This document shows positions 1 to 64,000 of a DNA stretch of 64,000 nucleotides, piece by piece. The DNA lies in contig JBGSUI010000188.1 in NCBI GenBank assembly GCA_041736175.1, positions 8,717 to 72,716 on the forward strand. The letters are read 5' to 3'. How positions within the stretch are numbered: position 1 is the stretch's first letter; each line of letters starts with the position of its first letter. Under the pieces are notes generated by a model. It had not been told where the DNA came from. It was given only the letters and a program-made list of their open reading frames with translations, and ran no database searches. The DNA comes from Oligoflexales bacterium (GTDB taxonomy: Bacteria; Bdellovibrionota_B; Oligoflexia; Oligoflexales; CAIYRB01). Both the position numbers and the translations under genes were made by a program.

Positions 1-901
1 CATAGTCACCGAGCTGCTCAAAGATCTGGCCCATCTTAAAACGAATGATCGACCGGCCCATATCGGCCTCGACCGAAAGAAGGCATTGGCGCAGGACCCG
101 TAGACAGCCTTCCCAGTGTCCAAGCCGCTGGTACGCATCATAAAGCACTGTTGAGGTGTCGATAGGACTTTCGTTGCAATGCTGTTCAACGATTTCTATG
201 GCGTCTTTAGGTTGGTCTAGTTGGTACAGATAAATAGCCGCAAGTTCGAGAGCAACCCTGTAAACCTCCTGGGCATAGCTGACACTGGTCAGAAGGGTCC
301 TCAAAATCAATACCACCTCCTCCCAATCCCCGCTTTGGGTAAAAACCAGCTTAAAGTACCTAAGGGCCTTAACATTTTTGGGGTCTGTTTCGATCAAACG
401 TTCATAGGTCTTTGCTAGGAGAGATTCGTTGTGAGTCTTTTTTTCGTAAAGAATACAAAGTCTTTCAAGGCATTTGATCTGGTCCCCATGATCTTTGAAA
501 TGGGGGGACGCTGCGTTGAGGATCATTGCTTCAGCAGCAAAATCTTCGTGGTTGAGGATTTTGCTGATGACCTCCTGTTGCAAAATCGGGTAGCTAACCT
601 TAAGGTCTCGGGTCAAATTACAACAAACTTCGGCAGCTTTGCCTATATCTTCCATATATCTATAGTGAGTCCTTGCGAGGCGCACATAAAGATTAAGGCT
701 TTGCTGGGCGGGATCCGCAATCCTTTCCTCTAAGAGCCTAAAATAAGCGGTCCAGCATTCAAAGGACTCAAGTGTGTCAAGGGTCTCGCCAAGCTCTTCG
801 GCAGACGTCGGGGGATGAGTCTCAATACTTTTCAATAATTCTTTTATTTTAGATGGTTGGGGTTGGTCGTTCACAATTTCTGATATCATAAGGGCCCCCA
901 T
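1..901 (-). CDS. TPR-like helical-repeat protein, N-terminal ~300 aa (gene runs off the window start)
   Basis: Own minus-strand translation. ATG at 901-899 (alternative ATG 889-887), and the frame stays open to base 1, so the ORF has no stop in the window and is absent from the ORF track. The product MGALMISEIVNDQPQ...DPKNVKALRYFKLVFTQSGDWEEV...PKDAIEIVEQH... is helical with TPR-like spacing. Confidence 0.55.
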   Translation of the reverse strand, partial: MGALMISEIVNDQPQPSKIKELLKSIETHPPTSAEELGETLDTLESFECWTAYFRLLEERIADPAQQSLNLYVRLARTHYRYMEDIGKAAEVCCNLTRDLKVSYPILQQEVISKILNHEDFAAEAMILNAASPHFKDHGDQIKCLERLCILYEKKTHNESLLAKTYERLIETDPKNVKALRYFKLVFTQSGDWEEVVLILRTLLTSVSYAQEVYRVALELAAIYLYQLDQPKDAIEIVEQHCNESPIDTSTVLYDAYQRLGHWEGCLRVLRQCLLSVEADMGRSIIRFKMGQIFEQLGDY

Positions 902-1003
902 CTCGTAAAATCCCGCAGCGTCTTCGATCTTATTCCTAGAAGCTACCACGGCCCCGTCCCTTTCCCAAGATGGCGTTGCCGCACGGAGACTTAAGCGACC
1001 TTT

Positions 1004-1600
1004 TTACCTAACGAGCAGCCCTTCTAAGAGAAGCGAAGTGGATTTTTTAGTGATTCCATCATAGTCAAAGGAACCTTCGTCAAAAAGCCATTGAAGACTT
1101 AAACCATCAATGACAGCAACAACATAGGAGGCATACTGTATAGGATCGACCGCCCTAAAAACCCCTTGTTCGACTCCCTCGCGAATGACCTGGATGGCCG
1201 AATCACGAAACTTACTATAATGGCGGGCGATGACTTTTCGAACGTCTTCCTTTTGGTTGATCTGGGTCCAAAAATCCATATTGACCTGGTAGTACTCTTT
1301 TGTATTTCGAACCACATCAAAGCAGACCTCTAGGAAGACCTCAAACCTTCGCTTAATGTCCGAGGTGGATTCCATCTCTGACGTCAGGACTTGTTCGATA
1401 TCGCCCGCAACCTTGTCGAGGACTGACATCATCAACTCATCTTTATTCAAAAAATAATAGTGGATGATCCCTTTGCTCACTCCTGCCGTGCGAGCCACGT
1501 CCTGCATCGAAAAATTATGGTATCCATACTTTGTAATGCAATCAACGGTCGCCCTGACAATCTGATCTTTACGTTCAGCAGCGACGTCTGCTTTAGACAT
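1004..1600 (-). CDS. TetR/AcrR-family transcriptional regulator
   Basis: The N-terminal HTH RATVDCITKYGYHNFSMQDVARTAGVSKGIIHYYF is the TetR_N signature. I moved the start to ATG 1600 (MSKADV...), which has GAGGAG 7 nt upstream; the track start is 1663. Confidence 0.85.
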   Translation of the reverse strand: MSKADVAAERKDQIVRATVDCITKYGYHNFSMQDVARTAGVSKGIIHYYFLNKDELMMSVLDKVAGDIEQVLTSEMESTSDIKRRFEVFLEVCFDVVRNTKEYYQVNMDFWTQINQKEDVRKVIARHYSKFRDSAIQVIREGVEQGVFRAVDPIQYASYVVAVIDGLSLQWLFDEGSFDYDGITKKSTSLLLEGLLVR

Positions 1601-1916
1601 TGGAATACTCCTCAAGAATCGACTCTGGATCCTAGCACCATTATCTAACTCCATGCAACACAAGCGGTTAGGGAACTTTGGGCCCGTCGAGAGTCTGTTA
1701 GATCGTTCGAAATCCCATCACTCCAATTCTTAGTTAGAGCAGATCACTTGAGTCACATCAGCAAAGATGCTAAACTCGGTTAAAACCTATGAATAGTTTG
1801 ATTTCAACGCCCCTGTAAAGGGACATTTCATTCTGAGCTTTGTCGGCTTGCAAAACAGTCCTGTAAGAATCTACCCGGCACGCCCTGTGCGGCTGTCTCC
1901 ATGGAGCACTTGAGAT

Positions 1917-3089
1917 ATGGGTCTAGCTGAATGTATTTTTAAAACAGTCACCATGGGTGCCGTCGCAGCGGTGGGAGGGGCGGTTCTGCTCATCCAATCC
2001 CCAGAGGTACGGGCTGCCGAATTTCGCTGGACCCATTTTGGTATCAGGCCCTTGGCTATGGGAAACGCCTATGTGGCCGTGGCCGATGACTACAATGCCT
2101 TATTTTACAATCCTGCGGGATTGGCCCGACTTAAGGAATGGAGTGGGGAGTTTTTCAATCCCCACGCCGAAATCTCTGACAACACCATAGCCGCCATCAG
2201 CGATGTCTCTGATTTGATGTCGGGAGCATCGGGAGATACCAACTCCGTTTTGGATTTTTTAGAGAAAAACACAGGAAAAACTCATCATTTTGGTTTTGGC
2301 CTAACCCCCCATTTGGTCTTTCCGGGGTTTGGGTTTGGCTTAGGGCTCGAGCTGGCGGCGACGATTGGGGTTCACCGCGAGATTTCTACCGATCTGGATT
2401 TTGGTCCCCGGGTTATTGCCCCGGTATCTTTTGCAACCAATTTTTTTGAAGACCGTCTCAGCGTCGGCGCAAGCCTTAAACTGGTGGCTCGGGGTGGAGT
2501 CGATAGGTCGTTTAGTATCAACGATATACAGGCATTTTCGTCCAGTTCAAAATCGTCGACAGAGACCGCTGATCCCAACACCAATGCCACCAAACTCGAG
2601 GACTACGTCGAGGGGGGATTTGGCGCAGGAGTTGATGTGGGACTACTTTTCACCCCCATTAAAACCATGTCTCCAACCCTTGGCCTTAGCATCATAGACC
2701 TAGGAGGGACACCCTACCAAAAAGCTGATGTGGGTGGCAGCTCCCTTGGAGCACCAAACCCAAGGCTGCCGACCGTAAATACCGGGGTCAGCGTGATACC
2801 CTGGCAGGAAGGGGACATGTACTTAAGGGCGTCTGTGGATGCCCATGGAGTCAACCTGCCCATGCATTACTCTAAAAAGTTTAACCTCGGTCTCGAATGG
2901 GGTATTGGCTCGATTCTTAAACTCCAAACTGGCCTCCACCAGGGTGAGCTCGCTGGAGGATTTGAGTTTGATGTCTTTTTATTTTCCTGCCGGTTTGCAA
3001 CCTATACAGAACAGTTAGGCACCATCGCTGGGCAGGACGAAAATCTTCGCGACCGAAGATATGCCCTTGAGCTGAAACTATTAATCTAA
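1917..3089 (+). CDS. outer-membrane beta-barrel protein (TraF_2/FadL/PorV-like N-terminal motif)
   Basis: Signal-like N-terminus followed by FGIRPLAMGNAYVAVADDYNALFYNPAGLARL, a motif I recall from TraF_2/PorV-type OM barrels. Gly/aromatic-rich alternating strands. Transcribed divergently from the TetR gene. Confidence 0.5.
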   Translation: MGLAECIFKTVTMGAVAAVGGAVLLIQSPEVRAAEFRWTHFGIRPLAMGNAYVAVADDYNALFYNPAGLARLKEWSGEFFNPHAEISDNTIAAISDVSDLMSGASGDTNSVLDFLEKNTGKTHHFGFGLTPHLVFPGFGFGLGLELAATIGVHREISTDLDFGPRVIAPVSFATNFFEDRLSVGASLKLVARGGVDRSFSINDIQAFSSSSKSSTETADPNTNATKLEDYVEGGFGAGVDVGLLFTPIKTMSPTLGLSIIDLGGTPYQKADVGGSSLGAPNPRLPTVNTGVSVIPWQEGDMYLRASVDAHGVNLPMHYSKKFNLGLEWGIGSILKLQTGLHQGELAGGFEFDVFLFSCRFATYTEQLGTIAGQDENLRDRRYALELKLLI

Positions 3090-3107
3090 CTTAAAGGGAT
3101 ACGGTCT

Positions 3108-3803
3108 ATGGAAAGGTTCGTCGGGAAACTCCTCCTGTCACAGCTAGGTCTAGGTTTGGTGGGTTTAGGGACCATAAGTCTTTGGGAGTCCAAACCAGGT
3201 CTCGCAAAGGGTCTCAACGAGATCTCAACCCAAAACCCCGCGACCCAACCTCCACCACAACCTGTGGCTGAGTCTGGGATCCCTGCGCCATCCAGCGCCC
3301 TGTCACAGTCGATGGCTGGGCAGATTTTTATAGGTACCAGCACTGGTTTTGTTTCGGTTAGCAAATCTTCGGGGGATTGGAAAAGTGGTGGTGGCACCTC
3401 GGACGTCATTGTCGGTTATAAGGTCACGAACCTATCCCCAGAGATCCCGGTGATTGGAACCTATCGGTACAGCCCTGTTGCCGTTAGCGGCACCGAAAAG
3501 GGTTATGAATATAGAGGTGTGTGGGAAACCCATTATTTCGGAGCGAGGGGAAACTATACCCTCACTCCGGATATGACCGCCTACGGCGGAGCCGAACTGG
3601 GCTATACCTTAATCTACCTGCAACCGCTTGATGGATCGGTCCAAAATATCAAGGCCGAGGACAATGGGGTGGCCCTTGCCCTCGGAGGCGGTCTAGACTA
3701 CAAGATGTTAGAGAACCGGTTTAGCGTGGGTCCTCGGCTCCACTTGGGTTTTGGATCGACCTCGATCTATCAGCTTTCAGCCAGTGCCAGCTTTTACTTT
3801 TAA
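3108..3803 (+). CDS. small outer-membrane beta-barrel protein
   Basis: Signal peptide, alternating beta-strand pattern and a C-terminal aromatic residue (..SASASFYF), as in OmpA/OmpW-class barrels. Starts 18 nt after the previous gene. Confidence 0.5.
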   Translation: MERFVGKLLLSQLGLGLVGLGTISLWESKPGLAKGLNEISTQNPATQPPPQPVAESGIPAPSSALSQSMAGQIFIGTSTGFVSVSKSSGDWKSGGGTSDVIVGYKVTNLSPEIPVIGTYRYSPVAVSGTEKGYEYRGVWETHYFGARGNYTLTPDMTAYGGAELGYTLIYLQPLDGSVQNIKAEDNGVALALGGGLDYKMLENRFSVGPRLHLGFGSTSIYQLSASASFYF

Positions 3804-3856
3804 ATCCCCATAGAGCCTGACTCCACCATTGGGCTCTTAGATCAAAAGCGCTCAAA

Positions 3857-5404
3857 ATGACGATGTTGTGGCAAAAGGCCCTCAAAAGATATTTATGGTT
3901 TATTCTATGGACACTCGCTTCCATGATCTCATGCCACCGGCGTACGCTCGTGGGTGAGCTGATAGTCAGAGCGCCTGGAGAGGGCACCTACGAAATCTAC
4001 AGAATCGCCAACGAGAGTCCCCTACAGTTTGTCTCAGAGCAGTCGGGTCACTTTAACCAAAGCCTTGCCTTAGCTCCCGGACGGTATTTGGTCTTAGCGG
4101 ATTGCTCCAGTCAATCGATTACGATCTATCCAGGGTCCCAGGAAAACCTGCTGGTGCACCGTCTAAAGTTTGATCCTCCCACCCCACCGTCCCCCCAAGA
4201 CAGCTTTGCCATTCAGTGTAATCAGTCCGAAAAAACCAAGTCTATGCAAAACCTAAACAATAGGTACCAACTCTTTTTGCTCCATGGAAAATGGGATATT
4301 CTGGTTGGAATGGTTCCTATGCGAATTGATTTTACGACTATGGAGCCTATGGGTCAGTCCAAAGACCTGACCTTTAAACTGGCTGCACTCCAGGTCGCCA
4401 AAAGCGATCAGCAAAACGATGCCACCTATTTTGTTTCTCCCGTCGATCGGATGATTGCGGCGACGAAATACCAACACTTCGGCAGTTGGGAGTTTCTTTT
4501 AAAAGGGCGATATCATGTGGAGGTCAACGGGACTACAATGGAAGTCGCCCTTGAGGAAGGGGAGATGAGGACAATAAAGCCTGCGATTTTAAAAGTGACT
4601 ACTTCAGAATCTATCGATCTCACCCACCCAGCTAAACTAAAAGGTAGTCCATGGATGGTGGAAATCAACGCTGGCCACTGGTTAACCTTCAACGAGCCTT
4701 ATCCCATCTTACCTGGCAATGCTACGATTGGGATCAATGGCTCCTCCCAGGTCTTAGAAATCTCCGCTAGCGAAGATCAAGTGATCGATCTCAAGGCAAG
4801 AAGCATCTTTGTAAATAGCAATTGTGCCGCCGACGATATCCCATGTTTTGGATCTCACAATATTTCTCTCTATGAACCCGAAGAACCCTATCCCTTTGTG
4901 GAAACCATCTCTGATATTCCCATCCTCTATATCGACCAATCCAAACCCATCCTCCTAGGGGTGGAAGGATCGAGGGATATCACCTATGAGATAAGCCCCC
5001 AAGTCCGAGATCGTCAGGTCCAACTCGGGTACCTTCGCTTGATCCCCCAACCCCAACATCGTTTGGGACAAACGACCGATCTGGTGAGAATCATCACGAC
5101 GGGTCTTCCCTATCGCGGACATAGTTTAGACATCAACCTTGAAAACCCAACTCTGATGCCCCTTATTGAAGGGACTTACAAATTCGAACATTTTATCAGC
5201 ACCAGTGGACCTGACGGCGAGAGACGGGGCAACGACCGGCTCGTTACGGTGGAGGCCGGCAAAACTCTCGAACTTCCCTTTCCCGTCTTTATATCGGAAA
5301 AAAAATGGCTTTCTCTTAAAAAGTCACTGATTGGTCCGCCTGAACCGGATAAGGTTCAGGCTAAAGGTCCAGCCAATCCCGCAGAAAAATCCAAAGAATT
5401 GTAA
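3857..5404 (+). CDS. hypothetical exported protein or lipoprotein (515 aa)
   Basis: Long ORF with a hydrophobic N-terminus ending ..ASMISC (lipobox-like). I recognise no catalytic motif. Third gene of the co-directional OMP cluster. Confidence 0.5.
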   Translation: MTMLWQKALKRYLWFILWTLASMISCHRRTLVGELIVRAPGEGTYEIYRIANESPLQFVSEQSGHFNQSLALAPGRYLVLADCSSQSITIYPGSQENLLVHRLKFDPPTPPSPQDSFAIQCNQSEKTKSMQNLNNRYQLFLLHGKWDILVGMVPMRIDFTTMEPMGQSKDLTFKLAALQVAKSDQQNDATYFVSPVDRMIAATKYQHFGSWEFLLKGRYHVEVNGTTMEVALEEGEMRTIKPAILKVTTSESIDLTHPAKLKGSPWMVEINAGHWLTFNEPYPILPGNATIGINGSSQVLEISASEDQVIDLKARSIFVNSNCAADDIPCFGSHNISLYEPEEPYPFVETISDIPILYIDQSKPILLGVEGSRDITYEISPQVRDRQVQLGYLRLIPQPQHRLGQTTDLVRIITTGLPYRGHSLDINLENPTLMPLIEGTYKFEHFISTSGPDGERRGNDRLVTVEAGKTLELPFPVFISEKKWLSLKKSLIGPPEPDKVQAKGPANPAEKSKEL

Positions 5405-5416
5405 ACCTTCATAATT

Positions 5417-6370
5417 TTACAAGCCAGATTTTGGCCCCCATAACCAAGCCGCTCCCCGAACTCCGCTTGAGTCTCCATGGACGGCTTTCAAAAGCTTGGT
5501 AAATTTCCCATCTCCAAAAATAAACTGGTCCCAAATCTTGGGGATCTTTTCGTAAAGGCGGCCCACGTTAGAGAGGCCGCCCCCTAGGACGATTGCGTCC
5601 GGATCTATGGCATTGATCAGAACAGCAAGGGATCTTGCCAAGCGGTTTTCGAGGCGATCCAATGCCAGGAGACCATCACGATCGCCCTGGTTTGCTAGGG
5701 CGACGATCTCTTGGGCCTCGAGGTTTTTTCCCGTGGCCTTAAAAAAATCCGCCTTAAATCCGGTCCCTGAAACATAGGTCTCGATACATCCTCTATGGCC
5801 ACAGTAACAGGGAGGCGGGTTGTTCCATTCTTCCTGGTTGGGGTCAGGAAGGCGGTTGTGCCCCCACTCGCCACCCAGTGCGTTGGGGCCCCGCCAGATT
5901 TTTTGGTGGAGGACTAGTCCACCACCGCACCCAGTCCCTAAAATAACCCCAAAAACCACTTGGCCCCCTTTTCCTGCACCGTCCACAGCCTCGGAGAGGG
6001 CAAAACAGTTGGCATCGTTTTCAATGCGAACTTCCTGCCCTAAGAAGGTTGCCAGATCCTTGGCTAGTGGTTTGCCATTGATGATCTGCAAATTGGAGTT
6101 ACGCAGCAGGTCGGTCCCCGGTGCCAAAGAGCCCGGTATCCCTAGACCGACCGTCCCATGGCAGGGGACGCCAAGTTTTTGTTTAGATTCTGATTCCACA
6201 TGCCGGATAAGATGGCTTAGCTCCGCCAACAAGGCTTGATAGTCGTTTTTAGGCGTAGGAATCCTATGTCGCATAAGGATCTCACCCTCGGGATCCATAC
6301 CGATGGCTTCAATCTTTGTGCCACCTAAGTCGACCCCTAGGCGTAGGTGTATTGAATCATGTGACGACAT
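5417..6370 (-). CDS. ROK-family sugar kinase (N-acetylglucosamine kinase-like)
   Basis: DLGGTK ATP-binding start, IENDANCFALSEA, GVILGTGCGGG, and the ROK zinc motif CYCGHRGCIETYVSG. The block order matches E. coli NagK/Mak as I remember it. Confidence 0.8.
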   Translation of the reverse strand: MSSHDSIHLRLGVDLGGTKIEAIGMDPEGEILMRHRIPTPKNDYQALLAELSHLIRHVESESKQKLGVPCHGTVGLGIPGSLAPGTDLLRNSNLQIINGKPLAKDLATFLGQEVRIENDANCFALSEAVDGAGKGGQVVFGVILGTGCGGGLVLHQKIWRGPNALGGEWGHNRLPDPNQEEWNNPPPCYCGHRGCIETYVSGTGFKADFFKATGKNLEAQEIVALANQGDRDGLLALDRLENRLARSLAVLINAIDPDAIVLGGGLSNVGRLYEKIPKIWDQFIFGDGKFTKLLKAVHGDSSGVRGAAWLWGPKSGL

Positions 6371-6381
6371 CGTGAATTCCT

Positions 6382-8871
6382 TTAAAAGGTGTCAAAAAGA
6401 CTGCGAATCACAAGGCTATTTTTAAGGTTCTGAAGATCGATCGACGAAGATTGAATAGATTTTAGGGGTTTAATGGTCGAGAACTTCAAGATCCGGGTCT
6501 CTCCAGGATCGAGATCAAAGTAATTATCGCTTGTGATCACGTCAAAGCCTTGGGAATCAATTTCGACAAATTTAGCAAAGGCCTTGGCTGTTATGGAGAG
6601 GCTAAATGACCCGGGGGTCGGCTCCTCAAGGACCCAAGAAAGCTTAGGATCGACCAAATCCAGATGCTTGTAAGGCACAAAGCTAACAGTGGACCTTAAA
6701 ATTTGATTTTGTGGACCTTTAAAGGTCGCACTTAGGTAGTGGCCGCGGACCAGAGTTTTGGCGAGGTCATCCGTAAAGTCTAGATCTTGGAGGAGTGAGG
6801 AGTGAAAAGGGGCCACTTCTACCGATTTTTGCCCCTCCTTGATGACACGACCTGTCAGAGTGAGTAGTTTCCAAGTGAGTTCCCCCACAAGAACCGTCTT
6901 GGTTTCGTTGCTCAAGTGAATCTGGGCCTTGCGCCCCTCCTCACGGATCGATAGGAGAGGGCCTGCAAAGACTCTTTTTGCCACATAGTGCATGGCTTTC
7001 CAGCGACCGTAATAGTCTACTGACGACCAGGAAGTCACAGGCCAGTTATCGTTAAACTGCCAGTAGGTGGCTCCCATACACCTGCCTCTGTTTTGTCGCA
7101 AATGCTCCACCGCATAGCGCAAGGCTTCCCCTTGGCTGACTTGGGAAACATAGACTACGCTTTCAAAGTCTTTGGGATAGCGGTAATAGTCGGCAATAAA
7201 ATTAAATATTTTGGCATTGCCATTCTCTGAGTCGTTACGCTGGTGATCTTCCATGACGGGGCTAAAAATATTTCGATCTCCCGCCTCCGTAAAGGACTGG
7301 ATGGTCTTGATATTGGGAAATCCTTGGAACCCAAATTCAGAAAGAAATCTAAAATGATGCTTGCGAAACTCCGTATAGTTTTTTCTGCCGTGCCACACAT
7401 CCCAGTAATGGACATCGCCGCGATCGGGATGGTTAGGCTCGTCAAAAAACCCACCACTTGAAGGCGACGCGGGCCAGTAGTCGATGTAAGGACAGACTTC
7501 GGCAACGATCTGGGGAAACAAGATCTCATACTGCTTGATATACTCGACTCTGTTTTCTTTTGTATGGGGAAATCCCCAGACTTCAAACCCCCATTCCATT
7601 TCGTTGTTGCCGCAGATAAGACCGATACAGGCGTGGTGCCGAATGCGGGTGAGGTTTTCCCGGACTTCCTGGGTGATATTGGCGTAAAACTCCGGATTGT
7701 GGATATCGTAGATCGCACAGGAAAACATAAGGTCTTGCCAGATGATGATACCCATTTCATCACAGGCATCAAAAAAATCTTGGTTTGGATAAACCCCTCC
7801 GCCCCAGACGCGCATACAGTTAAAGTTGGCGTCTTGGGCAGTCTTAACCAACTCGCGGGTTTTCTCCCGGGTCACGCGGGTCAAATAGACGTCTTCGGGG
7901 ATATAATTGCCGCCGCAGGCAAAGATTGGGGTGCCATTGATATTGAACTGAAAGCTTTCGCCCCACTGGTCTTTTTTACGCTCAAGCCGCAGGGTCCTTA
8001 GCCCGATGCGAAGGCTACGTTGATCCGTAGTTTCACCGTTTACCAGGAGATCACAAGAGATCTGGTAGAGGGGATGTTCTCCTAGCCCGTTGGGCCACCA
8101 CAATTGGGGGCGTTCCACCGGGATCTCCAAGGTCTTGCCATCTTCAAGGGTCCATTGGCTTGCCTCCCCTTGGGGAGTTTTCAAGGTGAGCTGGAGCTTG
8201 GTAGGTAGGTTGGCCCAGCGATCTAGAGTTGCTGTCACAAGCAGGGTCACTTGAGACCCCTCGTGTTTTTGGGTGACTTGCAGGTCCTTTATCTTTGCAC
8301 CCAGATAGGAACTCACGCGGATATCCCTAAAGATACCCACATCTGGCATCTGGGGTCCCCAGTCCCATCCATAACTACAAAAGCTTTTGCGGATATGCAT
8401 AGCCCCCGGTAGCGGAGATACAACCTGCCAAAGGGGGCGCTCCTTTTGCCGGTCAGCGGCAGCTTTTACCGCATCTTCAAACAAGATCGAAAGGTGTTGA
8501 GGTTTATCGTGGGTGACGGAGGGGTCTAAGGGATATACCCAAGTGCGATGCATATTATTGGTCTTACCCAGGACTTTCTTGTTGAGTTCGACCGTCGCAA
8601 GAGTATCGAGACCAAAACACTCCAAATAAACCCGTCGATCGCTGCCTATAAATTCTTTAGGGATCTGGAAATCCCGTTCGAAGACAAACTGTCTTGAGAC
8701 GATCTCGACGCTTTGCCGGTTATTTTCTCTGTAAAAAACATCCACTTTTCCGTAGGCACCTGACTTTTCAATCTGAAACAAAACGGTACCAGGAACCTGG
8801 ACTTCGTCCCAGTTGTAGCGACCATCGGTAGAGCGGAGTTTCCAAGCACCGGCGAGATTGAGGTGTTTCAT
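6382..8871 (-). CDS. GH2 glycoside hydrolase, beta-mannosidase-like (829 aa)
   Basis: LWWPNGLGEHPLY, GNNEMEW (acid/base region), DVHYWDVWHG and LSEFGFQ (nucleophile region) are typical of GH2 beta-mannosidases. No signal peptide. Confidence 0.75.
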   Translation of the reverse strand: MKHLNLAGAWKLRSTDGRYNWDEVQVPGTVLFQIEKSGAYGKVDVFYRENNRQSVEIVSRQFVFERDFQIPKEFIGSDRRVYLECFGLDTLATVELNKKVLGKTNNMHRTWVYPLDPSVTHDKPQHLSILFEDAVKAAADRQKERPLWQVVSPLPGAMHIRKSFCSYGWDWGPQMPDVGIFRDIRVSSYLGAKIKDLQVTQKHEGSQVTLLVTATLDRWANLPTKLQLTLKTPQGEASQWTLEDGKTLEIPVERPQLWWPNGLGEHPLYQISCDLLVNGETTDQRSLRIGLRTLRLERKKDQWGESFQFNINGTPIFACGGNYIPEDVYLTRVTREKTRELVKTAQDANFNCMRVWGGGVYPNQDFFDACDEMGIIIWQDLMFSCAIYDIHNPEFYANITQEVRENLTRIRHHACIGLICGNNEMEWGFEVWGFPHTKENRVEYIKQYEILFPQIVAEVCPYIDYWPASPSSGGFFDEPNHPDRGDVHYWDVWHGRKNYTEFRKHHFRFLSEFGFQGFPNIKTIQSFTEAGDRNIFSPVMEDHQRNDSENGNAKIFNFIADYYRYPKDFESVVYVSQVSQGEALRYAVEHLRQNRGRCMGATYWQFNDNWPVTSWSSVDYYGRWKAMHYVAKRVFAGPLLSIREEGRKAQIHLSNETKTVLVGELTWKLLTLTGRVIKEGQKSVEVAPFHSSLLQDLDFTDDLAKTLVRGHYLSATFKGPQNQILRSTVSFVPYKHLDLVDPKLSWVLEEPTPGSFSLSITAKAFAKFVEIDSQGFDVITSDNYFDLDPGETRILKFSTIKPLKSIQSSSIDLQNLKNSLVIRSLFDTF

Positions 8872-8905
8872 CTGGATGATCCTTGTTTAAGAGTAAAGTT
8901 TTTGT

Positions 8906-10750
8906 CTATAAAAACGTAGTTATTTCCCGTTTCTTTGCTTTTTTGAGGAGTTGCTTAGCGTGATTAAGACTCGCTTGGGTCACTTCTGCACCGGAAATTA
9001 AGCGGGCAATCTCCCGTTCGCTGGCTTTTTTGTCTAAGGCCACGATTTGTGATTCCGTACGGTCCCCTGAGCCCTGCTTACGCACTAAAAAGTGAGCATC
9101 GGCAAATGCAGTCACTTGGGCAAGATGTGAGATACAAATCACCTGGAACCTGTGAGAAAGCTCCTGAATCTTTTGGCCAACAACATCAGCAATACGGCCC
9201 GAGATACCCGTGTCGATCTCATCGAAAACCAAGAGACAGCTATCAGCACCTGCAGCCAGGGATTTTTTAAGTGCCAAAATAACCCGCGAAATCTCCCCTC
9301 CTGAAGCGATTTTTTGGAGGGGGTGGAGGGGTTCTCCTTTATTTGCAGCTAAGAGAAACTGACCTCGTTCCATCCCGTGATCGCCGAGTTGGGACCAATC
9401 ATCGCAAAAAGCTTGCCACCGGGTGCGGATATCCTCACCCAAAAAACCAAGGTCGAGGTCTGGTGGTTGCAGTCGGATGGGGCTAAACTCCACATCGATT
9501 TGAGCACCAGGCATCGCAAGCTGGTGGAGTTCCTTTTCTAGATGCTTTTGCACGATATCTTTAGCCTTTTTTCGAGCCAGGGACAGGGCTTCTCCCTGCT
9601 TTCTCAATTCTTTTGAGTCAGCTTGGAGTTTCTGAAGAGCCGTCGTGATTGTCTGGGAGGCTTGATCGATCCAGTCGCGCTCCTGGAAGATGCGACGCTG
9701 CTCGTCTAAAAGCTGGTCGATAGTATGGACGTTGAGTTTGCGAAAGAGGTCTTGGTATCCGACCAGTCGGAGTTGCATTTCTTCCAATTCGGTTTCGTTA
9801 ATGGAGAGGTCTCGGATCGTCACGCCGATTTGAAAACTCAGATCGTCGATCAATCCAGCGATTTGCGCTGCTTGATCGGCGCAATGGGTGAGTTTGGAGG
9901 TGATGCTTTCTCCAAGGGGCGTCGTAGTGATGCGGCTCAGGCGTCGGTGGCAGTCCCACAGGTTTTGGCTAGGGGAAGTATGCTGATCACCCGCTTCGAG
10001 AGATGTCTGAATGATCTGAAGATCTCGTAAGATCTGAAGGTTTTGCGTCACAGCCTTTAAGACCGTAGTGATCTGATGGTACTCCTCCTGTTGGGGCTCA
10101 AACCGGGAGAGCTCGTCGCAGCGGAAGTTGATATAATCAGCGCTTTGGCGGCGGCTGCGGAACCGGTCCACCAAATCTATAAAATCCTTCAGGTCACCGA
10201 TGATTTTGCGGCGCTGGATGTTATACCTCTCCAGGGGCCCTTTGCTTCCCTCAGGGGCTAAAGACGTCACAAGGGGGAGAAACTGATCGAGCCATTGGAG
10301 GTGATGGGCGGGATCGAGGAGCCTAAGGCTATCGTGTTGGCCAAAAACATCGATCAACGTTCCGCCTACTTCCTTAAGGGTCGCCGCGGTTACCGGGGTG
10401 TCGTTGATCCAGGCGAGAAAGCGTCCCTTTGGACTGATCACCCGACGGATAAGGATAGGAATGCCTGTGCTTTCGGAAGTGGAGACTTCATAGCCAATGC
10501 CACAGTGGGAGAGGATCCCTAAGACTTTATGGCCTACTTCAACCTCAAAGTAACCTGTGATGCTAGCTGCTGCGCGCCCACGACGCACATATTCCGGGTG
10601 ACCCTTGCCCCCAAGGAGGAGACCTAAGGCTCTAATCAAGATAGACTTACCGGCGCCAGTTTCGCCTGTAATGACGTTGAACTGAGGGCTGAATTCAATG
10701 GCCAGCGATTCAATGATGGCTAGTCCTTCGATTTCAAGTCTGGAAAGCAC
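8906..10750 (-). CDS. recN: DNA repair protein RecN
   Basis: N-terminus MLSRLEIEGLAIIESLAIEFSPQFNVITGETGAGKSILIRALGLLLG (Walker A), a long coiled-coil middle, and the C-terminal ASGGEISRV signature plus LLVFDEIDTGISG Walker B. Confidence 0.92.
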   Translation of the reverse strand: MLSRLEIEGLAIIESLAIEFSPQFNVITGETGAGKSILIRALGLLLGGKGHPEYVRRGRAAASITGYFEVEVGHKVLGILSHCGIGYEVSTSESTGIPILIRRVISPKGRFLAWINDTPVTAATLKEVGGTLIDVFGQHDSLRLLDPAHHLQWLDQFLPLVTSLAPEGSKGPLERYNIQRRKIIGDLKDFIDLVDRFRSRRQSADYINFRCDELSRFEPQQEEYHQITTVLKAVTQNLQILRDLQIIQTSLEAGDQHTSPSQNLWDCHRRLSRITTTPLGESITSKLTHCADQAAQIAGLIDDLSFQIGVTIRDLSINETELEEMQLRLVGYQDLFRKLNVHTIDQLLDEQRRIFQERDWIDQASQTITTALQKLQADSKELRKQGEALSLARKKAKDIVQKHLEKELHQLAMPGAQIDVEFSPIRLQPPDLDLGFLGEDIRTRWQAFCDDWSQLGDHGMERGQFLLAANKGEPLHPLQKIASGGEISRVILALKKSLAAGADSCLLVFDEIDTGISGRIADVVGQKIQELSHRFQVICISHLAQVTAFADAHFLVRKQGSGDRTESQIVALDKKASEREIARLISGAEVTQASLNHAKQLLKKAKKREITTFL

Positions 10751-10848
10751 GTGGTTTCTATCCTCCCTACCTTCCTAACATATCGAGGAACAGCTTCCTG
10801 GTCTATAAGCGTCCATGAGGGATCAAGAAATGTCTTTGGCGCGGCGAT

Positions 10849-11709
10849 CTATCTGATAGTCTGGGTTTTTAACTTTCTATTCCTCTCTCTTAAAAAGGCG
10901 ATGGCTTTTTCCGACCAAGCGAGGAGCCGGTTGAAATTGGTGGTGTCCTCGGATGTGGCCGCTGGTGGGGGTGGGCCAAGGACCACTGACACCTCGGCCA
11001 GATCCTCAGCCGTGATGGATTGGGCTGCCGCCACGATTTTTTCTCGTCTTTTGGTTTCTTTGATTTCTAGAGCATTCATGGGCCGACGGCCTGATCCCGG
11101 CCTAGCCTCTTTGTCGACCATCAACACTTTAAAAAACATAAATACTTTCCAAGTATTAGCCGCATCGTCCCTCGCCCGATGCGGCGTCCCCTCAAAGGCA
11201 AGCCCTAGTCTTTGGAGGGCCTTTTCAAGCCCTGCTTTACCGACGACGTCATTGGCTGTACCCCACATCTTGTAAACGGTCTTCATATCCTCCCAGCGGT
11301 GGCCGAAAAAGAAAAATCGGGCTTTGGTCCCGTCGTTCTCCACAGGAGGTGGGTCAAACACGCCGGGCCGTTCCGCCTCAACCTGTTTCTTGAGTTCTAC
11401 CGAATCCCCGCCGCCCCAGGTGTAGAGAGTCCTGCAGGCTCCCCATTTGTCGCAAAAAGCTTTGAGAGTCTCATAGGCCTCATAGACGCTTCCACCTGCG
11501 GCGACGTCGGCGTCGGTGATGGTTGTGAGTTCTGTAATAAACGGGGAAATGGGCTCCTTTGGGTTTACAAAATAGCTCAGGGAATCGACGATTTCACCCG
11601 TCACGACGTCGCCGACTACCGCTCCCACTTCTATAATCCGTCCTGATGGCTGGTTCATTTCTAGATCAAGGAAGACCAGATAGCGATGATGGGACTTTTT
11701 AGTGCTCAT
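10849..11709 (-). CDS. DEDDh 3'-5' exonuclease-domain protein with ~100-aa C-terminal extension
   Basis: ExoI FLDLEMN, ExoII-like WGGGDS and ExoIII HRARDDAANT. I moved the start to ATG 11709 (MSTKK..), which has GGAGAG 6 nt upstream; the track start 11724 is a GTG. Confidence 0.75.
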   Translation of the reverse strand: MSTKKSHHRYLVFLDLEMNQPSGRIIEVGAVVGDVVTGEIVDSLSYFVNPKEPISPFITELTTITDADVAAGGSVYEAYETLKAFCDKWGACRTLYTWGGGDSVELKKQVEAERPGVFDPPPVENDGTKARFFFFGHRWEDMKTVYKMWGTANDVVGKAGLEKALQRLGLAFEGTPHRARDDAANTWKVFMFFKVLMVDKEARPGSGRRPMNALEIKETKRREKIVAAAQSITAEDLAEVSVVLGPPPPAATSEDTTNFNRLLAWSEKAIAFLRERNRKLKTQTIR

Positions 11710-11829
11710 ATTGATTCTCTCCACGTTCTATGACCGGGCCTATCTATAATATCATCCTGCAGGAGGCCGCTAGGAAGAATATCAATCTTGGGATACTTTA
11801 ATTTAACTTATTTATTTTACTTGGTTTAT

Positions 11830-11900
11830 TTAGTCATATATTTTGACTCAATATTTATGACTCATAAAATTTGACTCATTTTTTTTGACTAACAGGTCAA
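11830..11900. repeat. phased heptamer array: TGACTCA x3 plus TGACTAA at exact 14-bp spacing, flanked by inverted half-copies
   Basis: TGACTCA at 11844, 11858 and 11872, and TGACTAA at 11886 (14-bp steps). TTAGTCA (the inverted form) at 11830 is in the same register. GGTCAA at 11895-11900. Confidence 0.9.
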
Positions 11901-11913
11901 AACCATGTAGATT
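11885..11913 (+). promoter_or_regulatory. candidate sigma70-type promoter of the ATPase gene
   Basis: TTGACT (11885-11890), a 17-nt spacer, then TAGATT (11908-11913). It lies 36 nt upstream of ATG 11949. The -35 box is part of the last heptamer repeat. Confidence 0.35.
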
Positions 11914-11948
11914 CCAATCTTAATAGGATGTTTGTAGGAGTGAGCTTT

Positions 11949-13091
11949 ATGAATGCTTTCCCGATCGATGTAACTCTAAAAAAAGACGAGATTTGCAATC
12001 TTGAAAACGAACAAACAGAGTTAATCGATCTTGCCAAAAGTGGCAAACGAGTTGTTATTTTTGGACGACGGAATACCGGGAAAACATCGATTATTTTGAA
12101 TGTAATCATTCCCCAAATGTTGAAGACAAACAAACACGCCGTTTGTGTTTTTGTAGACTTTATGGGGGTTGATTCACAGTCCGATGTGGAAATCCGCTTA
12201 AATCGTGCCATCGAATTTGCTTTAGCGAGGGCCTATCCTGGGCGCAAATTCCTCAGCAGCTTGATGGACGCCGCAAAATCTTTTCGTCCAACCCTCGAAA
12301 CCGATGCGGTGAGTGGAAGCATATCCATCTCAATCACCTCCGATCCTACAAAAAAAACGTCACACTTAGAGTCTCTCATCAGCAAGCTTGGTGAACTCCA
12401 TCAATCTACAAAGGTTTTTCTCGCCTTTGATGAGTTTCAGGACATTGCCTCCGTTCGCCAGATGACGGCTCTTTTCAGAAGCGCTCTCCAGCTTCTTCCC
12501 AAAGACCTCCCGGTATTTATTTGCGGATCAAAAAAACACCTCCTTGCGTCCATGTTTGGCCCCCATAAAGCGCCATTCGCGGGTTGGGGACGTGACCTCG
12601 AAATTCCGACGATTCGAAGTAAGGCCTATCTTCATAAGTATTACGACTACGCATCCACCAGACTTACGAACGCCAATATCAAAATCGATATGGAGTCATT
12701 CGCCTATCTTGTCGACCAGTGTGATGGCATCCCCGAGGCTGTCAATATTGTGCTCGAAAATCTGTTGCGCAGGTGTCCTGGCAAATCCGTCTACCAAGAA
12801 GATATCAATGGGGGTCTTGTCGCCGTTATCGATGAGAGGCGCGGAAGATTCGAGGAGCAGCTGATGAGGTTCCGTTCTCCAGAGAAACTGGTTTTGTCCA
12901 TGATCGCTAAACATGGACCCATCAAACACCCTAAAGGTAAAGATTTTTTGTCTTTACTGAGATCCCTCTCTCCCTCGACGGTTTTTAATGCTATTCGTCA
13001 ACTAGAACGGAATGCTGATATTTACAGCACGGACCTTGGATTCGTCGTATCCGATCCACTCCTTAGTATTTTTTTGCGTCGTTATCGCTAA
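11949..13091 (+). CDS. ORC/Cdc6-like AAA+ ATPase (Arch_ATPase/DUF234-type) with C-terminal winged-helix-like region
   Basis: Walker A GRRNTGKTS and Walker B VFLAFDEFQD. C-terminal ..STVFNAIRQLERNADIY.. looks wHTH-like. I prefer the start at ATG 11949 (AGGAG 8 nt upstream); the track start is 11928. Confidence 0.65.
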   Translation: MNAFPIDVTLKKDEICNLENEQTELIDLAKSGKRVVIFGRRNTGKTSIILNVIIPQMLKTNKHAVCVFVDFMGVDSQSDVEIRLNRAIEFALARAYPGRKFLSSLMDAAKSFRPTLETDAVSGSISISITSDPTKKTSHLESLISKLGELHQSTKVFLAFDEFQDIASVRQMTALFRSALQLLPKDLPVFICGSKKHLLASMFGPHKAPFAGWGRDLEIPTIRSKAYLHKYYDYASTRLTNANIKIDMESFAYLVDQCDGIPEAVNIVLENLLRRCPGKSVYQEDINGGLVAVIDERRGRFEEQLMRFRSPEKLVLSMIAKHGPIKHPKGKDFLSLLRSLSPSTVFNAIRQLERNADIYSTDLGFVVSDPLLSIFLRRYR

Positions 13092-13135
13092 GGGACTACA
13101 TTGATCGTTGCCTAAGATTTGACAGGAGATTTTCG

Positions 13136-13630
13136 ATGGCTATTCGGATTCTGATCACAGGGGGAACTTTTGACAAAGAGTACAACGAACTCGATGGGGG
13201 ACTGTTTTTTAAAGACACCCATGTCCCCGAAATCTTAAAGCTAGGCCGCTCCCAAGTCCCCGTCTCCTTGCGAACCCTTATGCTGCTTGACAGCCTTGAG
13301 CTTACGGATGCCGACCGACAGATTATCCTGGATCAGTGCCTAAAGTGCCCAGAGACAAAGGTCGTGATCACCCATGGGACCGATACGATGGTCGAGACCG
13401 CAAAGTTTTTAGGGCCACGGGTCCAAGATCGTACCGTGGTCCTGACCGGAGCTATGATTCCCTATACCTTTGGTAGCTCCGACGGACTCTTCAATCTCGG
13501 CAGTGCTTTAGCCTATGCCCAGACCCTCCCAAAGGGCGTCTATATCGCGATGAACGGTCGTTACTTTTCGTGGGATAACGTCACAAAGAATCGTCAACTT
13601 GGTTGTTTTGAAGAGCTTCGAAACCCATGA
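13136..13630 (+). CDS. stand-alone asparaginase/glutaminase N-domain protein (164 aa)
   Basis: ILITGGTFDK (first catalytic Thr motif) and ITHGTDTMVETA (HGTDT motif) of the L-asparaginase family. At 164 aa it is about half of a normal type I enzyme, so the C-domain is absent. Confidence 0.65.
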   Translation: MAIRILITGGTFDKEYNELDGGLFFKDTHVPEILKLGRSQVPVSLRTLMLLDSLELTDADRQIILDQCLKCPETKVVITHGTDTMVETAKFLGPRVQDRTVVLTGAMIPYTFGSSDGLFNLGSALAYAQTLPKGVYIAMNGRYFSWDNVTKNRQLGCFEELRNP

Positions 13631-13647
13631 GGATCTTAGTCATAAAA

Positions 13648-13670
13648 AAAGATCTCGACGGGAGATCTTT
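13648..13670 (+). terminator. hairpin terminator candidate after the ATPase / mini-asparaginase pair
   Basis: AAAGATCTC gacgg GAGATCTTT: a perfect 9-bp stem with a 5-nt loop, followed by T then AAAT, so the U-tail is weak. Confidence 0.45.
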
Positions 13671-14031
13671 TAAATGAATATGATAAGATGATTATTAGAT
13701 TTCAGAAATTACAAGAAACCAGTCTTGACTCCGGTAGGGTGGTGCGAGTAGAGAGGAGATTCTCATATTCGCTTTCTGCAAAGGTATGAGTGATTATTGG
13801 GGTGGCTTGCGTCCATATTGGGTGGGTACATCCTAGAAAGCGTAAAGGGGATTGTTCCCTGAGACATGGAAGGCTTCCAAATTTATCCCAACTCAATGGA
13901 ATCAGTTGGATCTTGGGAACACATGTGGGAATTGTACCAAATGCTCCGTACCAGGGAAAAAAGGACGAGACTCCTTTAATTTTGTCGGACTCAGGCTTAT
14001 TTATCGACCAATGTTAAGGTGGTAGATCTCT

Positions 14032-17000
14032 TTGGGAGTGAACACATTGGCGCAAAGGCGCAAAAAGCGAAATCGTAGCGGTCCTAATGCACCTGGAACT
14101 GATCAAAGTCAGCCTCAGTCTGTAAGACCTCCATCCTTTACCAGATCACTCGCTCCAGCAGTGGAGGGAGATGTTCGACAACGGGGAGATATCTATTTTC
14201 AGCAGGGAAGGGTCCTCGAACCTCAAGCAACCCCTGAAAGGATTTCTTCCCAGGTCAACGGTAAAGGTGGCCAATACACCGTTACGATCGATTTGGCACT
14301 GGATCCAAAAAAACGCCGAGCGGCGATTAGCGCTCTGTGTAGTTGTCCATTTTTTGCTGAGGGGCGAGGATGCTGCAAACACATTTGGGCTGTTCTAGTC
14401 TTTGCAGATCACTCTAAAGAAACACTTTTTAAGGTTCCACCGGGGTTTCAAGTGGGATTTCTCAAGCGCAATACACCGACTCCACGTAAACTGCCTGCTG
14501 TTGTTAGCGTCGCGCCGGGCGAATCTAGCCGCATCAGAGCTTTTTCGGCCCGAGACTTGGCGTCTCCGGGTACCAATCGTGAGCCTGAACCAAGGCCTCC
14601 CGAACATCGATCGGGTCGCAACGACCAGCCCAACTGGCGCGACGCCCTTAAGATGGTCTCCCATACCCAACGGGACCTTTGGGAATCGAAACAAAAGATT
14701 TCGCCTCAAGCAGCCCAAGATCTCCACTACGTCCTCGATGTGGAGCAGACTAAACGCTCGGGACAACTTACGATTCAGCTCTATCGAAGCATGGGAGTCA
14801 CTGCACCTGACGAATCCCAAACTTTTTTACTCGTTCCGGCGGCGATCGATCCCCATATTCTCGACTCCCTAAGCGAAGGTACTGATCGAGAAGTCCTCAT
14901 GAACTTTTTTGGGGTCGCATCAACAACCGTCGCCCGAGCGGGGACCTGGGAAGACGGAGCCACCAATCTCAGGACTCGAGGCCACTCTTTTGTGGTCGCC
15001 GATTGTCTCCGCTTAGATCTTATCCGTAAATTAGCCCAAACTGGTCGGTTTGGATGGCTTTCCCTCGATGAGATTAAAAATGAAAAAGACCGCGGAGAAC
15101 CTTCGCCTGGAGCTTCCGCGGCACCTCATTCTCCCCAAGTCCCGCCGGTCCACGGTCTGGATCCTCAGGTCTTTAAGCCTATCGGCCTAGACGAGGGTGA
15201 CATGTGGTCATTTCAGCTAAACGTGTCTCCCCGTAAACAAGACGGCATGTGGCTCATACGAGGTGAAATCACTCGAAACAAAGAGGTCCTCCCCTTAGCC
15301 TATGCCCTTGCCACCTTCCACGATGGCCTTGTGATTTTAAAAGACAAAATAGTATTTGTCGCTGCCCAAGACCCCCGCCAGGGAGGCTGGATGCCTGCGA
15401 TCAGGCAATTTGGAACGATTCGAGTAGACAAGCCCTCCCAAGCTTCCTTCCTGAGAGCCTATGCGGATCAAGTCGGTGCTCCCGCCATTGAACTACCCAT
15501 CGAAAGTGGTTGGAGTCTCATGCGGGGAATCCCTAAGCCAAAACTGATTTTTTCTTCAGCACCCTTCCATGAAAAAGCTATGGTTCTTATGGCTAATCAT
15601 GAGTTTGACTATGAAATCCCTCCAGGACCTGCTTTCTTAGAAGACCCACGGATCCAAACCCTAAGAACTCCGGGAATGCCCCTTGCTGCAACTGAGGGTG
15701 AAGGCGACGGCACGGGAGAGGCAGTCAGTGCTGAGACCAAAACAGTGCCGAAAGAGACTCTCCCTGAAATCCCCCAAACCCGGGTGATCCTTAAACGGGA
15801 TCCTGAGCAAGAAGAAGTTTTGATCAGAGACCTTTGTGCCCATTCTGGAGTCCATCCTTCGGCTGGACGCGGGGTTTCAGGAGCTGATGTTTTTGTGGAT
15901 ACATCGTCCCTTTCGGAGCTAGTGGCGGATCTAACCTTAAGAGGTTGGTCTGTGGAGGCCGAAGGCAAAAAAGTAAGAACCGGTCGGAGTTTTAATGTTG
16001 ATGTGAAGTCCAATATGGACTGGCTCGATTTGAGGGCCCGGTTTGATTTTGGCGACGGCCATGGGATCGACCTGCCAAAGATTCTTGAAGCGATGCGCAA
16101 GGGCGAAGATCGCATCCAACTCAATGATGGCACCGTGGGACTCTTGCCCGAATCTTGGCTCAAGCAGTTAGAGCCGATTTTGAAAATGGGGGAGTCCCTC
16201 GAAAATTCCGATACCCTACGCTACCAGTCCACCCATGCGGCTTTTTTAGATATCCTGGTAGAAGCTGCAGAGACTGCTTCTATCGATGAGTCTTTCGCGG
16301 CCTACCGAGCTAAGCTAGCAACATTTAGCGGCATCCAAACCTCCCGGTGTGCTGCTACTTTCAAGGGGGAGTTGCGTCCCTACCAAAACCAAGGTTTAGG
16401 TTGGCTAGAGTTTCTGGATGAGTTTGCTTTTGGTGGCTGTCTCGCTGATGATATGGGTTTAGGTAAAACCGTCCAGGTACTGGCCCACCTCCAAAAGCGA
16501 CGCCTGGACCAGAAAAAGGCTCTTAAGAGCACACAAAAAGACAAGCTGCTTCCAAACCTTGTCGTAGCCCCCACCAGCCTTATTCATAACTGGGTGGACG
16601 AAGCCCAGCGATTTGTTCCCGATATCAAGGTAGCTCCCCATATGGGTGCCTCCCGGTGCCGAGAACCTGCGGAGCTCAGCCGTTTTGATATCATCGTCAC
16701 CTCCTATGGGACCATGCGTAGCGATATCGAGATGCTCGGTTCCATGAACTTCGATTACGTGATATTAGACGAGGCCCAGGCGATCAAGAACGATACAACC
16801 CAAGCGGCTAAAGCAGCAAGGGCGCTGAAGGCCAAAAGGCGTCTAGCGATGTCCGGAACTCCCGTGGAAAATCGCCTGTCGGAACTGGGATCTCTCTTTC
16901 GGTTTTTAAATCCAGGCATGTTTGAAAATGCTGCGGCCTTTGCCGAGCTGTTTTCAGGTCCTGCAAAACTCACCCCTGGACGCTTGACGACCTTAGCGAA

Positions 17001-17778
17001 AGCTTTGCGGCCCTTTATCTTACGGCGTACCAAGGAACAAGTCCTTCCTGATCTGCCTGGCAAGACCGAAACAACCATCTACTGCGTTCTCGATGATGAT
17101 GCCCGTAAGGAATACGATCAGCTTTCGGCCCATTACCGAGCTTCCTTGAAGAAACAAGTCAAAACGGCCGGAATGCAAAAAACCAGGATGCAAGTCCTCG
17201 AAGCCCTCCTCCGCCTCAGACAGCTAGCCTGCCACCCTGCCTTGATCGATCCGAAAAGGATGGCCGATCCCAGCGCCAAACTGGATCTGTTAGAAGAACA
17301 ATTGGAAGAGGTGGTCAACAACGGTCGAAAAGCACTGGTGTTTAGTCAATTTACATCTATGCTGGCAATCGTCAAAAACCGTTTAGATGCCCGTGGAATC
17401 CCCTATGAATATCTGGACGGATCGACCACTGACCGTAAAGAAAGAGTGGAGAATTTCCAGAACAACGAAAAAATCCAGTTGTTTTTGATCAGCCTTAAGG
17501 CTGGCGGGGTCGGGCTCAATCTAACGGCTGCGGACTATTGTTTTATCCTGGATCCCTGGTGGAATCCCGCCAGCGAAGCCCAGGCCATCGACCGAGCCCA
17601 TCGGATCGGCCAAAAAAACCATGTTTTTGCCTATCGACTTATTGCCAGGGGGACCGTAGAAGAGAAAATCCTCGAACTCCAAGCGGCCAAACGCAAGCTT
17701 GTCGACGGTATCATTGCGGCAGATGGTGATATCCTCACAGAAATGACCGTCGAAGATCTGGATTTTCTGTTAGGGTAG
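14032..17778 (+). CDS. SWIM zinc-finger / SNF2-family helicase (1248 aa)
   Basis: SWIM CxCx..CxH: CSCPFFAEGRGCCKHIWAV. SNF2 N-domain LADDMGLGKTVQ and ILDEAQAIKN. Helicase-C FLISLKAGGVGLNLT and QAIDRAHRIGQ. TTG start at 14032 with AAGGTGG upstream. Confidence 0.88.
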   Translation: MGVNTLAQRRKKRNRSGPNAPGTDQSQPQSVRPPSFTRSLAPAVEGDVRQRGDIYFQQGRVLEPQATPERISSQVNGKGGQYTVTIDLALDPKKRRAAISALCSCPFFAEGRGCCKHIWAVLVFADHSKETLFKVPPGFQVGFLKRNTPTPRKLPAVVSVAPGESSRIRAFSARDLASPGTNREPEPRPPEHRSGRNDQPNWRDALKMVSHTQRDLWESKQKISPQAAQDLHYVLDVEQTKRSGQLTIQLYRSMGVTAPDESQTFLLVPAAIDPHILDSLSEGTDREVLMNFFGVASTTVARAGTWEDGATNLRTRGHSFVVADCLRLDLIRKLAQTGRFGWLSLDEIKNEKDRGEPSPGASAAPHSPQVPPVHGLDPQVFKPIGLDEGDMWSFQLNVSPRKQDGMWLIRGEITRNKEVLPLAYALATFHDGLVILKDKIVFVAAQDPRQGGWMPAIRQFGTIRVDKPSQASFLRAYADQVGAPAIELPIESGWSLMRGIPKPKLIFSSAPFHEKAMVLMANHEFDYEIPPGPAFLEDPRIQTLRTPGMPLAATEGEGDGTGEAVSAETKTVPKETLPEIPQTRVILKRDPEQEEVLIRDLCAHSGVHPSAGRGVSGADVFVDTSSLSELVADLTLRGWSVEAEGKKVRTGRSFNVDVKSNMDWLDLRARFDFGDGHGIDLPKILEAMRKGEDRIQLNDGTVGLLPESWLKQLEPILKMGESLENSDTLRYQSTHAAFLDILVEAAETASIDESFAAYRAKLATFSGIQTSRCAATFKGELRPYQNQGLGWLEFLDEFAFGGCLADDMGLGKTVQVLAHLQKRRLDQKKALKSTQKDKLLPNLVVAPTSLIHNWVDEAQRFVPDIKVAPHMGASRCREPAELSRFDIIVTSYGTMRSDIEMLGSMNFDYVILDEAQAIKNDTTQAAKAARALKAKRRLAMSGTPVENRLSELGSLFRFLNPGMFENAAAFAELFSGPAKLTPGRLTTLAKALRPFILRRTKEQVLPDLPGKTETTIYCVLDDDARKEYDQLSAHYRASLKKQVKTAGMQKTRMQVLEALLRLRQLACHPALIDPKRMADPSAKLDLLEEQLEEVVNNGRKALVFSQFTSMLAIVKNRLDARGIPYEYLDGSTTDRKERVENFQNNEKIQLFLISLKAGGVGLNLTAADYCFILDPWWNPASEAQAIDRAHRIGQKNHVFAYRLIARGTVEEKILELQAAKRKLVDGIIAADGDILTEMTVEDLDFLLG

Positions 17779-17818
17779 CTTTTTTGCGGAAAGCCGCCAC
17801 CTTGATCAGGAGGCGCAG

Positions 17819-20506
17819 ATGGATCTTAAGGCAGAACGCAGCTATTTCGAAGGGTCACCGGAGCAGGTGGCCACTCTTCTCGAAACCGATTTAGTCCTTG
17901 GCCTCCCTCTGGACCAAGTTTCCGAGAGGGCCAAAACATATGGGCCCAACGCCCTAAAAGTGGGAGACCGAAAAAACCCCTTCTTGATGTTCTTAAAGCA
18001 GTTTAAGGATTTGTTGATTCTTATCCTTATTGCCGCAGCTTTAGTGACCGCACTCCTGGGAGAGACCACCGACTTTTTTGTTATTTTAGGGATTGTGATA
18101 CTCAACGGACTATTGGGATTTTTCCAGGAGTATCGCACCGAAAAGACTATGCAATCTTTGGCCAAACTGACGCCCCAAAAAGCGCTGGTCCAAAGACAAT
18201 CCGGCAAAACTAAATCACATGAAAAACAAATCATCAGCGCCGCTGACCTAGTCCCAGGGGACCTGGTTTTTCTAGAAGCGGGTGACCGCATCCCTGCAGA
18301 CCTAAGGCTGATCACCACGACAAATCTGACCATAAACGAATCCCTGCTCACGGGAGAATCGGTCCCAATCCTCAAGAATCACCAAGGGCTACCAAAAAAA
18401 AACCTAGCTCTGGGAGATCAAGTCAACCTCGCTTTCAGTGGAACCTTTGTCACTAGCGGGCATGGATCGGGCCTGGTTTACGCCGTGGGTCAAAAAACCG
18501 AACTCGGCAAGATCGCCCATTTAGTGGAGCAAGGGAATGCTGGGCTGACGCCTTTGCAAATGCGGCTCAATCAACTTGGCAGGCGAATTGCCGCCGTCGT
18601 TGGAGTCCTTTGCTGCCTTTACTTTGGCTTTGGTTTTCTTCGGGGCAATGATCCCTTAATTATCTTTATGACCGCCATAAGCCTCGCTGTTGCAGCCATT
18701 CCCGAAGCCTTACCCGCTGTCATTACCCTTATGCTCGCTCTTGGCGCAAGACGCATGGCGAGACAAAAGGCTTTGGTCAAAAGTTTACCCGCAGTGGAAA
18801 CTTTAGGATCAGTCACCTATATCTGTACGGATAAGACAGGGACCTTAACCGAAAATAAAATGCAAGTTCAAAGCCTCTTGATAGCGACTCCTGAGGGGCC
18901 AAGCAGGCTGGTTTTAGCCAGTGATTTTAAAAATCGTGAAGAGCCAAGCTCCCTCGCCCTACTCCAAGCCATGGCCCTCAACCAAAATTGTGAACTCAGT
19001 CGCGAGGGCGTCCTCTTAGGTGATCCCACAGAAATTGCTCTGGCTGTCTTTGCTCAAAATCAAGGTCTTAAGCGGTCTGAGCTAGAGTTGGAGACACCTA
19101 GGATTGGCGAACTCCCCTTTGCATTTAACACAAGATTTATGGTGACAGCCCATCAACAGAGTGAGGGGATAGGGAAGAGTGGAGTCCAAAAATCTACTTT
19201 ACTAATTGTAAAGGGTGCAGCTGAAGCTGTGATCAAGCTGCTCCCACCGCACCAGCAACAGGGGTGGAGTGATGCAGCCAATCATCTTGCCACCCTTGGC
19301 CTCCGGGTTTTGCTTTATGCCACCACAGAGACCGAGCAAGTTAAGTTGCCTTTAGAGTTGGCCCAAATTTCCCAATACAGCTTTCAGCCCATAGGACTCG
19401 TTGGGCTCGAAGATCCACCGCGCCAAGAGGTTGCAGAGTCCATCGCCAAATGCCACCGAGCAGGGATCAAGGTCGTTATGATGACGGGGGATCACCCATT
19501 GACAGCCAGGGGGATTGCGCTCAAAACAGGCCTTATCCACGACAGCATGTCCCTGGAGCATCAAAAGGTGACCCTTGGCTCAGAGTTGGACAACCTACCC
19601 GACGACGTCTTAACTGATACGATCCACAACACCAGGGTCTATGCCCGCGTCAACCCTGAACAAAAAATCAGGATTGTAGAACACCTTCAAAAACAAGGTG
19701 AGTTTGTGGCGATGACAGGGGACGGTGTCAATGACGCCCCCGCTCTCAAACGAGCCAATATTGGAATCGCTATGGGTCTTAGTGGAACCGATGTGGCACG
19801 GGAAGCCTCCCAGATGGTTCTTTTGGACGATCATTTTGAAACCATTGTGGTGGCCATTAAAGAAGGTCGACGCATCTATGACAATATTCGAAAGTTTGTT
19901 CGCTACAGTTTAACAACTAACTCCGGTGAGCTTGGAACCATGTTGTTGGCCCCCTTCTTTGGGCTTCCTATACCACTGTTGCCAATCCATATCCTGTGGA
20001 TTAATCTTATCACCGATGGGCTTCCTGGACTTTCTCTTATCGGTGAAAAAGGCGAGCCCGACATTATGGACCGTCCACCTCAAAACCCTAAAGAAAGTAT
20101 ACTGGCAAGGGGCCTGTGGCAGCATGTGCTTTGGGTGGGAATCCTTTTGGCCGCGATCAATATCGGCACGGCAGCTTGGTTTTATTTCGATGGTTCTCCA
20201 AGGTGGCAAACCGTGGTTTTCACCACCGTGACATTGAGCCAATTAGGGCACCTCCTAGGGATTCGGTCCAGATCCAGAACCATCTTTAGTAAAGATTTTT
20301 TCACTAATCCTTGGCTTTTGGCCAGCATCCTTTGGGCTGTTTCCATGCAACTCCTCGTTATCTACCATCCGACCCTCAATCGAATTTTTAAAACCACGCC
20401 TCTATCGATTTCTGAGTTTAGTCTTGCTGGAGGATTTGCTGTCATAGTTTTAGTGGCTGTAGAACTAGAAAAGCGCTGGCATTGCCGAAAAATGCGCCTC
20501 ATTTAA
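17819..20506 (+). CDS. cation-transporting P-type ATPase (P2-type, Ca2+-ATPase-like)
   Basis: TGES, PEALPAVIT, the phosphorylation site ICTDKTGTLTENKM, MMTGDHPLTA and the hinge MTGDGVNDAPALKRANIGIAMG. AGGAGG RBS. Confidence 0.9.
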   Translation: MDLKAERSYFEGSPEQVATLLETDLVLGLPLDQVSERAKTYGPNALKVGDRKNPFLMFLKQFKDLLILILIAAALVTALLGETTDFFVILGIVILNGLLGFFQEYRTEKTMQSLAKLTPQKALVQRQSGKTKSHEKQIISAADLVPGDLVFLEAGDRIPADLRLITTTNLTINESLLTGESVPILKNHQGLPKKNLALGDQVNLAFSGTFVTSGHGSGLVYAVGQKTELGKIAHLVEQGNAGLTPLQMRLNQLGRRIAAVVGVLCCLYFGFGFLRGNDPLIIFMTAISLAVAAIPEALPAVITLMLALGARRMARQKALVKSLPAVETLGSVTYICTDKTGTLTENKMQVQSLLIATPEGPSRLVLASDFKNREEPSSLALLQAMALNQNCELSREGVLLGDPTEIALAVFAQNQGLKRSELELETPRIGELPFAFNTRFMVTAHQQSEGIGKSGVQKSTLLIVKGAAEAVIKLLPPHQQQGWSDAANHLATLGLRVLLYATTETEQVKLPLELAQISQYSFQPIGLVGLEDPPRQEVAESIAKCHRAGIKVVMMTGDHPLTARGIALKTGLIHDSMSLEHQKVTLGSELDNLPDDVLTDTIHNTRVYARVNPEQKIRIVEHLQKQGEFVAMTGDGVNDAPALKRANIGIAMGLSGTDVAREASQMVLLDDHFETIVVAIKEGRRIYDNIRKFVRYSLTTNSGELGTMLLAPFFGLPIPLLPIHILWINLITDGLPGLSLIGEKGEPDIMDRPPQNPKESILARGLWQHVLWVGILLAAINIGTAAWFYFDGSPRWQTVVFTTVTLSQLGHLLGIRSRSRTIFSKDFFTNPWLLASILWAVSMQLLVIYHPTLNRIFKTTPLSISEFSLAGGFAVIVLVAVELEKRWHCRKMRLI

Positions 20507-22650
20507 GCCACATTTTTAAGTATCGTTGTCGATACTGAAGGCAACTGGATCACAAATCTCGTGTTTGGGTGCTTGCTATCAAGGGTCAAACTCCCCTTAT
20601 GGCTCTCGATAATGCCAAGGGAAATACTGAGTCCTAGCCCTGTTCCTTTGCCGACAGGTTTTGTTGTGAAAAAAGGCTGAAGCATCTTTTCTGCGATGTC
20701 TGGTGGAATCCCTAGACCCGAGTCGGTGATTGTGATGCTACATTGGGTTCCATCATCCACAAGATCGATCTCAATCCATGGCTGTTCTGTCATGACTACG
20801 GCATCATACGCATTATTTAATAGGTTGACCAAAACTTGAGAAATCTGAACGGGCCGGCAGTAAATGCTTTGTTGACTATTCAAGCGCGCAGTCAGTCTGA
20901 TACCACTGGCATCCATGCGAGGTTTACAGAGATCCAAACAGTCTTCGACCAGTTTTAGAACCGGTATTTTTTCAATTGGGTCAGAGTCACCCGCTCTTGC
21001 AAAGGCCCTTAGCCCATCTATAATCTTGCTAATTCTCGAGACCGAGCGGCGCATAGCATCGATGGTCTTAGGAACAACTTTTGCGGCATCAGGGTGATCT
21101 ATCAGTCTACCCAGTTGTTGTAGATAACCATCGATGATGGCGAGGGGATTTTTAACCTCATGGGCAATCCCTGCTGCCATCTCTCCTAGAGAGGTAAGTC
21201 GGGAGGCCGTGACTAACTTGGACTGCTGGATTTTGGCATCATGCTCGAGTCTATATTGCTCACTTAGGTCGCGGATAAAGGCCGTAAAAATCTTGCTTCC
21301 ACTCGGAAGATGGATAGCAACGAGAGAAAGCTCGATGGGAAATTCTCGACTGCTTGCATGTTTGCCCGGTAATCTAAGTCTTTTGGAGATTTTATCCGTC
21401 CGTTGATCAGATAGATATTTTTGAAAAGCCTTCCGATGGGCGGCCTTGTGGGTGTCGGGGATAATGGTATGTTCGAGAGACTTTCCGATCACGCTTTCTT
21501 TGGCCAATCCAAAAATCGCTTCCGCAGCGGGATTAAATTCTAAAATAGTTCCTGTTTCATCCGCTGAAATAATGGCATCGATGGCACCCTGTAAAGCCAT
21601 CTCCCTACGCATCGAGATCTCAAATATCTGTTTGGAAGTGATCTCATTGAGACTTTGCATTCGTTTTATCCTATTGACCGAATAAACCGTCAGGAGAACG
21701 CTGAATCCCCAAAGCAAAAGAGCAGTTAATAATGACCAGTTACGAAATTTTTCCAGGATCCCCATCCTGATTTCAAGCAGTGTGGTCAGCTCGGCATGGG
21801 AGATCGACCAGAAAGACTTTAGACTGTCCATCGAAAGTATCAAATCGCGGTGAAGTTCATCGGGTTTCTGATTTGTCTGGAGTCCCGAACTTAACTCTTG
21901 GAGTTTCTCAAGAAGACCTTGCAAAGACCCTGTAAGTCTGCCGCTTAAGGAAGGATTGACACCGTTAAAATTGGCGTCCTCCCGCAAGGCACTTGCGGTT
22001 TTCGTCTGCAAGGCTGGGATCACTTCATATTGAAGCAGGGCTAAAAGTCCTAATCCTTTTGACCAATTGGGCCGCATCGTATAGTCCCCTAGGACACCGG
22101 TGTCCAGGAGATAGGCAACGGCCCTAGGAATACAAATAACTGTAAGATCCATAAGATAATAGGTGTCCAATTCTGGATCTAGGATAAGATTGGAAGTGTC
22201 TCCTACATGGCGAATGAGCTCAAGCATATGCACTAGGGCTTTTATTAGATCGCTTGGATCAGGTTTAACGCTGATCTGCTCCATAAGATTCATGAGTTTT
22301 TTGGGGGCGAGATGCTCCCGCCCTCGAATAAACAAAGAATTGTCATCGGCCCCCACCTCGGACCCAAGCTCCTGATCGATATTTCTAAAGGCCGTCAGTG
22401 ATGAGATAAGATGAGCGTTATTTGGTTTGGAGGAACCTAGGAGGAGATCAACTGTCTGAAAAGCCATCAGCCCCAGGGGGTATAAGTACCTAAGTCCCTT
22501 GATTTCTTTTTCACTAAATTCGATCTGTGAATTCTTTGTATTTAAGAAAAACAAAAAAAGAAGCGTAATTGGTACTGAATAGACGATAGATACCAAGACT
22601 GGTAAACGAGATGTATTGATATATGATGGCTTTGGACTCATTATAATCAA
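20503..22650 (-). CDS. sensor histidine kinase: two-TM extracytoplasmic helical sensor, PAS, HisKA, HATPase
   Basis: H-box AAGIAHEVKNPLAII, N-box LLNNAYDA, and G-boxes DSGLGIP / GTGLGLS. A PAS-like region lies after the second TM. No response regulator gene is adjacent. Confidence 0.88.
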   Translation of the reverse strand: MIIMSPKPSYINTSRLPVLVSIVYSVPITLLFLFFLNTKNSQIEFSEKEIKGLRYLYPLGLMAFQTVDLLLGSSKPNNAHLISSLTAFRNIDQELGSEVGADDNSLFIRGREHLAPKKLMNLMEQISVKPDPSDLIKALVHMLELIRHVGDTSNLILDPELDTYYLMDLTVICIPRAVAYLLDTGVLGDYTMRPNWSKGLGLLALLQYEVIPALQTKTASALREDANFNGVNPSLSGRLTGSLQGLLEKLQELSSGLQTNQKPDELHRDLILSMDSLKSFWSISHAELTTLLEIRMGILEKFRNWSLLTALLLWGFSVLLTVYSVNRIKRMQSLNEITSKQIFEISMRREMALQGAIDAIISADETGTILEFNPAAEAIFGLAKESVIGKSLEHTIIPDTHKAAHRKAFQKYLSDQRTDKISKRLRLPGKHASSREFPIELSLVAIHLPSGSKIFTAFIRDLSEQYRLEHDAKIQQSKLVTASRLTSLGEMAAGIAHEVKNPLAIIDGYLQQLGRLIDHPDAAKVVPKTIDAMRRSVSRISKIIDGLRAFARAGDSDPIEKIPVLKLVEDCLDLCKPRMDASGIRLTARLNSQQSIYCRPVQISQVLVNLLNNAYDAVVMTEQPWIEIDLVDDGTQCSITITDSGLGIPPDIAEKMLQPFFTTKPVGKGTGLGLSISLGIIESHKGSLTLDSKHPNTRFVIQLPSVSTTILKNVA

Positions 22651-22705
22651 GGTATCGGATGAGTGCCAAAGTTCTTGATGGATTTAAAAGTACTTGGCCT
22701 TTAAA

Positions 22706-22762
22706 AATAAGGAAATTCATTGCGATAGACTGCCCTGCTACGCTATAAGGAGTCCGGTTTAG
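22706..22762. repeat. left copy of a ~57-bp direct repeat (attL-like)
   Basis: AATAAGGAAATTCATTGCGATAGACTGCCCTGCTACGCTATAAGGAGTCCGGTTTAG. The 46-bp core 22717-22762 differs from 25881-25926 at a single base. Confidence 0.9.
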
Positions 22763-22773
22763 CCAAACGTATT

Positions 22774-23022
22774 TCACCGGCGGATGTCTTCCATTAATTT
22801 AAGCACATCGAATGGACCGACGCCTTTTGCCATCCCGCACAAAGTTTCGAGCTGTTGCTCTATAGCTGCCGATTCTGCAGGTGACAATTGACGTTCGATC
22901 TGACCGGCGCTCTTTAGTGTTGAGGCAGTCAAGTTATGAATGAATTTAGCGACTTGCCTCTTTTTATCCTCAGACATCTTCTCAATAGCCAGGAAAAGCT
23001 CTTCGGCTAACCTGTTTTTCAT
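22774..23022 (-). CDS. hypothetical small acidic helical protein (82 aa from ATG 23022; 106 aa if 23094)
   Basis: ATG 23022 has GGAGGAAG 3 nt upstream. MKNRLAEELFLAIEKMSEDKKRQVAKFIHNL... I recognise no family with confidence. Confidence 0.45.
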   Translation of the reverse strand: MKNRLAEELFLAIEKMSEDKKRQVAKFIHNLTASTLKSAGQIERQLSPAESAAIEQQLETLCGMAKGVGPFDVLKLMEDIRR

Positions 23023-23270
23023 CACTTCCTCCCCATAGGGCATCGCACCTCTGTGGCTGGAGGGATCACCAGCCTTCTCCGTATCAATCGGCATATTTCT
23101 AAAACCCCTTAAAACTCAAATAGGTTTAATCTAAAAATCTAGGCCAACTCCCTAAAAATTATCACAAATCCCATTATTCGCCCACCGCCCAAATATATTT
23201 ATATGGGATCAAACTCTCTAGACGAGTGTGTCGTCCCGGGGCAAACCGCTTCGGAAAAGTCGGAAAAGGT

Positions 23271-23288
23271 GGACCCAGAGTTGGGTCC
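23271..23288 (-). terminator. hairpin downstream of the 115-aa ORF
   Basis: GGACCCA gagt TGGGTCC, a 7-bp perfect stem. The minus-strand downstream sequence is ACCTTTTCC. Confidence 0.3.
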
Positions 23289-23305
23289 AATTATGCCTAG
23301 CACCT

Positions 23306-23653
23306 TTACTTTGGGGCTCCATCTAAATTTTTATGATCACCCTTTTCTTTGCCTGGAAAGAAGTCTTTGATTTTGCCCCCGCTGTTAAAAAATTTTTGCA
23401 AAGACTGGAGATCTCCTTCTGAACCAGGACCTTCAAGGACTTTTAAAGCTTCAAGGTTTTCTGAATCGACCTTGTAGGTTCCATATTTGACTCTATAATT
23501 TTTCTGAATTTTATCGATCGAAACAACGACTAAATCACCTGGTTTTAGCCTGCGCTCATAAAACGAGGACTTGGGATCGACCACTACAATCTCTAAGGTG
23601 TCGGCGCAATTGCTTTCGTTGACCCAGCAGCAGCTCCAGATATCGCGAGCCAC
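23306..23653 (-). CDS. hypothetical protein (115 aa); coding status uncertain
   Basis: The ORF has only a GTG start, no visible SD and no internal Met. No recognisable motifs. Confidence 0.3.
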   Translation of the reverse strand: MARDIWSCCWVNESNCADTLEIVVVDPKSSFYERRLKPGDLVVVSIDKIQKNYRVKYGTYKVDSENLEALKVLEGPGSEGDLQSLQKFFNSGGKIKDFFPGKEKGDHKNLDGAPK

Positions 23654-23967
23654 AGGTATGATACGCTTCTTCGCAGAGAACTTGAAGCCGTTTGACGATA
23701 CGCATCAGACTCAACACCGGCGACATCATCGTTGGCACTATTGGATCGGTACAGCGCCAGAAATATTTGACACTACTTGTGCTGAGGCCAAAACCTAGGG
23801 AATCCGTTCTGCAGCAACCGCTTCGTCAATCTTGACTTGCTGACAGCTGACCCAATCGCCCTTTGTTCTTCTAAGGCGAAGAGATAGAGCAATCAATATC
23901 CTTTTTTTCGAACCAGCGGTAAATGGAAAGACTGGCTGGATAGCTTAAAAATCAGAAACAAATTCGC

Positions 23968-24846
23968 TTATCGAAACGAACCGAGCGCCCGTGCCACTTC
24001 GTGCTTGTGGCGACGATTGCACTCTGCCCAGCGAAGTTCGTCGGCGTCGAGCGCGGCAAGAAATGCAAATCGCTGCCGCACCTTGGCTTCCCAATCCGTG
24101 ATGTCCGCTGGATGAACGAGTACTCCGATCGGTGCCTTGGGAAAGTCCCCTGGGGATCTCTGAGCTAGGACATTGTCGGGTAGCAATGGCGCGGTGCCAC
24201 GTCCGTCGTCAACGACGTCGCCATAGACTTTTAGTACCCAAAGTCGTCTGACCAAGGCTTCCGGAAGAGGCCGAGTGGCGAACCATGCAAGGTCATACAG
24301 ATCCCTTGCGAGCGAGACCCGGCGGTACCGCGCCAATTTTTCTGCACAAGCCTCGGCCTCAGCTATGATGGGCAAGGCGCCAAGAGTAAAGTCATACTCG
24401 TCGTGGATCGGCATGCGCAATACAGGGACCCGTTCGGGGGGTAACGCGAGTGGTCGCCTCGCGCACTCAACACGCGCAATGCCCAAGACGTCACCCAGAA
24501 CCGGGTGGCTAACATCGAGCTGCCACGTGCGGGCGTCGTTGGACGGCTTCGACAAAGTGAAAGAAAAATCCCCAATGCGGGCATTGTTCATCGCATCACA
24601 GACATCAACGACATCATCCTCGTTCGGTACTGCAAGGTCGATATCGGTGGAAAAGCGCCCCTGATTGCCGATGCGGCATTTGCGTAGGCTTGTACCGCCC
24701 TTGAATGCGATGTCGTCACGATCAAATATACCGACCAACTCCAGTACGTGAAGGAGATGATCTTGGGCCACATCAAGCAGGGCCGGCACATAGGCATCTT
24801 GGCGAGTACTGGCATGACGAAGGATTAGAGCGCGCGTCAGTGGCAT
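23968..24846 (-). CDS. AbiEii/AbiGii-family nucleotidyltransferase toxin (type IV TA)
   Basis: IAFKGGTSLRKCRIGNQGRFSTDIDLAV matches the remembered PF08843 core (FKGGTAL.K....RFSEDLDF). It sits 5 nt downstream of an AbiEi-like gene. Confidence 0.75.
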   Translation of the reverse strand: MPLTRALILRHASTRQDAYVPALLDVAQDHLLHVLELVGIFDRDDIAFKGGTSLRKCRIGNQGRFSTDIDLAVPNEDDVVDVCDAMNNARIGDFSFTLSKPSNDARTWQLDVSHPVLGDVLGIARVECARRPLALPPERVPVLRMPIHDEYDFTLGALPIIAEAEACAEKLARYRRVSLARDLYDLAWFATRPLPEALVRRLWVLKVYGDVVDDGRGTAPLLPDNVLAQRSPGDFPKAPIGVLVHPADITDWEAKVRQRFAFLAALDADELRWAECNRRHKHEVARALGSFR

Positions 24847-24851
24847 TTGTC

Positions 24852-25718
24852 TTAGGCCTTCTTATTGGCGGTAAGCAGCGGCGCAACCACATGGTCGCTG
24901 ACGCCGGTCCTGGAGTCCCAATGCGCGGGTCCGGAGGTGCCGATCTTTGTTGCCTGCAAGGTCTTTGGTAGAAGGCTCAGCACGCCACGTTTACCACTCA
25001 GGCGCATCAAGTAGACAGCCCGTTGACGTGTCGCCCCCGTTGCTACCTCAAGGAGTGGAGCAAGCCGACTGAGATCAATATCGGCGCAGAAGTCAGCAAG
25101 CCTGCCGGCGAAATCAACCCATGCATCAAAGCTGGCCGGACGCGACGCGATCTGCACGAGGAGCGCCTCCGGGCCGAATCCCGGCAGACCTTCGGCCCAG
25201 TTCAAAAGGTCAAGGCCTCTCTTGCGGAGGAGTTTTATCGACGGCGCGAGAGCCTGCGACGAGAGCCCTTTCGGAAACAACGTAGTGACCCGGCTAACGC
25301 TACCCCGCAGAGCTTTGGGGAACGGAACGTGATCTTCGAGCCAAATGGCCGGACGATCCGGACGTCGATCAAGATATCCCAGGTGCCACGCCGCGCTAGA
25401 CCCAGCGAGAAAGAATCGAGCACTCGGTTTAGTCAGGCGCCAGCCGCGCAGGTCAATATAAGGGTCAGCAAGGGACTCCACACCAGGAGACAAGAACGCA
25501 TAAGCGCCATTGAAATGCGTCCGGCGGAGCCATCCTAGCCGGACAAGCCGCGACAGGGCCACCTCGGCTCCGACAGTGCATTGACTCTCCTCAAGATAGC
25601 AGGCGATGATTTCGCGTGTAACGACGGCGGGGGCACGCTGCACCATATGTGCAATGAGTCCAGCCGCCCACTTAGGTACGACCCGCGCAGCCGGATTTGC
25701 TGCTGAAAAAGACTGCAT
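24852..25718 (-). CDS. AbiEi-family antitoxin / transcriptional regulator (type IV TA)
   Basis: N-terminal wHTH pattern VVTREIIACYL...ALSRLVRLGWLRRTHFNGAYAFL (the L.RL...G.L.R...G.Y motif). 288 aa, immediately upstream of the AbiEii-like gene. Confidence 0.65.
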   Translation of the reverse strand: MQSFSAANPAARVVPKWAAGLIAHMVQRAPAVVTREIIACYLEESQCTVGAEVALSRLVRLGWLRRTHFNGAYAFLSPGVESLADPYIDLRGWRLTKPSARFFLAGSSAAWHLGYLDRRPDRPAIWLEDHVPFPKALRGSVSRVTTLFPKGLSSQALAPSIKLLRKRGLDLLNWAEGLPGFGPEALLVQIASRPASFDAWVDFAGRLADFCADIDLSRLAPLLEVATGATRQRAVYLMRLSGKRGVLSLLPKTLQATKIGTSGPAHWDSRTGVSDHVVAPLLTANKKA

Positions 25719-25868
25719 ATTTGCCCACTGTCAATTGAAGTCTGAATGCGCAACCTACTTAATAACTCAGACTCTGTTTCACAGTAAATCATACTGCGAA
25801 ATAAAGCCAACTTGCAACATTTAAATCATGAATTAGACCTCAATTCACAGTAACCGTGGCCGCAAGAG

Positions 25869-25926
25869 AATAAGGGAAAATCATTGCGATAGACTGCCCT
25901 GCTAAGCTATAAGGAGTCCGGTTTAG
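25869..25926. repeat. right copy of the ~57-bp direct repeat (attR-like)
   Basis: AATAAGGGAAAATCATTGCGATAGACTGCCCTGCTAAGCTATAAGGAGTCCGGTTTAG, ending 18 nt before the rlmN ATG. Confidence 0.9.
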
Positions 25927-25944
25927 GCATGGATAGAGTTCCTT

Positions 25945-27084
25945 ATGAAAATCTATAACATCCCCTTGAAATCCAGGAAAACACTAGTGATTTCGTCTTT
26001 TTATTCTCAAACTCGGGACCAACTAGCATCCCTCTGTGGGGCTCTAGGGGTTCCCTCTGTCCACGCTCTTGATCTCTATCGCGAAGCCTATAAGGGGCTT
26101 AACCACCAGCCCTGGTCACGACTAGGTTTGCCAAAGGTTTTAAAGGCTTACTGCCAAGAAAACTTTCTAGAAACCCCCAAAGTAAGGTTAAGCACCGGCA
26201 TCCTGTCGGGATACGACGGAAGCGTTAAATTTAGGGCTTTCTTACCATCCATCCTTGAGACTGCCCAAGATTCTCAAAAAGAACTGGTCGTCGAAACTGT
26301 CTTAATGCCAGAAAAAAAACGAATCACCCTGTGCGTGTCAACCCAGGTCGGGTGTGCCCAAGGGTGCGTGTTTTGTCATACGGGGCGTATGGGCCTTATT
26401 CGCAACCTCCTTGCCGCAGAGATTGTCGGCCAAATCCTAGCCGCCAAACAATGGATAAGAGATCACCCGGAGTGGCTACAGCAGGTAGGCCTAAAATCGG
26501 ACCAAACTATTTCTAATATCGTGTTTATGGGTATGGGCGAGCCCCTGGATAATGTCGATGAACTTATAACATCGATTGACATTATGACCGATCCTTATGG
26601 GCTCGCCTTAGGCTTACGGCATCTCTCGGTTTCCACAGCAGGGCATTTGGACGGCCTTAAAATACTCCTTTCCAGGGTAAAGGGTGTTCGTTTAGCTTTA
26701 AGCGTCCATAGCCCGGACGAAGTAAAACGGGGCAAAATCATGCCCATCCAAAAACGCTGGCCTCTAACAGATGTCGTGAATTACCTGGAAGAGGAGTTAC
26801 CATCCAATGGTGGCAGCGTCATGCTGCAATACACCTTGATCGCCGGTGTCAACGACTCCCTCCAGGAAGCTCAGGATCTAGTCCTTATAGCAAAACGACT
26901 CCAGGCCAAGGTCAATATCATTCCCCTGAATACCGTCGCTGTAAACCGCCTTAAATCCCCAACACAGATACAAGTGCAGACCTTTCGCGATGTCCTCCAT
27001 AAAGAGGGGGTCAGGGTTATGGTCCGCTACAGTAAGGGCCAAGATATCGCCGCGGCCTGCGGCCAGCTGGTTGTAGAGTCCTAG
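25945..27084 (+). CDS. rlmN: 23S rRNA/tRNA (adenine-C2)-methyltransferase RlmN (radical SAM)
   Basis: CVSTQVGCAQGCVFCHTGRMG (CxxxCxxC radical-SAM cluster), FMGMGEPLDN, LSVSTAG, and the C-terminal IAAACGQL catalytic Cys. Confidence 0.9.
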   Translation: MKIYNIPLKSRKTLVISSFYSQTRDQLASLCGALGVPSVHALDLYREAYKGLNHQPWSRLGLPKVLKAYCQENFLETPKVRLSTGILSGYDGSVKFRAFLPSILETAQDSQKELVVETVLMPEKKRITLCVSTQVGCAQGCVFCHTGRMGLIRNLLAAEIVGQILAAKQWIRDHPEWLQQVGLKSDQTISNIVFMGMGEPLDNVDELITSIDIMTDPYGLALGLRHLSVSTAGHLDGLKILLSRVKGVRLALSVHSPDEVKRGKIMPIQKRWPLTDVVNYLEEELPSNGGSVMLQYTLIAGVNDSLQEAQDLVLIAKRLQAKVNIIPLNTVAVNRLKSPTQIQVQTFRDVLHKEGVRVMVRYSKGQDIAAACGQLVVES

Positions 27085-27091
27085 CCAAGAC

Positions 27092-28576
27092 CTAGTTAAC
27101 AATGCTTGGGTCGCGCGGAAATTTCTGAGTTGGACACCGATAAACCCCAGTTTCATTGTATTTCTTAATGGCTAAACCAACCTCGGGAATCAGGTAACTC
27201 CCCTGCTTTGCAACGCTCGACGTATGATAAAGACCCTGGATGTCCCAAGATGCGAGATTCCAAATAAAGGCGCCCTTCACCCTTTCTCTCCAAGGGGACG
27301 CGGACGGGACCAGATTTTTTGATAGGTATAAACTTAACCCGCAGTAAAACTGTATTGCTCCGTTTGCAACATCCGGATCCGACCAGGGGTTCGTTTTAGG
27401 ATTAAAGGTCCCATGGATCCCAGCCCAAGGAGCTGAGAGGGCATCCCGACCCGAAGTTGCAGGCTTTTTCGAATCCACACTTCCACCGATTCCCACTTCC
27501 GAAAAAATCAGCTCCAGGTGAGATGCATCCTTCTTGAGATCGGTCTTAATCGCTGCAAGCTCTTGATTGACGCTATTGAATACCTGGTCAAACTGAAGAA
27601 AAGGTAGGCTACCGTCCGCTGCTAGAGTGAGGTTGGTGTAGGCCGAGGCACCAAAAAAATCAAGTTTCTTGAGTAGCTCTTTGAATGCTCTGGACGAAAG
27701 GTACTGAGTTGGAAAATTTCCAAAGATCTTGTTAAAATTTAAACTGATACCAAATTTAATCTTTGGGTCGTCACTCCTGGGGTCCAAACTCTCTCTTAGG
27801 AGTGCGATAGCATGAGAGTATTGAGACGTATAAGCAAAGACGGTAGCTCCCATTTCGCCTTGAGCTGAAAAATAAACAGGCAAACTGGTGATACGGGTAC
27901 GCTTGATCGCATTCGCTATGGGCACTAGCATCGCACAATAATAGCTATCCACATATTTCTCGCACTCCCAATCACCTTCGATAACAAGTCCTAGGGCATG
28001 GGAGTTGCGCCATCGCCCCTCTCTTTTTCCATCATCCACATGGGGCGTGATAGAAATTCCTCTACCCTTGCTGAAGACCTTTTCAAAACAGGCTGCCATT
28101 CCATCTTCAAAAGTCTTAATCATAGCTAATGTAGGTGGATTGCAAGCCCGTTCCGACACCCGGTAACAAATCCGGTTACCCCAAGTAAGGGGCTTAGCGC
28201 CCCTAAATTCTTGGAGAGATGCCGTAACTATTTTCTCGGTACCATCGTGCGGCGGATCCACCAAAAAGCCATGGGTTGGAAGAAAATTGATGGTGGAATT
28301 TGCAAAATCTGAACCTAGGGCTTTATCCACCATCTCCAAGCACGGACTTGAGCCGTCGACTAAGGTGTAGTCCCAAGCACCCATAACTGCAATGCTGCTA
28401 TTGATCTCTACATAGTCATTCGGTGGAGTCCCTGGTTCAAAATCACTGGGAGTGGACGCGAGTTCGGCAGACGGTTTAAATGATCGCTTGCAGTGATATT
28501 GTAACATCATAAAAAACACCACAAGAAGAATTCTGATCACTTTTTCGACACTAAGAAGAAAAGGATTTTCTGACAT
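27092..28576 (-). CDS. membrane-anchored or exported protein, possibly a TIM-barrel clan-A-like glycoside hydrolase (494 aa)
   Basis: N-terminal TM segment (ILLVVFFMMLQ). Two Glu-containing blocks with the spacing expected for acid/base and nucleophile residues (SAQGEMG ... IFSEVGIGG). The family assignment is only a guess. Confidence 0.35.
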   Translation of the reverse strand: MSENPFLLSVEKVIRILLVVFFMMLQYHCKRSFKPSAELASTPSDFEPGTPPNDYVEINSSIAVMGAWDYTLVDGSSPCLEMVDKALGSDFANSTINFLPTHGFLVDPPHDGTEKIVTASLQEFRGAKPLTWGNRICYRVSERACNPPTLAMIKTFEDGMAACFEKVFSKGRGISITPHVDDGKREGRWRNSHALGLVIEGDWECEKYVDSYYCAMLVPIANAIKRTRITSLPVYFSAQGEMGATVFAYTSQYSHAIALLRESLDPRSDDPKIKFGISLNFNKIFGNFPTQYLSSRAFKELLKKLDFFGASAYTNLTLAADGSLPFLQFDQVFNSVNQELAAIKTDLKKDASHLELIFSEVGIGGSVDSKKPATSGRDALSAPWAGIHGTFNPKTNPWSDPDVANGAIQFYCGLSLYLSKNLVPSASPWRERVKGAFIWNLASWDIQGLYHTSSVAKQGSYLIPEVGLAIKKYNETGVYRCPTQKFPRDPSIVN

Positions 28577-28600
28577 GTTTCCCTTTTTTAACTCAGAATT

Positions 28601-31333
28601 TCAGCGAAGCGGTTTAAGAACTTCACCATCAAAATAAAATTCGACCACTCTCTCAGAGCCCCAAGATTCTCCATCTTGTGAGACCGCTAGAACCAACCGA
28701 AAACTAGTCGCCTTTTGTCCTAAATCCACAACACCCAGCTTATCAAAAAAACTACTTGGACCGGTGAGATATGTGCCGTAACTTATCTTACCATCACCCC
28801 CGTAAGATTTCTGAAGATCCTTTCCATCTAATACAATTTCGCCAAGGTCAAACTTCCCTAACTGCAATCTTCCTCCCTCCTCCATCCGCATGTACAGCTT
28901 AAATTGATCGTCCACAATTTCACGATTGACAAATAAGGATAAAAAAACCTGTGGTTCAAGTTGCAAAGCACTTGTTCTCCAATTTTGTTCTTGGAACCAC
29001 GACAAAGGCACTTTTTTTGTAAAAACCTGTACATGGGAAATCTCAATCATACTAATGTGACTTTGGGGCTTGTCTAGGTAGAACTGTGCAATTTTCTCTT
29101 TGATACGCCCATATCGACTCCCCGGCGGAAACGGCAATCCACTATACTCTTCGTAGCCATTGAGCATTGTAAAAATATCTTTTTCTTGCTTTGAAAGTCC
29201 GCTAATCGGTTTAGTTGAAAACGTCACTTTCCTACTGACTAATTCCATGGGAGAAATCATTAAAAGTAGTTTAGTCAGCTGTCGTGGATATGCAGTATCT
29301 AAAAGTTTCAAAAATCCTACCAATTGATCTTCTGGCATCATCCGTCGCTTTATCTTTTCTATAGCAAGAAAAACACCCTCCGCAAAATCCTGTTCGTCAA
29401 GCAAGGGAAAACGAAGATTTAACATATCCAAAGGTTTTACCAAAAATGCAAGAACATCGTTCCCCAATCCGGGGTTCGTTCTTAGTTGACTATTTGGATA
29501 TTCAACTCCAAAAGCCTCTCTAACTTTTGCGTATAGATCCTCTCGACTGATCTGTAACGCGACTTTTATAGCCTCAAATGGAAACGACAAGACCACCTGG
29601 GCACTGAGTCGCCCAAGAGCTGTTGGTGAAACATGAAGAACTTCCATCGATTTATCGGGGGATATGGAGTATAGTTGCTGCCTCCGACTCTTGATTTTCA
29701 AACTATCAAGTAATGGAATCTTTTCTCCAATTTTAATAGGCATACCCGATACAAATCTCACTCGATTTATATATTCTTTAAATTCTTCAGTATTTGTATA
29801 TCGATCTTCGATGTTGTAATTAATCACTAACCTATAGGGGTTAAGTGGATTTTCATAGTAAAATATACGCTTATCATTTTTTACATCGTCAAATGGCTTG
29901 ACGAACATCTCTACCACCGACTGAACCCTTTCCTCCATCTCTCCAACTAAAATATTCCAGTTTTTGTCTATGACCTCACCCATGGTCTCAAGAATAAAAT
30001 ATTTACCCAAGAAATCTCGAATCTCAATCTCGTTTTTTAATACCGAAGTCTCTCGAACTTCTTTATAGACCGCTACATTGGGTCCACGTTTGCTTGATTT
30101 TTCGGCTCTATTTTGAATCCTTGAAAACTGAAACACCACTCCAGTATCGACGCCCTCTAAATTCCTTTTTGCTGCATTGAATGCGCTTTCAAAATCCCCT
30201 AGCACCGATTTCTCGTAGCATTCCTTCGCTTTTGGAATACTAAGATCAAACTCATAGACTTGATCAAATAGCTTGGCTAAGGCTTTTTGATAGTTAAAAT
30301 TGAGTGGAGTAAAGGCAATAGGAAACCCGTTCCAAACCCAAGAAAAGCTACCGATATCAAAAGCCATTGCCCCTTTAAATACAGCGTAAATGGTACCTAG
30401 ATTTCCTTCGAACAAGATTCCATCACGATCAACTTCGTTGACACCAACCCAAGCTTTGCTAACATCTTTCCGAAAGACGTTAATTCGATGTTCACCCCTT
30501 TTAAAAAGACTAATTGGCATGCCCGCCGCTAAATCGCCAATTCTCTTCAGTTGGTCCAACTTTTCATTGGGAATAAGGCCCGCTAAATCGGGCGAAAGCC
30601 GTATCCCTCCTGTTAAGCTATAACTTCGAATGGAGCCAACCGGCATTTCTTTAAATTTTTCAATTGTTAAGGGAAAAGTTATAGGTGTCAAAATCTCAGT
30701 GACGGGGTCATATAACTCATTTTGATTGAAGGAGGGTGGCAATATCGACGATAAAAAGGGGAGTACACCAAACCAAGAGTTGCTTCGATTTCTTAAGGTC
30801 GCTATTTTTTGCTGCTCTAAAACACGCTTCCCATCAGTCTGTAGATAAACTTGTAGAATTTCCCCAGTAGCTTCGGCACCGAGGATCCACGGCACACCAA
30901 TCGTCTCAAAAAGCTTTCTTTGAAAACCTGGACCTAAATAAAATCTGTCTACAACAATATACCGACCATTATTTGCATGGATTAAATTCCTCCTTATTCC
31001 CAGCTGAAACCATGATTGATCAGTCAATGGTATCCGCTTGTCGTTGTCAAGCAAACTGTAAAAAACAGAGTCCATAATGGATTCAAGGGACCGGTTGATC
31101 GCTTCGGTACCCGTATCAATTCCGTTGATTACCACCGGATTTTTAAAGATATCATCAATCTGTTTCGAATAACCTGTTTCTTCCATAGTACCAGATCCAC
31201 TTGCAGCATTTTTCCCACTAAAATCTATATCTATGATGACATCCTGATTTTTAACCACATCCTGTTGGCCTAGTGCCGAGCCTTGAATAAAAACAAAAAC
31301 AATGATATACCAGCTCATCTTTAAGCGTTTCAT
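28601..31333 (-). CDS. large secreted protein of unknown function (910 aa)
   Basis: Signal peptide MKRLKMSWYIIVFVFIQGSALGQQ. No motif I recognise. Its start overlaps the upstream stop (ATGA). Confidence 0.6.
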   Translation of the reverse strand: MKRLKMSWYIIVFVFIQGSALGQQDVVKNQDVIIDIDFSGKNAASGSGTMEETGYSKQIDDIFKNPVVINGIDTGTEAINRSLESIMDSVFYSLLDNDKRIPLTDQSWFQLGIRRNLIHANNGRYIVVDRFYLGPGFQRKLFETIGVPWILGAEATGEILQVYLQTDGKRVLEQQKIATLRNRSNSWFGVLPFLSSILPPSFNQNELYDPVTEILTPITFPLTIEKFKEMPVGSIRSYSLTGGIRLSPDLAGLIPNEKLDQLKRIGDLAAGMPISLFKRGEHRINVFRKDVSKAWVGVNEVDRDGILFEGNLGTIYAVFKGAMAFDIGSFSWVWNGFPIAFTPLNFNYQKALAKLFDQVYEFDLSIPKAKECYEKSVLGDFESAFNAAKRNLEGVDTGVVFQFSRIQNRAEKSSKRGPNVAVYKEVRETSVLKNEIEIRDFLGKYFILETMGEVIDKNWNILVGEMEERVQSVVEMFVKPFDDVKNDKRIFYYENPLNPYRLVINYNIEDRYTNTEEFKEYINRVRFVSGMPIKIGEKIPLLDSLKIKSRRQQLYSISPDKSMEVLHVSPTALGRLSAQVVLSFPFEAIKVALQISREDLYAKVREAFGVEYPNSQLRTNPGLGNDVLAFLVKPLDMLNLRFPLLDEQDFAEGVFLAIEKIKRRMMPEDQLVGFLKLLDTAYPRQLTKLLLMISPMELVSRKVTFSTKPISGLSKQEKDIFTMLNGYEEYSGLPFPPGSRYGRIKEKIAQFYLDKPQSHISMIEISHVQVFTKKVPLSWFQEQNWRTSALQLEPQVFLSLFVNREIVDDQFKLYMRMEEGGRLQLGKFDLGEIVLDGKDLQKSYGGDGKISYGTYLTGPSSFFDKLGVVDLGQKATSFRLVLAVSQDGESWGSERVVEFYFDGEVLKPLR

Positions 31334-32361
31334 AAAGGAGTGCCTAACCCCAGATTAAAATTCCAACCGGTGTTTCCAAGACTCTTTAATCCCTTGCTGT
31401 ATCCGACTCCCTGGGAAAACCAGACACAATCCCAGAGATTCTGCTCATAAAAAACAACCCCTCGGGTTGCGACCTTAATTTCATCATCTAACTGAAACGA
31501 CCACCTGGAAGACCTCTCTATCGGGCCCAGATATCCCAATCTAATAAGTTGCTTAAATTGAGCCATTTTTCCGTCTGGAGTCGCTAACTCACGTATAAGC
31601 TCCAAGTGAGTCTCACCTCCTTTTGACCCTAGAGTGAAAAGACCCACCCCACCTCGACGGATCCCGGTTTCTTCGCCGTAAAACGATACGACCGAACGAG
31701 TACTGCCTAGAATCGCAAAATCATAAATAAAGCGGAAGCCAATCGCTTTATAGTATCTTTCTTCCAGCTTACCTCCCATTTCTTCTTTTTTAATCTTTGA
31801 CGATAAGTCCCCAGCAACACCAAAATCAAGACTCATGTGATTTTGATCATCAAAAGTCCCATACGCTATATATCTTGGTGTTTTAAAAAAGTTATTTTGA
31901 TTTAGTTTACCATAAAAACCCTTCACTGCCGGTCGGTTGACTCCAAGGGGCAACTCGCCTTTGCCCATCACAAGTCTCAAGGGAGAAGTTGCTAAGTTTC
32001 CAACCTGCAACACTGCTAAATCAGTATCCAAATCAGTTTCACGTGACATGGCAGGAAGCCAAAGCAGATCACCATGGACAGCTCCATGAATTCCTAAAAG
32101 AGAATTATAAACATAGGATGTTCTTAATTCTGAAAAGACTCCTTTTTGGATAGCTCTCGTTCCACCTTCGACCAAGAATGCTTCTGCCCTCGCTTTGCCT
32201 GTCAGACAAAAATAACGTTTCCCGTATTCATCTACAACTTCTGATGCAATAGGATTCTGTTCGCAGCCTATTAGTGTCAACGTTTGAGAAGGAGCTATCG
32301 TTTTCTCGGACACTCCAAACGCAATCCCCATCATGTATTGGAGAAAAGCAAGCGCTATCAC
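31330..32361 (-). CDS. beta-rich envelope protein, possible OM barrel (343 aa; start uncertain)
   Basis: Alternating hydrophobic pattern, Gly/aromatic-rich. The track start is a GTG with no SD. The frame is open from the upstream stop, and GGAGAG precedes an in-frame ATT at 32383-32385. Confidence 0.5.
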   Translation of the reverse strand: MIALAFLQYMMGIAFGVSEKTIAPSQTLTLIGCEQNPIASEVVDEYGKRYFCLTGKARAEAFLVEGGTRAIQKGVFSELRTSYVYNSLLGIHGAVHGDLLWLPAMSRETDLDTDLAVLQVGNLATSPLRLVMGKGELPLGVNRPAVKGFYGKLNQNNFFKTPRYIAYGTFDDQNHMSLDFGVAGDLSSKIKKEEMGGKLEERYYKAIGFRFIYDFAILGSTRSVVSFYGEETGIRRGGVGLFTLGSKGGETHLELIRELATPDGKMAQFKQLIRLGYLGPIERSSRWSFQLDDEIKVATRGVVFYEQNLWDCVWFSQGVGYSKGLKSLGNTGWNFNLGLGTPL

Positions 32362-32415
32362 GATAGGTCGTAAGAAGATGAAAATAAGATGCTCTCCATG
32401 CTGGGCTGTCTTTGG

Positions 32416-34824
32416 TCAATTATCGTTCAGATAGCCCCACTCACGCAACATTTTCTCAAACATTGGATTGCTAGCCTGAATCGCCAATTCCTCTCGATCT
32501 ATATCCCAGAGTTTTCTCAAATAGGCGTTTGTTTGAGGTGATTGTGGAAAAAGAGTATCACTGCCGTTATCTTCAAAGGGCAAAGCCTTTGTCTCATCCG
32601 GTTTGGTTATACTTAGAGGTAATCTATCTCTTGTATAAGTTAACTTCAAATCCTTGCCGCCCACGTTGATTACTGGCAGCTTGGACCCTAATTCATTTAA
32701 TCTCACTTTAAATCTATGGTCCAGACCCTCCTTAAATTTGAGAACCATTTCTTGACCCATTTCTAAGGCTGGAAGACTATCCTTATAGCTGGCGTCTTGT
32801 GATAATGATACCGATACCTCTTCACTTTTGGATGTTTCAACAACAAGTTCGAAGCCTGTTTTCAAATTAAAAGTTTTCCGGTAGGTTTCCTGGGCTGATG
32901 TTAACACTGATGGAGAACGCTCACTCAGATCTCGTAATTCCTCAGGATCATCTTTAAGGTCAAAAAGCCGCTCTTTTCGATAAAAGTTCTTCATATTGCC
33001 CGAAAAGCTACCTAATTTATAGACTTTTTTACTTGTAGGTGAGTAGGATCTTATATATTTCCAGCGATTTCCAAAGATGATCGCTCTCTCTCGAAACCCT
33101 TCAATAGGAAGAACCGGCGAAATATTATTCCCTCCATTTTCTAGGGGGAGTGACGGCAAAGAGCATTCTCCATGAATATGATTCTCCCCTAAATCTATCA
33201 GTGTTGGCCCAATTTGTAGGGTACTCACCCAGTCATCTATGATTTTGGGAGTCGATGGACTGGCAAGCCCTTTTTTAATAAATAGGGGAACCCTTACCTC
33301 ATCGTTTAATAAGGTCGCTCCGTGGTCATGGTAGCTACCGTAAAAACCCGTGCCCATTTGATTGCCCGTAAAGGGCCGGGGTTTCATTTGATCTCCATGA
33401 TCCGCAGTCACTACTAAGGTCACTTTATCATAAAGCTGACGCTCTTTGAGGAGTGAGATCATTTTATTAATATATCGGTCCGTATAGGAAATTTCCGCAT
33501 CATAAAGGGTATCCAGCATCGCTGGATAAGACCAAAATGGATTTTGTGCTGGCCAAACGTTGTAAAGATCTCGAATCGGCGGCCGGTTTGGTGCATGAGG
33601 GGCATTAAAATGTACATACAACAGAAATGATTTATCCTCATTTTTCAGAATCCATTTTTGAGCTTCGTGAGCTATAATGGGGGTATCATAGCCATCAAAT
33701 TCAATGCTTTGCTGTTGTTCAAACCCATGGTTCTGGCCAACACCCATCACCTCTGACACGACCGATATGTTACCGATCATGGCCGTCTTCATGCCCATAC
33801 TAGCTATTTGACTTGGAAAAGATTTTAGACCGTTTCTAGCAAAAGCAAGCCTTTGCTCAGGACTTACCCCATAAGAGAATGCCCAGGAACCTAAAAATGT
33901 TGGCGGACGACAACTTAATAGTGCATTTGTAGAAGGACTTGTCATATTTCCTGGAGACACTGCATTAACATACTGCAGACTGTCTTTTTTAAGAAGATCT
34001 AAATACGGCGCCCTTTTCGAGTCGATTCCATCAAACCTTAGGGTGTCGATCAGGATTACAATAACCTGGATTTTTCTAGCTGTTGATTCTTGGTAGAGAC
34101 TTAGTCCACTCACAAAACATCCAGTCCCCCGACTCCTACAGGTCATTTTTAAGACTTTTTCATTTTGAAGATTACCCCCCCCATCTACCCATAAACTTAC
34201 ATCAACCCATCGTTCCGTTTTAAGTAAATTATCAGGCCATAGCCACGGAGTTATCCACTGTTTTAGCTTTTTTGATACCAACCCAAGCTGCTTAAATTCG
34301 TATCGATCTAAAACCTTGTCCCCAAGAGAGACTTCGATTTTATCGCCATCATGAGTTCCTCCAAACCCAAACTCAACTCGCTGTCCTTTCGAGTCTTTTA
34401 GTTTGAGATTTAGAGTCGCATTGTTTGAAAGGTAAAGAGCATCTCTTCCTTCCAAATGTTCAGGATAATTGCCATAAGTCACATAGATCTGATTATTGTA
34501 TTTAAATCTTTGAAGCCCTATAAAAGCAGTGCTGGGCCATTTTGCCGCAATCTCTTGTAGGTCGCTAGAAGAGTCCTCAGCCATCCCGTCAAAACTTACT
34601 TCAAGATTATGAGTCCATAGGGACCCTAGCCTCTCTACATCGACTCGCTTAGGAGGAACCGCCCTAGTCTCCTCGATATGCAATCGAGCATCATTGGGAT
34701 GAATTGCTATGACAAAAAAGAGCACACTTCCAAATACCGTCCCCAAAATAATCTTAACCATCTTATTAACAAGGCTCATATAGCTTGCATTTATACGTAC
34801 ACCCATTAATTCACCCGTTTTCAT
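32416..34824 (-). CDS. alkaline-phosphatase-superfamily (sulfatase-fold) enzyme with Thr at the nucleophile position (802 aa, single N-terminal TM)
   Basis: VIVILIDTLRFD (metal Asp), GNMTSPSTNALLS (T-S-P-S-T where sulfatases have C/S-x-P-x-R), HFNAPHAP, VVTADHGDQ. Confidence 0.7.
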   Translation of the reverse strand: MKTGELMGVRINASYMSLVNKMVKIILGTVFGSVLFFVIAIHPNDARLHIEETRAVPPKRVDVERLGSLWTHNLEVSFDGMAEDSSSDLQEIAAKWPSTAFIGLQRFKYNNQIYVTYGNYPEHLEGRDALYLSNNATLNLKLKDSKGQRVEFGFGGTHDGDKIEVSLGDKVLDRYEFKQLGLVSKKLKQWITPWLWPDNLLKTERWVDVSLWVDGGGNLQNEKVLKMTCRSRGTGCFVSGLSLYQESTARKIQVIVILIDTLRFDGIDSKRAPYLDLLKKDSLQYVNAVSPGNMTSPSTNALLSCRPPTFLGSWAFSYGVSPEQRLAFARNGLKSFPSQIASMGMKTAMIGNISVVSEVMGVGQNHGFEQQQSIEFDGYDTPIIAHEAQKWILKNEDKSFLLYVHFNAPHAPNRPPIRDLYNVWPAQNPFWSYPAMLDTLYDAEISYTDRYINKMISLLKERQLYDKVTLVVTADHGDQMKPRPFTGNQMGTGFYGSYHDHGATLLNDEVRVPLFIKKGLASPSTPKIIDDWVSTLQIGPTLIDLGENHIHGECSLPSLPLENGGNNISPVLPIEGFRERAIIFGNRWKYIRSYSPTSKKVYKLGSFSGNMKNFYRKERLFDLKDDPEELRDLSERSPSVLTSAQETYRKTFNLKTGFELVVETSKSEEVSVSLSQDASYKDSLPALEMGQEMVLKFKEGLDHRFKVRLNELGSKLPVINVGGKDLKLTYTRDRLPLSITKPDETKALPFEDNGSDTLFPQSPQTNAYLRKLWDIDREELAIQASNPMFEKMLREWGYLNDN

Positions 34825-34827
34825 AGC

Positions 34828-36891
34828 CTAGTTGATCGGAACAAGGTAGTTTGTGATAAATTTGTACTTGTTTTCATACTTTTGGATATGGTCTCTGAGA
34901 ATCACCTTCATAGCCTCCCCTTTTTCCTTTTCTAATTCTATAAGATTTCTCTCATTATCAGGATCTAAAAGTCGATTATAAAGTTCAAATTTCACACCCT
35001 CAGGAGTTGGCATATAGATCAGTTTAAAGTCCTTGGTCATAATGGCCCTATGTTTCGCGGTAGTGATTATATTTTCGTACCTGTTATCTAACACCATTTC
35101 ATTTGATCCCCCTTGATCAAAATCAAGAAGTCCCGAAATCCCGGGATAGTCTAGTCGATTCGCCTGAAAATGAGCGGCACCGGTTCTAGAAAACCATATT
35201 CCGGTTTCTGAATAGGCATAGGTCCGCTCCATCCTTTCACCTCTTCCATAAATAGTATTTGAATAATCATAGCCACTCATAACATCGTCTTTTTGAAGCC
35301 CCATAATTCCCATGAGTGTAGGCAACACATCAGAGGGTTGAGATAGACTATCAACTTTCTGCGCCTTGGGGAGGTGTCCTTTTGGAAGTTTAATGAATAG
35401 AGGCACCTTTAGCACCACTTCGCTTCGAAGGTGCTCACCATGCCCTTGTAAATGCTTGTCATCATAAATTTGCTCTCCATGATCAGCAGTGAATACGACC
35501 GTTGTTTGGTCCCATAAACCTTGATTTTTCAGAGATTTTTCAATCTCTCCTATCGAGTCATCAATGGCACGTAACGATCCCTTATAAAAGGCTCTAATCT
35601 GCGCTATATCCTCCGATTTAAAATCACTTCCTGTTACTTTGACTTCAGGGTCCTTTTTAAAAAGATAGGAACCTTTGTAGTCAGATTTAGAAAATAACCG
35701 GTAATAGGGTTCTGGCGCTGCATAAGGAAAATGGGCCGTAGAAAAAAACACTATCCCCAACCAGCGGTCATCTTTTAGGGACGAAATATGACTTAATGCT
35801 GCTTCTTGCAGATGGACTGGGTCAGCTAGGGTAGGTGACTGCTTAAGTTCCTGAAAATATCGACTCAAGGGACCTTGGACAAAAAAGGGCAAAAATGCTG
35901 TGAATTGCTGGGTTACATTCATTTTGATCATTCCCGTGACGGTTAGGCTTGGTGTAAGGACATCATCAAAAGCTGCTTTAAATCGAGGAAAGATATCCCC
36001 GGCAAAATCCGAAATAATAAAGGTCTTGTACCCAGCCTTTTGAAAAACGTTCCCCATTCCTTTAAAGATATTGTCTCGGCTACGAAGCGAAGGAAACATA
36101 TGGCGGATCCCTGTTTCCGAAGCATATTTGCCTGTTATTATTTCGATCCAGGACGGAAAAGTTCTAGGAATGCCCACCAGATGATCTTGGAATTCCACAG
36201 CTTCTGGTTCCTGGACCATTCTGAAAAGATTAGGCGTCGACTCTGAATTAAGAGAGTCATAGCGCAACGAATCAACAGCAATCAACAAAACATTGCCTAA
36301 TTTTTCTGCTCTACTTTCTCTAGCATTTTTCATTAACAAATATCCGATTCCAATGCTTATAAATACGAAACAAGAAAGGCTCACGATTCTCAATTTGCTC
36401 TTTGTACCATTAATGATTTTGCTAAAGATTTTCCTCACAAAATTGACAAATAGATAGCCAAGCGGAGCCCCGTAGATAATTTTCCAAATGGTGCTCCCAT
36501 GCAAAACATACGAAAGGCTACGAAGTGGATGATGAAGTGATATGGGGATAAAATCACAGAAATAACCCGGATAAGTCAAAAGACCAGCAAGAAAACTTAA
36601 ACCAATAAAGGTTGACATGAGCAAAAAAACAATTAATCGTGATCGACCCTGATACAGGTTTCTGATGACAACTAGGTGAATAAAAACAATGAGGAATGCA
36701 ACTAAAAGCACCATAAGAAAATGCGTGAAAGCAACCCATGGATAAAAGCTTAATACCCCAAAAGCCAACATTGATACATCTTTTCCAAGAAACTCTGACG
36801 ACTTGGAAAACAAAAGAGGCACGAGTATCCATATTAGTGTCACTACTAAGCTCATACCCAAATCATTTTTAATTTTACGAAGATCAATCAA
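34828..36891 (-). CDS. polytopic-membrane alkaline-phosphatase-superfamily transferase-like enzyme (LtaS/OpgB/EptA-like architecture, 687 aa)
   Basis: About 190 aa of TM helices, then LLIAVDSLRYD, GIPRTFPSWIEIITG (Thr nucleophile, NPP-like TFP), STAHFPY and VFTADHGEQ. TTG start 36891 with GGAGGTGA 7 nt upstream. Confidence 0.7.
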   Translation of the reverse strand: MIDLRKIKNDLGMSLVVTLIWILVPLLFSKSSEFLGKDVSMLAFGVLSFYPWVAFTHFLMVLLVAFLIVFIHLVVIRNLYQGRSRLIVFLLMSTFIGLSFLAGLLTYPGYFCDFIPISLHHPLRSLSYVLHGSTIWKIIYGAPLGYLFVNFVRKIFSKIINGTKSKLRIVSLSCFVFISIGIGYLLMKNARESRAEKLGNVLLIAVDSLRYDSLNSESTPNLFRMVQEPEAVEFQDHLVGIPRTFPSWIEIITGKYASETGIRHMFPSLRSRDNIFKGMGNVFQKAGYKTFIISDFAGDIFPRFKAAFDDVLTPSLTVTGMIKMNVTQQFTAFLPFFVQGPLSRYFQELKQSPTLADPVHLQEAALSHISSLKDDRWLGIVFFSTAHFPYAAPEPYYRLFSKSDYKGSYLFKKDPEVKVTGSDFKSEDIAQIRAFYKGSLRAIDDSIGEIEKSLKNQGLWDQTTVVFTADHGEQIYDDKHLQGHGEHLRSEVVLKVPLFIKLPKGHLPKAQKVDSLSQPSDVLPTLMGIMGLQKDDVMSGYDYSNTIYGRGERMERTYAYSETGIWFSRTGAAHFQANRLDYPGISGLLDFDQGGSNEMVLDNRYENIITTAKHRAIMTKDFKLIYMPTPEGVKFELYNRLLDPDNERNLIELEKEKGEAMKVILRDHIQKYENKYKFITNYLVPIN

Positions 36892-36945
36892 AAACCATCA
36901 CCTCCCCTCATGGGATCAAACGACCATCTTGAGACTCACTCACCT

Positions 36946-36964
36946 CATAACATAAATTGTTATG
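36946..36964. promoter_or_regulatory. perfect 7-5-7 palindrome CATAACA-TAAAT-TGTTATG upstream of the five-gene operon
   Basis: Read directly. It lies 55-73 nt upstream of the TTG start at 36891 and 63 nt downstream of the HD-GYP stop. Confidence 0.35.
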
Positions 36965-37026
36965 GGATATCGGATCTATAGGAAATCCTACCAGGTTTGA
37001 CCCGAATCTGGATTTCTCCGAACATG

Positions 37027-37995
37027 TTATTTTTTAAGAACTCCTATTAGGGCCGTAAACGCTTCTTGGCTAATCTCTTCGCCTAAAAGCTTTGTCTTAA
37101 TAAAACTGAGAGCCTCAAAAGGAGAGCGCCGATTCTGGTAGGAACGATTGGACGTCAATGCGTCAAAAATATCCGCTAAGGTCGCGATCTGAACCTCCAT
37201 CAAAAGACTTTGGCTACCTAATCCATCAGGATATCCTGAGCCATTGCGCTTTTCATGGTGATGCAATACGATTTCTCTCGGTATATGGGAGAGGATAGAC
37301 TCACGAATATTGAGCCACCCTGCTTTTGGATGCATCCGCAGCGTTTGCCATTCAACCTTGTTGAGAGCTCCCGGTTTATTTAAGAGGTCGAGGGAAACCT
37401 CTTTTTTGCCGATATCGTGAAAGACTCCCCCTAGGGCTATTTCTTTAAGGTGGCTAGAATCAGATACGCCTAAACCTATAGCTATGGCGACGGCATAACT
37501 TGCGACTCTTACACTATGGCGGTAGGTATAACTATCGTGATCAACAAGATGCCTAAGCGCCTTAACACTGCTGGGGTCCTCTAAGACACAACTCGCTATC
37601 TCTCCAGCTATTTCCTTAGCTTTCTCTACGGTCGCCAAAGTCAGCTCACCCTCATAAAGACAACGCAGAAATTCGGTTCCCATGTGATCGATCAAATTGA
37701 TTCGTTCCTGGGGAGAAGCGTTTTGCTGAATAGTGGGGAGTTTTGCTAACTGTTCATAGACCTTAACTTTATTTAGTTCATTAGATTTTACCAAAAGGAC
37801 CTTATATCCAGCATTTTGGAGATCCATAATTTCTTGGCGTACCCACCGATATCCAGAAGCTCCATATAGAATGGGTTCATTTCTGATAAAGAGAAACGTA
37901 TCGAAATCAGTGACAGAATTATCGATCATTCTGTCAATCGGGATTTCAACAAAAGAGCCAACACTTTGTAAGGCAGTGGAATGCTGACGCCCCAT
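37027..37995 (-). CDS. HD-GYP domain c-di-GMP phosphodiesterase-type protein
   Basis: HSVRVASYA, FHDIGK and HHHEKRNGSGYPDGL (the HD-GYP signature). The N-terminal ~150 aa domain resembles the DUF3391-type region often fused to HD-GYP. Confidence 0.85.
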   Translation of the reverse strand: MGRQHSTALQSVGSFVEIPIDRMIDNSVTDFDTFLFIRNEPILYGASGYRWVRQEIMDLQNAGYKVLLVKSNELNKVKVYEQLAKLPTIQQNASPQERINLIDHMGTEFLRCLYEGELTLATVEKAKEIAGEIASCVLEDPSSVKALRHLVDHDSYTYRHSVRVASYAVAIAIGLGVSDSSHLKEIALGGVFHDIGKKEVSLDLLNKPGALNKVEWQTLRMHPKAGWLNIRESILSHIPREIVLHHHEKRNGSGYPDGLGSQSLLMEVQIATLADIFDALTSNRSYQNRRSPFEALSFIKTKLLGEEISQEAFTALIGVLKK

Positions 37996-38126
37996 AAATC
38001 CCCCTTTGTTGGAGTCCTATAGTGCTATCGGCTACTTTTGCAAAAATATTTCTCCTCTAATGAACACACCCCCAGATCAGATTGCTGAGCGGGGGTATGA
38101 GACTAACGATTTGGTAATAAAAGTGA

Positions 38127-38609
38127 TTACTTAAGAAACTTCTTCGAGACGTACTCACCTTCACCAATTTTACACCAATTCTTTTGGCATCCCCATGACT
38201 GGATTTTCGTACCTTTTTTCAGGGTACGAACCACAGCATGTTTCGTGCCTGGTCCCTTACGGACATTTAACGCACCAACTTTGACCTCATGGTCAGTTGC
38301 ACCAGCAGGAGCTGGTGCTTCGCTAGCTACAGCGGCAGGCTTATAGTCCTGTGCTGGGGCTGCGGGTTCTTGTCCTGGGCTAACGCTACCAAGGGCACCT
38401 GCAGCTGCAGGATCAACTGCACCTGGCATTGCACCTGGCATTGCACCTGGCATTCCAGCGTCTGCGCCTGGAGCTTCTGGTAGTTTACCGCCTTCTTCTG
38501 CGCTTACTGGCTCTTGAGCTTTTTCATCATCTCCTGAGCATGACCAGCCCATAAAAGACAGTGCCGCTACTAATCCAAGTCTCAACATCATCGTTCCCGA
38601 CCTCCTCAC
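38127..38609 (-). CDS. lipoprotein with low-complexity Pro/Ala/Gly linker and C-terminal bacterial SH3 domain
   Basis: Lipobox-like ..FMGWSC. A GAMPGAMPGAMPG repeat. C-terminal VKVGALNVRKGPGTKHAVVRTLKKGTKIQ...WCKI is SH3b-like. Confidence 0.65.
   Translation of the reverse strand: MRRSGTMMLRLGLVAALSFMGWSCSGDDEKAQEPVSAEEGGKLPEAPGADAGMPGAMPGAMPGAVDPAAAGALGSVSPGQEPAAPAQDYKPAAVASEAPAPAGATDHEVKVGALNVRKGPGTKHAVVRTLKKGTKIQSWGCQKNWCKIGEGEYVSKKFLK
38419..38454. repeat. three perfect tandem copies of GCACCTGGCATT (encodes GAMP x3 on the minus strand)
   Basis: Read directly at 38419-38430, 38431-38442 and 38443-38454. Confidence 0.95.
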
Positions 38610-38896
38610 TCGTCCATCTCTAGAACTGCCAAAAAAAATACTAATCTAATACTATGAAAAATGCTTTCAGAGGTCAATATCTCTTCATCATTTCACTCGC
38701 AATTTGTTAGCCCTTTACCCATTAAAATCTTGTAGGCAATCGATCTGACGTCCTGTTTAGTCGTTGGAAACCTATAAAATGATTCAGTTGAATGGAGAAT
38801 TTAGACATTCTGCAAATGCCCATCGCTTTGGATCAACAGTTCCTATTTTTATTATTTAAGTATTAGTAGACAAACCTCATAGCGGTACGTCCCACT

Positions 38897-39991
38897 TTAC
38901 TTTTGGGACCTTTGGGCCAGCCACCCATCCACCCCTATAAGGGTCGCAACTGAGATATTAGGCAGCCAGGCAGCAATAAATGGATGGAGATCTCCCCTTA
39001 AACCCATTGCTCGTCCGGCGCTTAAAATAACCCAATAACTGATACCCACAAAGAAAGCCATAAGGACCCCTTTCGCAGTATCAGCAGTCCTTTCTGATTT
39101 GTAACCAAACTTTAAGCCAATAAGACTTACAACCAACGCTGCAAAAGGGTAAGCAAACTTTCCTTGATAATCCATTTTAAAGGGGACCACATTGGCACCA
39201 GACCTTTCACCCCTAAAGATTGTCTCTTTAAGCTCCCCTAAGGACAATTCATTTGATTTCCGAGTATCTTCATTTAGCTTTAGAGGCTCCACGGGGAGAT
39301 CTAGGGCGTACACTTTGAGAAACTCACTTTTCCCCAGGCTCCTATCGTTTTGAATACGATTAACCAACGCTTCACTCATCTGCCAGCTTTTAAGTCCTTC
39401 ATCGAAATAGGCCCGGTCTGACTCTAAAACCATTCGTGGATTGAATTGTAAATCCATAATAAGAACCTGGACTTTAAGGATTTCACTATTTACACCATCA
39501 AATTCTTTCCAATGAATAAATCGATTGCCATCCCTTACCCATTTGCCACTGCCCATTTGTTCGCCTTGGCCCTTTTTTTCGATCTTAATACTCTGAATAT
39601 AATTCACCTTTTTTGCGTAACGAGGTACTAAAAACTCATTAAGCGACATTGATATAAGGCTCACTAAGAGACCGCCAGCAATCAATGGCTTTGCTAGCTG
39701 GATTGGCCCTAGCCCAACTGCTCGCATTGCTGTTATCTCGTTGGTTCGATTTAACAACACCATACTAATGACGCCCCCCAAAAGACTACCAATGGGTAAG
39801 GCTTGAACCACTTGGTTAGGGATTTGAAATACGTAAAAGAGAAAAATATCACCTGGACTAGGGTTATATTCAGCAAAGTATTTTGTGGTTTTATGGATGA
39901 AGTCAAACAATATAAACAAAAATATTGTCAATACAACCGTTCCAACAACGTATTTAAAATACTCTTTTAAACAATATTGAAATATTTTCAC
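38897..39991 (-). CDS. LptF/LptG-family (YjgP/YjgQ) LPS export permease
   Basis: MKIFQYCLKEYFKYVVGTVVLTIFLFILFDFI, a typical family N-terminus. Six-TM layout with a large periplasmic loop, 364 aa. Confidence 0.8.
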   Translation of the reverse strand: MKIFQYCLKEYFKYVVGTVVLTIFLFILFDFIHKTTKYFAEYNPSPGDIFLFYVFQIPNQVVQALPIGSLLGGVISMVLLNRTNEITAMRAVGLGPIQLAKPLIAGGLLVSLISMSLNEFLVPRYAKKVNYIQSIKIEKKGQGEQMGSGKWVRDGNRFIHWKEFDGVNSEILKVQVLIMDLQFNPRMVLESDRAYFDEGLKSWQMSEALVNRIQNDRSLGKSEFLKVYALDLPVEPLKLNEDTRKSNELSLGELKETIFRGERSGANVVPFKMDYQGKFAYPFAALVVSLIGLKFGYKSERTADTAKGVLMAFFVGISYWVILSAGRAMGLRGDLHPFIAAWLPNISVATLIGVDGWLAQRSQK

Positions 39992-40001
39992 TAATTAAGA
40001 C

Positions 40002-40436
40002 CTACCCTTTTGAGGATCCTTTTATATGAATTGCATGGGCTCTCAAAAAAGGCATCCCCTTCTTTCCTGATTCAACCATGCCGACAACCCCTATATGGGA
40101 ACCTATTGCCATTTTTTTATCATTGGACCCAATGACACTCGTTGTCGCCACAATCAGTCTATCTTCATGATCCCCTAAAACTAAATAGGTCTGATGGCTC
40201 CCGATTTCAAGCACTCGGCCAGAGATCATAACAAACTTTTTTTCAACATGATCCATTCCAAGATGAACTTCTTTGAAACTAACTAATTCCGGCTTTATAA
40301 ACAAAGTATGCCCGAACACACTGTAAAGGGTTTCGTCCAGTGACAACCCAATATTTTCTCCTCCCTTACACGAAAAAATGCCTAGTAGGACTGCTAATTG
40401 GGTAAATTTCCACATTTTCCCTCCATTGGACATCAA
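40002..40436 (-). CDS. hypothetical lipoprotein (144 aa)
   Basis: Signal plus lipobox LLGIFSC. Ends 10 nt upstream of the Lpt permease gene, so probably co-transcribed. Confidence 0.5.
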   Translation of the reverse strand: MMSNGGKMWKFTQLAVLLGIFSCKGGENIGLSLDETLYSVFGHTLFIKPELVSFKEVHLGMDHVEKKFVMISGRVLEIGSHQTYLVLGDHEDRLIVATTSVIGSNDKKMAIGSHIGVVGMVESGKKGMPFLRAHAIHIKGSSKG

Positions 40437-40571
40437 CTGTGATTTACCTGCTGAGACTTACCCACATTGTAGCATAAGCGCCCTTAGCCCATGAGCTACT
40501 CAGGCAACTGTATCGATAAGCAGGGACTTTTTGCCATTAGCCCAAACTACTCATATGTCTTGGACCGAAAT

Positions 40572-40601
40572 AAAAAAGCCGACCTAAAGCCGGCTTTTTT
40601 T
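40572..40601 (-). terminator. rho-independent (bidirectional-looking) terminator after rplQ
   Basis: AAAAAAGCCG acctaaag CCGGCTTTTTTT: a GC-containing stem flanked by A6 and T7 runs, 18 nt downstream of the rplQ stop. Confidence 0.8.
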
Positions 40602-40618
40602 ATCTCTTTATAAATCTA

Positions 40619-41002
40619 TCATTTCACCTGAACATTAACTTTTCCATTGAAATCAACCAACTCGATCAGAGCCATTTCTGCTCCGTCACCAAATCTTGGG
40701 CCTTTTCTAAGGATTCTCGTATACCCACCTGGCCGATCTTTAAAACGCACAGCAATATCGGAGAAAACCTTCCTTACGATCTCATCACTATAAATAAAAG
40801 ACGCTGCGTTACGTCTATGGTGCAGACTGCCTTTTTTTCCAAGAGTGATTAGCTTTTCGACGACAGCCCTTAGCTCTTTGGCTTTTGGTAAAGTCGTCTC
40901 AATCCTCTCATGCTCTAAAAGTGAGGTTGCCATATTTCGCAACATTGCTTTTCTATGGGAAGTCACTCTGCCTAATTTGCGGTAGCTCTTTAAATGTCTC
41001 AC
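40619..41002 (-). CDS. rplQ: 50S ribosomal protein L17
   Basis: [45 protein letters not shown]. Last gene of the alpha operon. Confidence 0.96.
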
Positions 41003-41019
41003 GATAACCTCAAACGCCC

Positions 41020-42033
41020 TTATTGTTTATTTTCATCTTCTTGTTTTCTGAGTGTCGATGGATCAAACCCATCGATCTTCATCCCCAAAGACAATCCCAT
41101 CTCACTAAGGATATCTTTAATCTCATTGAGGGACTTTCTACCAAAATTCTTCGTCTTCAGCATTTCCTGTTCGCTCTTAGTAACCAATTCACCGATATAT
41201 TTTATATTTGCGTTCTCTAGGCAGTTGGCTGCTCGGACACTTAGCTCCAACGAATCGACTGTTTTGAACAGATTTTCATTGAGAGCAGCACCTTTACCTA
41301 GGCGCTCTTCACCACTTTTTGAGCCGGACTCCTCGGTTTCATCGAAATTGACAAAGATCGTCAACTGCTCCTTGAGTATTTTAGCTGCATAGGCAAGGGC
41401 ATCGTCGGGACGCACAGCTCCATTGGTCCATATCTCAATAGTCAGTTTGTCGTAATCGGTCATCTGACCGACCCTAGCATTGGATACTTGATACGATACA
41501 CGCCGTACAGGCGCAAAAATGGAGTCAATGGCTATCGTGCCTACCGGCAAATCTTCAGAGCGATTAAACTCCGCCGAAACATAACCCCTCCCATGCCGCA
41601 CGATCATCTCCATAGAGAGCTTTGCACCAGAATCGAGCACGGCCACGGTCTGTTCCGGATTTAGGATTTCGACCTCGCCACTACTCTCGATGTCCCCAGC
41701 CTTTACAATCTTGGGTCCGGTTGCCTCTAAGCGCATAATAGCATCACTGTCGCCCAGATACCGCAGATTGACTTGCTTTAAATTAAGAATAATATCGGTA
41801 ACATCTTCCTTAACTCCTGGTACCGTGGAAAACTCGTGCTCCACTCCCGCTATCCTGACCCCGACAATGGCGGCTCCATTGATACTGGACAACAGGACTC
41901 TCCTAAGGGAGTTACCCAATGTTATCCCGTAACCCCTCTCCAACGGCTTTGCAACAAACTTGCCGTAGTTTTCGGTTCTTATATCCGACTCTAGTGTCTT
42001 CGGCCGAATCAAATCTTGCCAGTTACGATGCAT
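41020..42033 (-). CDS. rpoA: DNA-directed RNA polymerase subunit alpha
   Basis: 337 aa with NTD ..[17 protein letters not shown].. and CTD ..[23 protein letters not shown].. Lies between rpsD and rplQ. Confidence 0.96.
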
Positions 42034-42082
42034 ACCGTGCCCATCCCAATTTTTAATCTTTACTCGAGATGATAAATTCTTA

Positions 42083-42709
42083 TCACTTAGAATACAACTC
42101 TACGATCAGTCTTTCTTTAACCGGCAGATGAATATCTTCTCTTGTTGGATTCGAGACTACCTTGCCTATCGACTTGCTATGATCGACCGAAAACCAGTTT
42201 AAGTTCGCTCTCTTACTATACAACTCAGCAGCCAATTGGAATAAGCCTTTCGACTTACTTTTCTCCACTACTCTGACTTCGTCACCAATACTAACCTGTG
42301 CACTTGGAATATTACAACGCCTGCCATTAACCAGGATATGGTTATGACGCACCACTTGCCTTGCTTCACTGCGGCTTCGAGCAAATCCCATCCTATAGAC
42401 GACGTTGTCCAACCGAGTCTCTAGGTTTCGGAAAAAGATCTCGCTGGTGACTCCACGTTCCGCAACCGAACGATCAAAAGTCAGCCTAAACTGCTTCTCT
42501 AACATACCATAGACCCGCTTCACCTTTTGTTTTTCACGAAGCTGGCTACCGAACTCAGATAGTTTCCCACGCTTTTGGCCATGCTGCCCAGGCCCATAGG
42601 CTCTCCGCTCGATCGCACACTTATCTGTTTGGCACCGCATGCCCTTCAGAAAAAGCTTCACACCCTCCCGGCGGCAATGCCGGCATACAGGACCAATATA
42701 CCTAGCCAA
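42083..42709 (-). CDS. rpsD: 30S ribosomal protein S4
   Basis: [24 protein letters not shown]..., 208 aa, in the expected operon position. Confidence 0.96.
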
Positions 42710-42759
42710 TTTGACTCCTCCCGTTTGTATTCGTTTTCCCGCTCTATCTCGGGATTAAT

Positions 42760-43143
42760 TTAGACCCTACGACGCTTAGGTGGACGACACCCATTATGTG
42801 GTATTGGTGTGACGTCTTTTAACATGCTCACCTTCATGCCGGCAGCCGCAATTGCTCTCACCGCACTTTCACGCCCTGCACCTGGACCATTAACGAGGAC
42901 CGTACAGGTTCTCATTCCGGCATCCATCGCTTTTCGAGCAGCTTCTTCTGCTGCTACCTGCGCAGCAAAAGGAGTGCTCTTTCGGCTTCCTTTAAATCCC
43001 TTAGCTCCTGATGTAGACCAGGACACAACATCTCCATTAACATCTGTAAACGTTATAATCGTGTTGTTGAAGGTAGCCTTCACATGGGCCACTCCGGTCG
43101 GGATGTTCTTTTTGGATTTTTTCTTCTTAACCACCGCTTTCAT
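42760..43143 (-). CDS. rpsK: 30S ribosomal protein S11
   Basis: ..[44 protein letters not shown].. Confidence 0.96.
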
Positions 43144-43157
43144 GGCTTCTCCTAATC

Positions 43158-43538
43158 TTATTTACCAGCTGGCGCCTTTTTCTTACCGGCGACTGTTTTC
43201 CGAGGCCCTTTACGAGTCCGGGAGTTTGTCTTCGAACGCTGCCCCCTTACTGGCAAGCCTTTTCGATGCCTTATCCCCCGATAGCAGCCCAAATCAACCA
43301 ATCGTTTGATATTGAGGGCTATCTCTCTACGTAAGTCCCCTTCTACAGTGAACTGATCCAGGGCCTTCCTGATTTCATTGACTTGATTTGGATCCAGTTC
43401 TGCTGCCTTCATCAATGGATCCAACCGAGCGTTCTCTACAATCCTCCTCGCAACATGCGGGCCTACGCCATATATCGCCTGAAGAGCAATGTCAATTCTT
43501 TTATTGTTGGGTAAATCTACACCCGCTATTCGAGCCAT
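43158..43538 (-). CDS. rpsM: 30S ribosomal protein S13
   Basis: [26 protein letters not shown]... Confidence 0.96.
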
Positions 43539-43562
43539 CCCATTTTCCTTCTTGCTTTGGAA

Positions 43563-43676
43563 TTATCCCTGTCTTTGTTTGTGCTTTTTATTCTCGCAGA
43601 TAACCCTTACAACCCCTGCTCTTTTAACGACTTTACATTTTTCGCAAATCGCTTTGACACTTGCTCTTACCTTCAT
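43563..43676 (-). CDS. rpmJ: 50S ribosomal protein L36
   Basis: Found by hand because it is below the ORF-track size cutoff. The minus-strand translation is [37 protein letters not shown], in the canonical position between infA and rpsM. Confidence 0.93.
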
Positions 43677-43689
43677 AACCCCTCTCACC

Positions 43690-43908
43690 CTACTTGGTAC
43701 GATATACGATTCTTCCCCTGGATAAATCATATGGCGATATTTCTAACTTAACCTTATCCCCTGGTAGTATTCTAATAAAATGCATCCGCATTTTACCGCT
43801 GATATGAGCCAACACTTCATGTCCGTTATCTAACACAACTTTGAACATTGCGTTGGGCAATGGCTCCCTGACAGTTCCCTCTACTTCAATAACATCTTCT
43901 TTTGCCAT
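43690..43908 (-). CDS. infA: translation initiation factor IF-1
   Basis: [53 protein letters not shown], 72 aa. Confidence 0.96.
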
Positions 43909-43970
43909 GAGCCCCTACACTCTAATTCTTAAATCCACACCGTTTTTCAGCCTGCGCAACCCTACACTAT

Positions 43971-44624
43971 TTATCTATTGACTTCAAGTTGCAGATCATT
44001 CAACGTCCGCAAAAGCCGTTTATACACCTCTTCAGGCTCACCAGATCCCTTAATCCCATAGTGCAGACGTCTATCTTTATAGAAATCAACCACCGGAGAC
44101 GTCTTTTCCTGAAAAACTTTGAGCCTAACCTGAATACTTTCTGCCTTGTCATCGTCTCTTTGGAATAACGACCCTCCACACCTGTCGCAACAGCCATCCT
44201 TTTGCGGCGGCGCTTCTACGAGATGGTAACTGGCGCCACATTGGGCGCACACCCGTCTCGCTGAGAGCCTTTTAACCAACTCACTTTCCTGCACCTCAAG
44301 GTTGAGGAAGGCCCCCACCGGATGTCTCAAACTCTCTAAACTTTTCGCTTGATGCACGGTCCTCGGAAAACCATCCAATATGATCGTTTCACCGAGTCCG
44401 ATCGATTTGGTCGACTCTTCGATGAGCCCCACCAAAATCTCGTCTGGTACCAACTCCCCACGATCCATATAGGATTTAGCTTCCAAACCGATCGGGGACT
44501 CCTGCTTCACATGCTGCCTCAAGACATCGCCTGTTGAAAGTTTGATGTAACCTAGGCGTTCCTGCAAATAACTGCCTTGAGTGCCTTTTCCTGCTCCTGG
44601 TGCTCCGCTTAGTATGATGATCAT
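43971..44624 (-). CDS. adk: adenylate kinase (Zn-lid type)
   Basis: P-loop GAPGAGKGTQ. Lid with CAQCG...CDRCG (four Cys). Confidence 0.95.
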   Translation of the reverse strand: MIIILSGAPGAGKGTQGSYLQERLGYIKLSTGDVLRQHVKQESPIGLEAKSYMDRGELVPDEILVGLIEESTKSIGLGETIILDGFPRTVHQAKSLESLRHPVGAFLNLEVQESELVKRLSARRVCAQCGASYHLVEAPPQKDGCCDRCGGSLFQRDDDKAESIQVRLKVFQEKTSPVVDFYKDRRLHYGIKGSGEPEEVYKRLLRTLNDLQLEVNR

Positions 44625-45952
44625 ACCCTACTGCCTCCGCGGGGCCTTATCGTGCCTTTTTTCAAGAAACTATCGTATCTCAAAGATTGACGGTGCGCAT
44701 CGATCTGCCGGTAGGTCTCCAGGGCAACACCAACCACAATAAGTAGACTCGTTCCACCAAAATAAAACTGAATATTAAACCGAGCCGTCAACACAGATGG
44801 GATGATACAGAGGGCCGCTAAATAAATAGCCCCGGACAACGTCAACCGGCTGACTATATTGTCTAAGAATTCTGCAGTCCTCGCCCCTGGCCTAATACCT
44901 GGGATAAAGCCGCCGTTCTTCTTAAGATTCTCTGCAATATCATCTGCCTTGAAGGTTATTGAAGTATAGAAGAAGGCAAAAAATACAATCATGACTACAT
45001 AAACAAAGTTATAAAACCAACCACCAGGACTGAAAAAGATTCCCAACCAAGTGCCAACAGGAGTGTTGGGCCAAAACCCCTGCATTGTTACAGGAAACTG
45101 CAGTAGGGAACTTGCAAAAATAGGGGGAATCACGCCGGCGGCATTGACTCTTACGGGTAGGTTGGAGGATTGTCCTCCATAAACCTTGCGTCCAACTTGT
45201 CTTTTAGCATATTGAATCGGAACTTGCCTTGCCCCTTGCTCGATATAAACGACTCCTGCTGTCACCGCTAAACACACTGCGATCACCAACAAAATTCGCC
45301 CCATGTCCATCTCACCACCATGGTATTGGGTATAAGTACTGGTCACTACCCTTGGAATGGTCGCTACTATTCCCGCAAAAATCACCAGAGACATCCCATT
45401 ACCAACACCACGCTCAGTGATCTGCTCACCTAGCCACATAATAAAGGCTGTTCCAGCAGTCAGTGAAATCACAGTGAGGGCTTTCCAACCAAAACCCGGA
45501 TCAAGGACAAGTTGTCGGCCACCAAAACTCGTTCCAGCCAAGGAATTAGCGATCATCATACCTTGGACTACCGCTAAAACCACCGCTCCGTAGCGAGTAT
45601 ACTGGGTTATCTTTTTTCGACCGGCTTCCCCTTCTTTCGAAAGCTGTTCCAGTGGGCCTACAACGACCGTCAAGAGTTGTGCAATGATCGATGCGGAGAT
45701 ATAGGGCATCACACCAAGAGCACAAACACTGAAGTTCTCAAGGGCGCCCCCTGAAAACATGTTGAACATACCGAATAAATTTCCACCCTGGCCCCTAAAG
45801 AAGTCCGCTATGGCAGCGGTATCTACCCCTGGAATAGGGATATGGACTCCAATTCTGTACAGGGCCAAAAAGCCTAGAGTGAACAGGATCTTCTTTTGGA
45901 GATGATTCAACGTACCTTCTGGTAGCTTGGATATTCTCTGACCCACGTTCAC
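44621..45952 (-). CDS. secY: preprotein translocase subunit SecY
   Basis: 443 aa, 10-TM layout, ..ALGVMPYISASII.. Overlaps adk by 4 nt. Confidence 0.96.
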   Translation of the reverse strand: MNVGQRISKLPEGTLNHLQKKILFTLGFLALYRIGVHIPIPGVDTAAIADFFRGQGGNLFGMFNMFSGGALENFSVCALGVMPYISASIIAQLLTVVVGPLEQLSKEGEAGRKKITQYTRYGAVVLAVVQGMMIANSLAGTSFGGRQLVLDPGFGWKALTVISLTAGTAFIMWLGEQITERGVGNGMSLVIFAGIVATIPRVVTSTYTQYHGGEMDMGRILLVIAVCLAVTAGVVYIEQGARQVPIQYAKRQVGRKVYGGQSSNLPVRVNAAGVIPPIFASSLLQFPVTMQGFWPNTPVGTWLGIFFSPGGWFYNFVYVVMIVFFAFFYTSITFKADDIAENLKKNGGFIPGIRPGARTAEFLDNIVSRLTLSGAIYLAALCIIPSVLTARFNIQFYFGGTSLLIVVGVALETYRQIDAHRQSLRYDSFLKKGTIRPRGGSRV

Positions 45953-45980
45953 CCTTTCCTTGCGTCTGCCTTGATCTGGC

Positions 45981-46463
45981 TTAGTTTCCTACCATATTAA
46001 GCTTTCCGCCAGCTTTTTCAACAGCTTGTTGAGCTGATTGGCTCACTCGATCAACAGACACCTCAAGGGCTTTTTTAAGCTCCCCTCGGCCTAGTAGCTT
46101 AATAGGCCGTCCTTCGTAACGTATCAGGCCTTTTTTATTTAAAGTCTCAAATGAAACCACCTCACCGGCATTGTAAAGGCTCTCGATCTGATCTAAATTT
46201 ACGAGATTGTATTCAACTCGAAATTTATTGGTGAAACCCCGTTTAGGTAGGCGCATATAGAGTTTCATCTGCCCACCCTCAAACCCGGCACGGACATTCC
46301 CGCTTTTCCGAGCTCTTTGCCCTTTGTGTCCACGGCCTGCGGTCTTACCGAGCCCTGAACCGATACCACGTCCGAGCCTTTTTCGAGTCCGGTGTGATCC
46401 ACTTGCAGGAGAGAGATTCCCCAAATTTTTGATTGTAGTCTTCACTTCATTTCCAGCTGTCAT
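45981..46463 (-). CDS. rplO: 50S ribosomal protein L15
   Basis: ..RLGRGIGSGLGKTAGRGHKGQ.. motif, in operon position. Confidence 0.95.
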   Translation of the reverse strand: MTAGNEVKTTIKNLGNLSPASGSHRTRKRLGRGIGSGLGKTAGRGHKGQRARKSGNVRAGFEGGQMKLYMRLPKRGFTNKFRVEYNLVNLDQIESLYNAGEVVSFETLNKKGLIRYEGRPIKLLGRGELKKALEVSVDRVSQSAQQAVEKAGGKLNMVGN

Positions 46464-46467
46464 GTGT

Positions 46468-46650
46468 CTAGCCCCCGACCTTAAAGGACACTAGGTGTCG
46501 AACTTTATTGACCATACCACGGATACAGTTGTTATCTTTCTGTATCACAGTCTGCCCAATCCTCTTGAGCCCAAGTCCCGCCATCACTTTACGGACCTTT
46601 TCCGGTTCGCTGATAAGGCTCTTTGTTTGGGTAATTTCAATTTTTGACAT
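46468..46650 (-). CDS. rpmD: 50S ribosomal protein L30
   Basis: MSKIEITQTKSLISEPEKVRKVMAGLGLKRIGQTV, 60 aa. Confidence 0.94.
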   Translation of the reverse strand: MSKIEITQTKSLISEPEKVRKVMAGLGLKRIGQTVIQKDNNCIRGMVNKVRHLVSFKVGG

Positions 46651-46664
46651 TTCGTGGAACTCCC

Positions 46665-47270
46665 TTATCCTTTAGCCCTAGCAGCCACTTTTGCTTTTCG
46701 TTTTTCAGAAGTCGTCTGTCTCTTCTGTTGCGCTGTCTCAACTGGGGCGCCTCTTTTAGCTGAGTACTCTTCGATCTTCTCAAGCTGCATAAGCCCATCA
46801 ATGGTTGCCCGGACGACACTGCCAGAATTCTTAGTGCCATGAACTTTACACACGATATCCCTGATGCCAGCAAGCTCCGTGATCACACGGACCGCTCCAC
46901 CGGCAATGATCCCTTTACCTTTTTTTGCAGGGTTCATAAGGACACTACAAGACCCATACCTGCCGATGACATCATAGGGTATTGTTCCCTCAACCATCGG
47001 AATCTTGTAGAGATTCTTCTTAGCCTGCTCCGATGCCTTTCTAATAGCATCTGGAACCTCTCCGGCTTTACCCAGACCGAATCCAACTCGTTCCTTCCCG
47101 TCCCCAACAACAACCAGGGCACTGAAGCTAAACCGTCGTCCGCCTTTTACAACTTTTGCAACTCGAGCAATATGGACCACCCGGTCTTGAAAACCGTCGC
47201 TACTTTCTCGGTCACCCCGATTCTGGTCGTTATTTCGAGGTCCCTTGTCTCTATTTTCTTCACGTGCCAT
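46665..47270 (-). CDS. rpsE: 30S ribosomal protein S5 (201 aa, with N- and C-terminal extensions)
   Basis: Core ..[28 protein letters not shown].. flanked by a charged N-terminal extension of ~30 aa and a Lys-rich C-terminal tail. Confidence 0.95.
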
Positions 47271-47285
47271 GTGTTTTGTCCCTTT

Positions 47286-47642
47286 TTAGAACTGAAGCCC
47301 GCCCTCCCTAGCTCCATCCGCTAGGGCTTTGATGCGTCCGTGGTAGGTATAGCCATTTTTGTCAAATACTACTGCATTTATATTTTTCGCTTTGCACCGC
47401 CCAGCCAGCTCTTTGCCAAGGTTCGAACAAGCCTCTACATTGGCCTTGCTATGATTTCCCTTCTCAAAGGAGCTTATAGATACCAAAGTCTGTCCTTGGT
47501 TATCATCAATGACTTGGACATAAACATGACGCTCGGAGCGGAACACCGAAACTCTAGGCCGCTCGCCGGTCCCAAATATCTTTTTGCGTATTCTCTTCTT
47601 CCGCCTGTCACGTAGAGCTGATTTTTTGGCTTGTTGGCTCAC
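47286..47642 (-). CDS. rplR: 50S ribosomal protein L18
   Basis: ..RPRVSVFRSERHVYVQVIDD.., 118 aa. Confidence 0.95.
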   Translation of the reverse strand: MSQQAKKSALRDRRKKRIRKKIFGTGERPRVSVFRSERHVYVQVIDDNQGQTLVSISSFEKGNHSKANVEACSNLGKELAGRCKAKNINAVVFDKNGYTYHGRIKALADGAREGGLQF

Positions 47643-47667
47643 GTTAACCCCCTGATCTTATTTGAAA

Positions 47668-48204
47668 TCACTTTTTACCAGCGGCCTTACCGACCTTCGT
47701 TATAATTTTCTCGTCTTCATACCGAACGCCTTTACCATGATATGGCTCTGGTGGTCGGAATCCCCTAACCTTGGCGGCAACCTGGCCTACTAATTCTTTA
47801 TCAGCTCCGCTCACCACTAAGATCGTCTGTTGGTCGACTTTGATCTCAACCCCTGTAGGCGGTTCATATTCAATGGGATGACTAAAACCGAGAGAGAGAT
47901 TTACTTTTTTCCCGGCTGATGCTGCCCTATACCCTACTCCAACGAGCTTGAGCCGCTTAGAGAAACCCTGACTTACCCCTAGGACCATATTGTTAACAAG
48001 AGTCCTTGTAAGCCCCTGGAAATTCCGGTGCAGGCTATCTTTAACGGAAACATTGACATGGTTCCCTTCCAAGGCAATGTCAACCTGGTTATGAATTTTT
48101 CTATTAAGCTGCCCTTTAGGGCCTTTGACACCAACGTCTTTTCCGTTGATTGTCACAGTGACACCTTTAGGTAGCTCTATTGGTTTTTTTCCAATTCTTG
48201 ACAT
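47668..48204 (-). CDS. rplF: 50S ribosomal protein L6
   Basis: MSRIGKKPIELPKGVTVTINGKDVGVKGPKG.. Confidence 0.96.
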   Translation of the reverse strand: MSRIGKKPIELPKGVTVTINGKDVGVKGPKGQLNRKIHNQVDIALEGNHVNVSVKDSLHRNFQGLTRTLVNNMVLGVSQGFSKRLKLVGVGYRAASAGKKVNLSLGFSHPIEYEPPTGVEIKVDQQTILVVSGADKELVGQVAAKVRGFRPPEPYHGKGVRYEDEKIITKVGKAAGKK

Positions 48205-48213
48205 GAGAGTCCT

Positions 48214-48612
48214 CTAATAAACTGTGCAAATGAGTTCGCCGCCCACATGCTCGCCCCGAGCCATTCGGTCGACCATAAGCCCTTTTGATGTCGATAAAAT
48301 GGCACATCCAAAGCCATTCTTTACGTACGGAATTGCATCAGCATGCACATAAACTCGCTTCCCTGGCTTGCTGACTCGATCGATACCACTGATGACTGGC
48401 TTTCCCTCATCACCATATTTGAGTGCGATCTTAAGGACACCTTGTCGGTCATCCCGGATACATTTATAAGCACGAATGTAACCCTGTTCTTTAAGGAGAT
48501 GAGCAATACCGATCTTGATTTTAGATGCGGGTATACTCACCACTTCTACCCCGGCTTTTTGCGCGTTCCTAACCCTTGTTAAAAGGTCAGCAATTGGATC
48601 TGTTACATTCAT
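48214..48612 (-). CDS. rpsH: 30S ribosomal protein S8
   Basis: MNVTDPIADLLTRVRNAQKAG.. Confidence 0.96.
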   Translation of the reverse strand: MNVTDPIADLLTRVRNAQKAGVEVVSIPASKIKIGIAHLLKEQGYIRAYKCIRDDRQGVLKIALKYGDEGKPVISGIDRVSKPGKRVYVHADAIPYVKNGFGCAILSTSKGLMVDRMARGEHVGGELICTVY

Positions 48613-48691
48613 GACTTAACCATACTCCGTATGTTAACAATTCTCTTTTCTCGACTTTAGGTTCTAAAGACTACACCCTGAGGCTGTTGGA

Positions 48692-48961
48692 CTACCAGGA
48701 CGCTTTGGTCACACCTGGAAGGAGGCCCTTCAGAGCCAACTGCCTGAAACAGATCCTGCAAATCCCGAATTTCCGATAAACAGCTTTTGGCCTACCACAG
48801 TTGTTACAACGAGTATAAGCCCTTGACGAATAGGTCAACTTGGATTTGACTTCACGCCACTTAAGTTTCTTCTCGTTCATTTCGCTGATCAGCGCCGCCT
48901 TCTGGCGAGCCACTCTTTCATTAACTTTTTCGCACTTTTTAATACTAGCGACCCTTGCCAT
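48692..48961 (-). CDS. rpsN: 30S ribosomal protein S14 (89 aa, with CxxC...CxxC)
   Basis: C-terminal ..[39 protein letters not shown], in operon position. Confidence 0.94.
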
Positions 48962-48979
48962 TGCTTTTACTCCTTTGAA

Positions 48980-49531
48980 TCATGATTTACGAAATGGAAA
49001 ATTAAAGCGATCCAAAAGAGCTTTGGCTTCAACGTCGTTCTCTGCACTGGTCACTATCGTTATACCAAGGCCCCGCACTCTATCAACTTTATCGTAATCA
49101 ATCTCAGGGAAGATGATTTGTTCCTTCAACCCAACATTGTAGTTTCCACGTCCATCGAATGCTTTTGCCGAAAAACCCCTAAAATCCCGAATTCGTGGAA
49201 CCGTAATATTGATAAAACGGTCCAGAAACTCATACATCCGGTCGCCGCGAAGCGTTACCGCACAACCAATGGGCATACCCTCTCGCAACTTAAAGGTCGC
49301 GATAGACTTTTTTGCTTTTGTCATCACAGGTTTTTGACCTGTGATCGCCGTCAAATCCGCGACTGCACCCTCAAGACTCTTAATGTTCTGGGTCGCATCA
49401 CCTTGTCCGATATTCACCACGATCTTTTTGAGCCCTGGAACACGCATTTTATTTTTGATGCCAAGGTCTGTCATCAAGCTACTGAATTCGGACTTGTATT
49501 TTGTTTTCAATGTTGGTTGATAGGATGACAT
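48980..49531 (-). CDS. rplE: 50S ribosomal protein L5
   Basis: ..[16 protein letters not shown].. and ..[28 protein letters not shown].. Confidence 0.96.
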
Positions 49532-49543
49532 TTTTTTAACCTT

Positions 49544-49915
49544 TCAAAGTACTTCTGGTGCTAGGGATGCAATTCTCACATACCCCTTCGCCCTAACTTC
49601 ACGGGCCACGGGTCCGAATATCCGCGTTCCAACTGGCTCGCTTTCCTTGCCCTTAATCAGAACACATGCATTTTCGTCAAATCGTATAGTGGTTCCATCG
49701 TCTCGCTGGATCTCTTTTTTGGTCCTAACAACGACTGCCTTGTGAACCGTCCCTTTTTTAACTTTACTATTGGCAAGTGTTTCTTTGATTGAAACGACAA
49801 TGACATCCCCTACCGCTGCGTAGCGCTTCTTGCTGCCGCCAATGACCTTGAAACATTTAAGGGTGCGGGCTCCGGAGTTGTCTGCACTTTGTAGAACTGT
49901 TTCCATCTGAATCAT
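49544..49915 (-). CDS. rplN: 50S ribosomal protein L14
   Basis: [27 protein letters not shown]...[11 protein letters not shown]...IASLAPEVL, colinear with E. coli L14. Confidence 0.96.
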
Positions 49916-49920
49916 TGGTG

Positions 49921-50187
49921 CTACTCCTTAGCCTTTTTCACAATTTCAATAAGGGTAAACTTCTTACGTGAACTATGGGGGCGCGAAGCAGCGATTAGAA
50001 CTAAATCGCCTGACTTGCTCGCATTAGACTCGTCGTGAAACATCAACTTTGTCGTTTTGCGAATAAACCGACCATATTTCTCATGCTTTACGAGTCTCTC
50101 GACCGTCGCTACGCGGGACTTTTGCATCTTATCGCTTGTCACGCGCACAGTTAATGGTCGTGCTTTTTTATCTTTATGCTCACTCAC
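49921..50187 (-). CDS. rpsQ: 30S ribosomal protein S17
   Basis: ..[38 protein letters not shown].. Confidence 0.95.
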
Positions 50188-50219
50188 CGCGCACTCTCCC
50201 TCGTTCTTACTGGTCTACC

Positions 50220-50435
50220 CTATGATTTCTTAGACTTAGACTTGTTTTGGTTCTTAGCGGTTAGCACTCTTGCCAATGATTTCCTAAGGCCCTTTGCCGA
50301 CTTCCTCTTACCTTTGATCCCATAAATATCGAGCTTGCCGACATTCATTTGAAGACGCAAACCCTTCTCAGCCTGAGTCAATTCAGTGGCATTGAGTTTT
50401 AACATTTCGCTATAGGTTAGCTTTTCGTGTTCCAT
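50220..50435 (-). CDS. rpmC: 50S ribosomal protein L29
   Basis: 71 aa, helical, ..LRKSLARVLTAKNQ.. Lies between rplP and rpsQ. Confidence 0.9.
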   Translation of the reverse strand: MEHEKLTYSEMLKLNATELTQAEKGLRLQMNVGKLDIYGIKGKRKSAKGLRKSLARVLTAKNQNKSKSKKS

Positions 50436-50458
50436 AACTTTATTTCTCCGGTCTTATC

Positions 50459-50881
50459 TCAGACCCAGGGGTCTAGGCCTTTTATGATTAATTTGGTCCG
50501 AATGGGAAGTTTCGAAGCGGCTAAACTGAGGGCCTGGGTAGCCGTCTCTTTATCTACACCATTCATCTCATAGATAATGCGCCCAGCCCTGATTCTTGCT
50601 TCGTAATGGTCGATCGCGCCTTTACCGCCACCCATACGTACCTCGGCTGGTTTTTTCGAAATAGGAAAGTGGGGAAAAATCTTAATCCAGACCTGCCCAC
50701 CTCTTTTTATGTGTCGGGTCATGGCAATACGTGCAGCCTCAATTTGCCTGGCTGTGACGCGCCCATTTTCCGCGGCCATAATCCCGAAATCACCGAAAGC
50801 AAGGTCGCTTCCTTTGGAGGCTTTCCCGGTAATCTTTCCCCGGAACGACTTCCGGTGTTTCATTTTCTTTGGAGATAACAT
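50459..50881 (-). CDS. rplP: 50S ribosomal protein L16
   Basis: MLSPKKMKHRKSFRGKITGKASKGSDLAFGDFG.. Confidence 0.96.
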   Translation of the reverse strand: MLSPKKMKHRKSFRGKITGKASKGSDLAFGDFGIMAAENGRVTARQIEAARIAMTRHIKRGGQVWIKIFPHFPISKKPAEVRMGGGKGAIDHYEARIRAGRIIYEMNGVDKETATQALSLAASKLPIRTKLIIKGLDPWV

Positions 50882-50893
50882 GCCCCTAGCTCC

Positions 50894-51541
50894 TTACTGT
50901 ACCGTGTCAAAGACTTCGCCTCGGAAAATCCATACCTTCACACCGATCAGGCCATAGGTCGTCATGGCCTCAGCGGTTGCATAATCGATATCTGCACGCA
51001 GCGTATGCAAGGGGACGCGCCCTTCCATGTAACGCTCGGTTCTGGACATATCTGCCCCACCCAATCTTCCCGCACACTGAACTTTTACACCTTTGGCGCC
51101 AGCTTTAATTCCTGAAGTGATCGCTTTTTTCATCGCGCGACGGAAAGAAACCCTTCTTTCTAACTGCTGCTTCACGCTCTCGGCGAGGAGCTTAGCTTCT
51201 ACATCTGGTTTCTTAACTTCAAAAACCTTTAAGACTGGCTCACCTGATTTTATTTTGCAGTGCTTTATGAGCTCATCTTTAAGGGTTTCTGCTCCTGAGC
51301 CCTTCTTGCCAATGATCACACCAGGACGTGCGCTATAAATATTCACCGTAAGATTCTTGGCAGCTCTTTCGATCTCAATTCGGGCTATGCCAGCAGCATC
51401 GAACTTCTTAGCCACATACTGCCTTATCCGAATATCTTCCATCAAATTGATAGGATAATCTCTTTTGTTTGCATACCATCGGGAGGACCAAGTTCTTGTA
51501 GTCCCCAGACGAAACCCTACTGGATTAACTTTTTGTCCCAA
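50894..51541 (-). CDS. rpsC: 30S ribosomal protein S3
   Basis: [24 protein letters not shown].. Confidence 0.96.
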
Positions 51542-51560
51542 AGCACATCTCCCTAATGGA

Positions 51561-51899
51561 TTAAATCTCTTTTAACTTGATTGTTATATGTGAGGTGCGT
51601 TTCTGAATAGGGGTCGCCCTTCCCTGTGCACGTGGTAACCATCTCTTTAAGGACGTCCCCCCATCCACGAAGCCTTCGGAGACAATAAGTCTATCAACAT
51701 CGACAGTCGCTTTATTGGTCGCATTGGCTATCGCCGACACTATCATTTTCGCTACGATCGGAGCAGAACGCTTATTGGTATTTTTTAATAATTCTAGCGC
51801 ATACTGCACTGGTTTACCTTTGACAAGATTAACCACCAATCGGACTTTTCGAGGTGCTATTCTCAAATTCTTTAACACTGCCTTTGATGCCTCTGCCAT
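51561..51899 (-). CDS. rplV: 50S ribosomal protein L22
   Basis: ..[25 protein letters not shown].. Confidence 0.95.
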
Positions 51900-51939
51900 A
51901 CCAACACTCCCTTTGACTCGCTAAACTTCACTCAATCTC

Positions 51940-52227
51940 TCATTTCGCTGCTGGAGATGCACTCTTGACTTTTCGGTCTCCAGAGTGGCCGATAAAGGTT
52001 CTGGTTGGTGAAAATTCACCTAACTTATGTCCAACCATATTCTCGGTCACATAGACTGGGATAAACTTCTTGCCATTATGAACCGCAAAGGTCAAGCCAA
52101 CAAAATCCGGTATGATTGTTGAACGTCGAGACCAGGTTTTGATTGGCTTTTTGTCTTGCCGAGCCTGCTCTGCTTTTTTTATAAGGTACTCGTCAAGAAA
52201 CGGACCTTTCTTTACTGAACGAGACAA
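51940..52227 (-). CDS. rpsS: 30S ribosomal protein S19
   Basis: [15 protein letters not shown]...[30 protein letters not shown]. Confidence 0.96.
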
Positions 52228-52250
52228 TGGTAATACCTCCGAATATTCGT

Positions 52251-53096
52251 TTACTTGACCCGAGATTCACGACGCTTTGCGGCGCGACGAATGATATCTT
52301 TGTCGGTTCGCTTGTTTTTACGAGTTTTATAACCTTTTGTAGGCTGTGCCCATGGAGAAACAGGATGGCGACCACCGGACGTTTTTCCCTCACCACCACC
52401 ATGGGGGTGATCGATTGGGTTCATTGCCACCCCACGCACGGTCGGTCTGATTCCCAACCATCGGGAGCGACCAGCTTTACCTATAGAGACGTTGATCTGT
52501 TCCTGGTTGCTTACCGAACCAATCGTGGCCATACACTCTTCTTGAACCCGCCTCATCTCGCCGGATGGCATCTTAAGCTGGGCCCAACCATCGACACGTC
52601 CCACTAACTGGCAGCGGGCACCGGCTGATCGAACCATTTTTGATCCGCCACCTGGCCTAAGCTCAATATTGTGAATATCAACACCATAAGGAATCGACTT
52701 TAACGGCATTGCATTGCCGACTTTCACATCTGCTTTTTCTGAAGCAACGACTTTCATACCCTTTTGAAGCTGATCGGGGGCTATGATGTACCGCCGCTCA
52801 CCATCGCTATACAAGACTTTCGCAATAAATGCCGTGCGATTAGGATCGTATTCAATGGTCTCAACGATTCCTACAATATCTCTTTTATCGCGCTTCCAAT
52901 CGATAATTCGATACTTTTGCCGACTACCGCCGCCTTTATGCCTTACGGTGATGCGGCCTTGATTGTTCCGTCCGGCGTTCTTTTTAAGACTGACCGTTAA
53001 AGAAGCAAGTGGTTCAACTTTATCAAGGTGAGAGTAGTCCACCGTTGACATTCCGCGTCGACCAGGAGATGTAGACTTATATTGTTTCGTGGCCAT
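52251..53096 (-). CDS. rplB: 50S ribosomal protein L2
   Basis: ..[29 protein letters not shown].. Confidence 0.97.
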
Positions 53097-53119
53097 AGGC
53101 TGGTACCTTTTACTCCGGC

Positions 53120-53407
53120 TTATTTTACTTGAAAGATGTCGATATTTGAGTCTTTGCTAAGAGACACTACAGCTTTTTTCCAATTAGATCTCTTGGATTG
53201 ACGAGCCCCTCGCTGGACTATTTTCCCGCGAATGATCGAAGTGTTCACAGCAAGTGCCTTCACTCCAAAGACCACTTCGATAGCCTTTTTAACGTCTTCC
53301 TTGGTCGCTTTAGGCTGTACAGCAAATGAAAATTGATTGAATTTTTTTCTGCTGCGTTCACCTTTTTCAGAGGTGATGGGCTTTATAAGTACATTATATG
53401 GATTCAT
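53120..53407 (-). CDS. rplW: 50S ribosomal protein L23
   Basis: 95 aa, ..[10 protein letters not shown]...[17 protein letters not shown].. Confidence 0.94.
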
Positions 53408-54033
53408 TCTTTTGTCTCCTGAAATCTTTGGGCAAGCGAACTTAGTGCTGTCTCGCTAATGATAAGGTGCTCATAGCGAAGAACATTCTCTGCATTGATC
53501 TCACCTGGAGGTAAGACTTTGGCGCCGTATAGGTTTCTCGCAGATTTATAAAGAACATCATCTTTGCGTTCGTCTGCCAGCAGCGTTTTCGTTGCTTTAA
53601 AGTTTTCGATAAGCTTACGAATCTGCTTGGTTGAGTACTTTTCGATCGCAAAGTCGTTTACCACTATCAATCGATCGTGTCTTACCTTGTCGCTGAGGGC
53701 TACCTTAAGGGCCAACCGTCGAGCTTTTTTTGTTGTGTACTGGCGGTACGACCTAGGTTGTGGGCCGTGGGCCTCGCCACCACCGGGCATATGGGGGTTA
53801 CGAAGACTCCCTTGACGGGCCCCACCGGTGCCTTTTTGTTTGAAGGGCTTTTTCCCTCCACCAGATACGAAAGCCTTCGTCTTAGTGGCATGGGTACCCT
53901 GGCGCCGATTGGCCTGATAAGCTTTGACCACCGAGTGGAGAATGGCTTCATTCATCTCGACATTGTAAATGTCATCAGGCACCTGGATGGTTTTGATTTT
54001 CGAGGCTTCGATGTTATAGACATTCAATTCCAT
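53404..54033 (-). CDS. rplD: 50S ribosomal protein L4
   Basis: ..QGTHATKTKAFVSGGGKKPFKQKGTGGARQGS.. Overlaps rplW by 4 nt. Confidence 0.96.
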   Translation of the reverse strand: MELNVYNIEASKIKTIQVPDDIYNVEMNEAILHSVVKAYQANRRQGTHATKTKAFVSGGGKKPFKQKGTGGARQGSLRNPHMPGGGEAHGPQPRSYRQYTTKKARRLALKVALSDKVRHDRLIVVNDFAIEKYSTKQIRKLIENFKATKTLLADERKDDVLYKSARNLYGAKVLPPGEINAENVLRYEHLIISETALSSLAQRFQETKE

Positions 54034-54047
54034 GGTTTACGCCTCAC

Positions 54048-54716
54048 TTAAGATTTCTTAACCGCTTTGGGTTTTTTAGCTTTGATCGATGGTCTTATCA
54101 CTAAAAATCCATCCTTGTGACCTGGTACAGATCCCCTGACCGCAATCACCCGACTCTCTTGATCGAGATCTAAAACATCGAGGTTTAAGATCGTAACCTG
54201 CTCTGAACCGTACTGACCTGGCTGGTGCCGATTCTTCATCACTCGACCCGGGGTCGATCTCATACCCAATGAACCAGGGGAACGATGGAATCTAGAACCG
54301 TGGGACATGCGACCCACTGCTGAATTCCAACGAACGTGGGCACCGGAGAATCCACGACCTTTGGTAATCCCTGTGATATCGATCGCTTTGACGTCCTGGA
54401 GCAGATTTGAAAAATCAATTGCTTGGCCAAGCTCAGGAGCGGCAGTTCCAGGGACTAAGCGAAACTCCTGGTAGCGGATGAATTTCTCCTCGACTCCTGC
54501 CTGACTTAGTCTTCCCAGGTCGGCTTTATTAAGGTGTTTTTCACCCTTAGCATAGAATCCCACCTGAACAGCTTCGTAGCCGTCTTTTTCTAAGGTTAGT
54601 TTTTTTGTGACCTTTTGCTGCTCGACTTGCAAGAGTGTCACTGGTGTCACTCGTCCTTGTGCGTCGACCATTCTGGTCATTCCGATTTTCTTAGCGATGA
54701 GTCCGGCTGTTGTCAT
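54048..54716 (-). CDS. rplC: 50S ribosomal protein L3
   Basis: ..GLIAKKIGMTRMVD...ITKGRGFSGAHVRWN.. Confidence 0.96.
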   Translation of the reverse strand: MTTAGLIAKKIGMTRMVDAQGRVTPVTLLQVEQQKVTKKLTLEKDGYEAVQVGFYAKGEKHLNKADLGRLSQAGVEEKFIRYQEFRLVPGTAAPELGQAIDFSNLLQDVKAIDITGITKGRGFSGAHVRWNSAVGRMSHGSRFHRSPGSLGMRSTPGRVMKNRHQPGQYGSEQVTILNLDVLDLDQESRVIAVRGSVPGHKDGFLVIRPSIKAKKPKAVKKS

Positions 54717-54807
54717 TCCTGCAACCTGCCATTATTACTATGTGTTAAAGTCAAAGACGTTCCATTCAGGTTCGTCACATTTTCGATTCTTTTTTTAGGA
54801 TGATGTC

Positions 54808-55119
54808 TCAATAGAGTTTAATCTCGACGTCTACCCCAGAAGCAAGGTCAAGCTTCATCAAAGCATCGATGGTTTGCTGCTTTGGCTCCAAAATGTCGAT
54901 CAACCTCTTATGGGTGCGCACTTCGAACTGCTCACGAGACTTTTTATCCACGTGAGGACTTCTTAACACCGTAAAGCGATTGATGCCAGTGGGGAGGGGG
55001 ATAGGACCTGCGACTTTAGCTCCCGTTCGTTTTGCCCGTTCCACAATGTCGGCTGCGGACTGGTCAAGGAGTCTGTAGTCATAACCTCGCAGGCGGATTC
55101 TGATTTTTTGATTTTCCAT
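54808..55119 (-). CDS. rpsJ: 30S ribosomal protein S10
   Basis: [44 protein letters not shown].. Confidence 0.96.
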
Positions 55120-55283
55120 AACAATCGCCTCTTGGATTACTCTCGATCTTGCTGGATCACATTAAAGGAAAGATACTCAGGGTGGGCTCTGTATGATGCA
55201 GAGGTCGGCATTCGACAGCGAGGGGCCAATGGTGGCACTCGGTGGCAGAGGCTTGCTCAACGCAGGCTTACCTGAGGACGATC

Positions 55284-55312
55284 GTTGTATGGCTTTTCCA
55301 GGGTAGAGTCAA
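55284..55312 (-). promoter_or_regulatory. candidate sigma70-type promoter of the S10 operon, followed by a ~160-nt GC-rich leader
   Basis: On the minus strand: TTGACT (55312-55307), a 17-nt spacer, then TACAAC (55289-55284). The leader contains CTCAGG...CCTGAG and CTCTG-catcata-CAGAG pairings. Confidence 0.3.
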
Positions 55313-55356
55313 CGAATAATTGGGTGAGGATGAATTTTTTTTACGGGAGACTCTGA

Positions 55357-56181
55357 ATGGGTCAGCAGATTTTAGTGCGAATGGAGCAGAAATGGTTAGC
55401 CACACTGTTTTTTATAGTCTTCAGTCATGCAAGATGTGTCACCGATCCAAATCACCAATTACCCCCAAAACCGTTGGGCCCTTCTACAGCACCAGCATTA
55501 GTTAAACAGAGCTTTGGAACAGCTGGGACATCTTTTGATGCGTTATTCATAGGTCCAAAAATGATCTTGAGGCCATCTAGTCGCCCCAAAGATCTTAACC
55601 CTGATAGGCCATGCCTGCTCTTTATCGGCACCCCCCTTAAGGATGGTATGGTATTTTTAGACCATCTGGCACGGGACATGGAGCGAACTGGGGAAGAAAC
55701 CTACCGATTCGTCACAACCACCGATCCAACTATAGATGGGGGAAACACGGCACCAATCACTCTAGGAGGAACCCTTACAGGTGAGTTATGGCGAGGCGAT
55801 CCTGCAAAGGGCGGCACCTTAATCATTAAAGCACTTGGGGTATCTGAGGTAAAGCTCCACGAGACAGCCACTAAGCGCCCGATTCCCGAACATCTCCGAG
55901 AAAAAGTTTACAGCCTCGTAAGTACCGACCGGGACATGGTGGCTATCCCCCTATTCGGAGACGAAAAAAGCGAAGTACGTTCCATTCGGGTAAGATTAAG
56001 GGAGCTTAGGGCAGATCCTACAGTCCGAGGATGGTTGTTAAAAGAGCCTCATCTCGTCGTATTTGAAAACTCTGCAGCGATCGCCGCGGACGAGGCCGAT
56101 GAGGGGTCGTTCCTCAAAGGTAAGATCAGAATTCGCGGCAAATTTTATGCATCAACGTTCGAGCGGGTCCCGCCCCCTTGA
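55357..56181 (+). CDS. hypothetical exported protein (274 aa)
   Basis: Hydrophobic N-terminus WLATLFFIVFSHARC (possible lipobox). No recognised motifs. Confidence 0.5.
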   Translation: MGQQILVRMEQKWLATLFFIVFSHARCVTDPNHQLPPKPLGPSTAPALVKQSFGTAGTSFDALFIGPKMILRPSSRPKDLNPDRPCLLFIGTPLKDGMVFLDHLARDMERTGEETYRFVTTTDPTIDGGNTAPITLGGTLTGELWRGDPAKGGTLIIKALGVSEVKLHETATKRPIPEHLREKVYSLVSTDRDMVAIPLFGDEKSEVRSIRVRLRELRADPTVRGWLLKEPHLVVFENSAAIAADEADEGSFLKGKIRIRGKFYASTFERVPPP

Positions 56182-56188
56182 TCTTGAG

Positions 56189-57190
56189 CTACTGATTAAG
56201 GAGAACAACCTTAGATTTACGCCTCTGTTCAACAACCCACCTTTTAGTCTGTTCTTGGAGTTCCAAGAACAGCAATTCGTCTTGTAACTTAACTTTATTA
56301 GCAAGAAATCCACGACTGGCCGTAAACTGCTTATTCTCTAGCAAAAACAGGTACCAACCCATGGGAGTCTTGATAGGAGAGGTGAACTGGCCGGGTTCCA
56401 GCTTTTGAATTTCTGATTGAAGGATTTGGTTTAAGTCGCCTAATTTAAGGGGAGGTAGCTGCCCCCCGTTCTCTCTGGCCTTTGGATCATCGCTATAGAC
56501 TTTTGCAATCACAGGAAAAGGACTGCCATCGACAAGTTTTTGATAGACCTGTTTTGCCAAAACGCTCTTGGCTGCCATGACCTCACTAGGAGCATCTTTG
56601 GGTACCGAGATTAGGATCTGCCTTAATTGCAGTTCTATGGATTCCTTACTATCCCCAGTCTTTTTAAGGTAGTAGGTCTCAAGGTCTCTATCGGTTATCT
56701 TGATAAGCGGCCGGATGATCCTTCCTTGAAATCGCTGTAATCTTAAATAGTCTTTGGCATCCTGAAAGTAATCCTCATAAGCAACGCCCTCCTGGGCTAG
56801 CCTTTGCTTGAGCTGGTCCCGGCTAAGCTGGAGCCTTTTCAAGTTTTGATCGATTTCCTTGTCAACATCACTGTCTTCGACCTCAATGCCTAATTCATCC
56901 GCCTTGAGAGTCGCTAGCTTCCAGTTGATGGCATCATTAAGCGCCCTTTCAAAGGGCGGAGATTTATCGGTCGAAGGATGATCCGAAATGACGACAAGTG
57001 GTCCAGCCTCGATTTTTTCCGTAACCTCAGAGAGTAACACCGGACTTCCGTCAACAATTGCTACAATGCGATCGACTAATTCCTCGCTTTGCACAGCTTT
57101 TGGCCACAAAAACAGGGAGAGCAACATCACGCCTGTGAAAACCTTAAGTTTCTGCCTTCGCTCAATCCCAACCAAAAAGTGCTCAGTCAC
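56189..57190 (-). CDS. SurA-like periplasmic chaperone / parvulin PPIase
   Basis: Signal sequence, then a SurA_N-like LVDRIVAIVDGSPVLLSEV, and a parvulin-like region ..LRQILISVPKDA...PIKTPMGWYLFLLE.. Confidence 0.7.
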   Translation of the reverse strand: MTEHFLVGIERRQKLKVFTGVMLLSLFLWPKAVQSEELVDRIVAIVDGSPVLLSEVTEKIEAGPLVVISDHPSTDKSPPFERALNDAINWKLATLKADELGIEVEDSDVDKEIDQNLKRLQLSRDQLKQRLAQEGVAYEDYFQDAKDYLRLQRFQGRIIRPLIKITDRDLETYYLKKTGDSKESIELQLRQILISVPKDAPSEVMAAKSVLAKQVYQKLVDGSPFPVIAKVYSDDPKARENGGQLPPLKLGDLNQILQSEIQKLEPGQFTSPIKTPMGWYLFLLENKQFTASRGFLANKVKLQDELLFLELQEQTKRWVVEQRRKSKVVLLNQ

Positions 57191-57234
57191 AAGATCCCTC
57201 TCAAACTAATTCGGTCATGCCGACCATATTACAA

Positions 57235-58317
57235 TTACCATATATATTTTAGAGACCTGACGCCCGCAACCGGTAGCTTTGCAAGTGCTCTTTCCATCCA
57301 TTTTTGGTATTCCGCCGCCCTTTTCTGTCGGAATAAAATATCCCTTATTTCCTCCGTAACTTCATCTTTATTTTTGCTTCCGTGACTAACTCTTCTTTCT
57401 AACATCATAATATGATAGCCATAGTCTGATCGAATCACATCACTGATCTGTTGAGGTTGCATAGAAAACGCCCGATCGAACACAGGAATAAGCCCCCCCT
57501 TTGAATACGGCGGCAGGGCGCCTCCCTCGGAGCCTTCTGGCGCTATGGAGTATTTTTTAGCAAGGTTGACAAAATTTTTGGGATTGATCATAGCTCGTAC
57601 TTTTTGTGCCACTGCTTCGTCCCCAATCAAAATATGCCGTATTTCTACGATGTCTCGTTTGGTGAAGTATTTTAAGTTATCTTGGTAATGGGCATTGATT
57701 TCATTCTCTGTAATCACAATCCTAGGATCAATGACTTCCTTAAGGTATTGTTGGAGCAAACTTTTTTCACAGAGTGCTTCTTTGACAAATTTTGAGTCAC
57801 GAAATCTGCTCGGAGAGTTCACCGAAAGCGCTTCGACCTTTTGCCAATCCGATATGCATGAAAGGTATCGTTCCGGTTTGTCGATCGCAAACGTCTCGTC
57901 TTGCAAGAGATAGCCGTAGAGGACTTTTCTTTCGACAATCATGGGAAGAAGCGATTTTTCGAGCGCTTCTTCTAAGGTTGGGGACAATTCGTTTCCATTG
58001 GTCATTCCAAACTGTTCTACTTTGATTTGGTTTTTTATGAGTTGGATTTCCCACTCCAAATCTTGATTGCTAACTTGGGTATCGCCGACTTCAATAATAT
58101 ACTCATTGGCATTGCCCCTAAACCGACTTAGTTGAGACACCTCGTCTCCATAATTGTCGGGTAGTAAGAGCGCCCTAAAAAAGCCTTGATTTTGGACCTT
58201 CCATATCGATGATCCAATATAAAAAAGGACCGCCATTGCTGCCAAGATAGAGACGGTCCTGATAATAAAACGATTTTTTAGAAACGTTTGATCATCGATT
58301 TTTTTGTCGTCGCCCAT
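57235..58317 (-). CDS. membrane-anchored parvulin-type peptidyl-prolyl isomerase (PpiD/PrsA-like)
   Basis: N-terminal TM segment. Rotamase domain EIRHILIGDE...FVNLAKKYSIAPEGSEGGAL...SDYGYHIMMLERR. Confidence 0.75.
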   Translation of the reverse strand: MGDDKKIDDQTFLKNRFIIRTVSILAAMAVLFYIGSSIWKVQNQGFFRALLLPDNYGDEVSQLSRFRGNANEYIIEVGDTQVSNQDLEWEIQLIKNQIKVEQFGMTNGNELSPTLEEALEKSLLPMIVERKVLYGYLLQDETFAIDKPERYLSCISDWQKVEALSVNSPSRFRDSKFVKEALCEKSLLQQYLKEVIDPRIVITENEINAHYQDNLKYFTKRDIVEIRHILIGDEAVAQKVRAMINPKNFVNLAKKYSIAPEGSEGGALPPYSKGGLIPVFDRAFSMQPQQISDVIRSDYGYHIMMLERRVSHGSKNKDEVTEEIRDILFRQKRAAEYQKWMERALAKLPVAGVRSLKYIW

Positions 58318-58394
58318 AGATTCTCCAGATTTCCTAAGTCTCTTGACTCTATTTTACCATAGCCACCAAATGAGCCGATCCTAGGTTAAAACCA

Positions 58395-61300
58395 CTATGA
58401 CCAGAACACGCTCAGTTTAGCGACAAGGAGGATGATTTTGTCGATTATTTCTAAGGAATTGGTAATCGAACCAAAACCCCCATCCTTGACCAACACTCCC
58501 TTTTTAGGGAGCGGCCGGTACACAAGGGGCTGAGAGTCTATAGCTTTTAAAATACCGGCTGCAATCGCCTTATCTGGATCCTTAAAATACAGTTCGATAC
58601 CGATTTTCGTGAATATGAGAGATTCGACACTCATTTTACGTAGATCAATTTTGAGACTTGCTATCCGGTAGATCACAATCATCTCTGGGGGAGGAATTCC
58701 ATAGCAGTCTTTAAGACCTTCATAGACAGACTCTAACTCCTCATGATTTTCACAAGCAAATAAATTTTTATAAATCCGCAAGCGCTCCTTTTCATTTTGA
58801 ATGTATTCTGTTGGGATAAAGACATCGACTGGAATTTTAATTTCCACATCAAATCGCTGTTGATTTGGTTCTCCCTTTAAGAGGCTAATGGATTCAAGCA
58901 GGAGATCCCGATATATTTCCAGCCCCAGATCCTGCACGTGCCCGGATTGGGAGTCACCAAGTAGTTCACCTGCTCCACGAAGCTCAAGATCACGATTAGC
59001 GATTAAAAAGCCAGCTCCCAGCTCTTGATGACTGGCGATAATATCGAGTTTTTTAAGAGACTCTTCGCTTAGCCTCCCTTTGGATTCGACCAACAAATAA
59101 GCATAAGCCTGAACGTTAGACCGTCCGACGCGGCCCCTGATCTGGTAGAGCTGCGCCAAGCCAAACCGATCTGCCTTATCGACAATCAGGGTATTGACGT
59201 TGGGCATATCGATGCCAGCTTCAATGATCGTCGTACAAAGCAAGAGATCGTATTTGTGGTTTAGAAAGTCCCGAATCACTTGTTCGAGATGGTGTTCCCC
59301 CATTTTCCCGTGGGCGACTGCTATACGAGCATCTGGACAATATCGCGCGATTTTAAGGGCGAATTGGTCTATATCTTGCACCCTATTATGAACAAAGAAG
59401 ATCTGTCCTCCCCGAGCAATTTCTTGGGTTATTGCTTTAGAAATAATCTCTTCATCGAATGGGGCAATCACGGTCTTAATGGGCAAGCGTTGTCTGGGGG
59501 GCGTCGCTATCACTGAGATATCCCGTAAGCCAAGCAGTGCCATATGGAGGGTCCTTGGAATCGGTGTGGCACTTAACGTCAACACATGGGCTTTCTCCCG
59601 GAGCTTTTTGAGTTTCTCTTTATGCAGAACTCCAAACCGCTGCTCCTCATCAACCACCAATAACCCTAGTTTAGCTGGCTTGACGTCTTTAGATAATAAT
59701 CGGTGGGTTCCGATAAGGATATCAACCGCCCCCCTGGATAAATCCTCGAGTGATTTGACAACCTGTTTTTGGGGGACAAATCTATTTGCATGGTCCACTC
59801 GAACCCCATATTTTTCCATTCTCTTACTAAATGTCGAGAAATGTTGATAACAGAGAACTGTCGTGGGGACCAATATGAGGACCTGATAACCCTCTAGCAC
59901 CGTGCGCATAGCCGCCCTTAAGGCGATCTCTGTTTTACCAAACCCAACGTCTCCACAGACTAACCGGTCCATAGGTCGGCCAGACCTAAAATCCTGTTCG
60001 ACCTCCTCTAAGACTTTGACCTGATCGTCCGTCTCCTCATAAGGAAAGTCACCTTCAAAGCTAAAAAAAGTCTCATCAGGCTCTACATAGTGATAGCCTT
60101 TCGCCACAAGACGTTTAGCCTGTTCTGTGAGGAGCTGCCTTGCTATTTCAAGGGTTTCTAACTTGACTTTTTGTTTCTTGGCTTCAAAAGATCCACCTAA
60201 GCGGTCCAAGGCCCGTTGATGGGAATGGTCCGTAGAGATTTCATATCGGCTGAGTGCATTGAGACGATCAACTGGAAGATATATTTTATCATTACCAGCA
60301 TACTCAAGAATCAAGAATTCAGTTTGTTGGCCACCAATCGCAAGCTTGGAAAGACCCAAGTAGCGACCCACACCATGCTGGTGATGAACAACTAAATCCT
60401 TTACATTGAGATCCCCAAAATTTTGAAAGGTGCTGCTAAGCTTTCTTTTTGAACTCAGATTAGCCTTGGGACTGATACCTAGGAGCCTATAATCAGGAAT
60501 AAGGATTTTGTTTTCGATTTCAAGGTAAACAGCCTGACTTAGAAAACCCAACTGTAGGAGAATACTTTCTTGTGCAGGATTAGGAGGCAGATTTTCACGA
60601 GCGGTGACGATTGGCAAATTTCTTGCACCAAGAAGACTTTTAATTCTTTCTTGGCGTTCCGTATTTTGTGTCAAAATGGTAATAGAGGTTTGATTCGATA
60701 AATACTCTTTTAACGATTCCATCCAGTGTTCAAAGGGATCGTCTTTTTGGCCTTTAAGGTTGACAATCTCCCAAAGCCCGCCTTGATGGCCTCCCCCAAT
60801 CTGGGAGTCGGCCACTGGTTTGATACCTGTAAAATCAACGGATCTTCCTTTTACGAGATCCGAAAAAGATTCCATAGATTGGCCGGCAAAATGCTCCTCT
60901 AAATCCGATGAAGGCACTTTTTTTTCTTTATCTTTCGCTAGGGCGATCCGGATATCCTCCATAACCCCCTCGTGGGCCATCATGGTTTGATGGATCCCGT
61001 CGGCAAATATCCAAAGGGACTCTCTCGGGAGATAATTCAAACCAGGCTCAGTCTTACCGTTCAAAAACGGCAAATAATGGGCCACAGTATTAGAAAGCTC
61101 GCCCCGCTTAAAGCTTTCGACAAGCTCTAATCGCTCCGCATTCCCAACGCCTCTATCTAAGGCCTGCGAATACAAGGACTGAACAAGTTGTTGCCGTTGG
61201 CTTTCGGAAAAATAAAATTCTGAGGCTGGAGCAAGGATTGCCTCATTTAAACTTTCTATGGAACGCTGGTCAGCCCGGTCAAAAAAGCGTATGGACTTAA

Positions 61301-61910
61301 TCTCATCGAGGAAGATTTCTACCCGTATGGGGTGTGGATAGAGAGGTGAAAAAAAGTCTACAATACCACCTCTCATGCTAAAATTACCTTCAACCTCTAC
61401 GGAATAACTTTCTCGGTAACCTAATGCCAATAAATTGGCTTTTACCTGGTCAGGATCCAACTCCGATCCAATCTTTAGGGGCATTAGGCCACGAAGCAAC
61501 TCGTCCTTTGGCTTGGTCACCTGAAGGAGCCCAGTAAGCGTTGTGAGAATCAGTTGGTTTTGACCAGAATTGATTAGCTTTAGTAAACTATGCTGTCTTT
61601 GAATCCTTTGGTTTCGGTGGTCCACATACCGATCTGTGCCATAATTAGAAATATAGGGAAGAACGGTGACCGTATCTTGGGTCCAAGGCTTTTCGCGAAA
61701 GATCCATTGAAAATGGGTAAACCATTTGGAAAGATCTTTTTGGTGTTCAACCAAAAAAACGACCTTTGAATACTTATTTTTCGAGATCAACTGTGCTGAT
61801 AAAAGCTCTTTAATGGCATCATCACAAGTAGGAATCTGATAACTGAGCCCTTTTTCAAAGGACTTAAAGATACTATCTAAAAGCCCCTGTAAACAGTTTC
61901 CATAAATCAT
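58395..61910 (-). CDS. mfd: transcription-repair coupling factor Mfd
   Basis: About 1170 aa. UvrB-homology N-terminus, RNAP-interaction domain, helicase motifs GDVGFGKTEIA, VVDEEQRFG, LSATPIPRTL and QIRGRVGRS, and a TRCF C-terminal domain. ATG 61910-61908 overlaps the top6A stop (TGATG); the track start 61913 is a TTG. Confidence 0.93.
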   Translation of the reverse strand: MIYGNCLQGLLDSIFKSFEKGLSYQIPTCDDAIKELLSAQLISKNKYSKVVFLVEHQKDLSKWFTHFQWIFREKPWTQDTVTVLPYISNYGTDRYVDHRNQRIQRQHSLLKLINSGQNQLILTTLTGLLQVTKPKDELLRGLMPLKIGSELDPDQVKANLLALGYRESYSVEVEGNFSMRGGIVDFFSPLYPHPIRVEIFLDEIKSIRFFDRADQRSIESLNEAILAPASEFYFSESQRQQLVQSLYSQALDRGVGNAERLELVESFKRGELSNTVAHYLPFLNGKTEPGLNYLPRESLWIFADGIHQTMMAHEGVMEDIRIALAKDKEKKVPSSDLEEHFAGQSMESFSDLVKGRSVDFTGIKPVADSQIGGGHQGGLWEIVNLKGQKDDPFEHWMESLKEYLSNQTSITILTQNTERQERIKSLLGARNLPIVTARENLPPNPAQESILLQLGFLSQAVYLEIENKILIPDYRLLGISPKANLSSKRKLSSTFQNFGDLNVKDLVVHHQHGVGRYLGLSKLAIGGQQTEFLILEYAGNDKIYLPVDRLNALSRYEISTDHSHQRALDRLGGSFEAKKQKVKLETLEIARQLLTEQAKRLVAKGYHYVEPDETFFSFEGDFPYEETDDQVKVLEEVEQDFRSGRPMDRLVCGDVGFGKTEIALRAAMRTVLEGYQVLILVPTTVLCYQHFSTFSKRMEKYGVRVDHANRFVPQKQVVKSLEDLSRGAVDILIGTHRLLSKDVKPAKLGLLVVDEEQRFGVLHKEKLKKLREKAHVLTLSATPIPRTLHMALLGLRDISVIATPPRQRLPIKTVIAPFDEEIISKAITQEIARGGQIFFVHNRVQDIDQFALKIARYCPDARIAVAHGKMGEHHLEQVIRDFLNHKYDLLLCTTIIEAGIDMPNVNTLIVDKADRFGLAQLYQIRGRVGRSNVQAYAYLLVESKGRLSEESLKKLDIIASHQELGAGFLIANRDLELRGAGELLGDSQSGHVQDLGLEIYRDLLLESISLLKGEPNQQRFDVEIKIPVDVFIPTEYIQNEKERLRIYKNLFACENHEELESVYEGLKDCYGIPPPEMIVIYRIASLKIDLRKMSVESLIFTKIGIELYFKDPDKAIAAGILKAIDSQPLVYRPLPKKGVLVKDGGFGSITNSLEIIDKIILLVAKLSVFWS

Positions 61911-63091
61911 CAAATAAAATCTCGTTTTTTGATTTTATCAATAATGATCTTTTCCATTCCCTGAGGATCCCTTGGGTTTACAGATATAAACGATTGCTGC
62001 TCGCAACGTCGTTTATTTTTAACAAGCCACTCTAATATACCCTTTAAGTCCGCATTTTTTTTGTCTTTGAAAAATGGATCGTTTGCCAGTGCATCTTTAG
62101 CTTTCTTTAGCGACCGTGCCTCCTGTGGATCATTCTCTCTCACAGGGTAGTCTACAAGATCATACTGCTGGATATCTTTTGGAAGCACTCCTAAAAACCT
62201 CACTTCGGGTGCACAGAAATCCGAGTTTCTGATCAAAGATGATGCCGACCCTGCCTTAAGGGTTCTGTAGATATTTTGCATTGTATAGGCATCAAGGTCT
62301 CCAAAGAAATAGAGTGGGACTTTAAGTTGATCTTGGATCCTACGCACCCAAGCTCTCACGGCATTTGAAGGGACCCCTTGTGCACCAACGACAATACAGT
62401 TATGACGTTTCGTAAATCCATTGGCTACCAAGGTATTAGCCGTTCCCTGTGATTCAATGACAATACAAAACTCAATGGGAGTCTTAGCCGTTAGCCTAAG
62501 ATTTTGGGGCCGATTGCGAGGCTGGTAGGGAGCCGTGCCCAGAGTCGAAAGGTCAACAGTCGCCACACTGCCATCCAGTTCTGTCTCATTAACTATTAAC
62601 TGTTTAGAATAGGTTTGGCCACCCCGATCATCTGCCACACAGTTAAGCTCTTCTCGATAAGCCTCCATCATTTCGCACAAAAAATCGATCACAGAATCTG
62701 ATTCGTCCTGGTCCTGAAAATCTAGTGGCCTCAATTTGCTTTCATGTTTGATAAGACCCTTGGCAACATAATAAAGCTCTCTTTTTGTGTTGATATTTGA
62801 AATTTCTACATTGCGGAGCAAAATTTCTAACATAAAAATTGCCCGGGTAATTTTTTTAACCGAAGTCGCATTGAGTTCAGAAGTCACCTTTTTACTACCT
62901 GGTGACAAGTATCCGATTTTACTATTATAATGAGCATTGTCAAGAGCGCATTTAGTCGCCTTCAGCACAGGTCTTCGAGCTTTCTCCAAATCTGCTAACA
63001 TTCTTTCACATAGATCCTGCCCTAAGTGAATAACGTCACTCTCCGTTTTTTTGACGCGTCTAAACTGGCTATTGATTTCCAATGGATGCAC
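61910..63091 (-). CDS. top6A: DNA topoisomerase VI subunit A (Spo11/Top6A family)
   Basis: 393 aa. Catalytic-Tyr motif TKRELYYV in the winged-helix/5Y-CAP region. Toprim Glu (IVIESQGT) and a DxD motif (FFGDLDAYTMQNIY). Sits directly downstream of a Top6B-like gene. Confidence 0.75.
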   Translation of the reverse strand: MHPLEINSQFRRVKKTESDVIHLGQDLCERMLADLEKARRPVLKATKCALDNAHYNSKIGYLSPGSKKVTSELNATSVKKITRAIFMLEILLRNVEISNINTKRELYYVAKGLIKHESKLRPLDFQDQDESDSVIDFLCEMMEAYREELNCVADDRGGQTYSKQLIVNETELDGSVATVDLSTLGTAPYQPRNRPQNLRLTAKTPIEFCIVIESQGTANTLVANGFTKRHNCIVVGAQGVPSNAVRAWVRRIQDQLKVPLYFFGDLDAYTMQNIYRTLKAGSASSLIRNSDFCAPEVRFLGVLPKDIQQYDLVDYPVRENDPQEARSLKKAKDALANDPFFKDKKNADLKGILEWLVKNKRRCEQQSFISVNPRDPQGMEKIIIDKIKKRDFI

Positions 63092-63129
63092 TCCTCAGTG
63101 TACAGGTGAAAATTCGCAGCCTTCTTAAA

Positions 63130-64000
63130 TCATACTTGGCGGCGATTTACCTTTGGTAGGGCTGTCTTTTCAACCTCTATTTGCGTCTTAGTCTCTTGCT
63201 CCGCCTCTTTGGAAATTGTATCGAAAAGGGTCGACATCTTCTGCCGCTTTTCTTCTAGATAATCAGCAAGTCGGTCCTCTGCAGCCGCTAAATCTTTGGC
63301 GATCCCTTTGGCATCCGACTCCAATATTTTTGCAAGTCCTTTAGTCGCAACTTGCTTGCGACCTTCGGAAGCCCCTAAGATGCGCGCTAAGGCTTCGATT
63401 AAGATCGGCCCAAATTGTTCGATATGCTGAACTCTTTGCTCCAGTTCGTCTGCCTTATGCTCCCGAGCCAAATACCGGGACAACCTTTGACCGGTCTGCA
63501 TTAGAGCTTTTCTCAGCTCTTCCACAAGCTCATCAGAGGCATCGATCGTTTCTTTGGAGGCGTTTTTAAAGCGAATAAACGGCGAAACAACGCTGATGGC
63601 AAAGATATAGGGTCCTTGGGGTAAACCACCACGGGGGTGTTTGAGTCCATAGGACCTCCAGTTAACGGAGGTGATCGCTCGCACGATCGCGCAGGACGCT
63701 TTGTCAAATTGGAGGGGGACTCTATTAGCAAAGCGAAGCACCTGGACTGATTCTTCTAAATCGACCCCACTGCGCTCCTTAAGCCTAGCAATGGCCACTT
63801 CGACTTGAACTGGCTTAAAGTCACAGATCGCAGGCTTCCGTGTCAGCACCGCAAAGTAATCGATCTCACCCAGCCGTCGGACGCTTAATGCTAGACTTTC
63901 TTCGCCGACGGCAATGACCGTCTGGGTGGAAGGTGCCATCAACTTGGCCTTTTGGATGCTGCCAAAAAGTAGTTTAAATTGCTCGTCCGTTAAAACATCA
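63130..64000 (-). CDS. top6B: DNA topoisomerase VI subunit B, C-terminal transducer part (gene continues past window end)
   Basis: RFANRVPLQFDKASCAIVRAITSVNWRSYGL...GPYIFAISVVSPFIRFKNASKETI matches the remembered Top6B transducer block (RFAN..PL.Y....C.I......W..YGL). The frame is open from 63942 to base 64000, by my own check. Confidence 0.75.
   Translation of the reverse strand, partial: DVLTDEQFKLLFGSIQKAKLMAPSTQTVIAVGEESLALSVRRLGEIDYFAVLTRKPAICDFKPVQVEVAIARLKERSGVDLEESVQVLRFANRVPLQFDKASCAIVRAITSVNWRSYGLKHPRGGLPQGPYIFAISVVSPFIRFKNASKETIDASDELVEELRKALMQTGQRLSRYLAREHKADELEQRVQHIEQFGPILIEALARILGASEGRKQVATKGLAKILESDAKGIAKDLAAAEDRLADYLEEKRQKMSTLFDTISKEAEQETKTQIEVEKTALPKVNRRQV

Follow-up and report, generated by a model that had tools for sequence, protein, structure and literature searches.

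Site-specific integration normally leaves long direct repeats around genomic islands. The target duplications made by known transposases span 2–29 bp; long target-site duplications include those of the IS1202 group (24–29 bp) and of casposons (about 14–15 bp), and we know of no bacterial mechanism that gives a 60-bp target duplication around captured DNA. There are genomic islands and cassette arrays that toxin–antitoxin modules stabilise, as on SXT and in superintegrons. Cis-mobilizable elements (CIMEs), or decayed integrative islands, have been defined for streptococcal ICE and IME remnants (PMC5704250).

The islet described here shares with CIMEs foreign DNA enclosed by direct repeats that derive from and duplicate the target, the absence of integration, excision and transfer genes of its own and an empty site with a single repeat copy in relatives. 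It differs from them in being only 3.1 kb long, in having a promoter as its target and in carrying no remnant that would tie it to an ICE, IME or prophage, as ORF106 is an orphan and only the AbiE cargo has relatives. This cargo resembles AbiE type IV toxin–antitoxin/Abi systems in gene order, the 5-nt gap, both Pfam domains, the nucleotidyltransferase motif, the upstream repeats and the purifying selection; it differs in that its AbiEi matches the C-terminal AbiEi_1 model only. As in islands stabilised by toxin–antitoxin modules, recombination between flanking repeats could remove the segment that carries the pair, and by analogy such loss would be penalised, but the islet has neither the attC site of an integron nor an ICE backbone. 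A direct target duplication flanks the inserted DNA, as in the IS1202 group and casposons; unlike theirs, the duplication of 60 nt is at least twice as long, and transposase, casposase and terminal inverted repeats are absent. Our preferred reading, to which we give a probability of about one half, is that of an old, decayed, site-specifically integrated CIME-like islet, in which the repeats would be attL and attR and which would be held in place by its AbiE module.

Results and discussion

Overall organization of the locus

In the 64-kb window (the whole stretch of DNA that was analysed), foreign DNA has been inserted into the intergenic region between a histidine kinase gene and rlmN. The 3103 bp bracketed by two direct repeats, DR-L and DR-R, comprise ORF106, the ORF115 fragment, about 300 bp of noncoding DNA and a 1.9-kb AbiEi/AbiEii module (Table 1). 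The ORF106/ORF115 part has a host-like GC content of 43–48% (host about 45%) and the AbiE part one of 57–61%, with a value of about 58% for the module. The same structure is present in Logan assemblies of three independent sequencing runs (SRR28170465, SRR28170473 and SRR28170474; five contigs in total), and the longest exact stretches shared by the repeats (24 and 21 nt) are shorter than the usual assembly k-mers; an assembly artefact is ruled out on both grounds. All five contigs recovered for this population contain the islet, and the samples that carry it yielded neither a circular junction nor an empty-site contig.

Table 1. Features of the islet and its flanks (window coordinates)
Feature	Position	Strand	Evidence
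Histidine kinase gene (PAS/HisKA/HATPase), left flank, native	20503..22641	-	Pfam; same gene beside rlmN at the empty sites L099 and L098
DR-L, 60 nt, spare copy of the rlmN promoter region (predicted)	22706..22765	+	-35 TTGCGA 22720-22725, -10 TATAAG 22744-22749
ORF106, orphan, 106 aa	22774..23094	-	No family match at curated cut-off or significance
ORF115, 5'-truncated gene fragment, secreted protein family (~170-250 aa, function unknown)	23306..23653	-	Homologue alignment
Spacer between ORF115 and AbiE module, noncoding or decayed	23654..23947	.	Six-frame translation: stop-ridden frames only
AbiE module, self-contained, foreign GC 57-61%, sharp homology borders	23948..25865	-	Composition; nucleotide identity to other loci
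AbiEii nucleotidyltransferase toxin, intact (predicted)	23968..24846	-	Pfam PF08843 at 1.5e-17; PADLOC AbiEii at 2.8e-97
AbiEi antitoxin/repressor, intact (predicted)	24852..25718	-	Pfam PF09407 at 7.3e-16
AbiE promoter/operator region (predicted)	25719..25865	-	Promoter scan: TTGCAA-N18-TATGAT (25817-25788)
DR-R, 61 nt, working rlmN promoter (predicted)	25869..25929	+	-35 TTGCGA 25884-25889, -10 TATAAG 25908-25913
rlmN, right flank, native	25945..27084	+	NCBIfam TIGR00048 at 4e-79; Pfam Radical_SAM

That this arrangement reflects an insertion with target duplication follows from the empty sites of sister lineages, which have a single repeat copy. In L098, the RlmN of which is 88% identical, the 5′ end of the kinase gene is followed by one copy of the repeat and then by rlmN; in L099 (RlmN 73% identical) the kinase gene directly adjoins rlmN, with 253 bp between them. 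The original prediction had anticipated a site of exactly the first kind, which L098 provides, and had held that excising the interval and one repeat copy would restore a normal divergent intergenic region, as L098 and L099 both bear out. It had also considered that all relatives might carry the repeats and the interior; the two empty loci dispose of this. By these comparisons, the insertion postdates the split of this lineage from its nearest sampled relatives. Synteny with the nearest GTDB genome (L003, an Oligoflexus MAG; RlmN 49% identical) was uninformative, as the neighbouring genes differ. No element at the same site is known in any other genome, and the full islet, with its repeats and ORF106/ORF115 segment, was seen nowhere else, only the AbiE part being common to other genomes. 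The true start of rlmN may be a conserved GTG at 25987, the equivalent of which is the called start in L098.

The flanking repeats

A repeat search aligned 22711–22765 with 25875–25929 as a 55-nt direct repeat of 95% identity at a spacing of 3164, and global alignment lengthened the two copies to 60 and 61 nt; these agree at 57 of 61 positions and differ by three substitutions and a 1-nt indel, which matches the leftward extension of about 11 bp with one indel that had been claimed earlier. The 64-kb window has exactly two occurrences of the 46-mer core, where shuffles predict none. Matches to the repeat numbered zero in JGI metagenomes and in IMG/VR, and among 111 fetched loci it is found only here and at the homologous locus of L098. 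A dispersed REP-like element, the other identity that the original prediction had entertained for the 46-mer, is rejected by these counts. An RNA element was likewise rejected, with no tRNA or Rfam matches in the window.

From its sequence, the repeat would be the conserved rlmN promoter, TTGCGA-N18-TATAAG. The hexamers and their 18-nt spacing are kept in L098 and L099, and the sequence of the spacer varies. The duplicated stretch covers about −52 to +9 of this inferred promoter, and DR-L now points into the insert, antisense to the insert genes. Compared with DR-R and with the one copy in L098, DR-L has derived states (a C at 22741 and the loss of one G); DR-R retains the ancestral states found in L098. 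One of the differences between the two copies falls in mid-repeat. The copies diverge at four of 61 positions, compared with about 22% between the window and L098 over the same region, which implies that the insertion is sufficiently old to have decayed. Only 3 nt separate the AbiE module from DR-R, and 8 nt the stop codon of ORF106 from DR-L; with the cargo this close to both repeats, there is no evident space for arm-type recombinase sites. A third repeat copy was not detected within the insert, the best local alignments falling within the shuffle distribution, and the repeat search found no terminal inverted repeats at the insert ends.

These features also bear on an alternative in which a linear foreign fragment entered once, by illegitimate insertion during repair or replication, and the repeats are a long target-site duplication made without a recombinase; the route could be template switching, breaks staggered by about 60 nt and then filled in, or capture where a spontaneous tandem duplication has its junction. 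The closeness of the cargo to both repeats (3–8 nt) would fit such an event, as would the duplication of a discrete protein-occupied unit from −52 to +9, the absence of mobility genes and their remnants, an insert that resembles a set of scraps (a truncated gene, an orphan ORF, noncoding DNA and one functional module) and AbiE borders that vary by 15–20 bp, which suggests movement of the module through imprecise events and not from defined ends. Against this stand the missing terminal inverted repeats and a 60-bp duplication for which no mechanism is known, long repeats around islands being normal for site-specific integration, and we regard this origin as unlikely. A specific form of recombinase-free insertion, which would duplicate the whole promoter footprint if, for example, foreign DNA were captured by template switching or at widely staggered breaks while polymerase occupied the promoter, seems to us highly improbable.

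Interior of the islet

ORF106 matched only itself among 5.8 billion proteins. Its AlphaFold2 (AF2) single-sequence model is all-helical with a pLDDT of 55, too poor for a fold search. The idea of an excisionase-like protein was rejected, there being only sub-threshold Arc/VapB hints (E values of 0.025–0.09) and no homologues. ORF115 has homologues of 140–435 amino acids, one homologue being a 4860-residue multidomain protein; signal-peptide-like N-termini are present in the six homologues that were read. ORF115 covers only homologue residues of about 65 to 160, the family HMM aligns positions 67–154 of 218 and the same HMM detects the N-terminal third of the family in no upstream frame. A frameshifted full-length gene was considered on the basis of weak colinear tblastn matches in another frame (E values of 0.7–20), which the family HMM did not confirm; ORF115 thus appears to be 5′-truncated or decayed rather than frameshifted. 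Neither ORF has relatives in IMG/VR. The spacer is not common to any other AbiE context.

Searches of Pfam, PHROGs, NCBIfam and PADLOC identified no recombinase, transposase or excisionase among the four interior ORFs, upholding the earlier claim that the element lacks a recombinase, and no integrase, excisionase, relaxase or remnant was detected in the insert, the six-frame translations of the spacers included. A recombinase pseudogene hidden in the spacers was rejected, as the translations contain nothing recognizable and an HTH-like peptide, SIYRWFEKK, gained no support from any search. No integrase or transposase was found in 20 other ORFs of the window.

The contrast in GC content within the insert (43–48% against 57–61%) is sharp, and only the AbiE part, with its sharp border at 23948, is shared with other genomes. 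Both observations would suit an origin in two steps, the ORF106/ORF115 segment arriving first with the duplication and the AbiE module later at the junction of this segment with DR-R. The second insertion would, however, have had to land no more than 3 nt from the repeat boundary, neither an internal repeat copy nor any other scar marks 23948, and a single donor already holding AbiE explains the mosaic equally well; two successive insertions therefore strike us as very unlikely.

The AbiE module and its relatives

AbiEi ends 5 nt upstream of AbiEii on the same strand, in the canonical order, and the PF09407 and PF08843 matches are both above the gathering cut-offs. The GG-x-S...D-x-D motif of AbiEii is present as KGGTSLRKCRIGNQGRFSTDIDL ('GGTS...STDIDL'), so that the adjacent AbiEi and AbiEii genes that characterize a type IV toxin–antitoxin system are accompanied by an intact catalytic nucleotidyltransferase motif. 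Compared with the counterpart L087, dN/dS is 0.04 for AbiEii and 0.26 for AbiEi, and the pair is under purifying selection. The promoter-like site is flanked by two repeats that contain ACTGTGAA; the upstream region is 84% identical to that of L087, with the ACTGTGAA repeats conserved. AbiE is cargo only and leaves the insertion itself unexplained.

Other bacteria carry the module, 88–90% identical in nucleotide sequence, in four or more unrelated contexts. The identity is 90% over exactly 23948–25865 in L087–L096 and 88% over 23967–25850 in L103–105 and L109–111. In L087 the module lies in a 5.8-kb island bounded by a perfect 29-bp direct repeat, corresponding to the last seven groEL codons, the stop codon and 5 nt, a classical signature of integration into a gene end. 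Some of the other contexts adjoin an IS66 transposase and a phage-integrase fragment. The module does not have the precise ends of a transposon, its homology borders differing by 15–20 bp between contexts. The apparent '55-bp duplication' that distinguishes L094 from L087 is an artefact and reflects 100 N in a scaffold gap whose ends overlap. A distant blastn search of a plasmid database with the AbiE region gave no match. The original prediction had seen the insertion and had missed both the identity of the cargo (an AbiE module of foreign GC content, shuffled among unrelated genomes) and that of the repeat as the rlmN promoter.

Close relatives of AbiE in several genomes and islands, and a geometry that is the same as that expected of a decayed islet, would also accommodate a nonautonomous element that is mobile to this day, excising, transferring and re-integrating by means of a recombinase supplied in trans by the genome or a helper element. 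We hold this to be improbable: the repeats have diverged at four of 61 positions, once in mid-repeat, it is the AbiE part alone and not the whole islet that is shared, the islet is fixed, all five contigs having it and those samples yielding no variant with an empty site, and no recombinase was found in 20 other ORFs of the window.

Proposed history of the islet

Under the preferred reading of a decayed, site-specifically integrated islet, the DNA would have arrived as a circle bearing its own copy of the 60-bp sequence (attP), and a tyrosine-type recombinase would have joined it to the copy in the chromosome (attB). The gene for this enzyme would either have been carried by the element and deleted since or lie at another genomic location, and DR-L and DR-R would correspond to attL and attR. 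Erosion after integration would have left one gene 5′-truncated, one ORF an orphan and about 300 bp noncoding, and DR-L, no longer driving rlmN, would have drifted. AbiE is the only intact cargo and stays under purifying selection with its own promoter/operator. As predicted from its genes, it would give the host phage defence and, as a toxin–antitoxin, it would act against cells in which the 60-bp repeats had recombined and the islet was lost; this would account for the persistence of the islet in every population sample.

Long, imperfect, directly oriented repeats are typical where attP and attB share identity, the cargo has a foreign GC content and decay is visible in the truncated ORF115. 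On the other side, the target is neither a tRNA gene nor the 3′ end of a gene but a promoter, mobility genes are absent and no third att copy documents the accretion of two elements. As to the attL/attR interpretation put forward originally, its insertion part is sustained by the empty sites; its site-specific part is not, no recombinase remnant, arm-type region or excision product having been found. Among the three options then offered, the decayed islet fits best, with a long target duplication as its rival.

Conclusions

The islet is real but fairly ordinary, and adds an instance rather than a principle. It provides a clean, fully delimited case of a compact defence/toxin–antitoxin module reaching a core chromosomal region, in a poorly known, Oligoflexus-related host lineage whose RlmN is only 49% identical to that of the nearest reference genome. 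The site is available in both its filled and its empty form, together with the module in several independent contexts. AbiE modules travel between unrelated bacteria as self-contained units of about 1.9 kb, promoter included, and islets that are bounded by repeats and lack an integrase can be long-lived. Should the repeats prove not to be att sites, the duplication of a 60-bp promoter would suggest an unrecognized mechanism of insertion; a recombinase-free insertion at the promoter footprint, if true, would represent an undescribed route for small defence modules into core intergenic regions.

Insertion between the kinase gene and rlmN

The histidine kinase gene and rlmN are separated by an islet bounded by two direct repeats, DR-L on the left and DR-R adjoining rlmN (see table). 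A repeat search of the window returned 22711-22765 and 25875-25929 as a 55-nt direct repeat (95% identity, spacing 3164). The 46-bp core from which the original prediction started is indeed directly repeated, with exactly two copies in the window and none expected in shuffles. Global alignment extends the repeats to 60 and 61 nt, with 57 of 61 positions identical (three substitutions and one 1-nt indel), and thereby delimits the insert proper. No third, internal copy was found within the insert, and the repeat search revealed no terminal inverted repeats. An assembly artefact is ruled out, as the filled arrangement is also present in the Logan assemblies of three runs (SRR28170465, SRR28170473 and SRR28170474) and the longest exact stretches shared by DR-L and DR-R are only 24 and 21 nt.

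Features of the islet and its flanks (window coordinates)
Feature	Position	Strand	Remarks
Histidine kinase gene	20503-22641	-	
Kinase promoter-like site	22669-22640		strong (promoter scan); outside repeat
DR-L	22706-22765		60 nt
Insert proper	22766-25868		3,103 bp
ORF106, orphan	22774-23094	-	sub-threshold hints only in four HMM libraries
ORF115, gene fragment	23306-23653	-	matches homologues only over their residues about 65-160
Non-coding spacer	23654-23947		stops in all frames
AbiE module	23948-25865	-	AbiEii, AbiEi and 147-bp upstream region
AbiEii	23968-24846	-	PF08843 1.5e-17; PADLOC 2.8e-97
AbiEi	24852-25718	-	PF09407 7e-16
ACTGTGAA-containing motifs	25779-25860	-	ACTGTGAAACAGAGTC, ACTGTGAATTGAGGTC
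DR-R	25869-25929		61 nt
Predicted rlmN -35	25884-25889		
Predicted rlmN -10	25908-25913		
rlmN	25945-27084	+	

The nearest reference genome, an Oligoflexus MAG, is too distant for comparison (RlmN only 49% identical, synteny absent); RlmN was therefore queried against a large protein collection and the contigs of the closest relatives were fetched. In the related lineage L098 (RlmN 88% identical in amino acids and 83% in nucleotides), the order is kinase 5' end, intergenic DNA, a single repeat copy and rlmN, and both flanks can be aligned to the corresponding flanks of the window, left to left and right to right. In L099, a further related lineage (RlmN 73%), a 713-aa kinase gene and rlmN are divergent with 253 bp between them, and in the more distant L100 (RlmN 63%) the kinase no longer adjoins rlmN. 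Sister lineages with an empty site thus bear out the proposed insertion, which brought a 60-bp target duplication and a foreign, self-contained AbiE cargo. These empty sites indicate that it was the window lineage that gained 3.1 kb and in which a 60-bp stretch of its own intergenic region became duplicated. Two circumstances that would have spoken against an insertion do not hold: the relatives do not all carry the two repeats with the interior between them, L098 and L099 having the empty site, and the 46-mer is not dispersed, the repeat being present among 111 fetched loci only here and at the L098 homologue. A REP element is ruled out by the two window copies and by the lack of any match in JGI metagenome contigs and IMG/VR, degenerate pattern included.

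The duplicated stretch

No tRNA gene, tmRNA gene or Rfam family was found in the window. Alignment of filled and empty sites reveals two conserved blocks, TTGC(G/T)A and TGCTA(A/G)GCTATAAG. The hexamers and 18-nt spacing of TTGCGA-N18-TATAAG are preserved in all three lineages (window, L098 and L099), and the spacer between them is mostly different in L099. We infer that the repeat is a sigma-70-type rlmN promoter, the duplicated stretch covering approximately -52 to +9 relative to it. This assignment rests on conservation because the consensus promoter scanner demands T at the last -10 position, so that the rlmN promoter is absent from its list. The rlmN start is uncertain: L098 does not conserve ATG 25945, and gene calling there starts rlmN at a GTG corresponding to window 25987, and the leader (25930-25989) holds a 9-codon ORF starting at ATG 25930.

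Contents of the insert

Outside the AbiE module the insert content is decayed, and mobility genes are absent: as originally noted for recombinases, no integrase, transposase, excisionase or relaxase was detected in the insert, nor were these families found among 20 further window ORFs. ORF106 retrieves itself alone among 5.8 billion proteins, and its predicted structure is helical with low confidence. ORF115 aligns to positions 67-154 of 218 in its family HMM, with which the N-terminal third of the family is undetectable upstream of it; homologues are 140-435 aa long, apart from a single protein of 4,860 aa, and the six read have signal-peptide-like N-termini. The GC content is 43-48% over ORF106 and ORF115, near that of surrounding genes, and 57-61% over the AbiE module. 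This mosaic would agree with a two-step origin of the insert, which is nevertheless improbable, no supporting scar having been seen.

The window is core chromosome, with a ribosomal-protein operon, secY, rpoA, adk, surA-like genes and others. Adjacent genes for topoisomerase VI subunit A (Spo11/Toprim) and a subunit B transducer domain lie at 61910-63942; this archaeal/eukaryotic-type enzyme is uncommon in bacteria. Just upstream of a P-type cation ATPase gene and of the kinase gene is a large helicase-like gene of the SNF2/SWIM kind (1205-1248 aa; 14032-17778).

AbiE systems pair a nucleotidyltransferase toxin that binds GTP with an antitoxin doubling as operon repressor. The nucleotidyltransferase motif of AbiEii is intact, and comparison with the AbiE pair of locus L087 gives a dS of 0.26-0.37 and dN/dS values of 0.04 (AbiEii) and 0.26 (AbiEi). 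The module appears to be functional cargo, qualifying at the sequence level as an AbiE type IV toxin-antitoxin system, and the window and L087 lineages did not exchange it recently. The 147-bp region upstream of AbiEi contains a promoter-like TTGCAA-N18-TATGAT and two ACTGTGAA repeats; the motifs containing these are candidate AbiEi operator sites because they flank the promoter-like site and both are conserved in L087.

The AbiE module in other contexts

AbiEii has its closest relatives, at 95-97% amino-acid identity, in quite different genomes. Nucleotide homology has sharp borders, at 23948-25865 with L087-L096 (90%) and at 23967-25850 with L103-105 and L109-111 (88%). The module is separately mobile and, since these borders vary by 15-20 bp among contexts, is reshuffled by imprecise events, not from defined ends. 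It adjoins a HipA-type kinase toxin in L105 and L111, and a RecQ-like helicase in L109, L110 and contigs related to them, where an IS66 transposase or phage-integrase fragment is nearby. In L097 a 71% relative lies beside an IS630-type transposase, downstream of which is an array of 15-bp tandem repeats (about nine AGCGCCGGATGCGAC-like units; L097:4273-4407).

In L087, AbiE is part of a 5.8-kb island beside groES/groEL. The island has the 29-bp sequence GATTCTTACATCATCCCGCCCATGCCGCC at each end (L087:2407-2435 and 8217-8245), a perfect direct repeat made up of the final seven codons of groEL (GGMGGMM), its stop codon and a further 5 nt. It contains 118-aa and 194-aa ORFs, DUF6933, DUF1186/SEC-C, AbiEi and AbiEii, with no integrase between the repeats, and is a second integrase-less, repeat-bounded island with the same module.

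A lone 96-bp internal AbiEii fragment, 92% identical to window 24452-24547, is intergenic between unrelated genes at L107:3297-3392 (also L108:1348-1443) and looks like the scar of a lost module. Assemblies of the same population (L002 start, L084 start, L086 both ends) break in AbiEi or AbiEii and not at the direct repeats; near-identical modules of other sample organisms may have tangled the assembly graph.

Origin and persistence of the islet

The most likely explanation, with a probability of about one half, is that the repeats are attL and attR, created around the islet by a site-specific integration whose recombinase would since have been lost or have been supplied in trans. Of this reading, already proposed originally, the geometry stands (long imperfect repeats, empty site), but the insert yielded no remnant of a recombinase. 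It is favoured by repeat length and imperfection, by the L087 precedent, where a gene end hosts a second repeat-bounded island with the same module, and by apparent age, the repeats differing at 4 of 61 positions against about 22% window-L098 divergence in the same region. DR-R, still driving rlmN, retains the L098 states and the redundant DR-L has the changes, which also counts in its favour, although the pattern fits either a left-edge crossover or plain relaxed selection on DR-L. Against it, the target is a promoter, and only small gaps separate cargo and repeats, of 3 nt between the AbiE module and DR-R and of 8 nt between the ORF106 stop and DR-L, with no obvious arm-type region. Such tight junctions, like the scrap-like content, match the illegitimate capture of a DNA fragment in one event that duplicated the target; this main rival is possible but distinctly less likely. 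No bacterial mechanism giving 60-bp duplications by such a route is known to us. A still-active element mobilised in trans is disfavoured and quite doubtful, the whole islet being found nowhere else and appearing fixed.

An IS element or transposon is ruled out for the islet (no transposase, no terminal inverted repeats), which also has no integron features. Repeats acting as attL and attR with the recombinase lost or in trans would match the definition of a cis-mobilizable element (CIME; PMC5704250). In its geometry and its lack of mobility genes the islet is like a CIME or a decayed genomic islet, but unlike a CIME it cannot be traced back to an ICE, IME or prophage; for this reason, and because recombination at the repeats is putative, it may be said to work like a CIME rather than to be a proven member. 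The islet is real and neatly resolved, a kind of finding familiar to specialists. It is unusual only in combining a duplication the size of a promoter with directly abutting cargo and no recombinase trace; for this we allow a slim chance of an undescribed insertion route. Whichever origin holds, the 60-bp repeats are long enough for occasional recA-dependent loop-out; the AbiE pair would penalise such loss and give phage defence, and this is probably why the islet persists.

Follow-up and report, generated by a model that had tools for sequence, protein, structure and literature searches.

A topoisomerase VI gene pair adjoining mfd in an Oligoflexales bacterium and its conservation in Bdellovibrionota

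Introduction

Topoisomerase VI (topo VI) has already been published for bacteria including Bdellovibrio bacteriovorus, in which gyrase (GyrA) is present and ParC is not (PMC11302465). Allen & Maxwell (2024) reported topo VI in 17 bacterial families, with B. bacteriovorus Bd2864/Bd2865 among the examples, and detected ParC in no more than seven further bacteria with topo VI (PMC11302465). A review likewise lists the B. bacteriovorus topo VI, together with a "Top IV (Bd0005)" (PMC11318664); the latter entry conflicts with the GyrA-box classification by Allen & Maxwell. Bdellovibrio is not mentioned by Takahashi et al. (2020).

Here we analyzed a top6B-top6A gene pair located at the end of a 64,000-nucleotide stretch of DNA from an Oligoflexales bacterium (the window). 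A first-pass annotation had proposed that the pair encodes a two-subunit type IIB topo VI, acquired by integration and lying next to the transcription-repair coupling factor gene mfd. To our knowledge, no bacterial topo VI enzyme has been characterised to date.

Results

Top6A carries the domains and catalytic residues of a topo VI A subunit

The positions of all features are compiled in Table 1. Translation of top6A more likely starts at the TTG codon than at the upstream GTG, since a putative Shine-Dalgarno sequence (GAGGAG) precedes the TTG by 8 nt and an identical database protein (P0001) has a length of 390 amino acids. The protein consists of a winged-helix/CAP domain with the catalytic tyrosine and a Toprim domain (Pfam TP6A_N, 3.7e-11; TOP6A-Spo11_Toprim, 5.5e-39). 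Its best NCBIfam model was topo VI subunit A (NF003335, 1.6e-110), which was matched over model positions 16-370 of 373, and its relatives carry the NCBI name "DNA topoisomerase VI". The score of 369.5 bits fell short of the 424 bits required by the curated equivalog cutoff. The shortfall concerns the annotation threshold and mirrors the isolation of the clade, because the full-length proteins that come next share only 34-35% identity.

Table 1. Features of the top6-mfd region (positions in the window).
Feature	Position	Strand	Remarks
top6B, 3' part	63130..64000	minus	residues 336-624 of 624, runs off the window end; transducer and C-terminal tail
top6B-top6A spacer	63083..63129	minus	Shine-Dalgarno-like GAGGAG at 63091..63096, 5' of TTG 63082
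top6A	61910..63091	minus	ORF of 393 aa from GTG 63091; probably 390 aa from TTG 63082
Top6A Arg/Tyr motif R104-E-L-Y107-Y108	62768..62782	minus	aligned to REAYY of M. jannaschii Top6A (1D3Y); Tyr108 codon 62768..62770
Top6A Toprim Glu213 codon	62453..62455	minus	aligned to IETSG motif of 1D3Y
Top6A Toprim DxD metal site G264-D-L-D-A-Y-T270	62282..62302	minus	aligned to DGDPYG of 1D3Y; Asp265 and Asp267 codons within 62291..62299
mfd (transcription-repair coupling factor)	58395..61910/61913	minus	TIGR00580, 928 bits (cutoff 800); ATG 61910..61908, alternative in-frame TTG at 61913
PPIC-type peptidyl-prolyl isomerase (PPIase) gene	57235..58317	minus	Pfam Rotamase families; 77 nt 3' of mfd
SurA-like PPIase gene	56189..57190	minus	Pfam SurA_N and Rotamase

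The best solved match at the sequence level was Methanocaldococcus jannaschii Top6A (PDB 1D3Y; 3.4e-37, 131 bits). Alignment with this structure and comparison with related sequences confirmed the three active-site elements that had been read from the sequence before, namely the catalytic tyrosine motif TKRELYYV (residues 102-109), the Toprim glutamate and the diverged DxD motif GDLDAYT. R104, Y107, Y108, E213, D265 and D267 were invariant in 81 sequences. The entire GDLDAYT motif was also invariant in 81 Bdellovibrionota sequences, whereas the nearest outgroups display DCDPYG or DGDFYG. The DxD residues are followed by A-Y-T in the Bdellovibrionota clade and by P-[YHW]-G in archaea and Planctomycetota.

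An AlphaFold2 model of Top6A (pLDDT 86.9, pTM 0.83) was compared with solved structures using Foldseek. All ten significant PDB matches were Top6A or Spo11 proteins. Top6A chains ranked first (9O0G, 1D3Y, 2ZBK and 2Q2E; E 4e-23 to 7e-13, TM 0.5-0.66), followed by Spo11.

The complete Top6B contains a GHKL ATPase domain

Only the 3' part of top6B lies in the window. It codes for the transducer (Pfam Topo-VIb_trans, 1.7e-43; NCBIfam topo VI B, 1.9e-55) and a helical, charged C-terminal tail, while the GHKL and H2TH parts are located beyond the window end. The whole gene was recovered from a near-identical contig (L001:8088-9962) that differs from the window by 2 mismatches in 9637 bp. It encodes a protein of 624 amino acids with a complete GHKL ATPase of the Bergerat fold (Pfam HATPase_c, 5.7e-10), the element that the first-pass annotation had asked for as a decisive check. 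An extra lysine-rich tail of approx. 40 residues is present at the N-terminus.

Top6B aligned continuously with M. mazei Top6B (2Q2E_B; 5.8e-74) over residues 45-542 including the H2TH region. The motifs EAVDNSLDA, DNGPGI and RGQQGIGIS matched those of 2Q2E_B and 2ZBK_B and are conserved in 69 sequences. The switch lysine of the transducer corresponds to K484 in NASKETI, which aligned to the lysine of the SK(D/E) motif. In the same 69 sequences, E82, N86, DNGPG (124-128), GQQGIG (155-160) and K484 were invariant or nearly so.

The presence of this B subunit also bears on the question whether Top6A might act without strand passage, either as a JetD/MksG-like Toprim nuclease belonging to a defence or condensin system or as a Spo11-like break-maker. 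Such a function could be suspected from a marginal PADLOC match to JetD, which covered only the Toprim core (E 1e-3, 16 bits), and from the Spo11 structures among the fold matches. The latter, however, ranked below all Top6A structures, and the Top6A profile scored 369 bits compared to the 16 bits for JetD, so that the JetD/DUF2220 placement considered in the first-pass annotation was not obtained. Moreover, JetABC/Mks genes were not found nearby, and the gene immediately upstream encodes a canonical Top6B of full length in which the ATP-binding motifs and the switch lysine are intact. We therefore regard a nuclease or break-maker as a very remote prospect. Profiles, matches to solved structures, catalytic residues, the recovered GHKL domain and the predicted fold bear out the earlier reading as type IIB enzyme and indicate a genuine, intact topo VI of the archaeal type.

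The top6 genes reside in a core chromosomal context

The GC content of positions 62001..64000 is 0.457 and lies within the range of the neighbouring 20 kb (0.43-0.48), in agreement with the host-like composition noted before. The top6 genes adjoin the ribosomal-protein cluster rpsJ..secY..rpoA and are bordered by core genes on both sides. The upstream neighbours, seen in L001, are nuo and gpsA, and downstream follow mfd, surA and the ribosomal operon. No Rfam family or tRNA was detected when the whole window was scanned, and the top6 borders were free of integrase genes, tRNAs and repeats.

Relatives of Top6A were present in at least 263 GTDB species genomes, which are named Oligoflexia, Bdellovibrionia or Bacteriovoracia, and 2568 homologous clusters were obtained at E<=1e-10. 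The closest proteins (79-82% identity) derive from freshwater and sediment MAGs and from one MAG labelled Pseudobacteriovorax (class Oligoflexia). Relatives with at least 67% Top6A identity span three classes of Bdellovibrionota. Conservation was assessed in 80 related loci for Top6A and 68 for Top6B. top6B was located directly 5' of top6A in 80/80 related species loci. Clustering of the flanking ORFs of these 80 loci revealed no third conserved partner gene common to more than 18 of them.

An ancient archaeal transfer is considered the origin of bacterial topo VI in general (PMC11302465), which might be taken in favour of a recent horizontal acquisition or a mobile element at this locus, for instance a type IIB enzyme of plasmid type like topo VIII or Mini-A. 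The host-like GC content, the core genes on both sides, the inconspicuous borders and the distribution over three classes all speak against this possibility, and we consider it extremely improbable. Topo VIII was rejected as candidate because the A and B modules are unfused and encoded by two separate neighbouring genes, which are 38 nt apart in a core chromosomal context. Taken together, the GC content, the ribosomal cluster next to the genes and the relatives in at least 263 species genomes show that the top6 genes are not a recent insertion. The first-pass annotation had viewed the genes as a sporadic, integrated acquisition. This view did not hold, as topo VI is old and highly conserved in this lineage and had already been described for B. 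bacteriovorus (PMC11302465, PMC11318664). Sequence conservation rather points to a vertically inherited trait of Bdellovibrionota under strong purifying selection.

Linkage of top6A to mfd is restricted to one subclade

At the top6A/mfd junction the minus strand reads ATT TGA TG. One base is common to the TGA stop codon of top6A (61912..61910) and the ATG of mfd, so that the previously noted overlap (TGATG) could be read directly. The two genes following mfd on the same strand were verified as PPIase/SurA genes by their Pfam domains. A terminator scan returned 8 terminator-like sites compared to 11.6 expected, and none inside the gene string was convincing. In this species and in its close relatives, top6B and top6A lead a tightly packed series that continues with mfd and the PPIase gene. 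This operon arrangement, presumably co-transcribed, is specific for the lineage and not a feature of the enzyme.

Among the 68 loci whose downstream sequence was long enough, mfd followed top6A in only 10, all of them members of two related groups, and the linkage is confined to one subclade. The PPIC-type PPIase gene is syntenic in the mfd-linked loci. A TTGA overlap is kept in the second group of loci (L012, L014, L016, L017 and L019), while in L007 approx. 1.1 kb separate top6A from mfd. Within the same loci, identities amounted to 80-82% for Top6A, 65-72% for Top6B, 42-44% for Mfd and 32-47% for the PPIases.

The overlapping codons, their retention in the second group and the lack of a convincing terminator between top6B and the first PPIase gene would be compatible with a functional coupling, in which topo VI is co-translated with Mfd and resolves supercoils or entanglements arising from transcription-coupled repair. 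Several observations make this very improbable. The linkage to mfd is limited to one subclade and therefore says little about function, it is interrupted by the gap in L007, and no other neighbour is conserved phylum-wide. Furthermore, Mfd evolves far faster than Top6A in the same genomes, and none of the papers in the library searched connects topo VI with Mfd, the only match being an unrelated review. Of the proposed association with mfd, adjacency and overlap thus stand for this locus, while a general functional coupling does not follow.

Discussion

Topo VI had been documented in the phylum before; its wide carriage across Bdellovibrionota was found here. The locus represents one more intact bacterial topo VI, and no new type of system emerges from it. 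Very probably, the two genes encode a functional, chromosomally inherited topo VI of type IIB, presumably an A2B2 complex, that would act as decatenase and relaxase and replace topo IV. By analogy with archaeal topo VI, Top6B would dimerise on ATP binding via its GHKL domain and capture the T-segment, and the transducer would pass the signal to Top6A. The G-segment would then be cut by Tyr108 with the aid of Mg2+ bound by Glu213, Asp265 and Asp267, and movement of the T-segment through the cut would result in net decatenation and relaxation.

The most likely cellular role would be that of a dedicated ATP-dependent decatenase/relaxase beside gyrase and instead of topo IV. A widespread and vertically inherited enzyme that is more conserved than Mfd speaks for an essential housekeeping function, probably as topo IV replacement, rather than for a stray transfer. 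The literature covers one Bdellovibrionota species, for which topo IV was reported to be missing (PMC11302465), and complementation of a parE(ts) mutant of E. coli by M. mazei topo VI is reported as unpublished data (PMC11302465).

A more far-reaching scenario is that topo VI is ancestral, near-universal and essential across Bdellovibrionota. It would have displaced topo IV at the root of the phylum, followed by very strong constraint, a clade-specific remodelling of the Toprim metal-site motif to GDLDAYT and translational coupling to Mfd in one Oligoflexales-related subclade. We offer this scenario tentatively and think it somewhat more doubtful than probable. If true, Bdellovibrionota would be the first phylum among bacteria to rely on a type IIB enzyme of the archaeal type for chromosome segregation, and this may bear on their filamentous, multi-chromosome growth. 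The usual type IIA drugs do not target topo VI, and the enzyme would therefore represent a vulnerability or a tool specific for the lineage in predatory bacteria.

Among described systems, B. bacteriovorus topo VI is closest, being the same two-gene enzyme in the same phylum. Bdellovibrio sp. MAG loci encode a Top6A that is 68-69% identical to the window protein, with top6B directly upstream. By analogy, gyrase would be present in the host genome and ParC missing. The two differ in lineage, as the window is Oligoflexia-like and B. bacteriovorus belongs to the class Bdellovibrionia, and in gene context. While mfd and the PPIase gene are joined to the top6 pair of the window, no mfd was found within the available sequence of L058, L074 (Bdellovibrio sp.) or the Bdellovibrionia loci, the downstream part of L074 comprising only approx. 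2 kb. The lysine-rich N-terminal tail of the window Top6B is a further difference.

The archaeal enzymes (1D3Y; M. mazei holoenzyme 2Q2E; S. shibatae 2ZBK) share domain order, catalytic residues, GHKL motifs, switch lysine and predicted fold with the window enzyme. In contrast, archaeal Top6A is only approx. 20-30% identical to the window protein in the Foldseek alignments, and its DxD residues are followed by P-x-G instead of A-Y-T. The M. mazei Top6B alignment stops near residue 493 of 621; bacterial Top6B was published as being devoid of the Ig-like C-terminal domain of M. mazei (PMC11302465). M. jannaschii Top6A as best solved match agrees with a published tree position of one bacterial topo VI cluster near Methanococcales (PMC11302465).

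Affinities among topo VI clades were judged from scores and shared motifs. A homologue search with P0129 assigned the nearest outgroup and pointed to Planctomycetota (PVC), whose topo VI-A proteins score highest among the full-length relatives outside Bdellovibrionota (34-35% identity). They likewise represent a large, conserved bacterial clade and have the NIYRTLK(V/A)GS block in common with the window Top6A. The Planctomycetota proteins differ by the canonical DCDPYG motif, which they have kept, and by an additional N-terminal domain (Pfam PF20768), and their best NCBIfam sub-model is NF003337 instead of NF003335. The Toprim/winged-helix cleavage module of the window Top6A also occurs in topo VIII, Mini-A and the JetD/MksG nucleases. 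They are fused or stand-alone and occur on plasmids, in viruses and in defence loci, whereas the window encodes separate canonical A and B subunits on the core chromosome.

Both subunits of a topoisomerase VI are encoded upstream of mfd

The first-pass annotation had proposed a two-subunit topoisomerase VI (topo VI), an identity now borne out by profile searches, alignment to solved structures and the fold of Top6A. Top6A matched the Pfam families TP6A_N (3.7e-11) and TOP6A-Spo11_Toprim (5.5e-39) as well as the NCBIfam model for topo VI subunit A (NF003335; 1.6e-110, model positions 16-370 of 373), with a score of 369.5 bits that lies below the curated cutoff of 424. Alignment to Top6A of M. 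jannaschii (1D3Y; 3.4e-37) placed the catalytic residues R104, Y107 and Y108 (RELYY versus REAYY), E213 (IESQG versus IETSG) and D265 and D267 (GDLDAYT versus DGDPYG), confirming the catalytic tyrosine, Toprim glutamate and DxD motif read from the sequence before. The best PDB matches of an AlphaFold2 model (pLDDT 86.9, pTM 0.83) were exclusively Top6A chains from M. mazei, M. jannaschii and S. shibatae (E 4e-23 to 7e-13), followed by Spo11 and no other significant match. The alternative of a non-topoisomerase Toprim protein of the JetD family was rejected, as Top6A profiles and fold match and PADLOC returned JetD with only 16 bits (E 1e-3), restricted to the Toprim core.

The top6B fragment in the window matched the Topo-VIb transducer profile (1.7e-43). 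A look-up of loci encoding the identical Top6A led to L001, a Logan contig that includes top6B in full and differs from the window at 2 positions over an overlap of 9637 bp. The full protein of 624 aa contains the GHKL ATPase domain expected in the upstream part (HATPase_c, 5.7e-10), followed by the transducer, and aligned to Top6B of M. mazei (2Q2E_B; 5.8e-74, residues 45-542) and S. shibatae (9e-57). These alignments located the N-box residues E82 and N86 (EAVDNSLDA), the G1 (DNGPGI) and G2 (RGQQGIGIS) motifs and the switch lysine K484 (NASKETI). With a GHKL domain in the B subunit and an A subunit that is not JetD-like, the earlier observation and its interpretation were correct, and what the two genes encode is a canonical topo VI.

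Top6B of the window lineage has a lysine-rich N-terminal extension of about 40 aa (MKKKASPKNIKKSKPPVKASKGKSGK...; L001:8088-8250, just past the window end at 64000). In most Top6B proteins of Bdellovibrionota the conserved ITTSSTAE(Y/F)F is preceded by only 10-15 residues, and similar basic tails occur in the related-species loci L007, L046, L065 and L070. The extension may be an added DNA-binding tail.

Features of the window and their coordinates
Feature	Position	Strand	Remarks
top6B, 3′ part	63130..64000	-	window entered at codon 335-336 of 624
top6B-top6A spacer	38 nt	-	
top6A	61910..63091	-	ORF opens with GTG at 63091
GDLDAYT motif of top6A	62282..62302	-	
mfd	58395..61910/61913	-	
PPIC-type PPIase	57235..58317	-	
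SurA-like PPIase	56189..57190	-	
274-aa ORF	55357..56181	+	function unassigned; between SurA-like gene and rpsJ; gene call on Logan contig
rpsJ..secY..rpoA ribosomal cluster	41020..55119		
Two sulfatase-family genes	32416..36891		
Three large ORFs (494, 910, 343 aa)	27092..32361	-	
AbiEi/AbiEii pair	23968..25718	-	
SWIM/SNF2 helicase, 1248 aa	14032..17778	+	

Linkage to mfd is restricted to one clade

A TTG at 63082 is the likelier start of top6A than the GTG, since it is preceded at 8 nt by GAGGAG and the identical database protein has 390 aa. The reported overlap of the top6A stop with the mfd start was confirmed as a single shared base (ATT-TGA-TG on the minus strand); an in-frame TTG three bases upstream of the ATG is an alternative mfd start. 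Of the 68 loci with at least 2 kb of downstream sequence, 10 had mfd after top6A, and two further, shorter loci ended inside mfd. All fall either in the same group as the window or in a Pseudobacteriovorax/Oligoflexales group. Five of them again show an overlap (GTT-TGA-CC, TTG start), and the others have gaps of 8-21 nt, or about 1.1 kb in L007. Elsewhere in Bdellovibrionota the downstream genes differ, and of the 80 loci at most 18 shared any one gene family flanking top6AB. A consensus scan revealed no convincing terminator from top6B to the first PPIase gene, which is weak evidence because the scan gave fewer terminator-like sites than expected by chance. With the genes arranged in this way, top6A and mfd may plausibly be co-transcribed and translationally coupled in this subclade. 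Their arrangement has the look of an operon fusion of local extent and not of a functional rule, and our literature search found no paper connecting topo VI and Mfd.

Topo VI is widespread and strongly conserved in Bdellovibrionota

At E<=1e-10 a search with Top6A gave 2568 clusters. Identity was at least 69% throughout the best 120, and those that bear a name are called 'DNA topoisomerase VI', from Oligoflexia, Oligoflexus, Bdellovibrionia, Bacteriovoracia, 'Deltaproteobacteria' or an unclassified bacterium. When GTDB species were scanned with one genome each, 263 had a relative. The closest (79-82% identity) came from freshwater and sediment MAGs and from one MAG labelled Pseudobacteriovorax (Bdellovibrionota; Oligoflexia; Oligoflexales), and Oligoflexus tunisiensis was at 68%. 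In all 80 loci compared, top6B lies directly upstream of top6A. The six aligned Top6A residues were invariant in 81 sequences, and E82, N86, G1, G2 and K484 of Top6B were invariant or nearly so in 69.

In the mfd-carrying loci (L002-L005, L007, L012-L017), identity to the window proteins was 70-82% for Top6A and 61-72% for Top6B, whereas it reached only 42-44% for Mfd and 32-47% for the PPIases. Topo VI is therefore among the slowest-evolving proteins of its neighbourhood, which would be the signature of an essential enzyme. The disparity between Top6A and Mfd is unusual for adjoining housekeeping genes.

A recent insertion of the topo VI genes is contradicted by this conservation and wide distribution, by the flanking core genes and by a GC content of 0.457 against 0.43-0.48 nearby, which bears out the host-like composition noticed at first.

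Other features of the window

The 274-aa ORF had no Pfam match. For three consecutive large ORFs in a stretch of lower GC (about 0.41), followed by the two sulfatase-family genes, neither Pfam nor PADLOC gave a match even at E 0.01. A pair made up of an AbiEi antitoxin and an AbiEii nucleotidyltransferase toxin (type IV toxin-antitoxin/abortive infection) lies in a locally GC-rich patch (0.558 versus about 0.47), possibly a small acquired island. The protein combining a SWIM zinc finger with an SNF2 helicase strongly matched DpdE (1e-139) and ZorD (1e-116) in PADLOC through its helicase core.

Role and comparison with known topo VI enzymes

By 2009 topo VI had been reported from three genomes of bacteria (PMC2647321) and by 2024 from 17 bacterial families, with Bdellovibrio bacteriovorus representing Bdellovibrionota (PMC11302465). 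GyrA was present in 17 of 17 topo VI species surveyed and ParC in only seven, all Pseudomonadota or Terrabacteria, which leaves B. bacteriovorus with gyrase and topo VI but without topo IV (PMC11302465). In bacteria lacking topo IV, topo VI has been rationalised as a specialised decatenase, and complementation of E. coli parE(ts) by M. mazei topo VI is mentioned as unpublished (PMC11302465). A Bdellovibrio review lists topo VI as Bd2864 and Bd2865 as 'Top II' (PMC11318664); from the adjacent locus tags the latter is presumably the B-subunit gene. Its 'Top IV (Bd0005)' conflicts with the GyrA-box analysis (PMC11302465) and is probably an annotation label. Homology, conservation and the published type II complement of B. 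bacteriovorus suggest that the window enzyme, whose identity and integrity are established, most likely stands in for topo IV. It would carry out ATP-dependent strand passage beside gyrase, decatenating replicated chromosomes and relaxing supercoils.

The motif GDLDAYT was the same in each of 81 Top6A sequences from Bdellovibrionota; at this position the proteins of archaea and Planctomycetota have D-x-D-P-[YHW]-G. In a library of 50%-identity representatives, the Bdellovibrionota clade was reduced to a single full-length protein, the divergent P0121 (53% identical, DLDAYS). At only 34-35% identity, P0129 and its kin come next among full-length relatives; they are part of a very large clade of Planctomycetota and keep DCDPYG. 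This comparison across Bdellovibrionota and outgroups indicates that A-Y-T in place of P-x-G is a clade signature and not decay. Of the six PRK04342 sub-models that NCBIfam has for topo VI subunit A, five are described as 'DNA topoisomerase IV subunit A', and Planctomycetota Top6A proteins are accordingly called 'topoisomerase IV subunit A' in NCBI records, a misnaming which could distort surveys of both enzymes' distribution.

A NIYRTLK(V/A)GS block is common to the Planctomycetota, M. jannaschii and Bdellovibrionota proteins. As a sequence likeness, it agrees with the bacterial topo VI-A cluster that Allen & Maxwell placed beside Methanococcales (PMC11302465). At species level, the window enzyme is a new member of a kind of enzyme that is already known, annotated and described in the literature. 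To the 'sporadic' bacterial topo VI of the literature, our analysis adds the breadth and strength of its conservation within Bdellovibrionota, the invariant DLDAYT motif, the variable lysine-rich tail at the Top6B N-terminus and an mfd fusion limited to one clade.
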